From Corallococcus praedator (GTDB lineage Bacteria > Myxococcota > Myxococcia > Myxococcales > Myxococcaceae): 58,951 bases of DNA. Both the position numbers and the translations under genes were made by a program. This document shows, piece after piece, positions 1 to 58,951 of this stretch. Under the pieces are notes generated by a model. That model ran no database searches and had not been told where the DNA came from. It worked only from the letters and a program-made list of their open reading frames with translations. How positions within the stretch are numbered: position 1 is the stretch's first letter; each line of letters begins with the position of its first letter. The DNA lies in the NCBI RefSeq assembly GCF_003612125.1, contig NZ_RAWI01000010.1:1-58951 (forward strand), written 5' to 3'.

Positions 1-1139
1 CCCCCCGCACCCTGCCGCCGGATCCCGTGCCGTACATTCCCGACGGGCACCGCGTGATCCTGTTCCTTCACGGTCACAGCTCGAGTGCGGACGAAGCGCT
101 CCCCCTCATCCCGGAGCTCCTCAAGGCAGGCCTCGCCATTGGTACGAAGTACGCGGTCATCTCCTTCGACCTACCGAACAGTGGCTACGCGGAAACCTTC
201 GCGCACACGAGGGCCGCCCTGTCCAACGCCACCACCTACCCTGGCGGCATCTTCGATGGCGAACTGGTCCGCACCCCGATCCTCGACTTCGAGGAGGACT
301 TCGTGGTCGCCTTTGTCGAAGCGCTGGACCGGATCACTCCCATCAAGGATCGCTTCGCCGGAGTGATTGGCGGCAGCCTCGGAGGCAACCTGGGACTGCG
401 GCTCGGGCGGCGCGACCTGCGTGCCCAGCCATGGATTGGCGCAGGCATCGTGTCGTGGTCTCCGGCCTCGGTGTGGGACCCGATGATCCGGGACGAGATC
501 AAACGCAAGGGACCCGACCGCTGCCGGGACCACTGGGACCTGCCAGAAATCACAGGCTCACGCGCCGACTACTTCGCCGAGGTGTTCGACAGGTTCATCG
601 ACCCTGTGTTCATGCGAACCCAGCAGCCCGAGTTCTGGTACAGCCAATCCTGGATCCCCTGCAGGCAATTCCATATCAGGGAGGCACGACTGGCACGACG
701 TGAGACGTATTGCGCGAATTTTCGCCAATGGCATTGGCGCCTCGCTGGCGAGCAACTGATCTACAGCCACGTCGACCGCGTGAATCACTTCGACAACACC
801 ACCCCCTGGCGGTACGAACTGAACACCGTGCGCCAGTTGCTCGCGGCGGGCCAGGACGACAACTTCCAGGGCTCCAACATCTTTGACGCGACCCGGACCC
901 TGTCGAACCTGATGGCGAACACGCCCGGGGAGAGTCTCTTCCTGCTCCGCACCGGGCACTCGATCCACGTCGAGCGGCCCGCCTTCCTGGCGAGAGAGAT
1001 CGCCAGGTTCCTCTTCAAGCCACAGCCCACCAGGAGGACCGACGTCTCCTTTCTCGTGCCGCTGCTCCTGAGCCCACGGCCGCCCAGGCGCACGGACGTT
1101 TCGTTTCTCGTGCCGCTGCTGATGAGCGGTCCAGGGTGA
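1..1139 (+). CDS. alpha/beta-fold hydrolase (lipase/esterase-like). Probably 5'-partial: the frame is open to the window edge, and the first in-window start is GTG at 27.
   Basis: HGHSSS and GGSLGGNLG (GxSxG nucleophile elbow) motifs; high GC3; C-terminal 16-aa tandem protein repeat (RRTDVSFLVPLL x2). Confidence 0.6.
   Translation, partial: PRTLPPDPVPYIPDGHRVILFLHGHSSSADEALPLIPELLKAGLAIGTKYAVISFDLPNSGYAETFAHTRAALSNATTYPGGIFDGELVRTPILDFEEDFVVAFVEALDRITPIKDRFAGVIGGSLGGNLGLRLGRRDLRAQPWIGAGIVSWSPASVWDPMIRDEIKRKGPDRCRDHWDLPEITGSRADYFAEVFDRFIDPVFMRTQQPEFWYSQSWIPCRQFHIREARLARRETYCANFRQWHWRLAGEQLIYSHVDRVNHFDNTTPWRYELNTVRQLLAAGQDDNFQGSNIFDATRTLSNLMANTPGESLFLLRTGHSIHVERPAFLAREIARFLFKPQPTRRTDVSFLVPLLLSPRPPRRTDVSFLVPLLMSGPG
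1028..1127 (+). repeat. imperfect tandem direct repeat (2 x ~47 bp) at the 3' end of the hydrolase gene, encoding a duplicated RRTDVSFLVPLL(L/M)S peptide
   Basis: direct comparison of 1028-1074 with 1081-1127. Confidence 0.6.
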
Positions 1140-1164
1140 TTGACGCAGAACAAGGAGGATATCG

Positions 1165-1410
1165 ATGGCTTACAGCGGAAGATGTCTCATCAATTCGGCT
1201 GGCATCAACTCCAGCGATGGACGCGTCCATTTCTCGCTCAAGGCCTTGGACGGCGCATTCGACTGGACGCCGTTCCTGGCCAAGCAGGAGCACAACCATG
1301 AAGTGCTGGCCCTCGCGATCGCCGCGATGACGTCGAATTCGAATGTCGTGATTCAAACTGAACAGACAACAGCTTGGGCGGAGGTGTGGTGGTTTGATCT
1401 CGTGAAGTAG
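1165..1410 (+). CDS. small hypothetical protein (81 aa) in a locally lower-GC segment
   Basis: ATG preceded by a near-perfect SD (AAGGAGG at 1153-1159, 5-nt spacer); no recognisable domain. Confidence 0.35.
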   Translation: MAYSGRCLINSAGINSSDGRVHFSLKALDGAFDWTPFLAKQEHNHEVLALAIAAMTSNSNVVIQTEQTTAWAEVWWFDLVK

Positions 1411-1443
1411 CGACCCGCGAAGCGCACTCCGTTCGTGCGAGCT

Positions 1444-2358
1444 TCACCCTCGTTGCCCCTCTCGCGGAGGACTCCCGGTGCGCGCGTCACGCGCCACCAC
1501 GGAGGGCGTCACCCCGAGGACCCGCCGCATGCAACGCGCCATGTGGCTCTGGTGCGAGAAACCCGCTTCGAGCGCCACCTCACCGGCGGACCTTCCGCCC
1601 CGCTGCAGCAGCGTCCTCGCGCGCTCCACCCGTCGCTGCACGACGTACCCGTGCACCGGCAGCCCCGTGGAGCGCTTGAACAGGGTCTTCAGGTGCGACG
1701 CGCTGACTCCGGCGACGCCGGCCAGCCGTGCCAGGGAAAGATTCTGGTCGAGGTGCTCCTCGATGTACTCCGTCACGCGCCGCAGCTGCGGCTTCGACAG
1801 GCCGCGCTCGCGTCCGAAGGGCGCCGGGTAGCGGCCCAGCAGGTGGACCGAGAGCGCCAGGCCCAGGCACTCGGTGTAGAGCAGCCCGCCGGGATGGCCG
1901 GCCCTGCGGTCCGCGTCGAGCGCCCAGGCGATGTGCTCAATCTGCGGGTCCCTGAACTGATGGCGCGGCTCCAGGCCCGCGCGGTCGGGGTCCCGTCCCA
2001 TGTCCTCCGCCGCGCGCCGCAGGAGGGCCGGGGAGAGCCGCACGAGCACGGAGGCGCTCGCGTCCTGGTTCTCCCAGACATCCGACATCCCGGCCGGGAA
2101 GAGGTCGATGTCGCCCTGCGTGTAGACGAAGCGGTGGACGCGGCAGGCCCCGCGAAGGGGCGTCCCCGCATGAATCTTGAGACGGTGGTCGGGAACGGAA
2201 TCAAGCTCCATGACCCCGGCCTCGGCCGTGTGGAAGTCCACGTGCAGCCCGAGCCGGGGGCGTACCGCGTCGATGGACTCCCGCGTGCCCGTCGTCTGCA
2301 TCTGCCTGTCCATGCCTCGCGCTCCTTGCACCGGTGCCGCGCTGTGCGTTGCTGACAT
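1444..2358 (-). CDS. AraC-family transcriptional regulator
   Basis: C-terminal double HTH typical of AraC/XylS (LSLARLAGVAGVSASHLKTLFKRSTGLPVHGYVVQRRVERARTLL). Confidence 0.85.
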   Translation of the reverse strand: MSATHSAAPVQGARGMDRQMQTTGTRESIDAVRPRLGLHVDFHTAEAGVMELDSVPDHRLKIHAGTPLRGACRVHRFVYTQGDIDLFPAGMSDVWENQDASASVLVRLSPALLRRAAEDMGRDPDRAGLEPRHQFRDPQIEHIAWALDADRRAGHPGGLLYTECLGLALSVHLLGRYPAPFGRERGLSKPQLRRVTEYIEEHLDQNLSLARLAGVAGVSASHLKTLFKRSTGLPVHGYVVQRRVERARTLLQRGGRSAGEVALEAGFSHQSHMARCMRRVLGVTPSVVARDARTGSPPREGQRG

Positions 2359-2471
2359 AGCGCCGGGAGGCCGCGTCCGCCGCCGTCCGAACGTGCTCCA
2401 CGCGCGTCCGAACGTGTGCGACCGCCGCGGGCCTTCTCCCTATTCATTGCCGCGTCACCAAGGAGAAGTCC

Positions 2472-3233
2472 ATGGGCAGGTACGCAGGCAAGAAGGCAGT
2501 CGTGACGGGCGGGACGCAGGGAATGGGACTGGCGACCGTCAAGGCGCTCCTCGACGCAGGTGCCGAGGTGCTCTTCACGGGCCGGAACGAGAAGAGCCTC
2601 GAAGTGGCGCGGCGGGAACTCGGGCCCCGGGCACACGCGGTGCGGTCGGACACGTCAAGCCTTGCCGACATCGACGCGCTGGCGAGGGCCGTGGAGGAGA
2701 AGCTCGGCCGGGTGGACTTCGTGTTCATCAACGCCGGCTTCGCGCGCCTCGGCATGTTCGAGCACGTCACCGAGCAGGTGTATGACCAGACGTTCGACAT
2801 CAACACCAAGGGCGCGTACTTCACGGCGCAGCGCCTGGCCCCGCTCGTCAACGAGGGTGGCGCGTTCGTCTTCACCACCTCCGTCGCCAACGTGACGGGG
2901 GTTCCCGGCATGAGCGTCTACTCGGGCTCCAAGGCGGCGCTCCGCTCCTTCGCGCAAGGGCTCGCCGCGGAGCTGCTGCCCAGACGCATCCGGGTGAACG
3001 CGGTGAGTCCCGGCTTCATCAAGACGCCGACCATGGGTGTCGATGGCGCGTCCGCGGAGGAGCTGGCAGCCTTCGAGAAGGAGGGGAACGACACCACCCC
3101 CATGGGACGCATCGGCTCGCCCGAGGAGGTCGCCCGGGCAGTGTTGTTCCTCGCCTTCGAGGCCACCTTCACCACGGGGGCCGAGCTGCCCGTGGATGGG
3201 GGACTCACGCAGGTCGCCACGCCGCACCGCTAG
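2472..3233 (+). CDS. SDR-family short-chain dehydrogenase/reductase
   Basis: N-terminal TGGTQGMG Rossmann motif; catalytic YSGSK (YxxxK); SD AAGGAGAAG upstream; divergent from the AraC gene. Confidence 0.85.
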
Positions 3234-3259
3234 CACTTCCCACGAAGAGGAGCACCGAC

Positions 3260-4135
3260 ATGAAGCCAGCAATCGCAGTCCTCGGGGTCGGGCGCATGGG
3301 TTCCGCGCTCGTGAGTGCCTTCCTGAAGCAGGGGTACACGGTCGACATCTGGAACCGCACGCGGGCGAAGTGCGAGCCCCTGGCCGCCCAGGGCGCCCGC
3401 ATCGCGGCGACGGTGCGGGACGCCGTGGCCACCGCGGACCTCGTCGTGGTGAACGTGAGCGACTACGGAGCGAGCGACGCGTTGCTCCGGCCGGACGAAG
3501 TGACACAAGCGCTGCGCGGAAAGCTGCTCGTGCAGTTGACGTCCGGCTCACCGGGCCAGGCACGGGAGCAGGCCACCTGGGCGCAGCAACACGGCATCCC
3601 CTACCTGGATGGCGCCATCATGGGGACACCGGACTTCATCGGGCAGCCTGGGGGAACCCTCCTCTACTCGGGTCCGAGCGAGCTGTTCGAGCAGGCCCGA
3701 CCCATCCTCCTCGCGCTCGGTGGCAATACGCAGCACGTGGGCAGCGACGTGGGGCATGCCGCCGCGCTCGACAGCGCGCTGCTCGTGTCCATGTGGGGAC
3801 AGTTGTTCGGCGTGCTCCAGGGCGTAGCCGTCTGCGAGGCGGAGCGCATCCCGCTCGACACCTTCCTGGGCTACGTCAAGGCCTTCGCCCCGGTGGTGGA
3901 CGGAGGCGTCACGGACCTCGTCACGCGGGTCCAGCAGCGCCGCTTCGCCGCCGACACGGCGACGCTGGCCACCATCGAAGTCCACGCCGGGGCGCTGAGA
4001 CACCTGCTGGAGCTGTGCAAGGAGCGCGGGCTCCACCGTGCGGTGCCCGAAGCCTTTGATCAGCTCTTCCAGGCAGCCCTCCGGACAGGGCATGGCCAGG
4101 ATGACTTCGCCGCGCTGACACGGTTCATGCGCTGA
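3260..4135 (+). CDS. NAD(P)-dependent oxidoreductase of the 3-hydroxyisobutyrate/6-phosphogluconate dehydrogenase NAD-binding family
   Basis: N-terminal IAVLGVGRMGSALV GxGxxG dinucleotide fold; length and composition typical. Confidence 0.7.
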   Translation: MKPAIAVLGVGRMGSALVSAFLKQGYTVDIWNRTRAKCEPLAAQGARIAATVRDAVATADLVVVNVSDYGASDALLRPDEVTQALRGKLLVQLTSGSPGQAREQATWAQQHGIPYLDGAIMGTPDFIGQPGGTLLYSGPSELFEQARPILLALGGNTQHVGSDVGHAAALDSALLVSMWGQLFGVLQGVAVCEAERIPLDTFLGYVKAFAPVVDGGVTDLVTRVQQRRFAADTATLATIEVHAGALRHLLELCKERGLHRAVPEAFDQLFQAALRTGHGQDDFAALTRFMR

Positions 4136-4588
4136 GCAGGGCGCGGCGCGGGCGGGAGCCAGGTCCTGCCCCCCCCACTGCGGCGGGAGCTGTACGTGCC
4201 GTGAGCCGCGGCGAGAGGACGGTAGGGTGACGCGCGTCACGGCTGCGCTACGGCGCGTCGATACGATGGCCGAAGAAGTACCGGACTCCGCCTTGAAACC
4301 CGGCGGATTCATCGCTTTCGAGGAATGCCTCGAGGGACACCGCGACGGTATGCGGCTTCAGCTTCTTGTCCTGATACCAGGGACTGCGGCCTCTTCCCGT
4401 CGAGGCCTCGAATGCCAGCTTCCACTGGAGATTGAAATACGGCGACTCGACGTTGCGCGGGATGTGCTCTGCCAGACGCCAAACCCCGTAGTGCTCGCCT
4501 TGAAAGATGAGCGTCTTCTTGCCAGACGGCAGGTTCGATTCCCTCCGCCTCCACAGTTGGCCCACGGGCGCCCATCCGTACTCGCGAA

Positions 4589-4726
4589 TCATGGAGGTAT
4601 TGCACTGACCGTGGCCTCTCCGATGCCCAGCAAGTGGGCAAGCTGCTCGTACGAGAGGCGCTCCTCGTGGAAAGCGCGCACGATGGCCCGCCGCAACTTC
4701 TCCGGCGTGGGAAGTCCTTCGCTCAT
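4589..4726 (-). pseudogene. truncated helix-turn-helix gene remnant (45 codons; sigma-70 region-4/LuxR/transposase-like HTH) ending at the edge of a lower-GC insertion
   Basis: MSEGLPTPEKLRRAIVRAFHEERLSYEQLAHLLGIGEATVS with high GC3, then an abrupt stop; the downstream 4248-4592 reading frame has atypical composition and no domain. Confidence 0.35.
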
Positions 4727-4794
4727 GCCCCGAGGAGATCAAACCTCGGCGATCGCGTCAAACGGGCTCTGGGTTAGCTCATTCGCCCGATCAC

Positions 4795-4838
4795 TCCCTC
4801 AGAATGCAAAGGGCCGAGTCCCCGAAGGAACCCGGCCC
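4795..4838 (-). terminator. putative intrinsic terminator downstream of the GH45 gene
   Basis: GGGCCG..CGGCCC stem with imperfect inner pairing, followed on the minus sense by TTTGCATTCT. Confidence 0.35.
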
Positions 4839-4869
4839 GCGCAGGGGGTCAACGATACGTTCGCCTACC

Positions 4870-5583
4870 TTACTTGCGGATGCAGCCAGTTTTATTGGTG
4901 ATTGCCGTGGGACAGGCGACCGGCTTGAAGCTCACGGTAGGATTATCCGCGTTCTTGAACCAATCGAATCGCCAATAACAGCCCGGCCGCAATTGAGACG
5001 GCAGCATGGAGCATTGATCTCGGCTGCTGATGCCGCCGTACTGGCCACCCCAACCACTGGAGGGAGCATTCCACTGAGGCGTACAGGCATTGAACATGCC
5101 AACACCCCCGCCAGGGATTAGCAGGTCGAAATGGGTGTCACCCGAAGGCCCTCCCGTATTAACAACCTGAACCACCATCTTCTTGCCATTCGCGGACCCG
5201 CTGGTGAATGTCAATTCGTAACAGGCGCAGCTCAAAGTGGCTTCTGACCCGCCGGGCACATACGCTGCGGCAACCCCATACGCCAGACTATCATTCACAG
5301 CCCATGGCTGATTATTGTTACACATGAAGGCAGTACCACCATTCGCACCGCTTTGCGCATTCGGACTGAGCACGGTGACGCCATCGCTTGCGCAAGCTTT
5401 AACCGGACCGGTAACTGAGGCTTTCCCAGTCCACGAAGCGCTTCCTTTGGCACAATCCCAGTATCGGGTCGTCTTGCCCGTTTGTTGAGCCTCAGCCTCG
5501 TTGCCGATGCCGAGCATGAGCGCGAACGCAGCCACTACAGTCAGCGCTTGTCGAAGGGAGCCACTGTGACGAGTATTGGTCAT
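4870..5583 (-). CDS. secreted glycoside hydrolase family 45 endoglucanase (fungal EGV-like cellulase)
   Basis: Signal peptide MTNTRHSGSLRQALTVVAAFALMLGIGNEAEA. Mature part aligns along its length with Humicola-type GH45: TTRYWDC, CACYELTFTSG..GKKMVVQ, HFDLLIPGGGVGMF, CTPQ, YGGISSR, PGCYWRFDWFKNADNP. Both catalytic Asp contexts (YWDC, HFDL) are present. Local GC ~56% against a ~70% background. Confidence 0.85.
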   Translation of the reverse strand: MTNTRHSGSLRQALTVVAAFALMLGIGNEAEAQQTGKTTRYWDCAKGSASWTGKASVTGPVKACASDGVTVLSPNAQSGANGGTAFMCNNNQPWAVNDSLAYGVAAAYVPGGSEATLSCACYELTFTSGSANGKKMVVQVVNTGGPSGDTHFDLLIPGGGVGMFNACTPQWNAPSSGWGGQYGGISSRDQCSMLPSQLRPGCYWRFDWFKNADNPTVSFKPVACPTAITNKTGCIRK

Positions 5584-6019
5584 CGTCGCAGCGTGGCCCC
5601 AACAGCGCGCGAGTGTCAATGAGCGACGCTGCCTCACACTTCACACCTCGTGCGTACCCGGCAATGCGCTGTTCGGCACGACCACCTCGCACCAGTTGAA
5701 CCTACGGTAGGCGGGCGCTGGTATGCTGCCAGACCTCAACCGCCAGCCTGGATTACGAGAACGACCCGCGGCGCGATCTCGTACTTGCCCTCGCGCTCTG
5801 GCCCAGTGCGAAGTGAAGCATCGCCGCGTCGGTGTCCTCTTCAATGCTCGCAGGGCGCACCCCATTTTAAATCTCTCCTTTAAAGCCCATTCAATTTCAG
5901 TCCCTGGTGCCCTGCGGGCTCGGGGCGTATTTCTGTCGATCGCCCGGCCAGAAGCACTGGAGCGCTCGACAAGGAACACGGGCCGCAGCAAACCCCTCTT
6001 TCTTTGAGGCAATAACACC

Positions 6020-7417
6020 ATGACTGGAAGATGCTTCTCCCTCCCGTCCCACCAGCGATTTGGGCTCGTCGCAGCGCTCTGTGCCTCTGTCCTCCTGGGT
6101 TGTTCAGACCCGTCCTCTACCGCGAGCGATGCCGGCGTCGAAATGGATGCCGGGGATCGGACCGATGCCGGAGATCAAAACCCAACGGGTGACGCCGGTG
6201 TGGCCGACGGCGGCGGGAGTTCCGATGCCGGCGCTTCTCTCAAGAACAGTTGCCTGGGGCCCGCAAGCGCCAACGTGGCCAATGCGAGGTTACCAGCGGG
6301 GTACTGTGCATGGACCTGGGCGACCATTTCTGATCCGCGAGGGTTGATCGTCGCTCCGAACGGAGACGTCCTGGTGGTCGAGCGCAGCGCGGGTCGAGTC
6401 ACCGCGCTCTACGACTCGAACGGTGACGGCGTTTCGGATTCGTCCGAACGGGCGACGCTGGTCGAAGTCAGCGGGCTCAACCATGGCATCACACTGCACG
6501 ACGGATTTCTCTATGCCTCTTCCGCGACGCGCGTCCTGCGTTGGCCGTTCGCAACCGGAATGAGGGCAGCGCTGAGCGGCCAGCAAGAAGTGGTGACCGG
6601 CATCCCCGCGGGCGGCCATGTCACCCGGACCATCATCTTCGACGCCGAAGGCCGCCTCTACGTGAGCGTCGGTTCAGCCGCGAACGTGGACAGCAACTCG
6701 ACGCGCGCTCGCATTCGTCGCTTCACCGCGGCCCAGGTTCAGGCGGGCAATGTGGCCTTCACGGACGGCGAGGTGTTTGCCGATGGCCTTCGGAACGAAG
6801 CGGGCCTGCGTTTCGACAGCCAGGGCCGGCTGTGGGGTGTGGAAAACGGGCGAGACAACCTCAACCGTGCTGACCTCGGGGGCGACATTCACACCGACAA
6901 TCCCGCTGAAGAGCTGAACCTCTTCGCTGAAGCCGGGCGGTTCTATGGCTACCCCTATTGCTTCAGTGAGTTCCTGCTTCCGGCTGGCGTGGGAATGGGC
7001 CCGAAGACACAGTGGGCAGATCCGGGCTTCATGAATGATGGCACCCACTCCGATGCGTGGTGCCGCGACGTCAACCATGTGGTGCCTCCAATGTTGGCGA
7101 TGCCCGCTCACGTTGCGCCGCTCGACATCATCTTCTACGACGGCGCGTCCTTCCCGCCCGAGGTGGTCAACGACGCCTTCGTCAGCTTCCATGGCTCCTG
7201 GAATCGACAGCCCGCCCAGGGCTACGAGGTGGCGCGGGTGGTGTTCGAGAACGGGTTGCCGGTTCGCTACGAGCCGTTCTTCGAGTTCGACGGAACCAGC
7301 GACACCGCAGCCGGCTGGCCGCATCGGCCGGTGGGGTTGGGGGTGGGCCCCAATGGCGAGTTGTTCGTGAGCAGCGACGCGTCAGGCCAGATCATCGCAA
7401 TCGGCTACCAGCGATAA
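6020..7417 (+). CDS. lipoprotein of the PQQ-dependent glucose/sorbosone dehydrogenase (beta-propeller) family
   Basis: Lipobox LLGCSD; Asp/Gly-rich linker; GLIVAPNGDVLVVERSAGRV and later propeller-blade motifs typical of soluble sugar dehydrogenases. Confidence 0.5.
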   Translation: MTGRCFSLPSHQRFGLVAALCASVLLGCSDPSSTASDAGVEMDAGDRTDAGDQNPTGDAGVADGGGSSDAGASLKNSCLGPASANVANARLPAGYCAWTWATISDPRGLIVAPNGDVLVVERSAGRVTALYDSNGDGVSDSSERATLVEVSGLNHGITLHDGFLYASSATRVLRWPFATGMRAALSGQQEVVTGIPAGGHVTRTIIFDAEGRLYVSVGSAANVDSNSTRARIRRFTAAQVQAGNVAFTDGEVFADGLRNEAGLRFDSQGRLWGVENGRDNLNRADLGGDIHTDNPAEELNLFAEAGRFYGYPYCFSEFLLPAGVGMGPKTQWADPGFMNDGTHSDAWCRDVNHVVPPMLAMPAHVAPLDIIFYDGASFPPEVVNDAFVSFHGSWNRQPAQGYEVARVVFENGLPVRYEPFFEFDGTSDTAAGWPHRPVGLGVGPNGELFVSSDASGQIIAIGYQR

Positions 7418-7526
7418 CCAGACGCCCCACGCTCAACTCGTGCGCACGTACAGCATCGCGTGGCTCACGACGCGTCTTACGCAACGGCCGCCCTGCCCAC
7501 CGGGCGCGGGGCGGCCGTTCGACGTC

Positions 7527-9902
7527 TCAGTGCCCCAACACGTGGACCTGCACGGGCGAGTGCTGGTCCGTGGACGGTCCGGCCCCCAGGGCACCCCAGC
7601 CATTGTCACCCCAGGCCCACACGGTGCCGTCCTGCTTCAAGGCAAACGTGGACTGCTGCCCCGCGGTGAGTGCCGAAACCCCCGTCAGGCCTGGCACCCG
7701 TCCTGGCACGCCGCGGTGGGTGGTCGTCCCATCCCCGAACTGGCCACGGTGGTTCCAACCCCAGGCCCACACGGTGCCGTCCTGCTTCAGGGCCAGCGAG
7801 TGGTATCGGCCCCCGGCAAGGGCGACGACACCTGTCAGGCCCGGCACCTGCACTGGCGAGGAGCTGCTGGTGGTCGTCCCATTCCCGAGTTGTCCGTAGT
7901 CGTTGTAGCCCCAGGCCCACACCGTGCCATCCTGCTTCAAGGCCAGCGTGTGGTAGGCGGCAGGGACAATGGCCGCGACATCCGTCAAGCCCTGGACCTG
8001 GACTGGCGTGAGGCGCTCAGCGGTCGTCCCGTCCCCGAGTTGACCTCTGGAGTTGAGCCCCCAGCCCCACACGGTCCCGTCCTGCTTCACGGCCATCATG
8101 TGGTGCCAGCCAGCTCGGAGCGTCACGACGCCCGTCAACCCCTGCACCTGGACCGGAACCGCGCGCGCGGCCTTCGAGCCGTCTCCAAGGGAGCCGTCGA
8201 TATTCCAGCCCCAGGCCCACACGGTGCCGTCCTGCTTCAAGGCCAGCGAGTGATAGCCACCTGACGCGATCGCCACGACGTCCGTCAGACCTGGCACCAG
8301 CCCCGCGGTGGGACGAGGGACCGTGGTCCCGTCCCCCAGCTCGTAGGCGCCGTTGTCACCCCAGGCCCAAACGGAGCCGTCCTGCTTCAGGGCGAGCATG
8401 TGGGTGTCGCCTGGTGCAATGGCAGTCACCCCCGTCAGGCCCTGCACCTGCACTGGCGTGTCGCGGTTGACGGTCGTCCCATCCCCAAGGTTGCCAAAAT
8501 TGTTTCGGCCCCAGGTCCACACGGTGCCGTCCTGCTTCAACGCCATGGTGGAGTAGAAGGAGCCCGCGATTCGAATCACGCGCCCCGACGGTGCCGTGCA
8601 GACCGTGCCCCCTTGCAGACCGAAGGAAGCGCTGGAGGAGAGCCCCAGCGCGTTGGTGACGGACACCGTCACCGCGGGCGTCGTGCCCTCGGGGATGCAG
8701 GAAGGCGCCGTCCAGAGGACCTCGCTCGTCACACTGCCGCTGGAGGCCGCGCCCAGCGCCCCCACGTTGGTGGTCCAGGCGAAGGTGAGCGCGCTGTCCT
8801 GCGGGTCCTTCGCCTTCACCCTGAAGACGACGGTTCCCCCCTCCGCCGGAACACTGACGACGGACTGGAACGTCTCCACCACCTCCGGCGGGAAGCGCGC
8901 CTGCGTCGAGGGCCCAACGCAGACGCCCAGCGTCCCTGTTGTCTGCCCTCCCCTTCCGTCCGCCACCGTCACCCTCAGCGAACACCGGGCGCACGCGCTT
9001 CCCATGGGCGGCTGCGCTGTCGGCGTGAAGCTTGCGTTCGGCGAGGTCTCATCCGTCCACGTGCCCTGGCAATCCGACGTCCACTGGTAGCCCAGGCCGT
9101 CCCCATCCGCATCACCCGCCAGGGCCGTCACGGACGTGGCCTGCCCCACCGCCACGGATGAGGGCATCGCCGTCACCCCTGTCACCCTGGGCCACGTATT
9201 CACCGTCACGTTGACGGCCGCGCTCCCCGTGCCACTCGTCACCGTGATGCTCAGACTGACGGCGTCCGAGGCCCCCTTCGAGTCCGTCACCGTCAACGTC
9301 AACACCACCGCGCCGGGCACGGAAGGCGCCACCCACGTCGTGGTGAGGCTGCCAGGCGAACTGAAGCTGCCCGCGCTCGCTGTCCATGCATACGTGAGGT
9401 CGTCCTCCGCGTCGGAGTCCTCCGCGCTCGCCTGGAGCGCCACCACCCCCTCCGGTCCGACCGTCGAAGGACTGGCCACCAGCGAGGTGATGACGGGCGC
9501 CGTGTTTTCAAAGGGCGCGGGGGCATTCACTTCCTGGAGCACCAGCGCGACCGCCGTCGTCTCACCGGTGAAGATGCGGACACCCGTCGCCTCTCCCTCG
9601 TAGCGCCTCGCACCTTGCGCGTCGAAAGCCTCTCCATGGAAGGTGCGCCCCTCTCCCTCAGGAAGCTTTCCCAGCACTCCGCCCCACTGGGCGCCCGTCT
9701 TCACCAGCGCGTCGGTGCGAGCGGTCATCCCCTCTCCGCTCACCGTCAACTCCACCCGCACCACATCACTGGCACTCAGCCCCTGAGGCAGCGTCACCAC
9801 CACCTGCGCGCTTCCGGACGCATCCTCGGAGACGCACCCGGCCAGCGCGACCATCAGGCCCACAGCCAGACAGAACAGCCTGCTTCTTCGCTCTTGAGAC
9901 AT
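7527..9902 (-). CDS. lipoprotein with N-terminal Ig/PKD-like domains and a C-terminal RCC1 (regulator of chromosome condensation) 7-blade repeat propeller
   Basis: Lipobox LAGCVSED. Repeats of ALKQDGTVWAWGxNxxGQLGDGTT, the canonical RCC1/ATS1 motif, at least 7 times. SD GGAGAA upstream of the ATG at 9902. Confidence 0.85.
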   Translation of the reverse strand: MSQERRSRLFCLAVGLMVALAGCVSEDASGSAQVVVTLPQGLSASDVVRVELTVSGEGMTARTDALVKTGAQWGGVLGKLPEGEGRTFHGEAFDAQGARRYEGEATGVRIFTGETTAVALVLQEVNAPAPFENTAPVITSLVASPSTVGPEGVVALQASAEDSDAEDDLTYAWTASAGSFSSPGSLTTTWVAPSVPGAVVLTLTVTDSKGASDAVSLSITVTSGTGSAAVNVTVNTWPRVTGVTAMPSSVAVGQATSVTALAGDADGDGLGYQWTSDCQGTWTDETSPNASFTPTAQPPMGSACARCSLRVTVADGRGGQTTGTLGVCVGPSTQARFPPEVVETFQSVVSVPAEGGTVVFRVKAKDPQDSALTFAWTTNVGALGAASSGSVTSEVLWTAPSCIPEGTTPAVTVSVTNALGLSSSASFGLQGGTVCTAPSGRVIRIAGSFYSTMALKQDGTVWTWGRNNFGNLGDGTTVNRDTPVQVQGLTGVTAIAPGDTHMLALKQDGSVWAWGDNGAYELGDGTTVPRPTAGLVPGLTDVVAIASGGYHSLALKQDGTVWAWGWNIDGSLGDGSKAARAVPVQVQGLTGVVTLRAGWHHMMAVKQDGTVWGWGLNSRGQLGDGTTAERLTPVQVQGLTDVAAIVPAAYHTLALKQDGTVWAWGYNDYGQLGNGTTTSSSSPVQVPGLTGVVALAGGRYHSLALKQDGTVWAWGWNHRGQFGDGTTTHRGVPGRVPGLTGVSALTAGQQSTFALKQDGTVWAWGDNGWGALGAGPSTDQHSPVQVHVLGH

Positions 9903-10064
9903 CGTGTTTCTCCGCACGCGGTATTCGATGGACTCCTTCCCAGGCGTCGCCGCGGAGACGTATCCGGAGGATCACCAGAAAAGGGAGTCGGCGACCTTAC
10001 CGACCGTGCACCCATCACGCCGCTGGGTCAGGGGGACGCCACACCGGTCCGCGATGACTTCAGC

Positions 10065-11153
10065 TCACCCACGTCGGCGAAAACTCCCGAAAGAGAAACG
10101 GGCCATGAACCCGAACACCGGAGGCGAGTTCTTCAGCCGGAGGGCCCGCTTCTCCACCAGATGCCAGGAGAGCGCCGCGAGCAGCACCACCACGGGCAGC
10201 GACAGCGTCGCGTTCACCCACCACGCCACGGAGCCACCCATCAGCCAGGTCACGGTCTGCTGCACGGGGAACGCATAGACATACACGCCGTAGGAGAAGT
10301 CTCCGTGGCGCGCGAAGCTTGAGAGGCGGCTCGGCAGGAAGGCCAGGTACAGCACCAGGTACGTGCCACAGCTCCCCACGGCGTACTTCAGGCCGCCCCA
10401 GCGCGCGGTCGCCACCAGCACTCCCACGCAGCCCAGCGCCAGCCAGGGGCTCATCCGCAGCCGCTCCCGGAACAGGTACAGCAACAGGCCACCGCCGAAG
10501 TAGAGATACAGCTCCGGCCAGAGGTTCAGCCGGGGGCCCACGCGCGGCACGAAGGGCACCAGCGCCGCCACCGCCCAGGCCACCAGGGCCACCTGGCGCC
10601 GCAGCAGCCCCACCACGCCCAGCCCCGCGACCAGCAGGTAGAACCCCACTTCGTACAGCAGCGTCCACAGCGAGCCATTCACCGCGTCCGGGTAGGCGTT
10701 GCCGTGGAAGACGCCGGGCAGGTTCCACTGCGGCTGGTACAGGGCGAGGTTGCGCAGGAGATAGAGATACGTCTCCGGCGACTGGAAGTAGCCCGCCAGG
10801 GGCAGCTCCGTCAGCGCGGGCCCGAGCAGGAACACGGTCGCCAACAACACGCACGCCAGCCCTGGGAAGATTCGCAGCGCCCGCGCCCACAGGTAACGGG
10901 CCATGCTCGGCGAGCGCTCGTAGCTCTGGGTGATGAGCACGCCGCTGATGAGCAGGAACACCGCCACGCACAGCCGGCCCAGCGTCATCTGCCCGTGGGT
11001 CAGCGCCTCGAACGGCTCCGGCGTTCCCGCGCCCTGTCCCAGGGGGAACGCGTGCGAGAAGATGACGCCCACCGCGGCCACGAACCGGATGAAGTCCAGG
11101 TTGTTGCGCCTGCCGTCCAGGCACTGTCGCAGGGTGGGTGAAGTGGAGGGCAT
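10065..11153 (-). CDS. acyltransferase family 3 (OafA/YrhL-like) integral membrane protein
   Basis: N-terminal NNLDFIRFVAAVGVIFSHAF motif and about 10 predicted TM segments. Start taken at MPSTSPTL; the upstream extension is Arg/Gly-rich junk. Confidence 0.8.
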   Translation of the reverse strand: MPSTSPTLRQCLDGRRNNLDFIRFVAAVGVIFSHAFPLGQGAGTPEPFEALTHGQMTLGRLCVAVFLLISGVLITQSYERSPSMARYLWARALRIFPGLACVLLATVFLLGPALTELPLAGYFQSPETYLYLLRNLALYQPQWNLPGVFHGNAYPDAVNGSLWTLLYEVGFYLLVAGLGVVGLLRRQVALVAWAVAALVPFVPRVGPRLNLWPELYLYFGGGLLLYLFRERLRMSPWLALGCVGVLVATARWGGLKYAVGSCGTYLVLYLAFLPSRLSSFARHGDFSYGVYVYAFPVQQTVTWLMGGSVAWWVNATLSLPVVVLLAALSWHLVEKRALRLKNSPPVFGFMARFSFGSFRRRG

Positions 11154-11346
11154 GGGCACCGCCCTCCAGTCTCGCCCGAGCCCCCCGCCGCTCAAAGCCC
11201 GGCCTGTCGTTCTCCCGAGGGCGCACGGCACCCGGGCGGGCCCGGCACCCTCGCCAAGAGAGCGAGCTGGCATCCAGACCGCCGAGCCCGCGCTTCAGCT
11301 CGGGTTCCCGCATCCCGCGCGCGACGCGGACAGGCGCTCGCTGGAT

Positions 11347-12579
11347 TCAGGGACCCTGGAGTGCGTTTTCGGCGCCCGCCAGTCCAGGCACCTCCACCGG
11401 CGAACGTCGGTGCACGGTCGTCCCGTCACCCAGTTGGCCGTAATCGTTGTAGCCCCAGGTCCACACCGTGCCGTCCGCATTCACGGCGAGCGAGTGATTG
11501 TAGCCAGCGGCCACGGTCGTGACGCCCGTGAGGTCCGGCACCAGCGCGGCCCTGCTGCGCTCGTTGTCGGTGCCATCCCCGAGCTGGCCGTAGCCGTTGT
11601 AGCCCCAGGCCCGCACCGTGCCGTCCTGCTTCAGGGCCAGCGTGTGAAAGCCCCCCGCGGCCAGGGCCGTGACGTCCGTGAGGTCCAACACCTGCACGGG
11701 CGCATGGCGCTCCAGGGTCGTCCCATCTCCGAGCTGTCCATAGACGTTGTAGCCCCAGGCCCACACCGTGCCGTCCTGTCTCACGGCGAACGAGTGGAAG
11801 ATGCCAGCGAAGACGCCCGTGACGCCCGTCAGGCCCTGCACCTCCACCGGTGAACGTCGGTGCACCGTCGTCCCGTCACCCAACTGGCCAAACGTGTTGT
11901 CGCCCCAGATCCACACCGTGCCGTCTTCCTTCAACGCCAGCACGTGGTTGCGCCCCGTGGCGATGGAAGTGATTCCCGTGAGGTCCGGCACCTGAAGGGC
12001 CTGGGCGCGCTCCGTGTCCGTCCCATCCCCGAGCTGCCCGTAGCCGTTGTAGCCCCAGGTCCACACCGTGCCGTCCGCCTTCAAGGCCACCGAGTGGTAG
12101 CCCCCCGCCGCGAGGGCGGTGACCTCCGTGAGGCCGTCCACCTGCACCGGCGCGTTGCGCGCGAAGGTCGTCCTGTCACCGAGCTGGCCATAGACGTTGT
12201 AGCCCCAGGTCCACACGGTGCCATCCGCCTTCAACGCCACCGAGTGGTAGGCGCCCCCGCTCACCTGCGTGACACCCGTCAGCTCCGCCACCTGCATCGG
12301 CGAGCTCCGGGTCGCGTTCGTCCCGTCGCCCACCTGGCCGAAGGTGTTCTCGCCCCAGGCCCACACGGTGTCGTCCTCCAGCACGGCCACGGAGTGGTAC
12401 CAGCCGGCGGCGATCCGGCCCCCTTGCGTGAGGCGGTTGCTGGCGGTCCTCAACGCCAGTGGCTGCGTCCGTGCCTCCTGGGTGGCACCGGAGGCGGACG
12501 GCTCGCCCCCACAGCCCACCATCACGGCGCTGACCACGAAGAGCATCCACCCCCACCACTGCCGTGCTTCTGACTTCAT
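11347..12579 (-). CDS. RCC1-repeat beta-propeller lipoprotein
   Basis: Signal/lipobox MKSEARQWWGWMLFVVSAVMVGCGG; 7 RCC1 repeats (GTVWTWGYNxYGQLGDGT); SD AAGAGG upstream of the ATG at 12579. Confidence 0.85.
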   Translation of the reverse strand: MKSEARQWWGWMLFVVSAVMVGCGGEPSASGATQEARTQPLALRTASNRLTQGGRIAAGWYHSVAVLEDDTVWAWGENTFGQVGDGTNATRSSPMQVAELTGVTQVSGGAYHSVALKADGTVWTWGYNVYGQLGDRTTFARNAPVQVDGLTEVTALAAGGYHSVALKADGTVWTWGYNGYGQLGDGTDTERAQALQVPDLTGITSIATGRNHVLALKEDGTVWIWGDNTFGQLGDGTTVHRRSPVEVQGLTGVTGVFAGIFHSFAVRQDGTVWAWGYNVYGQLGDGTTLERHAPVQVLDLTDVTALAAGGFHTLALKQDGTVRAWGYNGYGQLGDGTDNERSRAALVPDLTGVTTVAAGYNHSLAVNADGTVWTWGYNDYGQLGDGTTVHRRSPVEVPGLAGAENALQGP

Positions 12580-12844
12580 ACGAGCCTCTTTCGATTTCGG
12601 AACGGGCGCGGCTCCTCTTCCAGCTCCCGGGTGCAGGGCACCGCCAGGGAAGCGTCGAAAGGAGCGCGGCGCGAAGCTACCTGCACAGGGTTGCGTTGGA
12701 ATCTGGGTCGTCTTCGCCCCTGGCGCGACCCGCCCGACCGCGAAAGTCCAGGGCTCGCGCACACGATGTTGGCGGCCGTATCGCGCGGGTGTTTCCCAAA
12801 CACAGAATGCCCGCAGCGGCTTGCTGGCATGACACCCACATGCC

Positions 12845-13732
12845 CTACGCGACGATCGTGGCCTCCATCACGGTGAGGGCCACCCCACCGACGCGGGCGC
12901 GCTCGATGCGGCCCGGCCTGCCAGTGACTTCGATGTCGATGCGGCCCGGCTTGCCCAGGGTGTCTCCCTGTTCGATGCGGCTGCTCACGGTGCCGCCCTG
13001 CTCCGGCAGGCGCAGGACGCCGTGCTCCGCGAGGTAGGCCGCCAGCGGGCCCGCGGCGGAGCCCGTCACGGGATCCTCCAGGATGCCGAAGCCCGGGACG
13101 AAGTAGCGCGCCTGCGCCACGCTGCCCTCCTCCTTCGCGTCCCGCGTGAAGAGATACACGCCCCGCACGCCGTGCGGCATCAGCAGGGCGTTCATCGCCG
13201 CGCCCCTGGGGGCCAGCGCTTCCAGGTCCTCCCTGCGCCTCAGGGGCACCACCAACCGGTGGCCCTGGCGGATCACCGGCAGCCCCGTGTCCACCTGCGC
13301 CACCGTGCCGCCCAGCAGGGGCATCAGCGCCTCCAACGACACGGGGCTGGGCTGCGCCGCGGGCTGGGGGGTGACGATCCAGACCTGCGTCCCGCGCGGG
13401 CCCCGGGGCTCCAGTTCGATGTCGAACATGCCGGCGGGGCACTCCAGGCGGTAGGTGCCCGGGCTTCGCAGCAGCCCCTTCTCCGCGAGCAGGTGGAAGG
13501 TGGCGACGGTGGCGTGACCACAGAAGGGAATCTCATCCACGGGCGTGAAGTAGCGCAGGCGCACCGTGGGGTCCTCCGGCCGGGACAGGACGAAGGCCGT
13601 CTCCGAGGCCCCCACCACGGCGGCGATCCGCTGCATCGTGGGGACATCGAGCGAGGACGCGTCGAGCATCACCCCTGCCCGGTTTCCCTGCCCCGGGGTC
13701 TGGGTGAAGGCATCGATGATCTGCACCTGCAT
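12845..13732 (-). CDS. PhzF-family phenazine-biosynthesis-like isomerase
   Basis: MQVQIIDAFT..GNRAGVM N-terminus and overall PhzF/DAP-epimerase-fold signature. Confidence 0.8.
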   Translation of the reverse strand: MQVQIIDAFTQTPGQGNRAGVMLDASSLDVPTMQRIAAVVGASETAFVLSRPEDPTVRLRYFTPVDEIPFCGHATVATFHLLAEKGLLRSPGTYRLECPAGMFDIELEPRGPRGTQVWIVTPQPAAQPSPVSLEALMPLLGGTVAQVDTGLPVIRQGHRLVVPLRRREDLEALAPRGAAMNALLMPHGVRGVYLFTRDAKEEGSVAQARYFVPGFGILEDPVTGSAAGPLAAYLAEHGVLRLPEQGGTVSSRIEQGDTLGKPGRIDIEVTGRPGRIERARVGGVALTVMEATIVA

Positions 13733-13744
13733 GGGGCACTCCGA

Positions 13745-13784
13745 GCGAAGAAAGGGGCGCTGAAAGGCGGAGGCATGCTCCGCC
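13745..13784 (-). terminator. putative rho-independent terminator after hsp20
   Basis: Perfect 7-bp stem GGCGGAG/CTCCGCC with a GCATG loop (13766-13784), followed on the minus sense by TTTCAGCGCCCCTTTCTTCG. Confidence 0.45.
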
Positions 13785-13812
13785 CTTCGGTCGCCGTCAA
13801 GCGCGGGGCCCT

Positions 13813-14481
13813 TCAGTGGATGGGCTTCTTCGGAGCGCCCTTGGCGCCACCCTTCACTTCGATGCGCCGGCCCAGGGCCCTGGCTTGCGGCAGCTTCATG
13901 GAGACCTCCAGGACGCCATCCTCGAACCGGGCCTGGATGGATTCCGTGTCGATGCCTTCCGGGAGCGGTACGACGCGCTGGAATGAGCCGAAGTCGCGCT
14001 CCATGCGCCAGATGCCTTCCTGCTCCTCCTCCTGCTCGAAGTTCCGTTCACCTTCGAGGATGAGCAGGTCCTCGCGCACCTCGACCTGGATGTCCTCCTG
14101 CTTCATCCCGGGCAGGTCGGCCCTCACCAGGAGGTTTCCGTCCCGCTCCACCACGTCCACCTGCGGCGACCAGGAGCCGAACTCCACGTCGCCTCCGCTC
14201 CGGAGGCCGAGGCCGCGTCCCATCCCGAAGTCCATGAAGAGCTGATCCATGTCCTCCATCATCCGGCGGAAGAACCCGAATGGACTCTGGGAAATGCCTC
14301 CCCTCTGGACGGCGGGGACCTGCGCTTCACGGCGCGAGATTCCCGAGCCCCTGGAGGAAGCGCGGGTGGGAGCGGTTTCGCGTGGGACGTCGGCCTGCCT
14401 GGGTTGCTCCGTTCCCTGGGTCCCAGCCCGTGGGGTGCTCGAGCCCCCGGAGCCCCCGGCCTTCACGTTTTCGGTTGCCAT
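13813..14481 (-). CDS. Hsp20/alpha-crystallin family small heat-shock protein with an N-terminal Gly/Ser/Arg-rich extension
   Basis: ACD core: WSPQVDVVERDGNLLVRADLPGMKQEDIQVEV..FQRVVPLPEGIDTESIQARFEDGVLEVSMKLP. Confidence 0.85.
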   Translation of the reverse strand: MATENVKAGGSGGSSTPRAGTQGTEQPRQADVPRETAPTRASSRGSGISRREAQVPAVQRGGISQSPFGFFRRMMEDMDQLFMDFGMGRGLGLRSGGDVEFGSWSPQVDVVERDGNLLVRADLPGMKQEDIQVEVREDLLILEGERNFEQEEEQEGIWRMERDFGSFQRVVPLPEGIDTESIQARFEDGVLEVSMKLPQARALGRRIEVKGGAKGAPKKPIH

Positions 14482-14720
14482 GACAGCCTCCTCGGAGAGC
14501 GGCCCGGCCGGCCTCTGGCCCGTCGGGCAGTCCCCTCCAATCGAAGTGGGATGAGATCATCCCAGTTGAAAGCTGGCGGTCCGCGCGGGCGCCATCAAGA
14601 GGCTGCCGCCCGCACAACGGCTCCGGTGGAAGCATGGCCGGGCCTGCCCATGGCCCGTCACCGTCCTTTCTCCCATAACAGGGTTGAACGAGCGGCTCCG
14701 AGCAGGCACAGCAGGCAGGC

Positions 14721-15272
14721 ATGAATCACGCGAAGAAGGTCGGGTGAGGGGTGCTGGCGGGGCTGCTCCTGGCGGGCAGCGCGTCCGCGCAGATCGTCAA
14801 CGTGCAGGCGCTCTTCGACGAGAAGGCGGAGCTGGGACCGGCGGCCGCGATCGAACTGGGTGGCGACTGGCGCACGGGCAGCACGCAGCTGTTCTCCGTG
14901 CGCGGCTCGCTGGTGGGGCAGCTCCGCTCCGAGCGCAACGTCTGGCTGGGCGTCATCCGGGGCGAGTAGTCCTTCGCCAGCGGCGAGCGCATCGTCAGCC
15001 AGGTCCTGGAGCACGTGCGCTTCCGGAGGCGTTTCACGGAGCGCGTGTCCGGCGAGGCGTTCGTCCAGCACGAATACAACGAGTTCCGCCGGCTCCAGTT
15101 GCGAGCCCTCCTGGGTGCCGGGCCACGCTTCGTGCTGTTCAACGAGGAGGCCACCGGGCTCACCTTCGGCACGGTGGGCATCGGCTTCAACCTCACCTAC
15201 GACAGCGCGCCCCCCGCGACGGTGCCGGCCATGGACACCCAGCTTCGCACCACCGTGGGCGTGAAGTTCTAG
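14721..15272 (+). pseudogene. DUF481-like outer-membrane beta-barrel protein gene interrupted by in-frame stops (TGA at 14745-14747, TAG at 14967-14969)
   Basis: All in one frame: MNHAKKVG(TGA)GVLAGLLLAGSASA signal peptide, then ...GVIRGE(TAG)SFASGERIV...GFNLTYDSAPP...TVGVKF. The track splits it into 14751-14969 and 15015-15272. Confidence 0.5.
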
Positions 15273-15288
15273 GAGTAGACTGCCCGCC

Positions 15289-16134
15289 ATGGCGTCCCAT
15301 CCCGTCCCCACACCCATCGTCCTCCTTGGTGGAGGAAAGCTCGCGGAAGCCATCATCAAGGGGCTGCTGCGCTCCGGACAGGTGAGCCCGTCCGACCTCC
15401 GCGTCACCGTGCGCCGGCCCGAACGGGGCGAGGAGCTGCGCTCCCGGCACGGCGTGCACGTCCTCACCGACAACGCCCAGGCGGTGCGCGGCGCGGCGGT
15501 GGTGATGCTCGCGGTGCGACAGGCGCAGATGGCGGAGGTGATGGCGCTCATCGCCCCCGCGCTGGAGCCGGGCCAGGTGGTGGTGTCGCTGTCCTCGGAC
15601 GTGCGCCTCGCGCAGTTGGAAGCGGCGCTGCCGTCCACGGTCGCCGTCATCCGGGCCATGCCGCACACCCCGGTGGGCGTGGGCGCGGGGCTGACACCGC
15701 TCACGCAGGGCACGCGGGTCACGGAGGCCGCGCGGCAGGCGACCGACACCCTGTTCGCGGCGACGGGCCAGCCGTTGTGGGTGACGGAGGAGCAGCTCAC
15801 GGTCTGCACCGGCGTGTCCGGCACGGGCCCCGCGTATGTGTTCCGCTTCGTGGAGGCGCTGGCCCAGGCCGCGATGGCCCACGGGATGGAGGCCACGGAG
15901 GCGGCGGCACTCGCGAGGGGCACGCTGATTGGCGCGGCGAAGCTCCTGGCCGAACCCGGCGCCACCACCACGGGCCTCATCGCCGAGGTGGCGACCCCGG
16001 GCGGCATCACCGTGGCGGGGCTGGAAGCGCTGGAGACCCACGGGCTCTCACGCGTCGTGGGCGAGGCCGTGTCCATTGGCATCCAGCGCGCGAAGGAACG
16101 CGCGGAGCTCTCCGCTCACAGCGCGCCGAAGTGA
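15289..16134 (+). CDS. proC: pyrroline-5-carboxylate reductase
   Basis: N-terminal IVLLGGGKLAEAIIKGLL NADP fold plus C-terminal P5CR dimerisation domain (TGVSGTGPAYVFRFVEAL, ATPGGITVAGLEALE). Confidence 0.85.
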   Translation: MASHPVPTPIVLLGGGKLAEAIIKGLLRSGQVSPSDLRVTVRRPERGEELRSRHGVHVLTDNAQAVRGAAVVMLAVRQAQMAEVMALIAPALEPGQVVVSLSSDVRLAQLEAALPSTVAVIRAMPHTPVGVGAGLTPLTQGTRVTEAARQATDTLFAATGQPLWVTEEQLTVCTGVSGTGPAYVFRFVEALAQAAMAHGMEATEAAALARGTLIGAAKLLAEPGATTTGLIAEVATPGGITVAGLEALETHGLSRVVGEAVSIGIQRAKERAELSAHSAPK

Positions 16135-16799
16135 CGGCGCAGGCCCCGCTGGCCCGAGGGCGTGACGACGAGTCCGCGCGAGTCGGGTTGACGTTCCACC
16201 CAGCCCAGCGAGAACACCCGTGAGGCGAGCGCCGCCCCCAGCGCCCCGGCCAGGTGGTCGCGCCGCTCGCTCCAGTCCAGACAGCGGTGGGCGAACTGGC
16301 GGCGCTGTTCTCTCAAGGGGGCCAGCTCGATGCCGAAGGCCTCGAACCAATCCTCGCCGCTCGGGGTCAGCGCGAAGGCGCGGCGCCGCAGGGAGAGGTG
16401 CCCACCGCGCAGGAGCGCATCGGTGATGCCCATCCCGAGCCTTCCCGCCAGGTGGTCGTAGCAGTAGCGAGCGGCCCGGAGCGGCTCCGGCGTGGCCGAG
16501 GCCCGGGGTCCTCGGACGGCCACCGTCATCAGCGCCTCCACCATCCGCGCCACGGTGGGCGTGGCGAGCCGGAACACCTTGTTGCGCCCCTGGCGGGTCG
16601 AGCGGATCAACCGGGCCTGCTCCAGGCGCTTGAGGTGCACGGTGGCCGTCGCGGGGCTGACGCCGGTGCCGAAGGCCAGCTCCTTGGCGACGAGCGACCG
16701 CCCCTCCATGAGCAGCTCCAGCATCCGGATCCGCGTGGCATCCCCCACGGCGCCCGCCAGCGCGGCGAGGTCCGGCCCTGCATCCATCGTTCGTTCCAT
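16116..16799 (-). CDS. ArsR/SmtB-family winged-HTH transcriptional regulator with a C-terminal extension
   Basis: LAGAVGDATRIRMLELLMEGRSLVAKELAFGTGVSPATATVHLKRLEQARLIRSTRQGRNKVF; convergent with and overlapping the proC 3' end. Confidence 0.7.
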   Translation of the reverse strand: MERTMDAGPDLAALAGAVGDATRIRMLELLMEGRSLVAKELAFGTGVSPATATVHLKRLEQARLIRSTRQGRNKVFRLATPTVARMVEALMTVAVRGPRASATPEPLRAARYCYDHLAGRLGMGITDALLRGGHLSLRRRAFALTPSGEDWFEAFGIELAPLREQRRQFAHRCLDWSERRDHLAGALGAALASRVFSLGWVERQPDSRGLVVTPSGQRGLRRHFGAL

Positions 16800-16861
16800 G
16801 ACGAACCGTTTCCTAGCACAGGGAGGGTCCAGGAGGAGGACAGTGCCCGAAGCGAGGACTG

Positions 16862-18007
16862 ATGACACCGCCCACCGACCCGTATCAGGCCGTCACCCAC
16901 CCCGACCCCTACCCGTACTACGCCGCCCTGTGTGAACAGGGTGGCCTGCAGCGCATCCCGGGCTTCGAGCCGTGGATCGCGGCGGATGCCGCCACGGTGC
17001 AGGCCGTGCTCACGAGCGAGCATTGCCGGGTGCGGCCCCCGTCGGAGCCCGTTCCCCTGCATCTGGTGGACTCCGCCGCTGGCGTGCTCTTCGGGCGGCT
17101 GGTGCGGATGAACGACGCCGCGCCCTACCCGCTCGTGAAGCAGGCGCTGGCCGACGTGCTCCCCATGGTGATGCAAGCGGTGGCAACGGAGGGCCACCGC
17201 CAGGCCGCCCGGCTCTTCTCGGAGTCCCGGCTGTCGCGCCTGCCGGAGCTGGCGCTCCAGTTCCCCGTGCTCGTGCTCGGCTCCCTGCTGGGATTTCCAG
17301 AGGACACGCTGGAGGAGCGCGCGCGGGACGTGGAGGCCTATGTCCGTTCGGTCGCCCATCCTGCGGCGAGCCACGCGGGAGCAGAGGCGGCCGCGCGGCT
17401 CACTGAACATGTGGCCGTCAGCCTTCAAGCAAGGCCTCGCACCCCTGATGTGTTGAGCGCCTTCGCCGCGCGGATGCAACAGGTGGGAGCGCCCATCGCA
17501 GCGCTCGTGCCCAACGCGGTGGGATTGCTCACCCAGGCGTATGAAGCCACCGCGGGCCTCGTGGGGGCTTCACTGCTTGCCTTCGCGCGGATGCCCGAGC
17601 TGCGCGAGCAGCTTGCCCGGGGTGAGTGCTCGCTCGAGGACGTCGTCCGCGAAGCAGCCCGCCACGAGTCGCCGGTCCAGAACACCCGGCGCTTCCTCCC
17701 TGCGCGCGCGACGCTCGCGGGGCAGGAGTTGGAAGCGGGAGCGACGGTGGTCGTCGTGCTCGCCGCCGCGAACCGCGATCCCCGCGTGAATCCCCAGCCC
17801 GACGCCTTCCTCCCCCGCCGCGAGGCCCGCCGGACCTTCACGTTCGGACTGGGCGCCCATGCCTGCCCGGGACAGGCGCTCGCGGTGACGATGGCCTCCG
17901 CGGCCGTGGAGCGGGTGCTCGCGAGCGGCCTGGATCTCACCCCTCTGTCGCAATCCGTCACCTGGCGTGCGTCCACCAACGCTCGCATCCTGGGAGGTCT
18001 GTCTTGA
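16862..18007 (+). CDS. cytochrome P450
   Basis: Heme-binding loop FTFGLGAHACPGQALA (FxxGxHxCxG); EXXR (ESPVQNTRRF) region. Confidence 0.85.
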   Translation: MTPPTDPYQAVTHPDPYPYYAALCEQGGLQRIPGFEPWIAADAATVQAVLTSEHCRVRPPSEPVPLHLVDSAAGVLFGRLVRMNDAAPYPLVKQALADVLPMVMQAVATEGHRQAARLFSESRLSRLPELALQFPVLVLGSLLGFPEDTLEERARDVEAYVRSVAHPAASHAGAEAAARLTEHVAVSLQARPRTPDVLSAFAARMQQVGAPIAALVPNAVGLLTQAYEATAGLVGASLLAFARMPELREQLARGECSLEDVVREAARHESPVQNTRRFLPARATLAGQELEAGATVVVVLAAANRDPRVNPQPDAFLPRREARRTFTFGLGAHACPGQALAVTMASAAVERVLASGLDLTPLSQSVTWRASTNARILGGLS

Positions 18008-18348
18008 TCGCCGTCATCTTCGAAGTCTGGGCCCACGAGGACCACCGCCAGCGGTATCTCGACCTCGCCGCGGCCCTGCGGCCCCTGCTGTCGGGCATCG
18101 ATGGCTTCATCTCCATCGAGCGTTTCCAGAGTCTCAGCGAACCGGGCAAGTTGCTGTCGCTGTCCTACTGGCGTGACGAGGCCGCGGTGGCCGAGTGGCG
18201 ACGCCTGGAAGCCCACCGTGAGGCCCAGAGTGAAGGAAGAGAGTCCGTGTTCCGCGACTACCGGCTGCGAGTGGCCCACGTCGTCAGGGATTACAGCCTG
18301 AAGGACCGGGCAGCCGTGCCCGCCGACAGTCGCACCGTGCACGGCTGA
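18004..18348 (+). CDS. antibiotic-biosynthesis-monooxygenase (ABM) domain protein
   Basis: LIAVIFEVWAHEDHRQRYLDLAA...ISIERFQSL...LSLSYWRDEAAVAEWRRLEAH ferredoxin-like ABM fold. TTG start overlaps the P450 stop (TTGA); GGGAGG SD 7 nt upstream. Confidence 0.65.
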   Translation: MIAVIFEVWAHEDHRQRYLDLAAALRPLLSGIDGFISIERFQSLSEPGKLLSLSYWRDEAAVAEWRRLEAHREAQSEGRESVFRDYRLRVAHVVRDYSLKDRAAVPADSRTVHG

Positions 18349-18465
18349 GCTGGAGGGGCGACGACAGGTCTCCAAGAGGCCTTCCGTTCGGACAGCCCCG
18401 TGGGTGGCATCTCCCCCCGTCGCATGCGGGCAATGACTCCCCCACCTTCTTTCCGGGGGTGCACG

Positions 18466-18882
18466 ATGAGGGATGGGTTCAGGAATGCAGGGCTCATGGG
18501 GCTGGCGGCCCTGCTGCTCGGGTCTCCAGCGTTGGGACAGACAGCGGACCCGCCCGAAGAAGGGTCCGAAGGGTCGCCGCAGTTCTCCTGCTTCGAGGAG
18601 CTCCGCTCGGGAGGAGGCGCCGCGAGTGAAACCCTCGCGGCCCAGCTCTGTCAGGGGGCTCGTTCCGAAGCCCCGGCCCGGTGTTTCCGCCGCGTCCAGG
18701 AGGGAGGCTTCCTGTCGGATCCGCAGGCGCTCCAGCTCTGCCAGTACGCCACGCAGTCGGATGATCCCGCGTCATGCTTCCTCAAGGCACGGACGTCTTC
18801 ATTCCTGGATGAGTCGCAGCTCGTCCAGCTCTGCCGTCCGCCCATCGCGGAGATGCTGAAGCTGTGCCCCTACGGGCCTTGA
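18466..18882 (+). CDS. secreted hypothetical protein with four tandem Cys-containing repeats
   Basis: Signal peptide MRDGFRNAGLMGLAALLLGSPALG; repeats of the form xCF(x)..(A/L)QLCQ: SCFEEL..AQLCQGA, ARCFRRV..LQLCQYA, ASCFLKA..VQLCRP. Confidence 0.5.
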   Translation: MRDGFRNAGLMGLAALLLGSPALGQTADPPEEGSEGSPQFSCFEELRSGGGAASETLAAQLCQGARSEAPARCFRRVQEGGFLSDPQALQLCQYATQSDDPASCFLKARTSSFLDESQLVQLCRPPIAEMLKLCPYGP

Positions 18883-18988
18883 CCCGGCGCCGCCCGTGGC
18901 ACCTCTGCCATGAATTGAATTGGATGAGCCGCCACCTTCCAACGGGTATAGAATCCGCACCGCTCAGGCTCATGCACAAGGCGGCCCC

Positions 18989-20014
18989 ATGCTTGTTCTT
19001 TCCCTGATGACCTCCGCACACCTTCTTGGCGCGACGCCAGCGGCCCGGCTCGACATCCGGTGGGACACCTCCGAAGCAGACGCGGCCCTCGCCATCCTGG
19101 AGAAAGGCGAGGCGGCCAGCCCCTCCGACTGGAAGAAGCTCTTTCGCAGCAAGTGCTTCGTGCGGCTCGAAGCGCGAGAGGTCGCGCTGGGCAAGACACT
19201 GGGAACGCCTCGGACAGTCGACCTGGAGGCGTTCCGCCGTCACCTCACGAATCCGGAAGTGCGAAGCCAGAGAGCGACCTTCCTCCGCTCCCTTCAGGAA
19301 TGGAAGAAGACGGACCTGGAATCACTCTCGCGCAAGGTGCAGCGCTTCCTTCCCACCGGGAGTCCGCAGTCGTTCACCCTCTGCCCGATGATCAAGCCAC
19401 AGGACAACTCCTTCGTCTTCGACCTGGGCGGCAAGGAGCCTTCGATCTTCCTGTATCTCGATCCGAACCTCACCCAGCCGCAGTTCGAGGTCATGGTCGC
19501 CCACGAATCGCATCACGTGGGGCTTGGAGGGCACAAGCGTCCCGACCTCCTCGCGAAGGTCGAAACGCAGTCCCAGCAGGTCCAGGACGCCTGCCAATGG
19601 ATGGGCGCCTTTGGAGAAGGCTTCGCCATGCTCGCGGCCGCGGGGGGACCCGACGCGCATCCCCATGCGGTGAGCAAGGTCGAGGACCGGGAGCGCTGGG
19701 ACCGGGACATCGCGAACTTCCCCCAACACTTCGCGGAGCTGGACGCCTTCTTCGTGAGCATCCTCGAAGGCCGACTCAAGGGAGATGCCTTGCGCCAGCA
19801 AGCCGCCCGCTTCTACGGTCCTGAACAAGGCCCCTGGTACACGGTCGGCTACCAGATGGCGGTCCTCGTCGAGCGGCATCTGGGGCACGCCCGGCTCCTT
19901 CAATGCATGGAGGATCCACGCCTCCTGCCCGGCGCGTATGAAGAAGCCACGGCGAAGGCTGGCGGTACCCGGCCGCACTGGAACGCGAAGCTCCTCGAGC
20001 GACTGGCGTTCTGA
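18989..20014 (+). CDS. hypothetical secreted protein with an HExxH motif (putative zinc metallopeptidase-like)
   Basis: N-terminal signal-like MLVLSLMTSAHLLGATPA; VMVAHESHHVGL (HExxH); no confident family assignment. Confidence 0.4.
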   Translation: MLVLSLMTSAHLLGATPAARLDIRWDTSEADAALAILEKGEAASPSDWKKLFRSKCFVRLEAREVALGKTLGTPRTVDLEAFRRHLTNPEVRSQRATFLRSLQEWKKTDLESLSRKVQRFLPTGSPQSFTLCPMIKPQDNSFVFDLGGKEPSIFLYLDPNLTQPQFEVMVAHESHHVGLGGHKRPDLLAKVETQSQQVQDACQWMGAFGEGFAMLAAAGGPDAHPHAVSKVEDRERWDRDIANFPQHFAELDAFFVSILEGRLKGDALRQQAARFYGPEQGPWYTVGYQMAVLVERHLGHARLLQCMEDPRLLPGAYEEATAKAGGTRPHWNAKLLERLAF

Positions 20015-22213
20015 TCACCGGAGCTGGGCGGCCACCAGCGCGTTGTAGTGGCTGCCCTGGGAGAGCAACTCGCGGTGGGTCCCCATTTCGACAATGCGGC
20101 CCTTGTCGAGCGTGATGATGAGATCCGCGCCCACCACCGTGCTGAGTCGATGGGCGATGACGATCCGGGTGCAGTTCAGCGCGGCAAGCGAGGCCTGGAC
20201 GCGCTGCTCGGTGATGGCATCCAAGGCGCTCGTGGCCTCATCCAGCAGCAGGATGGACGGCTTGCGGACCAGTGCACGCGCCAGGGCCAGCCGCTGCCGC
20301 TGACCGCCGGACAGCGAGGCGCCCCGGTCCACCAACGGCGTGTCATAGCCCATGGGCATCGCCATGATTTCATCGTGGATCTGCGCCAGCTTCGCCGCCT
20401 CGATGATGTCGTCCAACGGCAGCTCGGGATCGGCCAGGGCAATGTTGGCGCGCAGGGAGCCGCCGAAAATGTACGCGTTCTGCATCACGATTCCGACCTG
20501 ACGCCGGACCGAGCGCAGGTCGACCTCGCGCAGGTCCCGTCCATCGAAGCGAATCAGCCCCTCCGACGGCGAGTAGAGGCCCAGAAGCAGACTCGCGAGC
20601 GTGGACTTGCCCGCGCCCGTTCGTCCGACAATGGCCACCAGCTGCCCGGGCTTGACCACCAGATCGAGGTCCTGGAGCACCAACGGCCCGTTGGACGCAT
20701 ACCGGAAGGACACCTTCTCGAAAGAGATGCCTCCCTGAAGCACTCCCACCGGAGAGCAGGAGTCCGCTGCCTGCTCCGGCTCCGCCTGCATGACGTCGTT
20801 GATCCGCTCCAGGTAGCCGTTGAGCACCTGGACCTGGGCTGACGTGGACAACAGGTTCGACAGGGGGATGAAGAAGCCCGCGGACAGCGCGCTGAGCGCC
20901 ATCAGCGTGCCAAGGCTGAACTGTCCCCCCAACACCTGCGCGGCCCCAAAACAGAGCACCACGAGCGGCGAGCCCAGGCGCAAGGTGGCCTGGAGGGATT
21001 CCGTCAACGCGTTCAGGTGCCCCCGCTTGAGCGCCACGTTGAGGACATCCACCAGCATCCCCGACCAGCGCTCCGCGGCCCGGTATTCCACCCCCATCGC
21101 CTTGAGCGTCTCGATGCCCGCCAGCATCTCGATCTGGAACGTGCGCGAGCGCGCCTCCGCCTCCAGGTTCTGCGCCATCAGCTCGTACTGCTGCCGCCGC
21201 GTCGCCACGAAGATCATGACCTGGACCAGCGTCAGGCCCAGGACCAACAGGAAGATGGGGATGCTGATGAACGCGAGGATGACCAGACACAGCAGGCTCA
21301 TCACCCCATCCAGCACCGAGGACAGAAGCCCCGTGGTGAGCAACTCCCGCACCGCGGAGTTGCTGGACAGGCGGTTCATCAGGTCGCCCGAGGAGCGCCG
21401 CTGGAAGAAGGCATAGGGCAGGTCGAGCAGATGCTCCAGGAAGCTCAGGGTCATCTGCGCATCCAGCTCCACCCGCATGGCCACCAGGAAGAACGAGCGC
21501 GTGAGGGAGGAGAGCAGGTAGAAGAGCATCACCGACGCCATGGCCGCGCTGAGGATCCACAGCAACTGGACATCCCCGCGCGGAACCACCTTGTCGACCA
21601 GGACTCCCGTCAGCGCGGGCAGTCCAAGGGCAAAGAGCTGCACAAGCAACGAGGCGACCAGGATTCGCGCCAACAGCCCGGACTGCACCAGCAGCTTGTA
21701 AGCGTACCGTCGCAACGGCCGCTCGTCGGAGCGGGCCTTCTCGAAGGACTCTCCCGGCTCGAGCAACAGGGCGATGCCGGTAAAGGAACGGCTGAACTGG
21801 GCAAGGGCGATCCTGCGCCGCCCCACCCCTGGATCGACCACGTCGACCCATTCTCCGTCGAGCCGCTCGAAGAGGATGAAGTGCTGGAACTCCCAGTGGA
21901 GGATGGACCCGGGAGGCAGGTACTGCAGATCTCCCAGCTCCAATCGGGCGGCGCGCCCCCGCATCCGGAAGTGGCTGGCCGCGGCGAGGATCCCGGCGAG
22001 GCTCGCGCCATCGCGGGACAGCCCCATCACATCCCGGACCTCGTCCAAGCGGACTTCTCGGCCATGGTAGTTCAGCAGCATGGCCAGACAGGCCGCGCCG
22101 CACTCGGTGGCGCTGAGTTGCTGGATGTAGGGCAGCCGCTTGCGAGGGGCCTTGGGAATCAGCCGCCGCAGGGACGGAAACCGCTCGAGCAGGGACCTTG
22201 AAGTATCGGGCAT
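20015..22213 (-). CDS. peptidase-containing ABC transporter (PCAT): N-terminal C39 double-glycine peptidase, 6-TM domain, C-terminal ATPase
   Basis: C39 Cys motif QQLSATECGAACLAMLLNYHG; Walker A GRTGAGKST; signature LSGGQRQRLALARAL; Walker B ILLLDEATSALD. Confidence 0.9.
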   Translation of the reverse strand: MPDTSRSLLERFPSLRRLIPKAPRKRLPYIQQLSATECGAACLAMLLNYHGREVRLDEVRDVMGLSRDGASLAGILAAASHFRMRGRAARLELGDLQYLPPGSILHWEFQHFILFERLDGEWVDVVDPGVGRRRIALAQFSRSFTGIALLLEPGESFEKARSDERPLRRYAYKLLVQSGLLARILVASLLVQLFALGLPALTGVLVDKVVPRGDVQLLWILSAAMASVMLFYLLSSLTRSFFLVAMRVELDAQMTLSFLEHLLDLPYAFFQRRSSGDLMNRLSSNSAVRELLTTGLLSSVLDGVMSLLCLVILAFISIPIFLLVLGLTLVQVMIFVATRRQQYELMAQNLEAEARSRTFQIEMLAGIETLKAMGVEYRAAERWSGMLVDVLNVALKRGHLNALTESLQATLRLGSPLVVLCFGAAQVLGGQFSLGTLMALSALSAGFFIPLSNLLSTSAQVQVLNGYLERINDVMQAEPEQAADSCSPVGVLQGGISFEKVSFRYASNGPLVLQDLDLVVKPGQLVAIVGRTGAGKSTLASLLLGLYSPSEGLIRFDGRDLREVDLRSVRRQVGIVMQNAYIFGGSLRANIALADPELPLDDIIEAAKLAQIHDEIMAMPMGYDTPLVDRGASLSGGQRQRLALARALVRKPSILLLDEATSALDAITEQRVQASLAALNCTRIVIAHRLSTVVGADLIITLDKGRIVEMGTHRELLSQGSHYNALVAAQLR

Positions 22214-22220
22214 GACGCGC

Positions 22221-23156
22221 TCAGGGCAGGAAGGCCTTCAACGCTGGAACCAGGAGGACGAGCAGGCGCTCTGACTTGACCCGTGCCTGGGCCTGCCCGA
22301 GCATTCCGTCGAAGTAGTCGAGCTGCTCCCCCTCCACCTCGAAGGAGGTCCGGGGCACATGCGCCTGCACGAGCACGACGGCGCCCTCGACCGTGAAGCT
22401 CTCCCCCAGTTCGGGGCCCAGGTAGCGACGCACGGCGCTCGGCCCCACCAGCTCCTCGCCCACGGAATCGATGACGAGCTCCTGGTACTGGTAGGCGAAA
22501 CCCCGCACCTCCAAACGCATGGAGCCTCCCGCCCGAAGCAGGGGCCGGTATTCGCCCGGAAGCATCGCGGTCACCGTCAGCCGCTGGGACGGCTCCAGGA
22601 TCGACAGCGCCACCTCGCCGGCCACCAGATGCTGGCCCTCGCGGATGCGGACGTCGCTGACCACGCCCGCATGCGGCGCCAGCACGTTCCGGGACGACAG
22701 CCGGGCCCGCGCCAGCTCCTGCTGGGCACGAAGGCTGGTCAGCGCCGAGCGAGCCCCCTCGTCGTTGAGGTCGGTCAACCGCCGCGTCAGCTGCAGTTCG
22801 AATTCCCGGGTGAAACGTTCCAGGTCGGCGAGCTCCGTCGTGTCCGAAAGCCGCACCAACACCTGGCCCTGTTCAACCCGTTGCCCCGGACGCGCCTCCA
22901 CCGCCGTCACGACGCCTGACTCCTGGACGGGCAGTTCCGTACGACCTTCCAGGCGGATGACCGCGGGCCCCGTGGCGTACTCGAAGACGCGTCCGAAGAG
23001 ACCGAACGCGACGAAGAAGACCGAGGCCACGAGCACGAGCCAGAAGAGCGAGTGGGTCCAGGAAGGCGAGATGCGCAGGACCGCGCTGTACTGCTGGTTC
23101 TGGTTGTAGGCCTCGAGCGCCTCGGGGCGAAAAAGCTCCTCGTGCTTACGCGGCAT
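22221..23156 (-). CDS. HlyD-family membrane fusion (secretion adaptor) protein
   Basis: Single N-terminal TM (LFWLVLVASVFFVAFGLFG), then a coiled-coil/barrel-sandwich HlyD pattern; 8-bp gap to the PCAT gene. Confidence 0.7.
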   Translation of the reverse strand: MPRKHEELFRPEALEAYNQNQQYSAVLRISPSWTHSLFWLVLVASVFFVAFGLFGRVFEYATGPAVIRLEGRTELPVQESGVVTAVEARPGQRVEQGQVLVRLSDTTELADLERFTREFELQLTRRLTDLNDEGARSALTSLRAQQELARARLSSRNVLAPHAGVVSDVRIREGQHLVAGEVALSILEPSQRLTVTAMLPGEYRPLLRAGGSMRLEVRGFAYQYQELVIDSVGEELVGPSAVRRYLGPELGESFTVEGAVVLVQAHVPRTSFEVEGEQLDYFDGMLGQAQARVKSERLLVLLVPALKAFLP

Positions 23157-23186
23157 GAGCGTGCTCCTTCCAGAAGCCGTCTGGCC

Positions 23187-24146
23187 TCATTGAGACACGC
23201 AGGGGGCCGACTCGGTCGTCGCGCCACCGCCATCCGCTTCGGGCCGGACCCGGACCACTTCGCCAAAGGTGAACCGCATGTCGGTTGAACCGGTGTCCTG
23301 CACCGCCGTCGCGAACACCATCCGGGAAGCGGCATCCACCTCCGCGGCGATGCTGGTCACCTTCGCGCGCAGCAGCGCCTCCCCCGCCTTGGGACGCACC
23401 ACCACGGAGGCGCCCACCGCGAGGTCGCGGACCTGCCCCTCGGGAATGGCGAAGCGAACCCAGCCATCCTTGTCCTGGATGACCCGGAGGATGGGCGTGC
23501 CCACGCGCACCAGGGCTCCCACGGAGAGATAGCGCGCCGTCACCACGCCATCGAAGGGCGAGCGCAACCGGCCCTCCGCCAGCCGGGCCCGTGCCTGCTC
23601 CAGTTCGGCCTGCCGCTGCTGCAAGCGCGCCCGGGCGGCCTCCAGGTCCGCGACGGCCATCTGATGCTGGAAGCGGGCTTGCGCCACTTCCTGCGCGGGC
23701 AACACCCCCGCCGCGGGCAGCTCCGCGCGCGCCAGCAAGTCCTTCTTTTCATCCACGCTGACCCGCGCGCGGAGTTCCTCCGCCCGGGCGACCGCGAGCG
23801 CGGCCTCGGCCACGGCCAGCAGCTGCTCTTCCTCCTTCAGCTCCAGGACACCCAGCTCCGCGCCTTCCTTGACCCGGTCCCCCTCGCGCACGGCCAGCCG
23901 CTTCAGCCTGCCTTCCACGCGCGCGGTCACCTCCGCCGACTGCGCGGACAACGCCACCCCCAGCCACTCCTCACGTCGAAGCGCGATGGGAGGCCTGCAG
24001 GGCCCCCCACGCGTCAGGCTTGAAGAGGGTTCACGAAGGGGGATGACCCGGCTCTTGACGATGACCAAACCCAGGCAGGCGGACAGCGCCGCCAGCAGTC
24101 CGACAGCGCCGAGCCGAGTGGTCGACCAGCGTTTGAAGTACCTCAT
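23187..24146 (-). CDS. second HlyD/biotin-lipoyl-like periplasmic adaptor protein
   Basis: N-terminal TM (LGAVGLLAALSACLGLVIV), long Ala/Glu/Arg coiled coil, C-terminal beta-barrel segment. Confidence 0.6.
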   Translation of the reverse strand: MRYFKRWSTTRLGAVGLLAALSACLGLVIVKSRVIPLREPSSSLTRGGPCRPPIALRREEWLGVALSAQSAEVTARVEGRLKRLAVREGDRVKEGAELGVLELKEEEQLLAVAEAALAVARAEELRARVSVDEKKDLLARAELPAAGVLPAQEVAQARFQHQMAVADLEAARARLQQRQAELEQARARLAEGRLRSPFDGVVTARYLSVGALVRVGTPILRVIQDKDGWVRFAIPEGQVRDLAVGASVVVRPKAGEALLRAKVTSIAAEVDAASRMVFATAVQDTGSTDMRFTFGEVVRVRPEADGGGATTESAPCVSQ

Positions 24147-24182
24147 CTCCAGGGCCAGCCTACAGTGCCGGAGCAGACGCGA

Positions 24183-25409
24183 TCAAATGGTCGTCCTGCC
24201 CGCCATCTGCCCTGTGTTGAGCAGGTTCAACCCCGGGCAGGACCGCACGACCTTGTCTCCGTCACGCTCGGAATTGGCCAGCATCATGGTTTCGTCCGAC
24301 GCGTCCCGGAAGCCAGGCGCGGCCCAGACCTCGGGGAGGGAGGCCTCGTGCGCGTTCCCGAAGCCGCCGGGAAACAGCTCGCAGGTGGCGATGCGGCCCT
24401 CCGCGTCGATCTTGACCTTCATCTTTCCCGCGCCGCAGGGGGAGGGAGCAAAGGGCTTCAGCCAGCCGTTGCTGACCAGCTGGTTGCGCACGAGGGGCGA
24501 AATCCTCAGCGCCTGGGGAGAGCGGTCTCCGTTGAGCCGGCCGTGGATGATGTCGTCAAAGACGATGTAGTGGCCCAGTTCCTCCATCTGCTGCTTCATC
24601 TCCGCGAGCTGATCCGTGTTGCGCGTCCAGATGGTGCAATTGACCTTCACGCGGATGCCCACGTCCGCCAGGGCCCGCAGCCCCGCCATCGTCTTCACCA
24701 GGCTGCCTGCGACCGCCGTGAACTCGTCGTGGACCTCGGCGGTCGACCCATAGAGGCTGGCGTGGGTTTCGTGAGCGGGATCCTTCGCATAGTCCCGGGC
24801 CCGCTGCGCGGTGAACGTCGTCGCGTTCGTCTTGAGCACCGTATAGAGGTGCAGCGACTTCGCCTCGGTGACGAAGCGCTGGTAGCCGCGATGGAGCGTC
24901 GCCTCACCGCCGGTGAGGCTGACATCCAGACAGCCCATGGACGCCAGGTCCCGCAGCATCCGGAGCACCGTCTCGTCATCCACGTGCGCCGGCCGCTCCT
25001 CCTCGATCTTGTGCAGGACGAAGCAGTGCTGACACCGCAGATTGCAGCGGTAGGTGATCTCACACATTCCCGTCAGGGGAATGCGCTCCTGGAGGGACAG
25101 CTTGGGCAGCCGCGCTCCTGCCGCCCCCTTGAAGAGTCCTCCCATCGGGATCGGCTGCGAGACCTGCTGGAACTGGGCGAAGACGCCGCGGATCGCCTCG
25201 ATGACCGCCTGCTGTTGGGCATTGTCGGAAGAGCCCCCCTCCACCAGGCGCAGCAGACCGTCGAGCCCTGAAGACTCGACCAGTCTGCGCATCACCGTGA
25301 CCAGGGGGCCGTGGGCCAGATGACGCGCGCCATCGCGGCGACTCAGGACGGCCAGCTCATCATCATAGAAACGGAGGACCACCGCCTCGCTTCGATAGAT
25401 CGAGATCAT
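24183..25409 (-). CDS. radical SAM / SPASM-domain peptide-modifying enzyme with an N-terminal RRE-like extension
   Basis: CxxxCxxC (ITYRCNLRCQHCF) about 130 aa from the N-terminus; C-terminal Cys-rich SPASM region (CELFPGGFGNAHE..., SCPG). The ATG overlaps the stop of the upstream rSAM gene (ATGA). Confidence 0.85.
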   Translation of the reverse strand: MISIYRSEAVVLRFYDDELAVLSRRDGARHLAHGPLVTVMRRLVESSGLDGLLRLVEGGSSDNAQQQAVIEAIRGVFAQFQQVSQPIPMGGLFKGAAGARLPKLSLQERIPLTGMCEITYRCNLRCQHCFVLHKIEEERPAHVDDETVLRMLRDLASMGCLDVSLTGGEATLHRGYQRFVTEAKSLHLYTVLKTNATTFTAQRARDYAKDPAHETHASLYGSTAEVHDEFTAVAGSLVKTMAGLRALADVGIRVKVNCTIWTRNTDQLAEMKQQMEELGHYIVFDDIIHGRLNGDRSPQALRISPLVRNQLVSNGWLKPFAPSPCGAGKMKVKIDAEGRIATCELFPGGFGNAHEASLPEVWAAPGFRDASDETMMLANSERDGDKVVRSCPGLNLLNTGQMAGRTTI

Positions 25410-26644
25410 GCCCGCTCCTTCTCCCGCCACGTGTCCCACTGATTTCGGAACTCAGCCAGCCCGCCCTCGCGCATGAGGAGGTTGTTCGCGGGACACGGGG
25501 ACTTCAAACTGGCGCCACGAACGAAGCCCGCTGATTTGCAGTATTCGATCCAGAATTCACGAAACGCCGTCAGGTCCGCGGACCGGTTCCAGATGGCTTC
25601 CAGCCCCTGCTCGAAGGCATTTCCAAACAGGAGGGTGAGCTTGGGACATGCCCGAACGCTGCCGTCGGGCTCGATTCCCAGGCCGTTCATGGACGGCGTA
25701 CAAGGCAGTTCCCGCTTCTGCTTCACTTCCTTGCGCGGGATGTCCACCGTCAAGCCATCCGGTGCGGGTTTGCCGTCGAAGATGTCACCATGGATGGTGA
25801 CCGCCGCATATTTCACCTTCACGCCCAGCGGCATCAGCAGTTGGTTGATCTGCTCGTAGCCATGGTTCGTCGTGGAGGTCGCGAAATACTTCACGTGGAC
25901 AGGAACGCCCTCCTCCACGAGGTGACGCACGCCTCGGATGCTTGCATCATGTCCGGCCTTGGAGCCGGTGTAGCCCTCGGAGGAGGCCGCGTCGTAGCCG
26001 TAGATGGAGACCTCCACGCTTGAGACGAGCACGTTGCGCAAGGCCTTGGCGATGCGAGGCGTGATGCAGGAGCCGTTGGTGTTGATCTCCGCGGAGATGT
26101 TCTGCGCGCTGAGCGCATCCAGGAGGGTGAGGATGTCGGGGCGGATGAAGGGCTCTCCACCCGTGATGGTGGCGTAGGTGCACCCCAGCTCACCGGCCTG
26201 CCGGATGAGCGTCAACCATTGCTCGGTGGTCCCCTCGTGGCGCGATGCTCCAGACACCGGGGCAAGGCGTGCGCCCAGATAGCAGCCCTTGCACGCGAAA
26301 TTGCAGCGATGCGTCAACTCCAGATGCATCTTCCGGAGCTGCGGACGGGGCGGGGGTTCACGCGAGTCCAGGTCGAAGTCGGCTTCGTTCTCCAAGGCGC
26401 CCCGGGTGGCGAGCTTGGAGATGGCAGCCAGCACCCGGGCCCGGCTGGGGAGGTCCAACCCCCTCATGACGGTGTGCTGCATGTCGCTCTGGAGCTCCGC
26501 GAGCCCCACCAAGGTATCCCAGAGCTGGGCCGCTGGCCCCGACAGGGTGAACGACTCAGGATGAGGCATGCTCCAAGTCGCATGCGGAGTGATGCGATAG
26601 GAGCCATCTGGCTCCCGTTCAAATGAACTTTGAAGCTTGATCAC
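25406..26644 (-). CDS. radical SAM / SPASM-domain peptide-modifying enzyme with a PqqD-like RRE N-terminus
   Basis: LELTHRCNFACKGCYL radical-SAM cluster motif; auxiliary-cluster cysteines (CTPSMNG, CPKL, CPANN); N-terminal FTLSGPAAQLWDTLVG PqqD-like; GTG start with GGAGGG SD. Confidence 0.85.
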   Translation of the reverse strand: MIKLQSSFEREPDGSYRITPHATWSMPHPESFTLSGPAAQLWDTLVGLAELQSDMQHTVMRGLDLPSRARVLAAISKLATRGALENEADFDLDSREPPPRPQLRKMHLELTHRCNFACKGCYLGARLAPVSGASRHEGTTEQWLTLIRQAGELGCTYATITGGEPFIRPDILTLLDALSAQNISAEINTNGSCITPRIAKALRNVLVSSVEVSIYGYDAASSEGYTGSKAGHDASIRGVRHLVEEGVPVHVKYFATSTTNHGYEQINQLLMPLGVKVKYAAVTIHGDIFDGKPAPDGLTVDIPRKEVKQKRELPCTPSMNGLGIEPDGSVRACPKLTLLFGNAFEQGLEAIWNRSADLTAFREFWIEYCKSAGFVRGASLKSPCPANNLLMREGGLAEFRNQWDTWREKERA

Positions 26645-26717
26645 TTTGCCCTCCCGTCGGTCACCCTGCCGGAGACAGCTCCGTTGGGAACGGTTGCCTA
26701 ACGGACGTCAGACTGAA

Positions 26718-26894
26718 CTAGGCGCACTTCGAGCTGCAGATGATGATGTCACCGTCATCGCTGCCGCTCTTGAGGCCGCCCGTGATGTCCAGCAGGCGCG
26801 AGTCCACGCTGTCGATGGCCTTGCCGAGCTCGAGGCTGAGCTTCTGGGTCTTCTCGTTCTGGGCAACGGCGTCCTGCGTCTTGCTCTCGTTCAT
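26718..26894 (-). CDS. RiPP precursor peptide (58 aa) with a double-glycine leader and an 18-aa Cys/Asp/Ser-rich core; not in the ORF track (<60 aa)
   Basis: ATG with GGGAG SD. MNESKTQDAVAQNEKTQKLSLELGKAIDSVDSRLLDITGG-LKSGSDDGDIIICSSKCA. Leader fits the LSxxELxxIxGG-type consensus recognised by C39 peptidases. High GC3. 73 bp upstream of the rSAM pair, same strand. Confidence 0.75.
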   Translation of the reverse strand: MNESKTQDAVAQNEKTQKLSLELGKAIDSVDSRLLDITGGLKSGSDDGDIIICSSKCA

Positions 26895-27298
26895 GTTCAG
26901 CTCCCTTGGGTGGCACTGCGGTACAACACCTGGAGTGGATGGCGACCTGGGCCCCCACCTTCAGCGCGACGGGACTGACACAGCCTTGGCAACACCGAGG
27001 GCAGTGGAGCAGATCCTTCCTGGCCTGCGCCTGGGAAGGGATTCGACTCACACAAGCACCTTCCAGACAGCACAGGGCACCAAGGTGCCCTCCTCCCCCA
27101 CAAGTCCGCCCCGCACAAGATTGACGAAGCATCCAACAGCTAACGCGCCCCTGTCAATCCGGCAAACCCCGCTTACGAACTCAACTGGCATTGCCCCCTC
27201 ACAATCGCGCACACGCCCCCCAATCCACTTTCAATAACGCGTCAAGCCAAGTCTTCGCGAGATGAGAGGCGATCTCCCGCAAAAGCACGCAGCGACTC
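26895..27298 (-). promoter_or_regulatory. intergenic leader/promoter region of the precursor-rSAM-exporter operon (~400 bp, lower GC than the flanks)
   Basis: Non-coding in all frames, relatively AT-richer; no convincing sigma-54 or sigma-70 consensus could be placed by eye. Confidence 0.3.
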
Positions 27299-29983
27299 CT
27301 AATGAGCGCGGAGGAAGTCCTGGACGCTCTGCTGCTGCAGCTTCGCGGATTCAATGCACAGCCGGATGGACTCCAGCGCCCGGGCCAGTGCGCGCGGCCC
27401 GCCCTCCACGCGCTTCACGCGGGGCGCAAGGAAGGCCTCCGCTTCCGCGAGCTGGGTCGCATCACAGAGATTGCCCACCTGGTTGATGAGTCCACCCTGC
27501 TCATCCGAGCGCAGTCGCTGCGAGAGCACGTCGAACTGCTGGCGGTAGAACTCCCAGGCCAGAGGCTGCGTCTCCGGCATGTTCAGCGACATCTTCAGGA
27601 TGGCCAGGGCATCCCGCGTGTCGAAGTCCGACCCCACCACCAATCCCAGTGCCCGTCGCTCCAGCTCCGGCTGCCGGAAATAGCTCAGCGCCGACAGCAG
27701 CCGGACGCGCTCGTTGCGGTCCTGCTCCTTCTTCGCGGCCTCCAACAATGCATTGAACAGCGAGGCATCGCCGTGGGACGCCGCCCGGGGCAGCGCGCTG
27801 GCCAGCGCCTCCGGGTCCACGGACTTCCGGTCCGCGAGCCACGCACGCACCAACGGCGTGGCTTCCTTCAGCAGCGCCGGATCCTCACCCAGCCCGCCCG
27901 CCAGCCGCAGGAACAGCGAACGCGACTGCTTCACGTCGTCACCGTCGCCGGGCTTCGACACCCACCCCAACGCCCGTGCACGCGGCGCATAGAGCGACGC
28001 CACCCAGGCGCGAAAGCGCTTCCGCTCCTCCACCGAAAGCCGGTCCACCCGCACCTGCCAGAGCAGCGCGGCCGCGCTCTCCACCACCAGCCGCTCCGGC
28101 GAGCGCGCCGTGGCAGGCACAGCCTCCAGCGCCTCCCCGAGCGGCAGGTCTCCGCGACCCACCGCCGCGTCCACGTCCGCCCAGAGGGCCACCTGCTCTC
28201 CCGTCGTGAACGCCGACGCCGGGGTCGCCAGCAGCTTCGCGAGCTGCTCACGCGTGTAGCCGCCGCGGTAGTACCCCGTGCCGCCCGCGTTGAGCAGGAC
28301 CCACGCCGGGCACTGCTTCGTCGGCAGCGCCACCTCCATCGAAGGCCCCTGCAACATCGAGCACACCCGGGATGACCGCGTCCCCGTCCCCGCGCGCAGA
28401 CACACCGGCACCTGCCATTCCTGCTGCGTGCTCGCCCGGGAGCCGGCGGGCAGATACCGCTCCTGCGACAGCTTCACCGTCGGCGCGCCCCCCGCCGGGC
28501 ACGTCACCTGGGCGGACACTCGTGGCGCCCCGCCCTTCTCGATGAAGCCCTTGAAGGAGCTCGCCACCTCCGGCCCCGCCGCCTGGGACACCTCCGCCAG
28601 GAAGTCCTCCGTCGTCACGGCGCCCCACGCGTGCTTGCGGACGTAGCCTCGCATCACGTCGCGGAAGCGCTCCGCCCCCAGCCACGCCTCGAACATGGCG
28701 ATGACGGACGAGCCCTTGTCATACGTCGTCCCATTGTCGAACGAACCCACGATGTCGTCGTTGCTCGCCACCGGCTTGCGCACCGGCAGCGCGGCCTCCA
28801 GCGCATCCGAAGCCAACGCCGACTCCGTCGCGGACATGGCCCGCTCCTGCTGGAAGCTCCAGGACGGCTCAAGCCGGTCCACCGTCTGCCGATCCAGCCA
28901 CGCCGTGAACGACTCGTTCAACCAGATGTCATCCCACCAGGCATTGGTGACGACGGCGCTGAACCAGTAGTGCCCCAATTCGTGGTTGGCGATGACCGCG
29001 TAGGAACGGCGCCGGTTCAGCGTCTCCTCCCCGGGAGGAATCAGCGTCAACGGCTGCCCGAGCGCCACGAGGCCCGGGTGCTCCATGGTGCCCCAGTACC
29101 GGGGCACCACCGCCACATCCAGCTTCTCGTAGGGATACGTCTGGTCGAAGAAGTCCTCCAGGCCCTTCACGATGCGCGGCGTGACGCTCGCGGCGTAGCG
29201 CGTCTCCCCGCCCCGCCCCTTCGGCACGATGAAGCGCAGGGGCACGCTCGCGCGCCCCACCGCGCCCGCCTCCACCACGTCGAACGGCCCCACGATGAAC
29301 GCCACCAGGTAGCTGGGCATGGGCCGGCTCTCCGCGAACGTGACGCGCTCCAGCCCGTCCGCCACGGGCTCGCGCGAGACGACGGGATGGTTGGCCAGGG
29401 CCACGTGCCCCGGCTTCACCGTCAGGCGCAGCTTCCATGGCACCTTGAAGGCCGGCTCGTCGAAGCACGGGAAGGCGCGCCGCGCGTCGATGGGCTCGAA
29501 GAACGTGTAGAGATACGACTCACCGCCCTCCGCCTGTCCATAGACACCCTGGCTGCGCTCGCGGTCCACCTTGCCGGTGAAGTCCAGGGTGAGCGTCGCC
29601 GTGCCCACGGGCAGCTCCTCCGGCAACAGCAATCCCAGCCGTCCTTCACTTTCGGAGACGGGCTTCGCGTCGAAGGTGCGGCCGCCCACCGTCACCCTGG
29701 CGCGCGTCACTTCCAGGTCCTGGCCATGCAGCCACACCTGACGCACCGGCTCGCGCACCTCCACGTCGATGCTCACGCTGCCCGGATAGGTGGCCTCCGC
29801 GGGCAGCAGCTTCAGGTCCAATGCGTAGCGCAGGGGCCGCACCGTGTCCGGCAGCCGCAGCACGGGAGGCCGGGGCTCCGGCCATGCGAGGGTGGCAGGC
29901 GCGGCGGCCGGGGGCGCGGCCTCCGGCGCGTGGGCACAGCGGACGGTCACCGCGACAACAAGCGACAGGAGGAGTCGGTTCAT
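27299..29983 (-). CDS. secreted M1-family zinc aminopeptidase (aminopeptidase N-like)
   Basis: Signal peptide MNRLLLSLVVAVTVRCAHA; GTMEHPGL (GAMEN-type) exopeptidase motif; HELGHYWFS...18 aa...NESFTAW (HExxH-x18-E). Confidence 0.9.
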   Translation of the reverse strand: MNRLLLSLVVAVTVRCAHAPEAAPPAAAPATLAWPEPRPPVLRLPDTVRPLRYALDLKLLPAEATYPGSVSIDVEVREPVRQVWLHGQDLEVTRARVTVGGRTFDAKPVSESEGRLGLLLPEELPVGTATLTLDFTGKVDRERSQGVYGQAEGGESYLYTFFEPIDARRAFPCFDEPAFKVPWKLRLTVKPGHVALANHPVVSREPVADGLERVTFAESRPMPSYLVAFIVGPFDVVEAGAVGRASVPLRFIVPKGRGGETRYAASVTPRIVKGLEDFFDQTYPYEKLDVAVVPRYWGTMEHPGLVALGQPLTLIPPGEETLNRRRSYAVIANHELGHYWFSAVVTNAWWDDIWLNESFTAWLDRQTVDRLEPSWSFQQERAMSATESALASDALEAALPVRKPVASNDDIVGSFDNGTTYDKGSSVIAMFEAWLGAERFRDVMRGYVRKHAWGAVTTEDFLAEVSQAAGPEVASSFKGFIEKGGAPRVSAQVTCPAGGAPTVKLSQERYLPAGSRASTQQEWQVPVCLRAGTGTRSSRVCSMLQGPSMEVALPTKQCPAWVLLNAGGTGYYRGGYTREQLAKLLATPASAFTTGEQVALWADVDAAVGRGDLPLGEALEAVPATARSPERLVVESAAALLWQVRVDRLSVEERKRFRAWVASLYAPRARALGWVSKPGDGDDVKQSRSLFLRLAGGLGEDPALLKEATPLVRAWLADRKSVDPEALASALPRAASHGDASLFNALLEAAKKEQDRNERVRLLSALSYFRQPELERRALGLVVGSDFDTRDALAILKMSLNMPETQPLAWEFYRQQFDVLSQRLRSDEQGGLINQVGNLCDATQLAEAEAFLAPRVKRVEGGPRALARALESIRLCIESAKLQQQSVQDFLRAH

Positions 29984-30134
29984 GGCTCCGGAGCGTAGCG
30001 CCCTCCCAACCGACGTCCAGGGTAACCACCGACCCGAAGGGTTTGAACAGACACCCGCCTCCAATGCAATCACAGTCTGTGTTTCCTGATTCAATCTGGT
30101 AGATCGAAACACTCTCCCCCACCAGGAAGGTGCG

Positions 30135-32483
30135 ATGCGTCGGCAGCCCCCTCTGTCTAGCGTTATGCTTTACATGGTAACCAGCTTTGCAATGGCTGTC
30201 ATGGCTTGCAGCCCTGACACCGCCGAGCCCGTGCCCGAAACCGGAGACGTGCGGTTCATCAGCGCGGTGCCCCAGGCGCTCGCGGGCGATGAGGTCACCC
30301 GGGTGACCGTGACGCTGACGGCCACGGGCGTGCCCTCGTCCACGGCCGTGCTCACGAAGAGCGCGGACAGCTGGAGTGGCACGCTGTACCAGGTCCCCGC
30401 GGGCACCCAGCGAACCTTCACCGCGGAGGCCTTCGCGGCGGACGGCTCGCTGCGCTACCGCGGCGCGGCAACGGATGTCACCATCACGGCGGGCACCACG
30501 TCGGTCGTCGCCATCACGCTCCAGGCCCTGAATGTGCCCGGGCCCTTCGACAACTCCGCGCCCTGCATCGACTCGCTGGTGGCGTCCGCCAGCACCGTGC
30601 TGCCCGGGGGCACGCTGTCCCTCCAGGCCACCGCGCATGACCCGGACACCTCGGACACGTTCACCTATGCGTGGACGGCGACGGGCGGCACCTTCGGCTC
30701 GGCCGCGCTCGCCTCGACGACCTGGACGGCCCCCGCGACGCCGGGCGTCGTCACGCTGACGCTGACGGTCACCGACTCGCGCGGCGCCGCCGCGGTCATC
30801 CGCATCAACATCACGGTCATCTCGACGGACGGCGGACCGGACTCGGGCGTGGCCCAGGTGTCCGTGACCTTCAACGTCTCCCCCGCCGTGAACCGCGTCA
30901 CCGCGTCGCAGTCCCCGCTGCCGGTGGGCCAGAGCACCACCGTGGTCGCGGACGTGACGGATCCGGACGGCGATGCGCTGACCTACCAGTGGACGGCGTC
31001 CTGCGCCGGAACGTGGACCGACGCCACCGCCAGCACGGCGTCCTTCACCCCGAGCGCGGTGCCGGCCGGCGAGTCCTGCGGCAACTGCTCGCTCACCGTC
31101 ACCGTGAAGGATCCGAACGGCGGCCAGACGCAGGGCACCCTGCGCATCTGCGTCGGCACGGGTCCCGTCGCCAACGTGCCCCCGCGCATCGTCCTGTCGA
31201 ACCAGAGCGCGCTCTCCGTGGCGGGCAATGGCACCGTGACGTTCCGCGTCCTCGCGGAGGACGGCAATGGCAGCGCGCTCACCTTCGCCTGGGCGTCGAG
31301 CCACGGCACGCTGGGCACGGCCACCTCCGGGTTCACCTCCAGCGAGATCGCCTGGAAGGCCCCGGCCTGCATCCCCGATGGCCCCAGCCCCACCATCAGC
31401 GCCACCGTCACGAACGCCCTGGGCTTCTCCGCGTCCACGAGCTTCAGCGTCGCCGTGGTGGGCGTGCCGACCTGCACCCCGCCTCCGGAGAGCACCGTCG
31501 CGCGGTGGGATGCCACGGCCGCCATGACGGTCCGTCGCTTCGGCGCGAGCGTCATCCCCCTGCCCTCCGGCAAGATCTTCGTCTTCGGGGGAGTGACCGT
31601 GTCGAACCCCGTCCTGGTGTCCGGCGAAATCTATGATCCCGCCACGGCGACCTGGGCCCCGGCCACCTCCATGGGGACGGCGCACTACTCGCCGGCGGTG
31701 ACCCTGCTGCCCTCCGGAAAGCTCCTGGTCACGGGAGGCTTCGGGCTCTACCCAAGCACCACCCCGCTGCGCAACGTGGAGCTCTACGATCCCGCCACCA
31801 ACACCTGGACGGCCGGGCCGACCATGGCGTTCGCGCGCGGGAGCCACACGTCGACGCTGCTGCCCAACGGCAAGGTGCTCATCATCGGCGGAAACACGTC
31901 GGGCGACACCGCGAGCAATCGCATCCCGGAGCTGTTCGACCCCGCGACGATGACGTTCGTGCCGGTGGCGGCCTCGACCTTCGTCCATACGGGCCACCTG
32001 GCGGTGTTGCTGCCGTCGGGCAAGATCCTCGTCTTGGGCGGCAACTCCCCGGCGGAGTTCTATGATCCGGCCACCAACACCTGGAGCAACGCCACGGGGC
32101 TCATCAACCGCAACTTCACGCACGCCTTCCTGCAGCCATCGGGCAAGCTCCTGCTGGCCGGGAGCACCACCCTGATCGCGCTGTATGACCCCGTGCTCAA
32201 CGTCCAGACGACGGCGGGGAACTTCAGCTACGACCGCCCGACGTCCTCCATCGTCCAGTTGGCGTCGGGAAAGCTCCTGCTGGCGGGAGGCAACTCCCTG
32301 GTGGGCCTGACGACGGAGCTCTTCGATCCGGCCACCGGGACGACGTCCTTCTCCATCAGCATGGCGTCGAACCGCTATTCGATGGGCACCACCCTGCTGC
32401 CCAACGGCAAGGTGCTCTTCATTGGCGGGTATGACCGGGACGCGGGGGCGAGCGTCAACGCGGCCCTCCTCTACACCCCCTGA
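30135..32483 (+). CDS. lipoprotein with N-terminal Ig/PKD-like domains (paralogous to 7527-9902) and a C-terminal Kelch-repeat beta-propeller
   Basis: Lipobox AMAVMACSPD. N-terminal about 330 aa align with the RCC1 lipoprotein (NVPGPFDNSAPCIDSLVAS...TYAWTATGG vs NAPAPFENTAPVITSLVAS...TYAWTASAG). C-terminal Kelch blades (GKLLVTGG, GKVLIIGG, GKILVLGG...). AGGAAGG SD. Confidence 0.8.
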   Translation: MRRQPPLSSVMLYMVTSFAMAVMACSPDTAEPVPETGDVRFISAVPQALAGDEVTRVTVTLTATGVPSSTAVLTKSADSWSGTLYQVPAGTQRTFTAEAFAADGSLRYRGAATDVTITAGTTSVVAITLQALNVPGPFDNSAPCIDSLVASASTVLPGGTLSLQATAHDPDTSDTFTYAWTATGGTFGSAALASTTWTAPATPGVVTLTLTVTDSRGAAAVIRINITVISTDGGPDSGVAQVSVTFNVSPAVNRVTASQSPLPVGQSTTVVADVTDPDGDALTYQWTASCAGTWTDATASTASFTPSAVPAGESCGNCSLTVTVKDPNGGQTQGTLRICVGTGPVANVPPRIVLSNQSALSVAGNGTVTFRVLAEDGNGSALTFAWASSHGTLGTATSGFTSSEIAWKAPACIPDGPSPTISATVTNALGFSASTSFSVAVVGVPTCTPPPESTVARWDATAAMTVRRFGASVIPLPSGKIFVFGGVTVSNPVLVSGEIYDPATATWAPATSMGTAHYSPAVTLLPSGKLLVTGGFGLYPSTTPLRNVELYDPATNTWTAGPTMAFARGSHTSTLLPNGKVLIIGGNTSGDTASNRIPELFDPATMTFVPVAASTFVHTGHLAVLLPSGKILVLGGNSPAEFYDPATNTWSNATGLINRNFTHAFLQPSGKLLLAGSTTLIALYDPVLNVQTTAGNFSYDRPTSSIVQLASGKLLLAGGNSLVGLTTELFDPATGTTSFSISMASNRYSMGTTLLPNGKVLFIGGYDRDAGASVNAALLYTP

Positions 32484-32570
32484 GCCCGGGCTGAAGTTCC
32501 GTTGACGGGCGGTCGGACCCACACGGGTCCGGCCGCTCCGGGCATTGCGGCCTGCCTTGAATCAGCGAGG

Positions 32571-33401
32571 ATGCGCCCCATGTCCACCCTCAAAGGCAAG
32601 ACCCTCTTCATCACCGGCGCCAGCCGCGGCATCGGCCTGGCCATCGCGCTGCGCGCGGCCCGGGACGGCGCCAACATCATCATCGCGGCGAAGACGACCG
32701 ACCCGCACCCCAAGCTGCCCGGCACCATCTACACCGCGGCGAAGGAGATTGAAGCGGCGGGCGGCAAGGCGCTGCCCTGCGTGGTGGACATCCGCGACGA
32801 GGCGCAGATCCACGCGGCCGTGGCCAAGGCGGTGGAGACCTTTGGCGGCATCGACATCCTGGTGAACAACGCCAGCGCCATCAGCCTCACCGGCACACTG
32901 GAGACGCCGCTCAAGCGCTTCGACCTGATGCACGGCATCAACACGCGCGGCACCTTCGCGTGCTCGCAGGCGTGCCTGCCGTACCTCAAGAAGTCCTCCA
33001 ATCCGCACATCCTCAACAACTCGCCGCCGCTCAACATGGAGGCGCGCTGGTTCGGCCCCCACGTCGCCTACACCATGGCGAAGTTCGGCATGAGCATGTG
33101 CGTGCTGGGCATGGCGGAGGAGTTCAAGGACGAGGGCATCGCCGTCAACGCCCTCTGGCCGCGCACCGTCATCGCCACCGCCGCCGTGCAGAACCTCCTG
33201 GGCGGCGATGAGACCATCAAGGGCAGCCGCTCGCCGGAGATCATGGCCGACGCGGCCCACGCCATCCTCACCAAGCCCAGCCGCTCCTTCACCGGCAACT
33301 TCTGCATCGACGAGGACGTGCTGCGCGGCGTGGGCGTCACGAACTTCGACAAGTACCAGTCCGTGCCCGGCGCGGAGCTGTTCCCCGACTACTTCATCTG
33401 A
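32571..33401 (+). CDS. SDR-family oxidoreductase
   Basis: TLFITGASRGIGLAIAL Rossmann motif, NNAS, catalytic Y..K; start could equally be the ATG at 32580. Confidence 0.85.
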   Translation: MRPMSTLKGKTLFITGASRGIGLAIALRAARDGANIIIAAKTTDPHPKLPGTIYTAAKEIEAAGGKALPCVVDIRDEAQIHAAVAKAVETFGGIDILVNNASAISLTGTLETPLKRFDLMHGINTRGTFACSQACLPYLKKSSNPHILNNSPPLNMEARWFGPHVAYTMAKFGMSMCVLGMAEEFKDEGIAVNALWPRTVIATAAVQNLLGGDETIKGSRSPEIMADAAHAILTKPSRSFTGNFCIDEDVLRGVGVTNFDKYQSVPGAELFPDYFI

Positions 33402-33450
33402 CCGTCGCACCCACCCCGGGGCGCATGGGTGCGCCAGGAACAAGGCCCTC

Positions 33451-34371
33451 ATGCCCCCGCGCAAGCTGCTGCGACACCTGGTCTGGCTCGAGTCCTTCAC
33501 CGCCGCCGTGGAGGCGGGCAGCATCGACGCCGCCGCCGAACACCTGGGCGTCGCCCGCTCCGTGGTGAGCGAGCACATCCGAGCGCTGGAGGAGGCCCTG
33601 GCGGACGGCGCGGTCCTGCTGGAGCGCGGCCCCGGGCGCAGGCTGCAACTGTCCGCGCGCGGCGAGCGCCTCTACGCGGGCACCCAGACGCCGCTGCACC
33701 AGTTGGACATGAAGCGGCTCATGGACCTGGCGCGCGTGGAGCCCACCCTGCGCCTGGGGCTCAACCCCACCCTGTCCATGTCGCTGTTGGGCGGCATCGC
33801 GCAGGACGCGGCCGCCACCGACCTCAAGCTGGTGGTGGGCTTCGGCGGCTCGCACGAGCTGGTGCGGCAGGTGCAGACGCGGCAGCAGGACCTGGTGCTG
33901 GACTTCACCCCCCTGCCACCCCACGACGGCGTGGATTCAGAGTCCCTGCTGCGCATGTCCTTCGTGGTGCTCGCCGGCCCGGACTCCGCGCTGGTGCGCG
34001 AACAGGCCTCCCGGCGCGCGCTGGATGTGAAGGACCTGCAGGGTCAACGTTTCGTGGACTGGTTGAGAGACGACCCGTACGGCGGCGCCAACAGCGCGCG
34101 CTTCGCCGCCCAGGGGGTCAAGGTGGACGAAGTGGGCCGCGTGGAGAGCTTCCTCCACCTCTACGAATTGCTGCGCGCCTACCGCGCCTGCGCCATCGCC
34201 CCCGACGTACGGCCCACCCAGCCGTTCCCCGCCGACGTCCACGTCTGGCCCCTGCGCGAGGCGGAACCCCAGGTGGTCGAAGTCGTCGCCCTGTGGCCCT
34301 CCGGCGGCCTCAGTCCCGGGGCCCGGGCCGTATTGGAGGGCCTGCGACGTCGGCTCCAGAAACGGCGATAA
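33451..34371 (+). CDS. LysR-family transcriptional regulator
   Basis: N-terminal HTH (LRHLVWLESFTAAVEAGSIDAAAEHLGVARSVVSEHIRALEEAL) plus a LysR substrate-binding-like C-terminal region. Confidence 0.75.
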   Translation: MPPRKLLRHLVWLESFTAAVEAGSIDAAAEHLGVARSVVSEHIRALEEALADGAVLLERGPGRRLQLSARGERLYAGTQTPLHQLDMKRLMDLARVEPTLRLGLNPTLSMSLLGGIAQDAAATDLKLVVGFGGSHELVRQVQTRQQDLVLDFTPLPPHDGVDSESLLRMSFVVLAGPDSALVREQASRRALDVKDLQGQRFVDWLRDDPYGGANSARFAAQGVKVDEVGRVESFLHLYELLRAYRACAIAPDVRPTQPFPADVHVWPLREAEPQVVEVVALWPSGGLSPGARAVLEGLRRRLQKRR

Positions 34372-34463
34372 TCCGACGAAGACGTCGTTTTCTGCCGGAT
34401 TTCCGTCCTCCGCTGACATGGGTATCTTCCAGGTGTCCTGTTTCTCTTGAAGGAGCCTCCGAG

Positions 34464-36059
34464 ATGACCCCCACGGAACGGACGATCGCCCGCCTGCCCG
34501 CCCACCTGCGTCGCTACGTGGTGTCGCAGGACTACGCGGCCTACACGCCCCGCGACCAGGCGGTGTGGCGTCACATCCTGGGGCAGCTCCGGGGGCATCT
34601 GCGCGACAAGGCGCATCCCGTCTACCTGGAGGGTCTGGAGGCCACCGGCATTGGCGCGGAGGCCATCCCCAGCCTGGACGAGATGAACGAGAAGCTGTCG
34701 AAGCTGGGCTGGTCCTGCGTGGCGGTGCGCGGCTTCATCCCTCCGGCGGTCTTCACGGAGCTGCAGGCGCTGGGGGTGCTGGCCATCGCGGCGGACATCC
34801 GCACGCACGAGCACATCCAGTACACGCCCGCGCCGGACATCGTCCATGAGAGCGCGGGGCACGCGCCCATCATCGCGAACCGCCGCTACGCGGAGTACCT
34901 CAAGGCCGTGGGGCTGGTGGGGTTCAAGGCCATCGCGAGCGTGGAGGACCAAGCCGTCTTCGAGGCCATCCGCAACCTGTCCGTGGTGAAGGAGGACCCC
35001 ACGGCGAGCGACGCGGAGATCGCGCACGCGCAGGCCCGCCTGGAGGCCGCCAACGAGAGCCACCGCTACATCAGCGAGAGCACCCGCGCGAGCCGCCTGT
35101 ACTGGTGGACGGCGGAGTACGGGCTCGTGGGCGACCTGGAGCGCCCGCGCATCTACGGCGCGGGCCTGCTGTCGAGCATCGGCGAGGCGAAGCACTGCCT
35201 GACGTCCGCGGTGCGGAAGCTGCCGCTGGGCGTGGCGTGCGCGGACACGGACTACGACATCACCCGCATGCAGCCGCAGCTCTTCGTGGCGCGCGACTTC
35301 GAGCACCTGTTCGAGGTGCTGGCGGAGTTCGAGGCCACGCTCGCGTGGAAGCGCGGCGGGGACCTGGGCCTGGACGAGGCGCTGCGAGCGCGCACGGTGA
35401 ACCACCTGGTGCTCTCGGACGGCCGCGAGGTGACGGGCAAGGTGGTGGAGCTGCTGCCGGCCGCGCAGGAGGTGGCCCCGGGTCTGTCCACCGCGATGGC
35501 TCGGCTGGAAGGCCCCATCGTCACGTCGCGCGATGGCCAGGCGCTGGACAAGCCGTTCAGCGGCGCGGCGCTGGTGGCCTTTGGAACGGGCACCCTGCCG
35601 GAGCGCGGGAACTTCCGACTGGCGCTGGACAGCGGGCTGGTGCTGGAGGGCTTCGCGGTGGATGGCGGCGAGGTGATTGCCCTGAGCGGGACGCTCGCGG
35701 GCAAGCCGCTGGAGCTGCCGTCGATGGCGCGCGTGTACCTGACCGAGCGGCTGCCGTCCGTGGCGGGTGGCCCCGCGGATCCGGGCGCGTGGGACCGCTG
35801 GTTCGGGGAGATGAACGCCTTCACCGCGGGCGACGGCGAGGCGCAGGCGCGCGAGCGCAAGGCGAAGGCGCTGCACCCGTCCCTGGCGGCCCTCTACACG
35901 GAGGTGCGCCGCCTCCGTGAGACGGGGCAGCTCGCGGCGGACCGGCTGGAGCAGATCGCCCGGGCCTCCTCCGACTTCCCGTCGGACTGGCTCTTGCGCG
36001 CGGAGGTCGCGGAGCTGCGCGGGGAAGAGCCTGCGCAGCGCAACGCGGCCCACGCGTAG
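34464..36059 (+). CDS. biopterin-dependent aromatic amino acid hydroxylase (phenylalanine-4-hydroxylase-like) catalytic domain with a ~230-aa C-terminal extension of unknown function
   Basis: HEHIQYTPAPDIVHESAGHAPIIANRRYAEYL matches the PAH iron-binding His pair region (YTPEPDI.HE..GH.P..A...FAEF); downstream of the LysR gene. Confidence 0.55.
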   Translation: MTPTERTIARLPAHLRRYVVSQDYAAYTPRDQAVWRHILGQLRGHLRDKAHPVYLEGLEATGIGAEAIPSLDEMNEKLSKLGWSCVAVRGFIPPAVFTELQALGVLAIAADIRTHEHIQYTPAPDIVHESAGHAPIIANRRYAEYLKAVGLVGFKAIASVEDQAVFEAIRNLSVVKEDPTASDAEIAHAQARLEAANESHRYISESTRASRLYWWTAEYGLVGDLERPRIYGAGLLSSIGEAKHCLTSAVRKLPLGVACADTDYDITRMQPQLFVARDFEHLFEVLAEFEATLAWKRGGDLGLDEALRARTVNHLVLSDGREVTGKVVELLPAAQEVAPGLSTAMARLEGPIVTSRDGQALDKPFSGAALVAFGTGTLPERGNFRLALDSGLVLEGFAVDGGEVIALSGTLAGKPLELPSMARVYLTERLPSVAGGPADPGAWDRWFGEMNAFTAGDGEAQARERKAKALHPSLAALYTEVRRLRETGQLAADRLEQIARASSDFPSDWLLRAEVAELRGEEPAQRNAAHA

Positions 36060-36109
36060 TCCTACGGCTGCTGGCAGTCAGCCCGCGGAACCGGAGGCGG
36101 AGCGCCTTG

Positions 36110-36910
36110 TCAGGCCGCTGATGGCTGCTTGCTGTCTGGCCCCTCAAGGAATCGAAGGGCTGTTGAGGTGAATGGAACCGTGGAATCAAAAACAGGAACG
36201 TGGTCGCCGCCAGGAACAATCCATAGCGCGGCATCCGGTATGGACCGGTAGATGCTCACAGGAATTTCAACGGGAAAAAAGTGGTCGCGATCACCGTGCA
36301 CAACGAGCGTACGAGCCGTAATGGCCGACAGGCTCTGCGCAGTGAAATTCATGTCGTCGTAGTCTTTACTCAACGCATTGAACTGCGCAATGAGTTGACG
36401 AATCTGCGCATCTCCGCGTTTTGCGCACTCCCGATACATCTCTCGCACTTGTTGGGGCATCGTCTCAAACGAAGCCCTGCGCATGATGGCCCTTGCCTGA
36501 TCGGGGAAATGGGAAGTCGCGCTAATCAATACCATTGAGTCGATGCGCTTGGGTTGGCTCGTTGCCATGTGAAGCAGCGCCATCCCGCCAGAACTCATAC
36601 CCATGGCCGAGAACCGACCAACCCCCAGCTTCTCAAGCAAGAGGAACACGTCACGGGCCGCTTCCCGATGTGTAAATTTGTTCTCGGGATTGGTGGAGTA
36701 ACCATGGCCACGCATATCCACGACGATCAGTCGATGGCGCTCTGAGAGTTTGGCGGTAAAGGGATGCCAGTTCTGTGAACAACCGCCAAACCCATGCAAG
36801 AGCACCAGGGGCTTTCCGACTCCATACTCCTCGTAGTACATCTCAATGTCGTTGATTTGAACGGCATGCCCGCGAGTTGTCGTCTGATTGGGAGCGTACG
36901 TCGTTGTCAT
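36110..36910 (-). CDS. alpha/beta-fold hydrolase encoded in a low-GC (~50%) single-gene island
   Basis: HGFGGCSQNW, GMSSGG nucleophile elbow, C-terminal His region; composition clearly atypical for the window. Confidence 0.75.
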   Translation of the reverse strand: MTTTYAPNQTTTRGHAVQINDIEMYYEEYGVGKPLVLLHGFGGCSQNWHPFTAKLSERHRLIVVDMRGHGYSTNPENKFTHREAARDVFLLLEKLGVGRFSAMGMSSGGMALLHMATSQPKRIDSMVLISATSHFPDQARAIMRRASFETMPQQVREMYRECAKRGDAQIRQLIAQFNALSKDYDDMNFTAQSLSAITARTLVVHGDRDHFFPVEIPVSIYRSIPDAALWIVPGGDHVPVFDSTVPFTSTALRFLEGPDSKQPSAA

Positions 36911-36980
36911 GGGTGTACCTTGTATCCGTCCGGCGCAGACACGGGTGCGTCTCGCCGAGCACCTCCGGGCACGCATCGGC

Positions 36981-46195: not shown

Positions 46196-46871
46196 GGCTG
46201 TCCTCCACCGAAGCCGTCGCCGGCAGGTCCATTCCGATGAGCTCCGCCGTGGGGCCCAGGGCCTTGTCGTCGATGCCCGCGCGCTGCGCCATGGACGCGG
46301 GCGTGATGCCAATCACCTTCACCGCCAGGGCGCCTTCCAGCGCGACGGAGATCTCATCCACCGTCTTGCGGGACGCGGCCCAGATCTGCACCTGCTGCGT
46401 CTTCAGGTTCCACGTCACGTCCAGCACGCTGGTGCGGGGCACCGCGCGCTGGCGCAGCAGCTGCTTCAGCTCCAGCTTCTGCTTGTTCTTCTCCGCGCGC
46501 GCGGGCGGGCGGCTGTTCTCCTTGGTGAAGGCGGACGTCCACTTGTCCAGCTCCGCCTTCATCATCGACGCGGGCACCTTCAGCGTGTCGATGCGGAAGG
46601 AGAACAGGGCGTACTCGCCGTAGAAGAGGTTGCTGGTGGAGAAGTCGGACGCTTCCGCGTTCTCCAGCTCCACGAAACCGGCCGCGCGCTCATCTTCGGA
46701 GCGACGGTCGATGGGTTCGAACGCATGGGACTTGAGTCCCTTCGTCAACCAGCGCTTCACATCGGACGGAGCTTCCTTGGAAGGCTCGGTCCGGAAGCGC
46801 GAAAAGGTCACGGCACCACGGAGGACAGGCATGGGGCGCGGCAGGATGGGCGTCCAGTGCCGTGGCGTCAA
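46182..46871 (-). CDS. RdgC-like recombination-associated protein (tentative)
   Basis: MPVLRGAVTFSRFR N-terminus; LKSHAFEPI, Lys-rich KAELDKW...KNKQKLELKQLL and later blocks follow the order of E. coli RdgC motifs; assignment by recall only. Confidence 0.35.
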   Translation of the reverse strand: MTPRHWTPILPRPMPVLRGAVTFSRFRTEPSKEAPSDVKRWLTKGLKSHAFEPIDRRSEDERAAGFVELENAEASDFSTSNLFYGEYALFSFRIDTLKVPASMMKAELDKWTSAFTKENSRPPARAEKNKQKLELKQLLRQRAVPRTSVLDVTWNLKTQQVQIWAASRKTVDEISVALEGALAVKVIGITPASMAQRAGIDDKALGPTAELIGMDLPATASVEDSHGEG

Positions 46872-46997
46872 GGCACTCGGCGTGGCTGGACGTGGGGCGC
46901 TGGGAATAGCCGGCCGTCCAGGGCGTTGCGCGCCCCGAAGTCCCCTGCCGGGCGTTCACCCGAGCACGCCTCCGCCCTCCCCCGCTGGCCGGAAACG

Positions 46998-48521
46998 ATG
47001 ACACTCCCAGGAGCGCGACATACGGTGGCCGCCGCCATGCGCCGCGCCCTCCGCGTCTCCACCGTCTGCGTCCTCCTGACCGCCTGCGCCCACGCGCCCT
47101 CCACACCGGAGGGCCCCCCGGGCCACACCCTGACCGGGGTGACGAAGGCCCTGCTGGAGACCCTGGAGGCCGACGGGGCGCTCGCGGGCGCGTATGTGGT
47201 GGACGCGCGCACCGGCGAGCCGCTCTTCACGCACCGGGAGAACGTGCGGCTGTTGCCCGCGTCCGTGATGAAGGTGGTGTCCACGTCCGCGGCGCTGTCC
47301 GCGCTGGGGGCGGACTTCCGCTTCGTGACGCCGGTGTCCCTGGAGGGCTCGCAGGTGGGGGGCCTGTTCCTGGGCGACGTGGTGGCGCAGGCCTCCGGCG
47401 ACCCGTCCCTGGGCTCGTGGCGCTTCCCGGAGACAGCGCTCGCGTGTGACCGCATCGCGGAGGCCTTCCAGGCGCGCGGCATCCACCAGTGGCGCGGCAG
47501 CGTGCGCATCGCCGGCACCGACGGCGTGGACGGCCTGATGGGGCCCGGCTGGGCCTGGGACGACGCCGCGTATGCCTACAGCGCGGCGCCCACGCCCTTC
47601 GTCTTCCGCGAGAACGTGGTGGACCTGGCCCTCACCCGCGCGCCCGGCGCCACCTGCGCGGACGCGCCCTCCGTGCAGCTCACCCCCACCTTCGCCACGC
47701 TGAGCGCGGTGGTGCGCGTGGACGTCAACGCGGAGCGCACGAACCTGTCCTGCATGCGCGGGGGCACCGGCGTGCGCTGCACGTGGCGCTCGCCCCAGGG
47801 CGGCCCCTGCCCCCAGTCCGCGGGCGTGAAGCTGGCCGTGGACGCGCCGCAAGAGCTCTTCGCCGCGTGCGTGGACGACGCGCTGGCGCGCAAGGGCGTG
47901 ACGCGGCTGCCCCTCACGCTGGAGGCCCCCACCTCGCCCATGCCCCCGGTGCCGGTGCCGCTGGTGGAGCTGACCAGCCCGCCCCTGTCGGAGCTGGTGC
48001 GCGTGACGAACAAGGAGAGCCTCAACCTGTACGCGGAGCGGCTGGGCATGCGCTTCGCGCGCGAGCGCACCGGCCAGGAGGGCTACACCGCGCTGCGCAC
48101 GGCGCTGGCCGCGGAGCTGCTGCGCCGGGGCGTGCCTTCCAAGGACCTGCGCCCGGTGGATGGCAGCGGCTTGTCCCGCTACAACCTGGCCACGCCCCGG
48201 GGCATGGCGCGCGTCATCCTCACCAGCCTCCAGGAGCCCTATGGCCCGGCGCTGGTGGACAGCCTGCCGGTGCTGGGCGTGGACGGGACGCTGGCGGGCC
48301 GGCCCACCACGCAGGCCACCGCGGGCCGCGTGCGCGCGAAGACGGGCACGCTGACGGGCCAGAAGTGCTTCGTGGGCGTGGCCGAGCGCCCCAATGACGT
48401 GGAGCACCCGCGCGTCGTCTTCGCGCTGATGCTCGGCAACATGGACGAGGGCACGAAGCCCAACGCCAACGAGACCTTCGACGTCTTCTCCACCGCCCTG
48501 GTGGAGCTGCCCCTGCATTGA
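46998..48521 (+). CDS. D-alanyl-D-alanine carboxypeptidase/endopeptidase (PBP4 / peptidase S13 family)
   Basis: Signal/lipobox LLTACAHA; SVMKV (SxxK) active-site motif; KTGTL (KTG) box near the C-terminus. Confidence 0.8.
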   Translation: MTLPGARHTVAAAMRRALRVSTVCVLLTACAHAPSTPEGPPGHTLTGVTKALLETLEADGALAGAYVVDARTGEPLFTHRENVRLLPASVMKVVSTSAALSALGADFRFVTPVSLEGSQVGGLFLGDVVAQASGDPSLGSWRFPETALACDRIAEAFQARGIHQWRGSVRIAGTDGVDGLMGPGWAWDDAAYAYSAAPTPFVFRENVVDLALTRAPGATCADAPSVQLTPTFATLSAVVRVDVNAERTNLSCMRGGTGVRCTWRSPQGGPCPQSAGVKLAVDAPQELFAACVDDALARKGVTRLPLTLEAPTSPMPPVPVPLVELTSPPLSELVRVTNKESLNLYAERLGMRFARERTGQEGYTALRTALAAELLRRGVPSKDLRPVDGSGLSRYNLATPRGMARVILTSLQEPYGPALVDSLPVLGVDGTLAGRPTTQATAGRVRAKTGTLTGQKCFVGVAERPNDVEHPRVVFALMLGNMDEGTKPNANETFDVFSTALVELPLH

Positions 48522-48571
48522 AGCTGCGGGGCGCACTCTTCCCAGGGCACAGCACCCATGCGAGGTGAACC

Positions 48572-50752
48572 GTGAAGCTGAAGACCGCAGTGACCACCGC
48601 CGCGCTGCTCCTGCCGCTCGTGTCCGCAGCGGCGGGCAAGGCGCCCGCGAAGCCCGCCGCCACGGAGAAGCAGCCCGTGGAGACCACGTACCACGGCACC
48701 ACGGTGGCGGATCCCTACCAGTGGATGGAGTCCGCCACCGACCCCAAGGTGCAGCAGTGGACGGACACCCAGAACGCGTACACCCGCGCGACGCTGGACA
48801 AGCTGCCGGGGCGCGAGGGCTTGCGCCAGCGCATCACCGAACTGCTGTCGTGGAAGTCTCCCGCGTACGGGGCCCTGGAGGAGAAGGGCGGCGTCATCGT
48901 GGCGATGAAGTTCCAGCCGCCGAAGCAGCAGCCGACGCTCGTCATCCTGGGCTCGCTGGACGACACGTCGAAGGAGCGCGTGCTGTTGGATCCCACGCAG
49001 GTGGACCCGTCCGGCAAGACGACCATCGACTGGTTCCAGCTCACGAACGACGGCAAGAAGGTGGCGGTGTCGCTGTCCAAGAGCGGCACGGAGAGCGGTG
49101 ACGTGTCGGTGTACGACGTGGCCACGTCGAAGGCGCTGGCCAACGAGGTCGTCCCCCGCGTCAACGGCGGCACGGCGGGCGGCAGCCTCGCGTGGAACGC
49201 GCAGGGCACGGGCTTCTTCTACACGCGCTATCCGCGCGGCGAGGAGCGTCCCGCCATCGACCGCGAGGTGTACCAGCAGGTGTACTTCCACGCGCTGGGC
49301 ACGCCCACGGAGAAGGACACGTACGCGCTGGGCAAGGACTTCCCGCGCATCGCGATGACGGAGCTGGAGGCCAGCGACGACGGCCAGTACACGTTCGCGC
49401 GCGTGGCCAACGGGGACGGCGGCGAGTACGAGCTGTACCTGCACGGCCCCAAGGGCACGTGGACGCAGGTGGCGAAGTTCACGGACAAGGTGGTGTCGGC
49501 GCGCTTCGGCAGCGACGGCGCGGCGTACCTGCTCAGCCGCAAGGACGCCTCGCGCGGCAAGGTGCTGCGCCTGCCGCTCAACACGCCGACGTTGGACAAG
49601 GCGACGGTGCTCGTCCCGGAGGGCGAGGCCACGGTGCAGTCCATCCTGCCCACGAAGAGCCGCCTGTACCTGATGGAGCAGCTGGGCGGGCCGTCGCAGA
49701 TGCGCATCGTGGACCTGACGGGCAAGGCGCTGGGGCTGGTGCCCACGCTGCCGGTGTCGTCGGTGGGCGGCGCGGTGCGGCAGGGCGCGGACGACGTGCT
49801 GTTCGCCAACACCAGCTTCACGACGCCGGCCGCGTGGTACCGGTACTCGGCGGCGGACGGCAAGGTGACGAAGACGGCGCTGGCGCGCACGGCGGCCATC
49901 GACATGAGCGACGTGGAGGTGGTGCGCACGGAGGCCACGTCGAAGGACGGCACCAAGGTGCCGCTGACCATCCTGAAGAAGAAGGGCACGAAGCTGAACG
50001 GGAAGAACCCGGCGTGGCTCACGGGCTACGGCGGCTTCAACATCTCCATCACGCCCGGCTACAGCGCGACGGCGGGCCTGTGGCTGGAGCAGGGCGGCGT
50101 GTTCGCGGTGGCGAACCTGCGCGGCGGCTCGGAGTTCGGTGAGGCCTGGCACCAAGCGGGTTCGCTGACGAAGAAGCAGAACGTGTTCGACGACTTCTAC
50201 GCGTGCGCGAAGCTGCTGGTGGACCAGAAGTACACGCAGCCGAAGAAGCTGGCCATCCAGGGCGGCAGCAACGGCGGCCTGCTGATGGGCGCGGCCGTGA
50301 CGCAGCACCCGGAGCAGTACGGCGCGGTGGTGGCGCGCGTGGGCATCTACGACATGCTGCGCACGGAGCTGACGCCCAACGGCCAGTTCAACGTGACGGA
50401 GTACGGCACGGTGAAGGACCCGGAGCAGTTCAAGGCGCTGTATGCCTATTCGCCGGTGCACCACGTGAAGGACGGGACGAAGTACCCGTCGGTGCTCTTC
50501 ACCTCCGGGGCGAATGATCCGCGCGTGGATCCGTTCCACTCGCGCAAGATGGTGGCCCGGATGCAGGCGGCCACCAGCGCCCCGAAGCCCATCCTGCTGC
50601 GCGCCGACGCGGAGACGGGCCACGGCCTGGGCACGCCGCTGGCCGCGCGCATCGAGGAGGAGGTGGACGTCTACTCCTTCGTCTTCAATGAGCTGGGCAT
50701 GACGTACAAGCCCAACGCGACGAAGAAGCCCACCGCTCCCGCGCCGCAGTAG
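48572..50752 (+). CDS. prolyl oligopeptidase (S9A) family serine peptidase, secreted
   Basis: Signal peptide; N-terminal beta-propeller; catalytic domain with GGSNGGLLMGA nucleophile motif and C-terminal D/H region. Confidence 0.9.
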   Translation: MKLKTAVTTAALLLPLVSAAAGKAPAKPAATEKQPVETTYHGTTVADPYQWMESATDPKVQQWTDTQNAYTRATLDKLPGREGLRQRITELLSWKSPAYGALEEKGGVIVAMKFQPPKQQPTLVILGSLDDTSKERVLLDPTQVDPSGKTTIDWFQLTNDGKKVAVSLSKSGTESGDVSVYDVATSKALANEVVPRVNGGTAGGSLAWNAQGTGFFYTRYPRGEERPAIDREVYQQVYFHALGTPTEKDTYALGKDFPRIAMTELEASDDGQYTFARVANGDGGEYELYLHGPKGTWTQVAKFTDKVVSARFGSDGAAYLLSRKDASRGKVLRLPLNTPTLDKATVLVPEGEATVQSILPTKSRLYLMEQLGGPSQMRIVDLTGKALGLVPTLPVSSVGGAVRQGADDVLFANTSFTTPAAWYRYSAADGKVTKTALARTAAIDMSDVEVVRTEATSKDGTKVPLTILKKKGTKLNGKNPAWLTGYGGFNISITPGYSATAGLWLEQGGVFAVANLRGGSEFGEAWHQAGSLTKKQNVFDDFYACAKLLVDQKYTQPKKLAIQGGSNGGLLMGAAVTQHPEQYGAVVARVGIYDMLRTELTPNGQFNVTEYGTVKDPEQFKALYAYSPVHHVKDGTKYPSVLFTSGANDPRVDPFHSRKMVARMQAATSAPKPILLRADAETGHGLGTPLAARIEEEVDVYSFVFNELGMTYKPNATKKPTAPAPQ

Positions 50753-50765
50753 TCGGTTTCATCCG

Positions 50766-50810
50766 CGCCCATCCCTTCCCGAGCGGAGGGATGGGCGTTT
50801 CCTTTCCCGT
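50766..50810 (+). terminator. rho-independent terminator after the prolyl oligopeptidase gene
   Basis: 10-bp perfect stem CGCCCATCCC/GGGATGGGCG with a 12-nt loop, followed by TTTCCTTTCC. Confidence 0.6.
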
Positions 50811-50815
50811 GTTTC

Positions 50816-51256
50816 GTGGCACCCTGGCGCCCCATGAGCCCGCTCATCCCCTTCTTCATCCTTTCGCCCATCGTCGCGGGCGGCCTGGCCTGGTTCACGC
50901 TCACCCGCATTGGGAAGCGGCGGAACGAACGCGCGAAGGGGTCGCTGGACGCGGTGGTGGCGAAGCTGCGAGGGCAGAAGGTATTGGGCGCGGTGGACCT
51001 GTTCGTCCAGGACGTGTCGTGGTCCGGGGAGACGGAGCTGTCGCCGCAGAACTGTCAGGTCCGCGTGGTGATGGGCGGCCAGGACGCCAGCGCCATTCCG
51101 GGCCGCTTCGAGGTGGAGAGCGCGCCGGGTGCGCCCCGTCCTCCGGCGGCGGTGCTGGCGGCGCTGCGGGAGCTGGATGCGCAGGCGATGGCGGCGCTGA
51201 AGTCGGGCGGCTGGGCATGGCAGCGCCCGCGCATCGGCTTCGAGCCGGCGGCTTAA
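50816..51256 (+). CDS. hypothetical membrane-anchored protein
   Basis: N-terminal TM (LIPFFILSPIVAGGLAWFTL); coding-like composition; no domain. Confidence 0.4.
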   Translation: MAPWRPMSPLIPFFILSPIVAGGLAWFTLTRIGKRRNERAKGSLDAVVAKLRGQKVLGAVDLFVQDVSWSGETELSPQNCQVRVVMGGQDASAIPGRFEVESAPGAPRPPAAVLAALRELDAQAMAALKSGGWAWQRPRIGFEPAA

Positions 51257-51290
51257 GCCGCGACGAAGCGCGGCCGCACTCCACCGAGGC

Positions 51291-52160
51291 TCAAGCCTGG
51301 ACGTGCGTGAGGATCGCCGCCGTGAGGACATTGAAGTAAGCGGGATTCAGGGCGTGCCCCATTCCGTCGATGAGCAAGGCCTTCCCTCCGGAGACGTCGG
51401 CTGCCGCGGCGGCATGTCCTGGCGGGAAGATGGGGTCCTCGGAGCCGCCAATGAACAGGGCAGGCACCGTGAGGCGGCGCAAGGCCTGGAGCTGATCCTT
51501 CTGGGAGCTGCGCAGGCAGGCCTGTCGGTGGGCATCTCCTGCCGCCGTGTCTTCACCCCGCGCGGCGGCGCTCGCTACCAGGTCCCGCCAATAGGCCGCA
51601 TCGAAGGGTGCGCGCGAACCGTTGGCGAGCCGCCAGCTCTCGCTGACCAGCTCTGCCGGGGACAGGTCTGGCGACAGGCGTCCGAGCTCCGCGAGCCATT
51701 GGGCCGAAGGAGGCGGCAGTCCCGACGTGGGGGCTTCGCTTCCGCAGAACGTGTGGAGCATCACCCCATAGTCCGGCGTGGACAGCATGCTCGTCAGCGA
51801 GGCCACGCGTCGTGGCGTGCGGAGGGCCATCCGCTGCGCCAGGAAGCCTCCCATCGACAGCCCCACCAGATGCGCCCGCTCCACGTCCAATGCATCGAGG
51901 ATCGCGAGGACGTCGCCGGACAGGTCGTCGAGGTCGTAGGGATGTGCCTCGAAGGCGCGGTGCGTGGACGCCCCCGTGTCGCGGTAGTCGAAGCGGATGA
52001 CACCCAGGCCGGCGTGAAGCAGCGGCGCGCAGAACGCATCGGGCCAATAGCTGGCGCCGCACCCGTTGCCGGCGAGCAGGAGCACGGGTGGAGCCTGGAG
52101 GGGTCCGGCCACCTGGTAGGAGATGCGGACTCCATCGCGGTCGAGGAGGTGTTCGTGCAT
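51291..52160 (-). CDS. alpha/beta-fold hydrolase
   Basis: HLVGLSMGGFLAQ nucleophile elbow, HGxxxxxxW-type N-terminal region. Confidence 0.7.
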   Translation of the reverse strand: MHEHLLDRDGVRISYQVAGPLQAPPVLLLAGNGCGASYWPDAFCAPLLHAGLGVIRFDYRDTGASTHRAFEAHPYDLDDLSGDVLAILDALDVERAHLVGLSMGGFLAQRMALRTPRRVASLTSMLSTPDYGVMLHTFCGSEAPTSGLPPPSAQWLAELGRLSPDLSPAELVSESWRLANGSRAPFDAAYWRDLVASAAARGEDTAAGDAHRQACLRSSQKDQLQALRRLTVPALFIGGSEDPIFPPGHAAAAADVSGGKALLIDGMGHALNPAYFNVLTAAILTHVQA

Positions 52161-52272
52161 GGGAGGGCCGGACACTAACAGCACCCGACGAAGGTCAGGG
52201 CTGGACGGGAGTCGATGGGCTGGTGCGTGAATCAGACCCACCGCGCTTCTTCGCGCTGGATAGGATGCGCCC

Positions 52273-53025
52273 ATGCTCCTTTCCAAGAACGACTTCCTTG
52301 CGCGCGCGGAGGCCACGCTCGCCCGGCTGGACGGTGCCCGCAGGGATGCGCTCTCCCATCAGGGCGCGCCCCTGGTCACCTCCCTGGGGAGGGCGTTCCC
52401 CAAGGACGCGCCCCTTGAACCCGCCGGACTCGCCAAGGCGCTGTGTCCCGGGCCTGTCTCGCATGTCGGCCTGGCGGCCGTGGTGATGCGCGAGTTCCTC
52501 GAACCCGTGGACGCCGTGCTGGACGCGTCGCTGTCCAGGTCCACGGTCGTGACGGGGAACGCGAAGGCTCCCGGTTCGCTGCTCGTCACCTGCCCCCTCC
52601 TCGTGCTGGGCGACCTGGAGGTCAATGGATTCCTGGACGACTGCGGGCCGGATTCGACCATCGTGGTCCTGGGCCGCTGTGTCGCGAAGGGGCTGCGAAC
52701 GTCGGGGAACTTCCTGGTCCTGGGCGACCTTGTGGTCCGGGACGTCATCCAGGGCGTCTACAACGATGAGAGTCTCATCGTGGCGGGCAACCTGACGACG
52801 CGCTTCCTGGATGAGAATGATCACGAAGTCGCGTGCTACGGAGAACTCCACGCGGAGTATCGCTTCGAGAACGGGCGCTCCGACGAAGAGGCGGCGTCGC
52901 AGGCCTCCGCCTTCCTGGTGCCCGGGCTCTGGAACATCGATCTCGGCGAAATCGACCACGACGAACTCTTTGAACGCATCCGGCGGAACGAACCGGTCTT
53001 CACCGAAACGAAGAAGCACGCTTGA
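52273..53025 (+). CDS. hypothetical protein with beta-helix-like LVLGDLxV repeats
   Basis: Coding composition far better than the antisense 52195-53187 ORF; repeated LLVLGDLEVNG / FLVLGDLVVRD / LIVAGNLTTR segments. Confidence 0.4.
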   Translation: MLLSKNDFLARAEATLARLDGARRDALSHQGAPLVTSLGRAFPKDAPLEPAGLAKALCPGPVSHVGLAAVVMREFLEPVDAVLDASLSRSTVVTGNAKAPGSLLVTCPLLVLGDLEVNGFLDDCGPDSTIVVLGRCVAKGLRTSGNFLVLGDLVVRDVIQGVYNDESLIVAGNLTTRFLDENDHEVACYGELHAEYRFENGRSDEEAASQASAFLVPGLWNIDLGEIDHDELFERIRRNEPVFTETKKHA

Positions 53026-53152
53026 GCCGGCTTCCATCCTGGGTTGGAAGCCCACCCCAGGAAGTGAATCGCCTCGGGTGACGTTGCCTGCCACACGTCG
53101 GTTCGAGCACCCACGACGGGAGTGCTGGAGGGCATCCGCGCCAACTGCCAGC

Positions 53153-54241
53153 ATGGGCCGCATGCCCTCCTTCGACTCGCTCGACACCCCCGCCGCCCTC
53201 GTCGACCTGGACCGCGTCGAGCGGAACCTCCAGCGCGTCGCGACCTATGCGCGCGAGCACGGGCTGCGCTGGAGGCCCCACACGAAGACCCACAAGACGG
53301 TGGAACTGGGCGCGCTCCAGGTGGCTGCGGGCGCTTCAGGTGTCACGGTGGCCACGGTCCTGGAAGCCGAGGTCATGGCCTCCGTGTCCGACGACGTGTT
53401 GCTCGCGTACCCACCCGTGGGAGCCCGCCGGCTCGCGCGGCTGATGGCCCTTCCCCAGCACGTGCGCATCTCCGTGGCGCTTGATTCCGTGGAGGTATTG
53501 GACGGGCTGGCACTCGCGGCGCGGAATGCGGGACGCACCGTGGGCGTGCTGGTGGAGTTGGACCTGGGCATGCGCCGGGTCGGCCTGCGCACGCCGGACG
53601 AAGCCGTGGCCCTGGCCCGCGCGGCGGCCTCCACGCCGGGCGTGGCGTTTCGGGGGGTGACGTTCTATGCGGGCCACATCCGCATCCCACAAGCGGAGCT
53701 GCCCGCCGCGATGCACGCCCAATCCCAGACACTGGCGTCGTTCGTGGACGCCCTGCGCGGTGCGGGACTTTCGCCCGAGGTCGTGAGCGGCGGCTCCACC
53801 CCCACCCTCTGGCAATCCCACGCCGTGCACGGCCTCACGGAGATCCGTCCGGGCCTCAATGCGCTGAACGACCGCAACAGCACCGTCATCGGCGCCAATG
53901 ACTGGACGGAGTGCGCCTACTCGGTCCTGGCCACCGTGGTGAGCACCGCCGTGTCCGGGCAGGTGGTCATCGACGCGGGGGCCAAGGCGCTCGCGAAAGA
54001 AGAGGGACTGGCCCCGGGGTACGGCGTCCTGTTGGAACGGCCGGAGGTCGTGGTGAAGAACCTGTCGGAGGAACACGGACTGCTGGACGTGTCCGCCTCG
54101 ACGTGGCGACCGCGCATCGGTGACCGCGTGCGCGTGGTGCCGAACCATGTCTGTGTTTCGGTCCCCATGCACCCGCGACTGCACGTCGTCCGAGGCGAAA
54201 CAGCCGTGGCGACCTGGGAGGTCGCGGCGCGCGGCTGGTAG
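53153..54241 (+). CDS. PLP-dependent alanine-racemase-fold enzyme of the D-serine dehydratase-like / D-threonine aldolase (DSD1) family
   Basis: ALVDLDRVERNLQRV...RPHTKTHK (PLP Lys) N-terminal TIM-barrel motif, C-terminal beta domain. Confidence 0.7.
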   Translation: MGRMPSFDSLDTPAALVDLDRVERNLQRVATYAREHGLRWRPHTKTHKTVELGALQVAAGASGVTVATVLEAEVMASVSDDVLLAYPPVGARRLARLMALPQHVRISVALDSVEVLDGLALAARNAGRTVGVLVELDLGMRRVGLRTPDEAVALARAAASTPGVAFRGVTFYAGHIRIPQAELPAAMHAQSQTLASFVDALRGAGLSPEVVSGGSTPTLWQSHAVHGLTEIRPGLNALNDRNSTVIGANDWTECAYSVLATVVSTAVSGQVVIDAGAKALAKEEGLAPGYGVLLERPEVVVKNLSEEHGLLDVSASTWRPRIGDRVRVVPNHVCVSVPMHPRLHVVRGETAVATWEVAARGW

Positions 54242-54283
54242 GCCTCCCGGCCCTCAGGCAGGAGACCCACCGCCGCTGAATCG

Positions 54284-55300
54284 CTACATGCTCAGGTGCG
54301 GGTCCCGCGCCGCGCCCCAGTCCTTGACGCCCACCTGCCGCATCGAAGCGGCGATGTCCTCTCCAAGCTTGGGCTTCGTCTTGCGGACGGCCTGGATGTC
54401 CTCGAAGTTGAGCTTCGGGTAGATGAGGCCCGCGAACACGTAATCCGTCACGTTGATGTCCGTGCCCCCCAGGATGGGCAGCCCGTCCCGGGTGATGGAA
54501 CTGGGGAGCTGGTAGCACATGATGGAGGTCTGATCCGCCGGGGTGGCGAAGATGGACTGGTCATCGAGCGGACTGAGCACCTGCTCATCGACCGTGGCCT
54601 TATCCCAGCCCTGGGTCGCGAGGAAATACGCGTAGGCCTTGTCGGGATCGATTCGCGCCACCAGCTCGCGCCGCATGTGTTCATGCGGGAAGCCGAGCGT
54701 GTGCCCCGCCTCGTGCCGGATGACACGGCTGTATTCGGAATCCGGGGTGTTCATCGAGAACGCCTCCAGGTTCATCGTCGGCTCGTCGGTCGGGATGAGC
54801 TTCACGTCCGTCCCGAGGTACGACCAGTAGCCCCCCGGCTCCCGTGAGATCCTCACGTCGCCGGTCCCATTCGTTTCGACGAAGGAGATGCCGCCGCTCG
54901 TCGACCAGGCGTTCAGGTGGCTGACGATGCGGGCGCGAAGGTCGGCCGGCGCGGACTCCATGAAGCTGACGGTCAGCTCGCGGGTGGCCGGTCCCCAGTA
55001 CTTCGACGTCAGGAGCGCGATCCGCATCGGGGTCAGCGGAAGGTCCGAACCCAACGCGGCCACGAGCCCTGGCAGCGGCGCATTGACCGGGTTGATCTTC
55101 CTGGCGACCTCCGCCGCCCTCACCAGCAGGCGACCGGGAAGGACCTTCAGCGTACAGCCGGTGTGGCTCGCGGCCGTGAACTGCGCGCGTCCCTGACCAT
55201 CCCCCTGCCGCCGTTCCAGCAGCGCGTCTTCCTGCAACGCCTGCCGAGCCACATCGGCAATCCTCAGCAATGCATCACGATATCCGTCTGTTTCACGCAT
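54284..55300 (-). CDS. astacin-like (M12A) zinc metalloprotease domain protein, no obvious signal peptide
   Basis: HEAGHTLGFPHEHMRRE matches HExxHxxGxxHE of astacins; upstream GGYWSYLGT vs astacin GCWSYVGR; ISFVETNGTGDV vs IRFVPRTTESDYV. Confidence 0.65.
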   Translation of the reverse strand: MRETDGYRDALLRIADVARQALQEDALLERRQGDGQGRAQFTAASHTGCTLKVLPGRLLVRAAEVARKINPVNAPLPGLVAALGSDLPLTPMRIALLTSKYWGPATRELTVSFMESAPADLRARIVSHLNAWSTSGGISFVETNGTGDVRISREPGGYWSYLGTDVKLIPTDEPTMNLEAFSMNTPDSEYSRVIRHEAGHTLGFPHEHMRRELVARIDPDKAYAYFLATQGWDKATVDEQVLSPLDDQSIFATPADQTSIMCYQLPSSITRDGLPILGGTDINVTDYVFAGLIYPKLNFEDIQAVRKTKPKLGEDIAASMRQVGVKDWGAARDPHLSM

Positions 55301-55409
55301 GGCTCCACCTCCACGTGTCGCTGATGGAAAATTGGAGATGGACCTCGCGGCAACAAGGCCACGAGGGGGGCCAGCTTTTCATCCGCCGAAGCGTTCACGC
55401 GTCCGGCTG

Positions 55410-56405
55410 TCAGAGGAGCCGCTGCAGTTCCTGGCTGAGCACCTCTTCCAGGTGCCGGATGTTGCGATAGACGAGACAGCGATAGCTGGACACGTCGAAG
55501 CGCAGCTCCCGCACGTCCCGCACCAGCATCAGCGTGGGCTTGCCCCGCCCCCAGGCGTAGCCCACCTCCAGATACACATTGGGGTTCGCCAGCGACAGGT
55601 CCGCGATGACGACCTTCGCGGTGTCGATGCGGTCCCGGATGCGCTGGATGATGGGGCCGTCGAAGGTGGCCTGGTCGACACGCTCGCAGAGCAGCCCGGC
55701 CGCCTTCACCGGGCCCAGGATGCCGTAGTGGTAGGTGTCCTCCAGCTCCGGCGCGAAGGGCATCGCCACGAAGGCATGGGGCTTCTCGTTTGAATTCGCG
55801 CCCGCGCTGGCCATGGGGGCCGCCGCGACGAACCGGGACGTGCGCCGGACGCGGAAACCCATGCCGCCGGGCAGTGGCTCCACCCCCGCGGTGGCGCCCA
55901 GGCCTGTCGCCAGGGCCTTGCGCATCCGCTCCATCCGTTTGGGATTGATCTCCACCACCGTGAGGCGCTCCAGGTCGCGCGGCCCCACGCCCCGCTGGAA
56001 GGCCTCCACGAACCCGCCCACCAGGGCCAGCACGGCTTCGTCCTCGTCGAGCCCGTAGTTGGGGCCGTGCACCGTGCACGCGACGTGGCGGAGGGCCGGG
56101 CGGGGTTCCAGGAGCTGGAGCGCGCGGACGGCGAACTGGCGGATCTCGTGGTAGCCGAACTGGCGCAGGCGCACCGTGCCCAGGAAGAGCACCCACGGCG
56201 CCCCCAGGCCGCCCCGGGTCTCGATGAAGCGGTGGTCGCCGGGAAGCACCGCGAGGGTGTCCGTGGCGATGCCCACCCCCTCCAGCCGCCGCGCCACCGC
56301 GCCGTCCGCCCCGTGGAAGCCCTGCGCGTACTTCAGCAGCACGGCATCCGCGGCCGTCTCTCCCACGTCCCCAAGGTCCACGACGACGTCCAGCGTGTCT
56401 CCCAT
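55410..56405 (-). CDS. two-domain protein: unknown N-terminal domain plus C-terminal nucleoside 2-deoxyribosyltransferase-like (NDT/Rcl-fold) domain
   Basis: C-terminus: AFVAMPF...IIQRIRDRIDTAKVVIADLSLANPNVYLEVGYAWGRGKPTLMLV, compare NDT DVGLGMELGYALSQGKYVLLV. Start chosen at MGDTLD, 16 bp after the upstream stop. Confidence 0.5.
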   Translation of the reverse strand: MGDTLDVVVDLGDVGETAADAVLLKYAQGFHGADGAVARRLEGVGIATDTLAVLPGDHRFIETRGGLGAPWVLFLGTVRLRQFGYHEIRQFAVRALQLLEPRPALRHVACTVHGPNYGLDEDEAVLALVGGFVEAFQRGVGPRDLERLTVVEINPKRMERMRKALATGLGATAGVEPLPGGMGFRVRRTSRFVAAAPMASAGANSNEKPHAFVAMPFAPELEDTYHYGILGPVKAAGLLCERVDQATFDGPIIQRIRDRIDTAKVVIADLSLANPNVYLEVGYAWGRGKPTLMLVRDVRELRFDVSSYRCLVYRNIRHLEEVLSQELQRLL

Positions 56406-56421
56406 GGGCACGGAACTGTAG

Positions 56422-57138
56422 TCAGTCAGGCCCTCCGGCTCCAGCCGCCGGCAGGAAGCGGTCGAACCAGCCCAGGGCCTCATCCCAGACACGGCCCCAA
56501 CCGGCTTCGCTGAACATGTGTCCTTCGCCGTCGTGTTCAACGAAGCGGAGCCGCTCGGGGGCGCTGGCGTAGCGCGGCGTGAGCGCATGGTGGAAGGCTC
56601 GCGCATTCGACGCCGGCACCAGGGTGTCCGCCCCCGCCGTCTGGAGAAGCAGCGGCGTCGGGAAGTATCGCGCCAGGTGGGCGTGAGCGCGTGGCGGAGG
56701 GGCCACCACGCTCACCGCCGCATCCAGCACCGCACCAGCTTCGATGGCGCCAAAGAGCATCGCGCCCCCCATCGAGATGCCGCAGGCGCCCACCGCCCCC
56801 GGCCGAGACCAGCCCTGCTCCGCGAGGACCCCGAGCACGGTGGGCAGCTCCGCGGCGGCCTGTGCCACGAGCTCCGCGAAGCTGTCAGCCATGCGTTCGG
56901 GAGCGAAGCGGTGTTCGAAGTCCGGGTGGCGCCGTTCGCCATGCCCCACCGCGTCAAGGATCACCGCGACATACCCCCGCCGGGCCAGGAGGTACGCCTC
57001 GGGGCGCTGGACCTCCTTCGACGCCCCCAGCCCATGCAGGAGCACCACGGTGCCCCGGGGGCCCGGCGCGGGTGTCGGTCCCCCGCCGACAATCAGGGCG
57101 GGTGCATCCGCGAGCATGACGCGTTGCTCTGACTGCAT
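56422..57138 (-). CDS. alpha/beta hydrolase (dienelactone hydrolase/esterase-like)
   Basis: VVLLHGLGASKE, GISMGG nucleophile elbow, C-terminal His (DGEGH). Confidence 0.7.
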   Translation of the reverse strand: MQSEQRVMLADAPALIVGGGPTPAPGPRGTVVLLHGLGASKEVQRPEAYLLARRGYVAVILDAVGHGERRHPDFEHRFAPERMADSFAELVAQAAAELPTVLGVLAEQGWSRPGAVGACGISMGGAMLFGAIEAGAVLDAAVSVVAPPPRAHAHLARYFPTPLLLQTAGADTLVPASNARAFHHALTPRYASAPERLRFVEHDGEGHMFSEAGWGRVWDEALGWFDRFLPAAGAGGPD

Positions 57139-57344
57139 CTTCGCTCCCCGCGAGGAATGTCGGCGACGGGCCGGAGTCTTCCATCAATGCCTTGCACGCT
57201 CCATCGCCTTGTCTGGCACAATGGGCCTCCGCAAGGCTTTGCACCGGGATGCCTGCCTGCCGGGGAGGCTTTTCGACCGTCCTCCGGACGGGTGTGAACC
57301 ATTTCACTGTTCTCTCCGGACCCAGTGACTAGCGTCCCGGCACC

Positions 57345-58238
57345 ATGTCCCTGTTCGCGCGCCTCCAGGCCCTGCTGTCCGCCCACCCCGCCGCCCCGGA
57401 AGCTCCGGCCGGGCAGGCGCCCGCGACCGCTGCTTCACCTTCCGCCCCACCGTCCGCGACGGAACCGGAAGCGGCGGCGCCCGCGCCCCCCGTCTGCACG
57501 CGCTACCTCCAGGCGGGCCAGGTGGTGGTGCGCGAAGGCGACCCCGGCAACTCGATGTTCGTCGTGCTGGAGGGCCGCGTCGCCGTGCTGCGCGGCAACG
57601 ACGGCGCCGCGAACACGGAGGTGGGCCGCCTGGGCGCGGGCGAGTTCTTCGGGGAGCTGGCGCTGCTCACCGGCACGAAGCGCACCGCCACGGTGGTGAC
57701 GGTGGAGGACGTGGTGCTGCTGGAGCTGACCCAGGCTGGCGTCCGGGAGCTGGGCAAGGACTACGGCGTGAAGGGGGACCAGATGCAGTTGGCCGCGAAG
57801 GAGCGCCTGCTCGCGGACACCCTGCGCAGCAACCCGCTCATCGCCGCCCTGCCCCAGGAGGTGCAGCACGAGCTGGGCGATGCCTTCGTGCCCTGCACCG
57901 TGCCCGCGGGCGAAACGCTGCTCACCCGGGGCCAGCCCGGCGACGCGCTCTACGTCCTCTTGCGAGGCAAGTGCGAGGTCTTCCACACGCACGGCGATGG
58001 ACGCCAGTCGCCCTACCCCCTGCTGGAGGAAGGCGCCCTCTTCGGGGAGATCTCCCTGCTGCGCAGCCGGCTGGCCACCGCCACCGTGCGCACCGTGACG
58101 CCGTGCACGCTGCTGAAGCTGGAGCGCGAGGTGTTCCGCAAGGCGTTCCTGGGCCAGCCCGACCTGCGGGGCGCCCTGGTGCGCCTGGGCCTGGAGCGGC
58201 TCAAGAACACCATCGAGGTCATGGGCGAAGCGAAGTAG
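57345..58238 (+). CDS. tandem cyclic-nucleotide-binding (CAP-family cNMP) domain protein
   Basis: Two cNMP modules: GDPGNSMFVVLEGRV...FGELALLTGTKRTATV and GQPGDALYVLLRGKC...FGEISLLRSRLATATV; Ala/Pro-rich N-terminus. Confidence 0.8.
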   Translation: MSLFARLQALLSAHPAAPEAPAGQAPATAASPSAPPSATEPEAAAPAPPVCTRYLQAGQVVVREGDPGNSMFVVLEGRVAVLRGNDGAANTEVGRLGAGEFFGELALLTGTKRTATVVTVEDVVLLELTQAGVRELGKDYGVKGDQMQLAAKERLLADTLRSNPLIAALPQEVQHELGDAFVPCTVPAGETLLTRGQPGDALYVLLRGKCEVFHTHGDGRQSPYPLLEEGALFGEISLLRSRLATATVRTVTPCTLLKLEREVFRKAFLGQPDLRGALVRLGLERLKNTIEVMGEAK

Positions 58239-58820
58239 CTAGCCGTGGAGCGTCTCGCCCGCCTCCAACATGGCGACGAACTTCTCCAGCCGGCGCACGC
58301 GCGTCTCCGGCTTCTTCGCGTCGTGGAGCCGGTAGAGGATGGCGTAGCGGTTGGAGCCCTTGAGCGTGGCGAAGAACGCCTTCGCCTTCGGGTTCGCCTC
58401 CAGCGCGTTCAGCAGGTCCTCCGGGACGGTGATGGCCGTGGGCGACGCGTACGCCGCTTCCCACCGCCCGTCGGCCCGGGCCGCCTCCACCTCGCGCAGG
58501 CCGGCGGGCTGCATCCGCTTCGCGGCGATGAGCGCGTCGGCCTTGCCGCAGTTGATCTTCGACCACCTGCTCCGGGCCCTGCGGGGCGTGAAGCGCTGGA
58601 TCCAGAAGGTGTCGTCGACCGGTTTCGCCTGCCCGTCGATCCAGCCGTAGCAGAGCGCCACCTCCACCGCCTGGGCGTACGTCACGGACGCGATGCCCGA
58701 CTCCTTCTTCGCGAACTTCAACCAGACGCCCGGTGCGTCGGCGTGGTGCTTCAAAAGCCACTGCTCGAACGCCTTCTCCGACGCGAACGGCACGGTGGGG
58801 AGTTCCTGCTTCGCCTTCAT
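58239..58820 (-). CDS. YdeI/OmpD-associated (OmdA) family protein
   Basis: YAQAVEVALCYGWIDG...RLEKFVAMLEAGE pattern typical of the family; stop abuts the cNMP gene stop (convergent). Confidence 0.65.
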   Translation of the reverse strand: MKAKQELPTVPFASEKAFEQWLLKHHADAPGVWLKFAKKESGIASVTYAQAVEVALCYGWIDGQAKPVDDTFWIQRFTPRRARSRWSKINCGKADALIAAKRMQPAGLREVEAARADGRWEAAYASPTAITVPEDLLNALEANPKAKAFFATLKGSNRYAILYRLHDAKKPETRVRRLEKFVAMLEAGETLHG

Positions 58821-58951
58821 CCAACCATTCCTCCAGGGCCGGGTTCAGGACATTCCCGCCGACAAAAGCCCCACAGGGACTCTACCGGTGGAAGGCAGCC
58901 GGTGCGGAAGCCGTTATGAACAGGGCCATGGCCGATTCCAGCCCCCGTCCC

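Follow-up and report, generated by a model that had tools for sequence, protein, structure and literature searches.

A compositionally foreign, fungal-type GH45 gene in Corallococcus praedator: a small cassette of probable old eukaryotic origin and recent spread among myxobacteria

We analysed a 58,951-nt stretch of Corallococcus praedator DNA, called the window below, around a minus-strand gene for a glycoside hydrolase of family GH45 (Table 1). The product matches the Pfam model PF02015 (Glyco_hydro_45) over profile positions 2-213 of 214 with E 1e-72 and 245 bits (cutoff 27), a full-length match above the curated cutoff. Solved GH45 structures align with it end to end. The best of them is 5H4U (E 9e-79, residues 19-236), which we take to be the endo-beta-1,4-glucanase of the Antarctic springtail Cryptopygus antarcticus, and the fungal EGV entries 2eng, 3eng, and 4eng gave ∼1e-69; identity to the solved springtail and fungal enzymes is 55-60% over the full domain. 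A first-pass annotation of this DNA had described the product as a fungal-type cellulase onto which a bacterial signal peptide had been grafted, and both parts of that description were borne out. The motifs that it quoted (YWDC, CACYELTFTSG, HFDLLIPGGGVGMF, YGGISSR, and PGCYWRFDWFKNADNP) were all found, and the N-terminus, as read from the sequence, is a Sec-type signal with a basic n-region, the hydrophobic core ALTVVAAFALMLGIG, and the site AEA/QQ. The ATG at 5583 was preferred as the start because the N-terminal pattern MxNTRxxGSLRQAL is conserved at the protein level down to the 65%-identical copy of A. gephyra. The RefSeq start call is shorter (215 aa) and would cut off most of the signal peptide, and the standard annotation of the gene is "hypothetical protein." We concluded that, at the sequence level, the protein is a GH45 enzyme of the fungal/EGV type, subfamily A-like, and its identity to the solved structures predicts a double-psi beta-barrel fold.

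Table 1. Features at and around the GH45 gene (window coordinates)
Feature	Position	Strand	Basis or remarks
5'-truncated gene	4248-4531	-	Only the C-terminal ∼90 residues remain (equivalent to ∼180-268); family of uncharacterised proteins of ∼270 aa
Copy of tmRNA/tRNA-Ala 3' end, 23 nt	4532-4554	+	GGTTCGATTCCCTCCGCCTCCAC; stands alone, without a gene; interpreted as an att-type scar
Probable remnant of an IS630-family transposase, decayed and with an internal deletion	4557-4726	-	Domains of homologues; DDE fragment
Full GH45 cassette	4777-5800	-	Match to other GH45 loci, 86-89% nt
Intrinsic terminator	4811-4838	-	12-bp GC-rich hairpin GGGCCGGGTTCCTTCGGGGACTCGGCCC, then TTTGCATTCT
GH45 CDS	4870-5583	-	237 aa; stop codon 4870-4872
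Mature catalytic domain of GH45	4873-5487	-	Residues 33-237
Signal peptide	5488-5583	-	Codons 1-32; predicted cleavage AEA/QQ
Upstream region (presumed promoter and 5' leader)	5584-5800	-	Conservation between genomes
Second cassette, independent of GH45	5845-7472	+	Shares 80-93% nt identity with a metagenomic contig
PQQ-dependent sugar dehydrogenase CDS	6020-7417	+	Divergent from GH45; Pfam TrAA12-like/GSDH

The catalytic base and acid of the Humicola insolens EGV have been defined as Asp10 and Asp121 (cited in PMC6509783). The equivalents in the window protein, Asp43 (in YWDC) and Asp153 (in HFDL), are both present, and the binding-site Tyr8 is kept as Tyr41 in RYWDC. When aligned over the whole catalytic domain with H. 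insolens endoglucanase V/Cel45A (HiCel45A, the subfamily A reference; 2ENG, 3ENG, 4ENG; E ∼6e-69), the window protein shares these three residues and 60 of 66 near-invariant positions; it differs in having neither CBM1 nor linker, in its bacterial signal peptide, in the replacement of Asp114-Leu115 by Pro-Ser, and in the loss of two of the seven disulfides (C12-C47 and C16-C86). The substituted loop reads TGGPSG instead of TGGDLG (Pro146-Ser147), and its Asp-Leu is 99% conserved in 93 non-myxobacterial sequences. The C12-C47/C16-C86 numbering is presumably that of the HiCel45A structure, and the pairings are backed by strict co-loss of the cysteines. Four are missing from the window protein (C45A, C49A, C80A, and C118S, in two co-varying pairs), all of them 99-100% conserved in eukaryotes. 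Loss of Cys49/Cys118, the Cys16-Cys86 pair that is a eukaryote-invariant disulfide, is common to every bacterial copy; the joint loss of Cys45/Cys80 is found in the window subclade only. The springtail enzyme 5H4U, whose structure paper PMC13084967 cites, is likewise a single-domain secreted GH45, but it is an animal protein and retains the full cysteines (CCKPSC, CCACYE) and the TG.DL loop. In total the window protein departs from the eukaryotic consensus at 6 of the 66 near-invariant positions, against a eukaryotic mean of 0.39.

Very little DNA around the gene is shared with other carriers. Within positions 1-20000 of the window, the cassette given in Table 1 is the only DNA with a match at the GH45 loci of Myxococcus, Corallococcus CA053C, Archangium, and Pyxidicoccus. 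In every genome compared, homology runs no further than 100-220 nt from the gene; the ends are ragged and differ between genomes, and a search for terminal inverted or direct repeats at them gave short matches at chance level only. The first 120 nt of the leader (-1 to -120, 5584-5703) are common to all five genomes with a mean identity of 89%, and the remainder (-121 to -217) to three or four of them. The leader holds TTGACA at -31 and an invariant inverted repeat, GCAGCGT...ACGCTGC, and is barely more conserved than the coding sequence (0.89 vs 0.86); no match to the sigma-70 promoter consensus was found in it. A structured RNA or riboswitch in the leader was rejected, as Rfam returned only a sub-threshold chance match and RNAalifold found 0 compensatory pairs. 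A sigma-54-like element, TGGCAG-N5-CAGC, lies in a portion of the leader that is absent from one of the other GH45 loci (L001). On the downstream side, the terminator is located 32 nt past the stop codon and is kept in four of five genomes. The locus is best explained as a self-contained expression cassette of ∼1 kb, consisting of an upstream region, a GH45 gene with signal peptide, and a hairpin terminator.

The base composition of the gene is foreign to C. praedator. It has 56.6% GC (GC1/2/3 = 0.53/0.57/0.60), the window mean is 68.2%, and native neighbour genes have GC3 of 0.84-0.91. The first-pass annotation had delimited a low-GC island at 4230-6010 with 56-58% GC; the gene itself does stand out to that extent, whereas the segment as a whole has 60.0%. 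The GC part of the sliding-window check that it proposed, run on the window, agreed with it: only 0.5% of the 714-nt windows in the 58,951-nt stretch are as low in GC as the GH45 gene. A second spot equally low in GC is located at about 35.8-37.5 kb. All five copies of the same sublineage have 57-58% GC in host genomes of 68-69%, and low GC3 (0.53-0.71) extends to copies whose identity to the window GH45 is no more than 55-65%; M. stipitatus is host-like at 0.85. Because long residence in genomes of 68-70% GC fails to explain such persistent low GC3, these values hint at a low-GC reservoir. A eukaryote-like gene in a draft genome could also be fungal DNA mis-binned during assembly. We find this scarcely credible, given that the gene has bacterial genes on both sides within the 58.9-kb window, carries a bacterial signal peptide and an intrinsic terminator, and lies on the same cassette in complete or near-complete chromosomes of A. 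lansingense (13.5 Mb), A. gephyra (13.0 Mb), and M. stipitatus (10.4 Mb).

The cassette is surrounded by other acquired DNA. An HTH ORF (4589-4726, minus strand, 45 aa) exists where the first-pass annotation had placed an abruptly ended host gene of native composition, but its GC content is 63%, under the window mean, and it probably represents the N-terminus of a decayed IS630 transposase, not an interrupted host regulator. The ORF itself is under every Pfam and NCBIfam cutoff; its homologues carry HTH_23/28/29/32. It is followed in another frame by CNTSMIREYGWAPVGQ (4604-4557), the start of the DDE domain, and C. exiguus P0247 has the same HTH-to-FLDES...REYGWAPVGQR fusion. Only this first motif of the DDE_3 domain survives, out of frame (compare FLDESFCNTSIAREYGWAPVGQR in P0247), and no intact element is present. 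The att-like scar lies directly between the transposase remnant and the truncated gene and abuts both. Its 23-nt core is exact, with 0 matches expected by chance, and on viral contigs tmRNA and tRNA-Ala genes terminate in the same core. The scar recurs ∼260 nt upstream of GH45 in two other loci (L002 and L004), exactly where their homology ends, and in L002 a second direct copy 6.9 kb away brackets the GH45 gene. As to the marks of an integrative island, a tRNA/tmRNA 3'-end copy was found at the border (4532-4554); an intact target tRNA or tmRNA at the other border, a direct-repeat pair, and an integrase gene were not. No tRNA or tmRNA gene was found in the window or in loci L001-L004, no integrase in the annotated GH45 loci, and a direct-repeat pair in L002 only. 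We regard the locus as a degraded tmRNA/tRNA island at most.

On the other side of the gene, the product of the divergent sugar dehydrogenase gene matches the TrAA12-like/GSDH beta-propeller models (PF22807, 104 bits; PF07995, 44 bits). The gene has a GC3 of 0.76 and is bacterial, of Myxococcota type; the metagenomic contig that bears this second cassette has unrelated neighbours and no GH45. A fungal origin of this AA12-like neighbour was rejected, its close homologues all being Myxococcota-type bacterial. The C. praedator GH45 thus sits in a mosaic of acquired, decayed DNA, which is flanked by a reductase gene (3260-4135) and the gene of an RCC1 protein (7527-9917). The earlier proposal that foreign DNA had been inserted at this site is sustained by the 5'-truncated gene, the probable IS remnant, and the att-like scar that adjoin it.

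GH45 is rare in bacteria, as the first-pass annotation had said (31 of 16,401 RefSeq species; PMC13084967). Our search of 5.8 billion proteins matched ∼11 named myxobacterial species and metagenomic sequences; the exact window protein is confined to the C. praedator strain group, and the Corallococcus carriers are three close strains and CA053C. The closest homologues are myxobacterial (72-80% aa and 86-89% nt identity), and no eukaryotic sequence exceeds 66% aa identity. The PEAEA(Q/A) signal region is common to the bacterial copies. Neighbour genes are unrelated between genomes, with no conserved synteny, and among the loci compared the only host genes in common are kinase paralogues, which cannot serve as a baseline for host-gene divergence. 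These relationships bear on a direct and recent transfer from a fungus or another eukaryote into C. praedator. The fungal/animal-type sequence, the eukaryotic source of the best solved-structure matches, the GC content foreign to the host, and the adjoining insertion scars would all suit such an event, and the first-pass annotation had favoured it. We consider it highly improbable: the bacterial homologues are far closer than the eukaryotic ones, non-coding flanks included, and have the same low GC, the signal peptide, disulfide losses, and terminator recur in copies from other genera, and the GH45 reading frame is uninterrupted. The annotation had itself named bacterial closest homologues with similar GC and conserved synteny as evidence that would tell against a foreign acquisition; the first two were seen, and synteny was not.

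In neighbour-joining (NJ) trees the gene does not follow taxonomy. C. praedator and M. qinghaiensis form a pair (83% bootstrap), as do Corallococcus CA053C and Pyxidicoccus xibeiensis (70%), and the Archangium copies fall in three places. The occurrence of GH45 in several genera of Myxococcaceae and Archangiaceae might still be ascribed to vertical descent from an ancestor common to the myxobacteria, rearrangement having broken up the synteny and selection having kept GC low; such selection could account for the low GC3 kept across deep branches. This is very unlikely in view of the conflict between gene tree and taxonomy, the extreme patchiness of the carriers, and the end of homology so close to the gene in every genome. 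Moreover, dS between a Corallococcus and an Archangium copy is 0.14, which is probably far too low for different families. A 20-member myxobacterial clade is recovered with 56-60% NJ bootstrap and a wider bacterial clade with 2%; the deep nodes lack support and are too weak to name a donor. Because of this weak support, the case for one origin, and for a transfer from eukaryotes to bacteria, is built on the characters that the copies share and on which taxa carry them, not on a robust tree.

Genes pass from eukaryotes to bacteria much less often than from bacteria to eukaryotes, and few enzyme families besides GH45 show such a transfer. We propose that an old, single inter-domain transfer out of eukaryotes would have founded the bacterial, mainly myxobacterial, GH45 lineage, because the nearest relatives of the window protein are myxobacterial and share with it a bacterial signal peptide and one disulfide loss. 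Comparison of the copies shows that the lineage then gained its signal peptide, originally of lipoprotein type, and lost disulfides progressively. The window sublineage has moved recently between myxobacterial genera in cassette-like form, because only ∼1 kb is common between genera, at high nucleotide identity, in unrelated contexts and with a gene tree in conflict with taxonomy. The scars suggest that the vehicles were most likely integrative islands targeting tmRNA/tRNA-Ala 3' ends, whose flanks would then have eroded. The vehicle remains conjectural because none of the loci has an integrase or transposase gene next to the cassette, because the cassette has ragged ends without terminal repeats, and because no copy occurs on IMG/VR viral contigs. 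A phage vector was rejected on the last of these grounds.

The GH45 copies are diverging with little constraint. The three codon positions have diverged equally, overall dN/dS is 0.38-0.94, and 9 of the 20 clade members have another residue (S, G, N, E, or A) in place of the catalytic acid; homologues without the acid include those of M. qinghaiensis (HFSL) and A. violaceum (QFAL). Together with the six altered near-invariant positions and the Pro-Ser loop of the window copy, this pattern raises the question of whether GH45 is a decaying passenger of mobile DNA, or has been repurposed as a non-hydrolytic, expansin/loosenin-like protein that binds glucan or loosens walls; in several beetle GH45s, though not in every one, a substituted D114 went along with inactivity (PMC6509783). 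Such decay or repurposing has some claim to attention, but we consider it unlikely. Both catalytic Asp and the Tyr8 equivalent are kept in the window copy; dN/dS is 0.24 at eukaryote-invariant core positions vs 0.95 at variable ones, and dN never exceeds dS in the core. All five sublineage ORFs are intact, with no stop and no indel in 714 nt, the probability of no stop under random substitution is 3-5% per pair, and amino acid identity is higher than random substitution would leave (p ≤ 0.024). Retention extends to the promoter region, the signal peptide, and the terminator. Some of the acid "losses" may be specificity shifts, because in weevil enzymes a change from Asp to Glu at this site can coexist with xyloglucanase activity (PMC6509783). 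Positive or diversifying selection was rejected, as even the most variable class of positions has dN/dS of only 0.95 and the core 0.24. We concluded that selection on the GH45 lineage is weak. With both catalytic Asp and the conserved core kept under purifying selection, the window protein is most likely a working enzyme, still an inverting endo-beta-1,4-glucanase on amorphous beta-1,4-glucans; having lost the Asp114 loop residue, it may be less active than before or have an altered activity.

Taking origin, spread, and function jointly, we think it probable that the locus is a ∼1-kb GH45 cassette derived from an old eukaryotic transfer, recently spread among myxobacteria, and encoding a protein that is most likely still a glucanase. 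It would offer a view of the aftermath of such a transfer, in which a signal peptide was added, disulfides were shed stepwise, constraint on the catalytic centre was relaxed, and the gene spread onward between genera as a 1-kb cassette that stayed compositionally foreign. To myxobacterial biology it adds a candidate secreted glucanase with a patchy distribution. A more far-reaching idea, which we put forward as speculation and hold to be quite doubtful, is that myxobacterial GH45s, instead of being ordinary cellulases, are fast-evolving secreted predation factors that attack or loosen walls, maintained in a low-GC mobile pool and re-delivered as minimal cassettes. If so, the pool would be islands targeting tmRNA/tRNA-Ala, delivering repeatedly to different myxobacterial genera; the targets would be prey or enemies with cellulose or beta-glucan walls (oomycetes, amoebal cysts, biofilm cellulose), and wherever the catalytic acid has repeatedly been lost or altered, the protein would have turned to a new substrate or to a non-hydrolytic mode of action.

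A precedent for inter-domain transfer of GH45 is the Legionella clade, proposed as an animal-to-bacterium transfer (PMC13084967). It is likewise a eukaryote-type GH45 in a bacterial genus, but as described in that paper it belongs to a different phylum and is nested among oribatid-mite enzymes on a very long branch. The C. praedator locus is no new kind of system, since a member of its clade, from M. stipitatus, is already in published GH45 phylogenies. That sequence falls apart from the main group of bacterial GH45s, and its proton donor is Glu (PMC3981738). A single bacterial sequence has also been placed among springtail GH45s (PMC6509783), probably the same GH45 of M. stipitatus DSM 14675. 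The latter ("beta-1,4-endoglucanase," P0092) falls in the same myxobacterial clade as the window protein and resembles it in being single-domain and secreted, in its ...EA.AQ signal region, and in the lost Cys16-Cys86 pair. The two are only 57% identical, and GC3 is 0.85, a host-like value, in M. stipitatus vs 0.60 in the window gene. The M. stipitatus enzyme has kept Cys12-Cys47 and carries Glu at the proton donor and Ala in place of Tyr8, whereas the window copy keeps Asp and Tyr at these positions and belongs to a younger, actively spreading sublineage.

The GH45 ORF of C. praedator is intact, and its product matches Pfam Glyco_hydro_45 at 245 bits (cutoff, 27) over almost the full length of the model. 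Solved GH45 structures align to it without notable gaps, the best being 5h4u (E 9e-79), followed by fungal structures at E 1e-71 to 1e-67, and every fungal-type motif quoted in the first-pass annotation was found in the protein. The N-terminus, as read from the sequence, opens with a basic n-region, followed by a hydrophobic core of 15 residues and then AEA|QQ, and the predicted mature N-terminus coincides with the start of eukaryotic mature GH45s. RefSeq WP_158620276.1 (P0398) is a 215-aa version starting at 5517 instead of 5583 (i.e., at Met23), which would cost most of the signal peptide; the 237-aa form is favored because residues 1-22 are kept at the protein level across genera. The exact protein is recorded as "hypothetical protein" D7Y13_02380 of Corallococcus praedator and is also present in Corallococcus sp. 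CA031C; a nearly identical copy, falling into the same 90% cluster, occurs in strain CA047B. The coordinates of the GH45 gene and the surrounding features are summarized in the table.

Features of the GH45 locus and its flanks in the C. praedator window
Feature	Coordinates	Strand	Remarks
5'-truncated gene	4531-4248	minus	C-terminal ~90 residues only, of an uncharacterised ~270-aa family
tmRNA/tRNA-Ala 3'-end copy	4532-4554	plus	23 nt, exact; chance expectation 0 matches; abuts IS630 remnant
HTH ORF (probable decayed IS630-family transposase)	4589-4726	minus	downstream of GH45 terminator; HTH homologues and DDE motif
Terminator hairpin	4838-4811	minus	12 bp plus T-run, 3' of GH45 stop codon
GH45 ORF	4870-5583	minus	intact, 237 codons
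Second independent cassette, PQQ-dependent sugar dehydrogenase	5845-7472 (CDS 6020-7417)	plus	TrAA12-like/GSDH, bacterial, GC3 0.76
PKD/Big_9 Ig-like gene with seven RCC1 repeats	7527-9917	minus	secreted/lipoprotein-like, 796 aa; native GC

A direct fungal source for the C. praedator gene, as proposed earlier, is contradicted by its relatives. The nearest GH45s are myxobacterial, at 72-80% aa identity (Corallococcus sp. CA053C, Archangium lansingense, Pyxidicoccus xibeiensis, Myxococcus qinghaiensis and Pyxidicoccus sp. 3LFB2), whereas the top eukaryotic sequences, from Mucorales, Pleosporales, a fungus gnat, springtails, nematodes and rotifers, reach only 55-66%. The next tier consists of A. 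gephyra (65%), A. violaceum (62%) and Pyxidicoccus sp. 3LG (61%), followed at 57% by M. stipitatus and M. llanfair... In neighbor-joining (NJ) trees the 20 myxobacterial-type GH45s form one clade (bootstrap 56-60%), with deeper nodes lacking resolution; the subclade of the window's copy is recovered at 89-92%. The tree conflicts with taxonomy in that C. praedator groups with M. qinghaiensis (83%) and Corallococcus CA053C with P. xibeiensis (70%), and the Archangium copies are scattered to three positions. When window positions 1-20000 were compared by blastn with 20-kb loci of four other genera, the sole match was 4777-5800 (86-89% identity). The common unit begins 120-220 nt before the ATG and ends 34-95 nt beyond the stop codon, terminator included; in the alignment its ends vary from genome to genome, and the annotated neighbors are unrelated in every genome. 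One Corallococcus and one Archangium copy differ by a dS of 0.14. We concluded that a minimal promoter-gene-terminator cassette has recently moved horizontally among myxobacteria, and a transfer of this kind, from another myxobacterium, would have brought the gene into C. praedator. In a second A. lansingense assembly (L006), the upstream part of the leader (window 5751-5800; L006 9657-9706) lies ~130 nt apart from the remainder (9836), a small insertion in the leader.

For the history of the lineage, shared derived characters are more telling than the NJ tree. All bacterial copies have a related signal region ending in (P)EAEA(Q/A). In many of them (P0013, P0014, P0015, P0034, P0048, P0060, P0069, P0097 and P0113) a lipobox, LL[SAT]GCS, precedes PEAEA, which makes a lipoprotein the probable ancestral form in bacteria; among these copies are metagenomic sequences that form a sister set and lie on contigs of 64-70% GC. 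The lipobox cysteine is replaced (LGIG/LGLG) in the window's subclade and in A. gephyra. The Cys49/Cys118 pair (Cys16-Cys86 of HiCel45A, the Humicola insolens endoglucanase V) is absent from every bacterial copy, and Cys45/Cys80 (Cys12-Cys47) is further missing in the window's subclade. These losses are strictly pairwise, and the cysteines concerned show 99-100% conservation across 93 non-myxobacterial sequences. Two proteins branching beside the bacterial GH45s, P0012 and P0044, combine a eukaryote-style signal peptide with a complete set of cysteines; P0044 is encoded at 3167-3856 of an 8-kb metagenomic contig of 35% GC (L012) and may represent the eukaryotic lineage nearest to the donor. 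GH45 was found in 128 of 409 fungi and 31 of 16,401 bacteria (PMC13084967). Given this distribution and the derived characters, the simplest reading would be a single ancient transfer from a eukaryote to a bacterium, with later adaptation within bacteria.

Among five GH45 copies the pairwise dN/dS ranged from 0.38 to 0.94, and identity was equal at codon positions 1, 2 and 3 (0.857, 0.874 and 0.851). All five ORFs are intact with zero indels, random substitution at the observed density would leave an open frame with just a 3-5% chance per pair, and aa identity exceeds random expectation (p<=0.024). Sorted by eukaryotic conservation, dN/dS was 0.24 at near-invariant, 0.55 at intermediate and 0.95 at variable positions. 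These classes and the intact frames indicate a core under constraint and a surface evolving almost neutrally. On this evidence the gene is not a pseudogene; positive selection was not clear in the five copies, the highest class staying at 0.95 and core positions never showing dN > dS.

The window protein retains the equivalents of Tyr8, Asp10 and Asp121 and departs at six near-invariant sites, namely four cysteines and Asp114-Leu115, which became Pro-Ser. Nine of the 20 clade members have another residue in place of the catalytic acid, among them M. stipitatus, whose Glu at the proton donor was known before (PMC3981738). In beetle GH45s, a changed Asp114 correlated with lost activity in several enzymes, not all, and Glu in place of Asp114 or Asp121 correlated with a shift toward xyloglucan (PMC6509783). 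Our best estimate from the sequence is a secreted, weakly constrained endo-beta-1,4-glucanase that is probably still active, possibly with altered efficiency or specificity; the main rival is a non-hydrolytic or decaying role. CAZyme surveys include counts of myxobacterial GH45s (PMC12093494), the M. stipitatus enzyme was an outlier to the main bacterial group in GH45 phylogenies (PMC3981738), one bacterial GH45 appeared among springtail enzymes (PMC6509783), and a comparable transfer from an animal to Legionella has been put forward (PMC13084967). We found no paper on the clade of myxobacterial GH45s, on its spread as a cassette, on its lost disulfides or on the relaxation of its catalytic center. 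The locus thus adds some new evolutionary detail to a GH45 type already known; the original GH45 observation stands, and its interpretation is partly supported.

The gene has 56.6% GC (GC1/2/3, 0.53/0.57/0.60) in a window of 68.2% GC, a low value matched by only 0.5% of equal-sized (714-nt) stretches across the window; GC3 of native neighbor genes is 0.84-0.91. The foreign-looking composition noted in the first-pass annotation therefore holds for the gene, and the island drawn at 4230-6010 has 60% GC, not 56-58%. All five cassette-bearing copies have 57-58% GC within DNA of 68-69% GC, and low GC3 (0.53-0.71) is kept in copies 55-65% identical in aa to the window's (A. gephyra, A. violaceum and metagenomic L013/L014). 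The M. stipitatus, A. gephyra and A. violaceum proteins are comparably diverged from the window copy, and M. stipitatus alone has shifted to host GC (GC3 of 0.85, 0.56 and 0.53, respectively). Such persistence is unexpected, since long residence in genomes of 68-70% GC should have erased it; it suggests either that a reservoir of lower GC, be it a pool of mobile elements or a different group of bacteria, has delivered the gene repeatedly, or that composition is under selection.

The HTH ORF, formerly taken for a truncated native gene, is more likely a decayed IS630-family transposase than a host regulator. Its homologues are 55-77-aa fragments with HTH_23/28/29/32 domains, typical of IS630/Tc1 transposase N-termini, and in a C. 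exiguus fragment (P0247) the HTH is fused to the first DDE motif (...FLDESFCNTSIAREYGWAPVGQR), which in the window lies in another frame, at 4604-4557; the window ORF alone scores under all curated cutoffs. The core of the adjacent tmRNA/tRNA-Ala copy also forms the 3' end of tmRNA or tRNA-Ala genes carried by viral contigs, and its position is frequently at the ends of such contigs; no tRNA or tmRNA gene is present across the window. In two other myxobacterial GH45 loci (L002 and L004) the same tmRNA-like core lies ~260 nt upstream of GH45, exactly at the end of their mutual homology. L002 has two direct copies on the minus strand, 6.9 kb apart (9717-9738 and 16644-16665), which share a 20-nt trailer (CTGTTTTGCGCTGTG) and bracket GH45 plus five other genes, including a hexapeptide transferase, a Ser/Thr kinase and a DUF2380 protein. 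The cores read as att-type scars of degraded integrative islands; such islands as vehicle of the cassette are conjectural, as no integrase was seen in the annotated loci. In L002, the 20-kb locus also has no intact tRNA/tmRNA.

The sugar dehydrogenase beside GH45 is a separately mobile cassette, 80-93% identical in nt to a metagenomic contig (L007) where its neighbors are unrelated and GH45 is absent. The protein is 94% identical to that of Stigmatella erecta and 85% to that of Pyxidicoccus 3LFB2, in which it and GH45 lie on separate contigs. With the IS630 remnant, scar, truncated gene and two cassettes, the low-GC zone at ~4140-7470 is a mosaic of acquired and decayed DNA. The RCC1-repeat gene is its right-hand host flank, and just past it AT skew on the plus strand is strongly positive (0.25-0.51; ~10050-10950). 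A second, equally low-GC patch at ~36 kb (36110-38201, minus strand; minimum ~54% at 36151) codes for a 288-aa alpha/beta hydrolase and a 406-aa PGA_cap/CapA-like protein and may likewise have been acquired. GC also falls below 62% (714-nt windows) at ~480-1470 and ~25180-27400.

Follow-up and report, generated by a model that had tools for sequence, protein, structure and literature searches.

A Corallococcus praedator operon pairing a double-glycine precursor peptide with two SkfB-like radical-SAM enzymes and a C39-peptidase exporter: a probable RiPP locus

What is made by an operon of Corallococcus praedator in which a 58-residue peptide is followed by two radical-SAM (rSAM) enzymes and an exporter? 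ORF translation places six co-directional genes on the minus strand at 20015-26894 of the window, i.e., the whole stretch of 58,951 nucleotides that was analysed (Table 1). In operon order they encode the precursor, rSAM2, rSAM1, a pair of membrane-fusion adaptors, and an ABC exporter with a C39 peptidase domain. By the coordinates, the precursor is followed after 73 bp by rSAM2, which overlaps rSAM1 at an ATGA; gaps of 36, 30, and 7 bp then separate rSAM1, the two adaptors, and the exporter. This is exactly the layout described in an earlier, sequence-only reading of this DNA. The overlap between the rSAM2 stop and the rSAM1 start is read directly as GCATGATC. That reading took the genes for a RiPP operon and named beforehand what would speak against it: a precursor missing from related loci, rSAM proteins that classify as sulfatase-maturating or cofactor enzymes, or a C39 domain stripped of its catalytic residues. 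Each was examined, none was found, and the reading is supported. The account favored here, with a probability of roughly 0.6, is that the operon is a self-contained unit for biosynthesis and export of a RiPP, in which paired SkfB-like rSAM enzymes modify the core of the peptide, cysteine thioethers being the best guess as to how.

Table 1. Features of the operon (positions counted from the first nucleotide of the window)
Feature	Position	Strand	Basis or remark
GGGAG Shine-Dalgarno-like sequence	26901..26905	-	6 nt 5' of precursor ATG; read from sequence
Precursor gene	26718..26894	-	58 aa + stop; translation, GC3, RefSeq identity, homologues in 11/11 loci
Leader, residues 1-40	26775-26894	-	Ends LLDITGG
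Core, residues 41-58	26721-26774	-	LKSGSDDGDIIICSSKCA
Core motif D49-I-I-I-C53-S-S-K-C57	26724..26750	-	Counted across 50 unique precursors
rSAM2 radical-SAM maturase, 412 aa, GTG start	25406..26644	-	Pfam, NCBIfam, conservation, AF2, fold
rSAM1 paralogous radical-SAM maturase, 408 aa, ATG start	24183..25409	-	Conservation, SkfB profile match, AF2, fold
Adaptor a, 319 aa, RND_mfp/HlyD type	23187..24146	-	Pfam HlyD_D23 + HlyD_3; TIGR01730
Adaptor b, 311 aa, HlyD type	22221..23156	-	Pfam HlyD_3, 8e-13
PCAT, 732 aa	20015..22213	-	Pfam Peptidase_C39 + ABC_membrane + ABC_tran
C39 domain, residues 27-155, Q32/C38/H111/D127	21749-22135	-	Alignment to LahT150, PCAT1

The precursor is identical to WP_158620272.1, a RefSeq "hypothetical protein [Corallococcus]", and is thus already a gene call at NCBI. 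Its translation bears out what had been claimed of both its halves. The end of the leader, LLDITGG, has I at -4 and L at -7, hydrophobic positions fitting a double-glycine PCAT substrate, and the core contains two Cys, three Asp, and no aromatic residues. Among 50 unique precursors of the family, the core follows the consensus D-[VI]-x-[IV]-C-x-[ST]-x-C. Both Cys are present in all of them (50/50 each), with a spacing of 3 in 49/50. The Asp is found in 49/50, V/I and I/V in 50/50 each, and S/T in 48/50, so that the only fully invariant positions besides the Cys are the beta-branched aliphatics at -3 and -1. The one member in which Pro replaces the Asp comes from a locus that still codes for both enzymes. 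In the whole window this core is the only coding-strand match to the motif; one further match, at 25759-25785 (+), lies antisense within rSAM2 and is taken as chance.

The two enzymes are paralogs (24% identity, E 4e-18), and rSAM1 is identical to WP_120582411.1. Pfam recognizes both as Radical_SAM (63-67 bits; cut-off 29.5). The CxxxCxxC motif begins at residue 114 of rSAM2 and 122 of rSAM1, and family conservation shows it to be invariant in each (C114/C118/C121 and C122/C126/C129), as is the GGE motif (G162-G163-E164 and G167-G168-E169). Since these SAM-cluster and GGE motifs are kept in both proteins, both are probably catalytically active. The sequence-only reading had placed the CxxxCxxC motif after an N-terminal extension of 100-120 aa, and so it is. 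The Cys-rich SPASM region postulated for the C-terminus, on the other hand, does not hold up: each family has only three invariant C-terminal Cys (C315/C333/C384 in rSAM2; C325/C343/C391 in rSAM1), Pfam SPASM matches are weak (23-30 bits) and cover part of the profile, and neither family contains the CX2CX5CX3C block or the full 7-Cys SPASM motif for two auxiliary clusters.

What the C-terminal domains do resemble is the Twitch domain of SkfB. The C-x17-C...C pattern in both enzymes aligns with the SkfB Twitch hairpin, and the AF2 models (pLDDT 91 for rSAM2 and 94.8 for rSAM1) have strand pairs predicted there with high pLDDT, at 321-333 and 331-341, respectively. Both domains are accordingly predicted to be Twitch-like, not full SPASM. 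Among solved structures, SkfB comes closest to both enzymes, by sequence profile (E 2.6e-30 for rSAM1) and by predicted fold, being the top Foldseek match for both models (TM 0.57-0.60 for rSAM1). The suggested link to thioether-forming maturases gains from this, SkfB being a sactisynthase. Fold matches at similar E-values also include enzymes that do not make thioethers: EpeE, PqqE, SuiB, TigE, and MoaA.

The character of the N-terminal extensions is less clear-cut. They had been called PqqD-like (RRE), and the predicted fold agrees: residues 1-86 of rSAM2 and 1-81 of rSAM1 are modeled as beta-beta-beta(-beta)-alpha-alpha-alpha, and whole-length fold alignments to the RRE-bearing enzymes SkfB, SuiB, and CteB extend over 406-460 columns. 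PqqD sequence models do not agree. PF05402 has no match to the enzymes even at E<=10, and hhalign comparisons with three PqqD-bearing N-termini are not significant.

Curated models leave the pair unclassified, as all NCBIfam models score below their cut-offs with both enzymes. For the named sactisynthases the scores fall far short: rSAM1 attains 62 bits of the 300 required for SkfB (TIGR04403), 55 of 850 for AlbA (NF012164), and 79 of 625 for StsB (NF045574), and rSAM2 attains 56 of 625 for StsB, with SkfB and AlbA absent among the 25 models listed. Assignment to the ranthipeptides (SCIFF/PapB type) is rejected owing to the two Cys, the D-x3-C order, the weak match to CteB (profile E about 3e-5 to 6e-5), and the want of a full SPASM domain. 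Neither enzyme is an anaerobic sulfatase-maturating enzyme, judging from weak anSME matches (profile E about 1e-6; fold rank 11th or lower) and from the failure to find a sulfatase motif (C/S-x-P/A-x-R) or a sulfatase gene. A PQQ or mycofactocin maturase is rejected too: PqqE (TIGR02109) yields 67-80 of the 381 bits required and MftC (TIGR03962) 61-67 of 265, and the precursor has neither E-x3-Y nor a C-terminal Gly-Val-Tyr.

The exporter retains the catalytic residues of a C39 peptidase, the domain type that cleaves double-glycine leaders. The catalytic Cys reported for it is there, along with the rest of the site: Q32, C38, H111, and D127 align with LahT150 (6MPZ, E 4e-26) and PCAT1 (4RY2), giving a Gln oxyanion residue and an intact Cys-His-Asp triad. 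Its best NCBIfam model is TIGR03796 (NHLM_micro_ABC1), at 616 bits (below the cut-off of 853), and it scores 403 bits with TIGR01193 (bacteriocin_ABC; below 524). Adaptor a exceeds the cut-off of TIGR01730 (109 bits against 94.9) and has an N-terminal lipoprotein-like signal, LLAALSAC; a homologue follows rSAM1 in the closest related locus, L086. Adaptor b has one N-terminal transmembrane helix and is named in RefSeq "HlyD family efflux transporter periplasmic adaptor subunit".

The family to which the operon belongs is rare and sharply bounded. Among 1.84 billion proteins, the enzyme accounts for about 43 clusters and the precursor for 18 representatives. There are 43 rSAM2 clusters at E<=1e-91, with the next match only at 1e-23, and 29 rSAM1 clusters at E<=1e-64, with the next only at 1e-31. 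GenBank, RefSeq, and other source annotations give its members generic names only, and no family name was found in the databases or literature searched, consistent with the earlier suggestion that the product is undescribed. In 11/11 distinct related loci, a small ORF lies directly 5' of an rSAM2-like gene, itself followed by an rSAM1-like gene. Relatives have one or two near-identical copies of the precursor (this window has one), and most also have a B12-radical-SAM enzyme, absent from this operon. Across these 11 loci, leader type co-varies with exporter type: the leader ends in GG or AG in 5/5 loci with or adjoining a PCAT-type exporter or HlyD/ABC partners (the C39 transporter itself being visible only in L084 and L091, while L086 and L090 end at contig ends) and in 0/6 loci with MFS or MacB exporters instead. 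Some loci adjoin MFS_3 (EntS-like) exporters, and one adjoins a TonB receptor. Exporters and/or peptidases accompany the rSAM pair in every locus whose contig extends far enough, which argues for a secreted product rather than an intracellular cofactor.

How does all this compare with known systems? SkfB, a sactisynthase built of RRE, rSAM, and Twitch domains, makes a Cys4-Met12 thioether in a leader-dependent, Cys-containing peptide (PMC8172795). The present enzymes share its approximate size (about 410 aa) and, as predicted, its three-part arrangement: a putative peptide-binding domain at the N-terminus, the radical-SAM core, and a Twitch-like domain that would carry one auxiliary cluster. 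They differ from it in sequence (identity 17-19%), in having three conserved Twitch Cys rather than four ligands, and in serving as two paralogs for one precursor. That precursor is unrelated to the SkfB substrate and has a short D-V-x-I-C-x-S-x-C core with Cys at its C-terminal end. The setting is also different, with a PCAT and HlyD adaptors in a Gram-negative host and no equivalents of SkfC/E/F/H. In thuricin CD, as here, genes for two radical-SAM maturases lie side by side, and TrnC and TrnD act jointly in a tight complex (PMC12093266). However, thuricin CD involves full SPASM enzymes and a pair of different precursors, as opposed to Twitch-like enzymes and one precursor, and neither enzyme is significantly related to a named TrnC/TrnD model in NCBIfam. 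The export genes recall NHLP/Nif11-type export (TIGR03796/03797/03794) in the best model of the exporter, in the GG or AG leader ends, and in loci L084, L090, and L091, which have a PCAT, a second ABC protein, HlyD, and an outer-membrane factor. In this operon, however, there are one ABC protein and two adaptors, with no second ABC or OEP gene, and the leader is neither NHLP nor Nif11. Ranthipeptides count among the thioether RiPPs made by radical-SAM enzymes, and their acceptor can be Asp or Asn. The D-x3-C spacing of the present core mirrors the C-x3-D motif of PapB, and it shares acceptor-before-donor order with the N-x-x-C motif of NxxcB. Nonetheless, CteB, PapB, and NxxcB are full SPASM enzymes with two auxiliary clusters, and instead of six Cys the present core has two.

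These comparisons suggest how the pathway might run. The 40-residue leader would be bound by the winged-helix-like N-terminal domains of both enzymes, which may work as a complex (with TrnC/TrnD as precedent; PMC12093266) and would modify the C-terminal core D-I-I-I-C-S-S-K-C. With the help of its single Twitch-type Fe-S cluster, each enzyme would join one invariant Cys as a thioether, our best guess from sequence as to the chemistry, the candidate acceptor carbons being those of the beta-branched aliphatics at -3 and -1, Asp at -4, and Ser/Thr at +2. The result would be a small bicyclic peptide. The C39 domain would then cut after Gly-Gly, and the transporter and the two adaptors would expel a product of roughly 18 residues. 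Some features sit awkwardly with thioethers: the Cys lie C-terminal to most of the conserved candidate acceptors, and only three auxiliary-cluster Cys are conserved compared to the four ligands of SkfB. In classical sactipeptides, the order of Cys and acceptors is the reverse of that in this core. Furthermore, that there are two enzymes and two cysteines is a numerical argument and does not count as evidence.

Perhaps, then, the operon does encode a RiPP pathway, but one or both enzymes do something other than form thioethers, such as epimerize Val or Ile, make C-C or C-O cross-links, or produce cyclopropylglycine, leaving the Cys to serve as a disulfide or as metal ligands. EpeE/YydG-like enzymes epimerize Val and Ile to D-amino acids, and TigE makes cyclopropylglycine from Val; the invariant aliphatics of the core are residues of just these types. 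EpeE is the second-best fold match for rSAM2 (E 5e-11), and TigE is among the matches of rSAM1. Moreover, C-x3-C could form a disulfide without any enzyme, and the MFS_3 and TonB neighbors of some relatives would be compatible with a metal-binding product. Still, SkfB ranks first for both enzymes, and the absolute conservation of two Cys at a fixed spacing is most simply understood if it is they that react. A free iron site on an auxiliary cluster has been proposed to bind thiolate in thioether synthases (CteB), and a cluster held by three Cys would fit such a role. On balance, this explanation seems unlikely, though it deserves to be taken seriously.

The remaining explanations would do away with the exported peptide or with the precursor itself. 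Radical-SAM enzymes combining an RRE with Twitch/SPASM domains do produce intracellular redox cofactors, and the weak matches in NCBIfam and the PDB include PqqE and MftC, so one could imagine that the peptide and the rSAM pair make something like PQQ or mycofactocin and that the exporter is unrelated. This is disfavored as very improbable, given how far the scores lie below the cut-offs, the cofactor motifs missing from the precursor, the absence of PqqB/C/D, MftB/D/E/F, or partner dehydrogenases, the exporters and/or peptidases that accompany the pair wherever the contig extends, and the match between exporter type and leader type. Alternatively, the 58-codon ORF might be an accident, the enzymes acting on some other substrate. 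Short ORFs are plentiful in high-GC DNA, and the peptide has no match in Pfam or NCBIfam. The ATG, Shine-Dalgarno-like sequence, and strong GC3 bias that the sequence-only reading had pointed to are all present, however, with a GC3 of 0.95 compared to a GC2 of 0.39. Homologous ORFs occupy the same position in all 11 related loci over a range of 51-72% GC, and a profile search of the 1.84 billion proteins finds relatives with E-values down to 5e-21. Because of this conservation, a chance origin of the ORF is effectively refuted.

A bolder reading, tentative and less likely than not, is that the paired Twitch-type enzymes give the invariant nine-residue core D-V-x-I-C-x-S-x-C a pattern of modification so far unseen among RiPPs. 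The pattern might consist of two small overlapping thioether rings, with acceptors N-terminal to the donor Cys and on carbons of beta-branched aliphatics or Asp, or perhaps of some other heterocycle derived from Cys. In both cases this would amount to a new class of RiPP, found mainly in Myxococcota-like soil bacteria and in most of its members tailored further by a B12-radical-SAM enzyme. The operon offers a lead towards new peptide chemistry.

The six co-directional minus-strand genes described in the sequence-only reading, and the gaps claimed between them, are borne out by the ORF coordinates (see the table). From precursor to exporter, the intervals are 73, -4, 36, 30, and 7 bp, and the ATGA overlap between the genes encoding the two radical-SAM maturases, rSAM2 and rSAM1, is visible in the DNA as ...CGGGCATGATCTCG... 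Pfam finds C39, ABC_membrane, and ABC_tran domains in the exporter (a C39-peptidase-containing ABC transporter, or PCAT) and HlyD domains in the two adaptors; each maturase matches Radical_SAM and, weakly, SPASM. The products other than the precursor have identical counterparts in Corallococcus praedator and Corallococcus sp. CA031C, under generic public names ('radical SAM protein', 'HlyD family...', 'peptidase domain-containing ABC transporter').

Features of the operon, of its surroundings in the window, and of related loci (L081 to L092) on other contigs
Feature	Location	Strand	Product	Source
Precursor	26718-26894	-	58 aa	ORF list + translation
rSAM2	25406-26644	-	412 aa, GTG start	ORF list + translation
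rSAM1	24183-25409	-	408 aa	ORF list + translation
Adaptor a	23187-24146	-	319 aa	ORF list + translation
Adaptor b	22221-23156	-	311 aa	ORF list + translation
Exporter (PCAT)	20015-22213	-	732 aa	ORF list + translation
M1-family aminopeptidase	27299-30112	-	937 aa	
DUF5700 putative zinc peptidase	18920-20014	+		
Two RCC1-repeat proteins and one Kelch-repeat protein	7527-9917; 11347-12762; 30135-32483	-; -; +		
ORF with Biopterin_H match	33429-36059	+	876 aa	
P5C-reductase-like oxidoreductase	15289-16134	+		
ArsR/MarR-type regulator	16116-16868	-		
ORF with cytochrome P450 match	16862-18007	+		
B12-radical-SAM protein	L081 15361-17094; L083 11492-13141; L084 11459-13150; L087 8211-9863; L089 11490-13139; L092 4810-6465		about 550 aa	
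S9 prolyl-oligopeptidase-family genes	L083 6086-8197; L089 6009-8054; L087 12318-14813; L084 13150-15180			

The operon proteins were found on just two contigs, one of C. praedator and one of Corallococcus sp. CA031C, and the GC fraction of the operon (20015-26894), 0.662, is slightly below that of the whole window (0.682); both are consistent with a strain-specific accessory cluster. In a collection of 15 billion proteins, rSAM2 was found neither with an initial V nor with an initial M (the best homologue is 76% identical), while the other five operon products are present as C. praedator proteins. Perhaps the public annotation lacks the rSAM2 gene, gives it a wrong start, or marks it as a pseudogene. 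A scan of 19500-27600 gave nothing promoter-like and a single terminator-like site, which lies within the PCAT gene; shuffled sequences gave more. The 73-nt spacer between precursor and rSAM2 gave no signal of an attenuator hairpin (z-score -0.17), and no repeats were found in the 400 bp upstream region.

The precursor had been called invisible in the ORF track, but gene callers see it: the identical 58-aa protein is annotated in RefSeq as WP_158620272.1, 'MULTISPECIES: hypothetical protein [Corallococcus]'. That it is a genuine gene, as proposed, is upheld by a GGGAG 6 nt upstream of its ATG, by a GC3 of 0.95 (versus a GC2 of 0.39), and by a small ORF at the same place in all related loci, and a spurious ORF is effectively excluded. 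The loci were taken from the contigs of ten family members and comprise 11 distinct ones, two pairs being duplicates; in all 11, an ORF of 47-68 codons is followed by a homologue of rSAM2 and then by a homologue of rSAM1. Their GC contents span 51 to 72%, so the family extends beyond a single genus; one locus comes from a Kofleriaceae MAG. A profile of the small ORF found 35 clusters in a set of 5.8 billion proteins but, in a database of 1.84 billion clusters at 50% identity, just 18 representatives, every one of them unnamed or 'hypothetical'. Pfam and NCBIfam (June 2026) have no model for the precursor, and no second precursor was found elsewhere in the window.

When 50 unique precursors are aligned on their first cysteine (position 0, 50/50), a compact core emerges: Asp at -4 (49/50), Val/Ile at -3 (50/50), Ile/Val at -1 (50/50), Ser/Thr at +2 (48/50), and a second Cys at +4 (49/50, the single exception having a four-residue spacer). 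The core of the window, DIIICSSKC, fits the pattern exactly. The family also shares a looser leader motif, L-x-K-A-[IV]-[DE]-x-[IVL]-D. In the Corallococcus precursor, 8 residues lie between GG and the conserved Asp, the longest such stretch in the set, and the tail, one Ala, is the shortest.

The two maturases are, by their alignment (24% identity, E 4e-18), paralogues, and each belongs to a sharply bounded family. A search with rSAM2 gave 43 full-length clusters at 40-76% identity (E<=1e-91), the next match coming only at E 1e-23, and rSAM1 gave 29 clusters at E<=1e-64 before a gap to 1e-31. Both enzymes keep CxxxCxxC and GGE, so both are likely active. The C-terminal region had been described as Cys-rich SPASM, a description that needs correcting: each family has only three invariant C-terminal cysteines, in the pattern C-x17-C...C, and both lack the CX2CX5CX3C block of full SPASM. 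In alignment, the C-x17-C segment falls on the Twitch hairpin of SkfB, the sactisynthase of Bacillus subtilis, and one Twitch-type cluster site per enzyme is predicted. Scanning contigs with patterns back-translated from the rSAM2 alignment, which amount to generic radical-SAM motifs, gave no orthologous locus (the best among the matches listed was 30% identical); locus contexts were taken instead from contigs encoding family members. On L088, a metagenome contig assembled from long reads, the rSAM1 homologue is interrupted, showing up as a 214-aa SPASM-bearing fragment (10268-11902) between opposite-strand ORFs, probably owing to assembly frameshift errors rather than to true decay.

SkfB is also the closest characterized structure. 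The rSAM1 family profile matches it in the PDB at E 2.6e-30, and the rSAM2 profile reaches about 1e-19 to 1e-18 with PqqE and SkfB. With AlphaFold2 models of high pLDDT (91.1 for rSAM2, 94.8 for rSAM1), Foldseek places SkfB first for both, followed by EpeE, PqqE, SuiB, CteB, TigE, and MoaA. Neither enzyme comes near the cut-off of any NCBIfam model (June 2026): the best is ScmF for rSAM2 (97, cut-off 400) and StsB for rSAM1 (79, cut-off 625), and the PqqE, MftC, SkfB, and AlbA models score far under theirs. The classification as a known cofactor enzyme that might have undone the original proposal was thus not found, and a cofactor pathway is effectively excluded. The PqqD-like N-terminus in that proposal, a RiPP recognition element (RRE), needs correcting too. 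The N-terminal 80-90 residues are predicted to form three to four strands and then three helices, the topology of an RRE, but with ten N-terminal fragments as queries Pfam (PF05402 included) gave nothing relevant at E<=10, and hhalign found no significant similarity of the N-terminal alignments to three PqqD-bearing N-termini or to each other. What supports the assignment is the predicted fold, together with the equivalence of this region to SkfB's N-terminal domain (PMC8172795).

In eight of the 11 loci, rSAM1 is directly followed by the gene for a third enzyme, a radical-SAM protein that binds B12 and probably acts as a C-methyltransferase on the same core, tailoring it further. It is absent from L086 (the closest relative), L090, L091, and the window, anywhere in which tblastn finds no such gene, so the Corallococcus operon is the minimal form of the pathway.

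The C39 domain of the exporter aligns with those of LahT150 (E 4e-26) and PCAT1, and its Q32, C38, H111, and D127 line up with the catalytic residues of both, as had been expected of an intact peptidase. The leader ends L(-7)-L-D-I(-4)-T-G-G. GG or AG ends occur in five loci with, or adjoining, a PCAT-type exporter or HlyD/ABC partners (the window, L084, L086, L090, and L091); the C39 transporter itself is present in the window, L084, and L091, while L086 stops inside an HlyD gene after rSAM1 and L090 starts in an ABC fragment. No GG/AG site occurs in the six loci with MFS_3 or MacB exporters, and most of them have an S9 prolyl-oligopeptidase too, often with a Pro shortly before the core. Since leader type covaries with exporter type, the exporter appears functionally tied to the peptide. 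In precursors of loci without PCAT, the Pro often lies 2-4 residues before the conserved Asp (e.g., RAPEVD, ESPAVD), which suggests an alternative, Pro-directed removal of the leader. Adaptor a is a lipoprotein-type RND_mfp protein, above the TIGR01730 cut-off, and adaptor b is HlyD-type with one transmembrane helix; no gene for an outer-membrane factor accompanies the operon by Pfam or NCBIfam.

Two peptidase genes flank the operon. An M1-family aminopeptidase (Peptidase_M1_N, Peptidase_M1, and ERAP1_C) is encoded in the same direction about 400 bp upstream of the precursor and could remove the eight additional residues that cleavage at GG leaves at the N-terminus of the core. The DUF5700 gene converges on the exporter gene with zero gap, their stops ending at 20014 and 20015. 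Neither recurs in the related loci, and both were rejected as conserved parts of the cluster.

Sequence comparison, then, shows a precursor conserved together with its pair of enzymes, catalytic motifs preserved in both of these, and an intact C39 peptidase with a cleavage site to match. The leader (residues 1-40) would guide modification of the nine-residue core, and the modified peptide would then be cut at GG and exported. The most likely modification, with a probability of about 0.6, is a Cys-derived thioether: a sactisynthase is the nearest characterized enzyme, no side chains other than the two cysteines are both invariant and reactive, and a three-Cys auxiliary cluster would leave an iron free for a substrate thiolate, as we infer by analogy with the mechanisms proposed for CteB and AlbA. 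Those cysteines might instead form a disulfide or a metal site, with the enzymes carrying out epimerization of the invariant Val/Ile, C-C linkage, or cyclopropanation; this is the main rival reading and a less likely one. If a thioether is formed, the candidate acceptors picked out by conservation are Val/Ile (-3), Ile/Val (-1), Asp (-4), and Ser/Thr (+2); hydrophobic acceptors are reportedly those that SkfB tolerates best (PMC8172795). The two enzymes may serve one cysteine each, or they may work as an obligate complex, like TrnC and TrnD of the thuricin CD system (PMC12093266).

Elsewhere in the window, the 796-aa RCC1 protein has at its N-terminus the same K319L-like PKD + Big_9 module as the Kelch protein, and the RCC1 and Kelch proteins look like a secreted propeller family on a common stalk. 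The Biopterin_H (aromatic amino-acid hydroxylase) match is confined to residues of about 550-640 of a protein unusually long for that family, and the start or frame may be wrong, because high-GC3 ORFs overlap it at 33208-34371. In a small cluster at 15289-18007, beside the oxidoreductase and regulator, the cytochrome P450 match lies at the C-terminus only.

The initial reading as a radical-SAM RiPP operon was essentially right; it overrated the rarity of such orphan clusters. Orphan families of this sort are numerous, and radical-SAM RiPPs have been a repeated source of new bond types and antibiotics (darobactin, sactibiotics, ranthipeptides). Annotations in GenBank/RefSeq and other sources give members generic names only, and no description of the family was found in the full text of open-access papers and preprints, literal core strings included. 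Radical-SAM RiPPs with PCAT export are a well-known kind, within which this family is uncharacterized. Its substrate is unusually compact and well defined, a nearly invariant core of nine residues, and its obligatorily paired SkfB-like enzymes make a tractable system of two Twitch-type enzymes acting on one short peptide. The Corallococcus form, with no B12 enzyme, a single GG-leader precursor, its own exporter, and a cultivable predatory myxobacterium as host, is a natural entry point. Even if the chemistry proves to be an ordinary sactionine, the family would be a new sactipeptide subfamily in Gram-negative bacteria.

Follow-up and report, generated by a model that had tools for sequence, protein, structure and literature searches.

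A conserved precursor peptide encoded beside two radical-SAM enzymes in Corallococcus praedator points to a new family of modified, secreted peptides

Introduction

The Corallococcus praedator contig NZ_RAWI01000010.1 includes, within the 58,951-nucleotide stretch analysed here (referred to below as the window), a small open reading frame (ORF) located next to the genes of two radical-SAM enzymes. Does this ORF encode the substrate of the two enzymes and, if so, what kind of product would be made from it? Peptides modified by radical-SAM enzymes have proved rich in both unfamiliar enzyme chemistry and antibiotics. The analysis described below indicates that the gene very probably encodes the precursor of a ribosomally made, radical-SAM-modified and secreted peptide (RiPP) that belongs to a new family.

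Results and Discussion

The precursor gene and its operon

The precursor gene is located on the minus strand at positions 26718..26894 and consists of 58 codons plus the stop codon, with the ATG at 26894-26892 and the stop at 26720-26718. The minus-strand translation of 26894..26718 is MNESKTQDAVAQNEKTQKLSLELGKAIDSVDSRLLDITGG followed by LKSGSDDGDIIICSSKCA, exactly as the original prediction had given it; the coordinates proposed for this 58-aa ORF were also right, the strand being minus, and the plus-strand reading of nucleotides 26718-26894 is meaningless as protein. A Shine-Dalgarno site, AAGGGAG, can be read from the sequence at 26901..26907 on the minus strand, 6 nt 5' of the ATG. The G+C content of the gene by codon position is 0.53/0.39/0.95, and the neighbouring genes have third-position values (GC3) of 0.80-0.89. 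This profile, which is typical of real genes in a genome of about 68% G+C, together with the Shine-Dalgarno site, indicates that the ORF is coding. None of the overlapping alternative ORFs at 26718-26894 has the codon-position pattern of a real gene. The exact protein is present in RefSeq as WP_158620272.1, "MULTISPECIES: hypothetical protein [Corallococcus]", an entry to which no function is assigned, and the ORF is therefore not unannotated as had been claimed. No GenBank accession is listed for the peptide as opposed to two for the neighbouring enzyme, which suggests that the original GenBank submissions missed the gene. The translation, the GC3 value, the RefSeq match and the 35 homologous peptides described below confirm the 58-codon ORF as a genuine precursor gene.

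The peptide gene is the first of a six-gene operon on the minus strand. It is followed by the genes for radical-SAM enzyme 1 (25406..26644, 412 amino acids, GTG start); radical-SAM enzyme 2 (24183..25409, 408 amino acids, recognised by Pfam and NCBIfam and identical to WP_120582411.1, "radical SAM protein" [Corallococcus praedator]); a HlyD/RND-type periplasmic adaptor (adaptor 1, 23187..24146), which matches TIGR01730 with 109 bits (cut-off 94.9) as well as Pfam HlyD_D23 and HlyD_3; a second HlyD-type periplasmic adaptor (adaptor 2, 22221..23156, Pfam HlyD_3 and HlyD_D23); and a 732-amino acid peptidase-containing ABC exporter (PCAT, 20015..22213) with Pfam Peptidase_C39, ABC_membrane and ABC_tran domains. 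The intergenic gaps, in gene order from the peptide, are 73, -4, 36, 30 and 7 nt, and the ATG of enzyme 2 overlaps the stop codon of enzyme 1 as ATGA. The G+C content of the operon is 0.61-0.67 as compared to 0.70-0.74 in the flanking DNA. A scan of the operon for promoters and terminators found nothing above background, and a search of the whole window with Rfam produced no matches. An attenuator hairpin between the peptide gene and the enzyme 1 gene was considered and rejected, the folding energy of this region being no better than that of shuffled sequences (z -0.17).

Directly upstream of the operon, on the same strand, there is a gene for an M1-family aminopeptidase (27299..30112; Pfam Peptidase_M1_N, Peptidase_M1 and ERAP1_C). 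This enzyme may trim the variable linker that precedes the C-terminal motif of the peptide. It has no orthologue in the related loci, and because of this lack of conservation its membership of the system is doubtful. A gene for a DUF5700 zinc peptidase is found downstream of the operon in convergent orientation and is absent from the related loci.

Conservation of the peptide and the enzyme pair

A phmmer search of 1.84 billion representative proteins with the precursor peptide identified two 56-amino acid homologues, with E values of 2.3e-7 and 5.6e-5, and a profile built from 11 peptides found 24 clusters at 90% identity. The family of enzyme 1 comprises 43 protein clusters that are 42-76% identical and were found with E values of 1e-89 or better; the next match has an E value of 1e-23. 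Related loci were collected from the contigs of nine enzyme 1 relatives and from a metagenome scan, for which the C-terminal half of the enzyme 1 alignment was the query and which yielded ten true loci. Peptide genes were recognised in these loci by the motif [VI]x[VI]Cx[STG]xC located within 12 residues of the stop codon.

In 19 of 21 related loci a gene encoding a peptide with this motif is found just upstream of the enzyme 1 orthologue and on the same strand. The two exceptions are L098, where the contig ends without upstream sequence, and L093, where the site of the peptide gene is occupied by a transposase ORF that we take to be IS5-like. When the same filter was applied to all six frames of 1.1 Mb of control DNA, consisting of unrelated radical-SAM loci (L001-L080) and the whole window, the window ORF itself was the single match. 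Wherever enough of a locus is available for a judgement, the gene directly after enzyme 1 encodes an orthologue of enzyme 2 (38-67% identical). The genes for the peptide and for both enzymes are found together in each of these loci and constitute the minimal invariant set. The original prediction was to be abandoned if no such small ORF accompanied the enzyme pair in other genomes; the conservation in 19 of 21 loci, with 35 peptides in all, speaks decisively for it. Its central claim, that a genuine precursor peptide lies next to two radical-SAM enzymes, is upheld by the operon structure and by this conserved association in the related loci.

The genes that surround the invariant core vary. 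In most relatives a gene for a B12-binding radical-SAM enzyme comes after enzyme 2, and the exporters are of the MFS or MacB type. There is no B12-dependent enzyme after enzyme 2 in the Corallococcus cluster, in the Kofleriaceae cluster L091 or in L084, the locus of the 76%-identical relative, whose contig stops inside the HlyD gene that comes after enzyme 2; this gene is an orthologue of adaptor 1 (62% identity). Exporter genes, either for a C39-ABC protein with HlyD or for MFS/MacB proteins, are present in every cluster seen. Genes for S9 (prolyl-oligopeptidase-type) peptidases are found in the clusters of relatives whose peptides have a proline immediately before the conserved block. A gene for a TonB-dependent receptor adjoins the cluster of one relative.

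The C-terminal motif

Pooling all sources, 35 distinct homologous peptides of 47-67 amino acids were obtained. All 35 contain exactly two cysteines, spaced CX3C, within the family motif D-[VI]-x-[VI]-C-x-[STG]-x-C, which in the window peptide is D49-I-I-I-C53-S-S-K-C57 and is encoded by nucleotides 26724..26750 of the minus strand. According to a position table over the 35 peptides, Val or Ile is found at positions -3 and -1 from the first cysteine in every one of them. Position -4 is Asp in 32 and Pro in the remaining 3, and position +2 is occupied by Ser (29 peptides), Thr (3) or Gly (3). The second cysteine is followed by Ala, Phe, Ile, Leu or Gly and then by 0-10 further residues; in the window peptide there is one residue only. 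The segment from D49 to C57 is presumed to be the site of modification. The CSSKC sequence to which attention had been drawn originally is in fact the conserved heart of the family. The acidic stretch SDDGD, singled out at the same time as a feature of the core, belongs to a variable linker and only its last Asp is conserved across the family.

The peptides match no Pfam or NCBIfam model, even at an E value of 10, and neither the peptide nor the enzymes match any curated family. A search of the open-access full-text literature, which included the literal motif strings, found no publication on this peptide family. We conclude that the family is a previously undescribed one within a known kind, that of radical-SAM-modified RiPPs with a double-glycine leader.

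Leader peptide and export

The leader encompasses residues 1-40 (nucleotides 26894-26775), and the part after the Gly-Gly pair comprises the 18 residues 41-58 (nucleotides 26774-26721), which include Cys53 and Cys57. A double-glycine leader was defined by a GG, GA or AG end and hydrophobic residues at about -4 and -7. The leader of the window peptide ends in ...RLLDITGG, with Ile at -4, Leu at -7 and the two glycines at residues 39-40. These features, and the intact C39 peptidase-ABC exporter encoded by the same operon, bear out the double-glycine leader of the original prediction. An amphipathic segment, L-x-K-A-[IV]-[DE]-x-[IVL]...D...L, is shared by the leaders of the whole family. The DITGG end is common to the window peptide and its relatives P0114 and P0117, and the sister subfamilies end in SAG; the clusters of these SAG-ending subfamilies also carry C39-ABC genes. 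The linkers that follow DITGG are variable, acidic and 8-9 residues long, LKSGSDDG in the window peptide and VSEIGDGGD and IEQQPAEDG in its two closest relatives. In two larger subfamilies the leader ends in ...[ST][VI]SAG, two residues before the Asp of the motif, and in several other relatives the residue next to the conserved block on its N-terminal side is Pro.

The exporter matches Pfam Peptidase_C39 with an E value of 1.8e-30. Its first 160 residues align best to LahT150 (6mpz, E value 4.4e-26) and also to PCAT1, and residues Q32, C38, H111 and D127 of the C39 domain are in register with the catalytic residues of both proteins. The best NCBIfam model for the exporter is NHLM_micro_ABC1 (NHLP-type peptidase/permease/ATPase), with a score of 616 bits, below the cut-off of 853. 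The presence of GG at 39-40, the hydrophobic residues at -4 and -7 and the intact C39 domain support the view that the leader would be cleaved after Gly40 during export.

The radical-SAM enzymes

Enzymes 1 and 2 are 24% identical to each other and both contain the CX3CX2C radical-SAM motif, the core cysteines of enzyme 1 being C114, C118 and C121. The N terminus of enzyme 1 after the GTG start matches the family consensus DGSYxLxP. In the C-terminal domain of enzyme 1, all 41 members have Cys315, Cys333 and Cys384, and 34 of them have Cys369; in that of enzyme 2 only Cys325, Cys343 and Cys391 are conserved (8 of 8 members). A full SPASM domain has the seven-cysteine motif CX9-15GX4C ... CX2CX5CX3C ... 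C. Both enzymes keep the CX13GX4C element but lack the CX2CX5CX3C block that marks a true SPASM domain, and the matches to Pfam SPASM are weak (30 and 23 bits). Since only three or four C-terminal cysteines are conserved and this block is missing, the C-terminal domain of both proteins is probably twitch-like and holds just one auxiliary cluster. The auxiliary cluster of enzyme 2 would have at most three cysteine ligands; that of enzyme 1 may be fully ligated, given the fourth C-terminal cysteine found in 34 of 41 members. The earlier description of two rSAM-SPASM enzymes is accurate as to a pair of radical-SAM enzymes and imprecise as to SPASM, the domains being less than full ones with 3 or 4 C-terminal cysteines.

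An AlphaFold2 model of enzyme 1 (pLDDT 91) includes an N-terminal beta3-alpha3 domain, which strongly supports the presence of an RRE (leader-binding) fold ahead of the radical-SAM core and the twitch-like domain. A similar domain in enzyme 2 is suggested by the sequence pattern only: the N termini of both enzymes failed to match the Pfam PqqD/RRE models, and hhalign between the N-terminal domains of the two enzymes gave an E value of 0.08. The structure closest to enzyme 1 is that of the thioether synthase SkfB, and PqqE is among the best PDB sequence matches; the identity of the enzymes to any solved enzyme is at most 24%.

With every curated NCBIfam family, both enzymes remain well short of the score required. 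Enzyme 1 scores 97 bits with ScmF and 58 bits with ScmE, out of a required 400, and the corresponding scores of enzyme 2 are 75 and 58 bits. The best score of enzyme 2 is with StsB, 79 bits against a cut-off of 625. Neither enzyme reaches the cut-off of any sactipeptide or ranthipeptide maturase model, the best scores and cut-offs for the sactisynthase models being 79/625 bits for StsB, 62/300 for SkfB (rSAM_skfB) and 55/850 for AlbA. No ranthipeptide or SCIFF maturase model is found among the significant NCBIfam matches.

Proposed pathway and alternative readings

The following pathway can be proposed. Each of the two paralogous radical-SAM enzymes would bind the leader and make one radical modification within the D-[VI]-x-[VI]-C-x-S-x-C motif, the favoured chemistry being that each forms one thioether derived from Cys. 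In this reaction a thiolate of the substrate would bind to the auxiliary cluster with its three cysteine ligands, and the 5'-deoxyadenosyl radical would abstract a hydrogen from the acceptor carbon. Candidate acceptors are the invariant Val/Ile residues at -3 and -1, through the alpha-carbon in an SkfB-like manner, and the near-invariant Asp at -4, through the beta-carbon as in PapB but with the residue order inverted. The C39 domain would then cut the modified peptide after Gly40 during export across the Gram-negative envelope, and the variable linker of 8-9 residues (LKSGSDDG) may be removed by trimming after export. The product might serve as an antibiotic, a signal or a metal binder.

One thioether per enzyme is the likeliest chemistry, although we hold this tentatively and put its chances slightly below even. 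It is favoured because nothing in the substrate is kept more rigidly than the two cysteines, because the enzyme closest in structure is a thioether synthase of the twitch type, and because an auxiliary cluster with three cysteine ligands implies an open iron site. MoaA and CteB bind their substrates at open sites of this kind, and one is seen in the SkfB structure (PMC6231123). A further reason is that the substrate chalcogen is in direct contact with the auxiliary cluster in PapB and Tte1186 (PMC10177961). As at most 11 residues follow the second cysteine (one in the window peptide), the acceptors would lie upstream of the cysteines or between them. This agrees with the original prediction, whose upstream acceptors and single crosslink per enzyme are reasonable proposals. 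The case for Asp as an obligatory acceptor is weakened by the Pro found at -4 in 3 of the 35 peptides. An acceptor upstream of the donor cysteine is reportedly not unprecedented, judging from work on NxxC ranthipeptides. The reactions of uncharacterised radical-SAM enzymes are unpredictable unless identity to a known enzyme is very high (PMC10288494), and any chemistry assigned to this pair, be it thioether formation or another, is a prediction.

A broader proposal, possible but in our opinion rather doubtful, is that the enzyme pair installs a modification pattern that falls outside the named RiPP classes. This could consist of two overlapping thioether rings, with acceptors N-terminal to or between the donor cysteines in a 9-residue cassette, or of a crosslink plus an epimerisation. 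The peptides would then represent a new RiPP class that occurs in Myxococcota and in other bacteria, for the most part uncultured; in the majority of its members a B12-dependent radical-SAM enzyme would add a further modification.

The main rival to thioether formation is that the enzymes epimerise the invariant Val/Ile residues at -3 and -1 to D-amino acids, in the manner of EpeE/YydG, and that the CX3C cysteines form a disulfide after export. The same invariant positions that serve as candidate acceptors would be the targets of this reaction, which we consider unlikely but a serious alternative.

It is also conceivable, albeit improbable, that a small redox cofactor or a metal-binding compound is cut out of the peptide, as in the PQQ and mycofactocin pathways, so that only the short C-terminal motif survives proteolysis. 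Conservation of only about 9 residues would fit such a fate, as would the Pro right before the motif in several relatives, the rank of PqqE among the best PDB sequence matches, the TonB-dependent receptor beside one relative's cluster and the peptidases encoded near the clusters (S9 in relatives, M1 and DUF5700 beside the window operon). The M1 and DUF5700 genes, however, are not conserved, the TonB receptor was seen once only, and there are no conserved partner oxidoreductases. The universal presence of exporters, C39-ABC with HlyD or MFS/MacB in every cluster seen, favours a secreted product over a cofactor. To our knowledge, exporters are not typical of PQQ or mycofactocin pathways.

Another reading, now largely refuted, is that one of the enzymes, or both, act as cyclopropyl synthases and turn the invariant Val/Ile into (methyl)cyclopropylglycine as do TvgB and TigE. 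A Gly-Tyr-Trp motif is reported to be unique to all cyclopropyl synthases and needed for their activity, its Tyr being a ligand to auxiliary cluster I (PMC10878394). This motif is missing from all 41 enzyme 1 and all 8 enzyme 2 sequences, the auxiliary domain falls short of a complete SPASM domain, and the peptide has no repeated core motif; we regard this chemistry as very improbable here.

Finally, that the ORF is a chance open frame in GC-rich intergenic DNA and that the enzymes act on something else has virtually no likelihood left: long spurious ORFs are common in this genome and several of them overlap 26718-26894, but the GC3 of 0.95 is confined to the precursor frame, a Shine-Dalgarno site is present, and this reading is ruled out by the 35 homologues that keep the position and the motif across genomes of 50-72% G+C.

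Significance

The finding turns an anonymous "hypothetical protein" into a member of a defined family with 35 peptides, one 9-residue motif and a three-gene core. The Corallococcus cluster, which does without the B12-dependent third enzyme, is the simplest form seen. With its well-understood type of double-glycine leader and exporter, and with a cultivable predatory myxobacterium as host, this member is also the most convenient one for working out the chemistry. If the enzymes are thioether synthases with acceptors upstream of the cysteines, the known ring topologies would be extended and compact single-cluster enzymes would become available for peptide stapling; if they do something other than form thioethers, this would be new radical-SAM chemistry. 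We consider this family a solid genome-mining lead that is well suited to experiments, and not one that is surprising in concept.

Comparison with known systems

Several known systems share one or more features with the Corallococcus cluster. The combination of a Cys-containing core with a radical-SAM enzyme that has a predicted RRE and a twitch auxiliary-cluster domain is sactipeptide-like, and within this group the sporulation killing factor, SkfA, and its maturase SkfB provide a parallel, SkfB being a twitch-domain sactisynthase and the closest structure to enzyme 1. The identity to SkfB is only about 20%, however, and the rSAM_skfB score is 62 bits against a cut-off of 300. There is one enzyme in the Skf system and there are two paralogous ones here. 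In SkfA the donor cysteine lies upstream of the acceptor Met. The Corallococcus peptide differs further in that both cysteines are at the extreme C terminus, that the host is Gram-negative, and that a double-glycine leader is combined with a PCAT exporter.

PapA and PapB, which make the ranthipeptide freyrasin, are also a leader-bearing peptide and its radical-SAM maturase, and the near-invariant Cys/Asp pair of the present family, with three residues in between, recalls the pair in PapA. Within CX3D motifs, PapB forms a bond from the sulfur of Cys to the beta-carbon of Asp, and it reportedly tolerates altered spacing and orientation of thiol and carboxylate (PMC9413430). The order of the pair is inverted in the present family, D-X3-C, and there is a single motif instead of the six repeats of PapA. 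The auxiliary domain would hold one cluster rather than those of a full SPASM domain, and Asp is replaced by Pro in three members.

Two radical-SAM maturases side by side are a property of the thuricin CD (TrnC/TrnD) and ruminococcin C (RumMC1/RumMC2) systems, in which the paired maturases are encoded with short Cys-containing precursors (PMC12093266, PMC8188230). Their enzymes show no sequence relationship to those described here, and the same is true of their precursors, in which multiple Cys donors are located at the N terminus. The Corallococcus cluster has, unlike them, a single precursor with two C-terminal cysteines, and its two enzymes, 24% identical, form a pair that is conserved family-wide.

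The leader and its exporter resemble those of the double-glycine peptides exported by LahT/PCAT1 proteins (NHLP/Nif11 peptides and class II bacteriocins), with a GG end (AG in the sister subfamilies) and C39 catalytic residues in register. The leader nevertheless matches no Nif11, NHLP or other curated model, and in comparison with the NHLP/Nif11 exporters there are two HlyD adaptors and no second ABC subunit, the score of 616 bits being under the 853 required. A conserved pair of radical-SAM/SPASM-type enzymes is also characteristic of the SynChlorMet cassette, whose ScmF is the top NCBIfam match of enzyme 1. This cassette is itself uncharacterised, the scores are far below the 400-bit cut-off, and no peptide motif common to both systems was found.

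The system was not placed in a known class by the score cut-offs of the maturase HMMs, by the HMMs for leaders, or by the complete SPASM and GYW motifs. In its overall organisation it works like a pathway of the sactipeptide or ranthipeptide type that is combined with a leader and an exporter in the style of the class II bacteriocins or NHLP peptides.

A third radical-SAM enzyme, of the B12-binding type, is encoded directly 3' of enzyme 2 in most relatives of the cluster. Among the related loci, each of which codes for an enzyme-1 orthologue, the gene was located in L082 (14361-16094), L083 (7674-9341), L085 (10492-12141), L086 (10459-12150), L087 (8211-9863), L089 (10976-12139), L090 (10490-12139), and L095 (about 5103-6668), and it usually occurs together with exporters of the MFS or MacB type and with S9 peptidases. 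One possible role of the B12-binding enzyme is C-methylation. The window cluster and L091 are devoid of this enzyme, and in L084 an HlyD gene directly follows that of enzyme 2. In the RiPP recognition element of enzyme 1, Cys6, located in the first strand, is present in 40 of the 41 family members; the sole exception is the window enzyme, in which codon 6 (nucleotides 26627-26629) specifies Ser.

Some relatives include tandem precursor genes, namely L086 (7462-7611 and 7730-7897), L101 (5165-5380 and 5493-5690), and L095 (2218-2400 and 2256-2561, two ORFs that overlap as extracted and whose boundaries are provisional). The members of a pair differ mainly 3' of the second Cys codon. In the metagenomic relative L093, the expected place of the precursor gene, immediately upstream of enzyme 1, is occupied by an ORF (9-452) that we take to encode an IS5-like DDE transposase.

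Two peptidase genes flank the window operon, one for an M1-family aminopeptidase (27299-30112, reverse strand) and the other for a DUF5700 putative zinc peptidase (18920-20014, forward strand). Either product could trim the variable linker that is left after cleavage at the GG; orthologues of these two genes were found in none of the related loci. An ORF located 22 kb from the operon (48572-50752, forward strand) encodes a product 32% identical to the L085 S9 peptidase and is probably unrelated. Other nearby genes, within 16116-18007 and 30135-32483, code for a regulator of the ArsR family, a cytochrome P450, and a large secreted protein with Kelch/PKD/Big_9 repeats; no connection between any of these and the peptide operon is apparent. 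In a single case, L082, a TonB-dependent receptor gene (16091-17287) adjoins the related cluster, which hints at a possible re-uptake of the product in a metallophore-like manner.

The G+C content across the window operon (20015-26907) is 0.61-0.67, versus 0.70-0.74 in the flanking genes (17000-18000 and 27600-28800). This lower value suggests that the operon was acquired horizontally and relatively recently.
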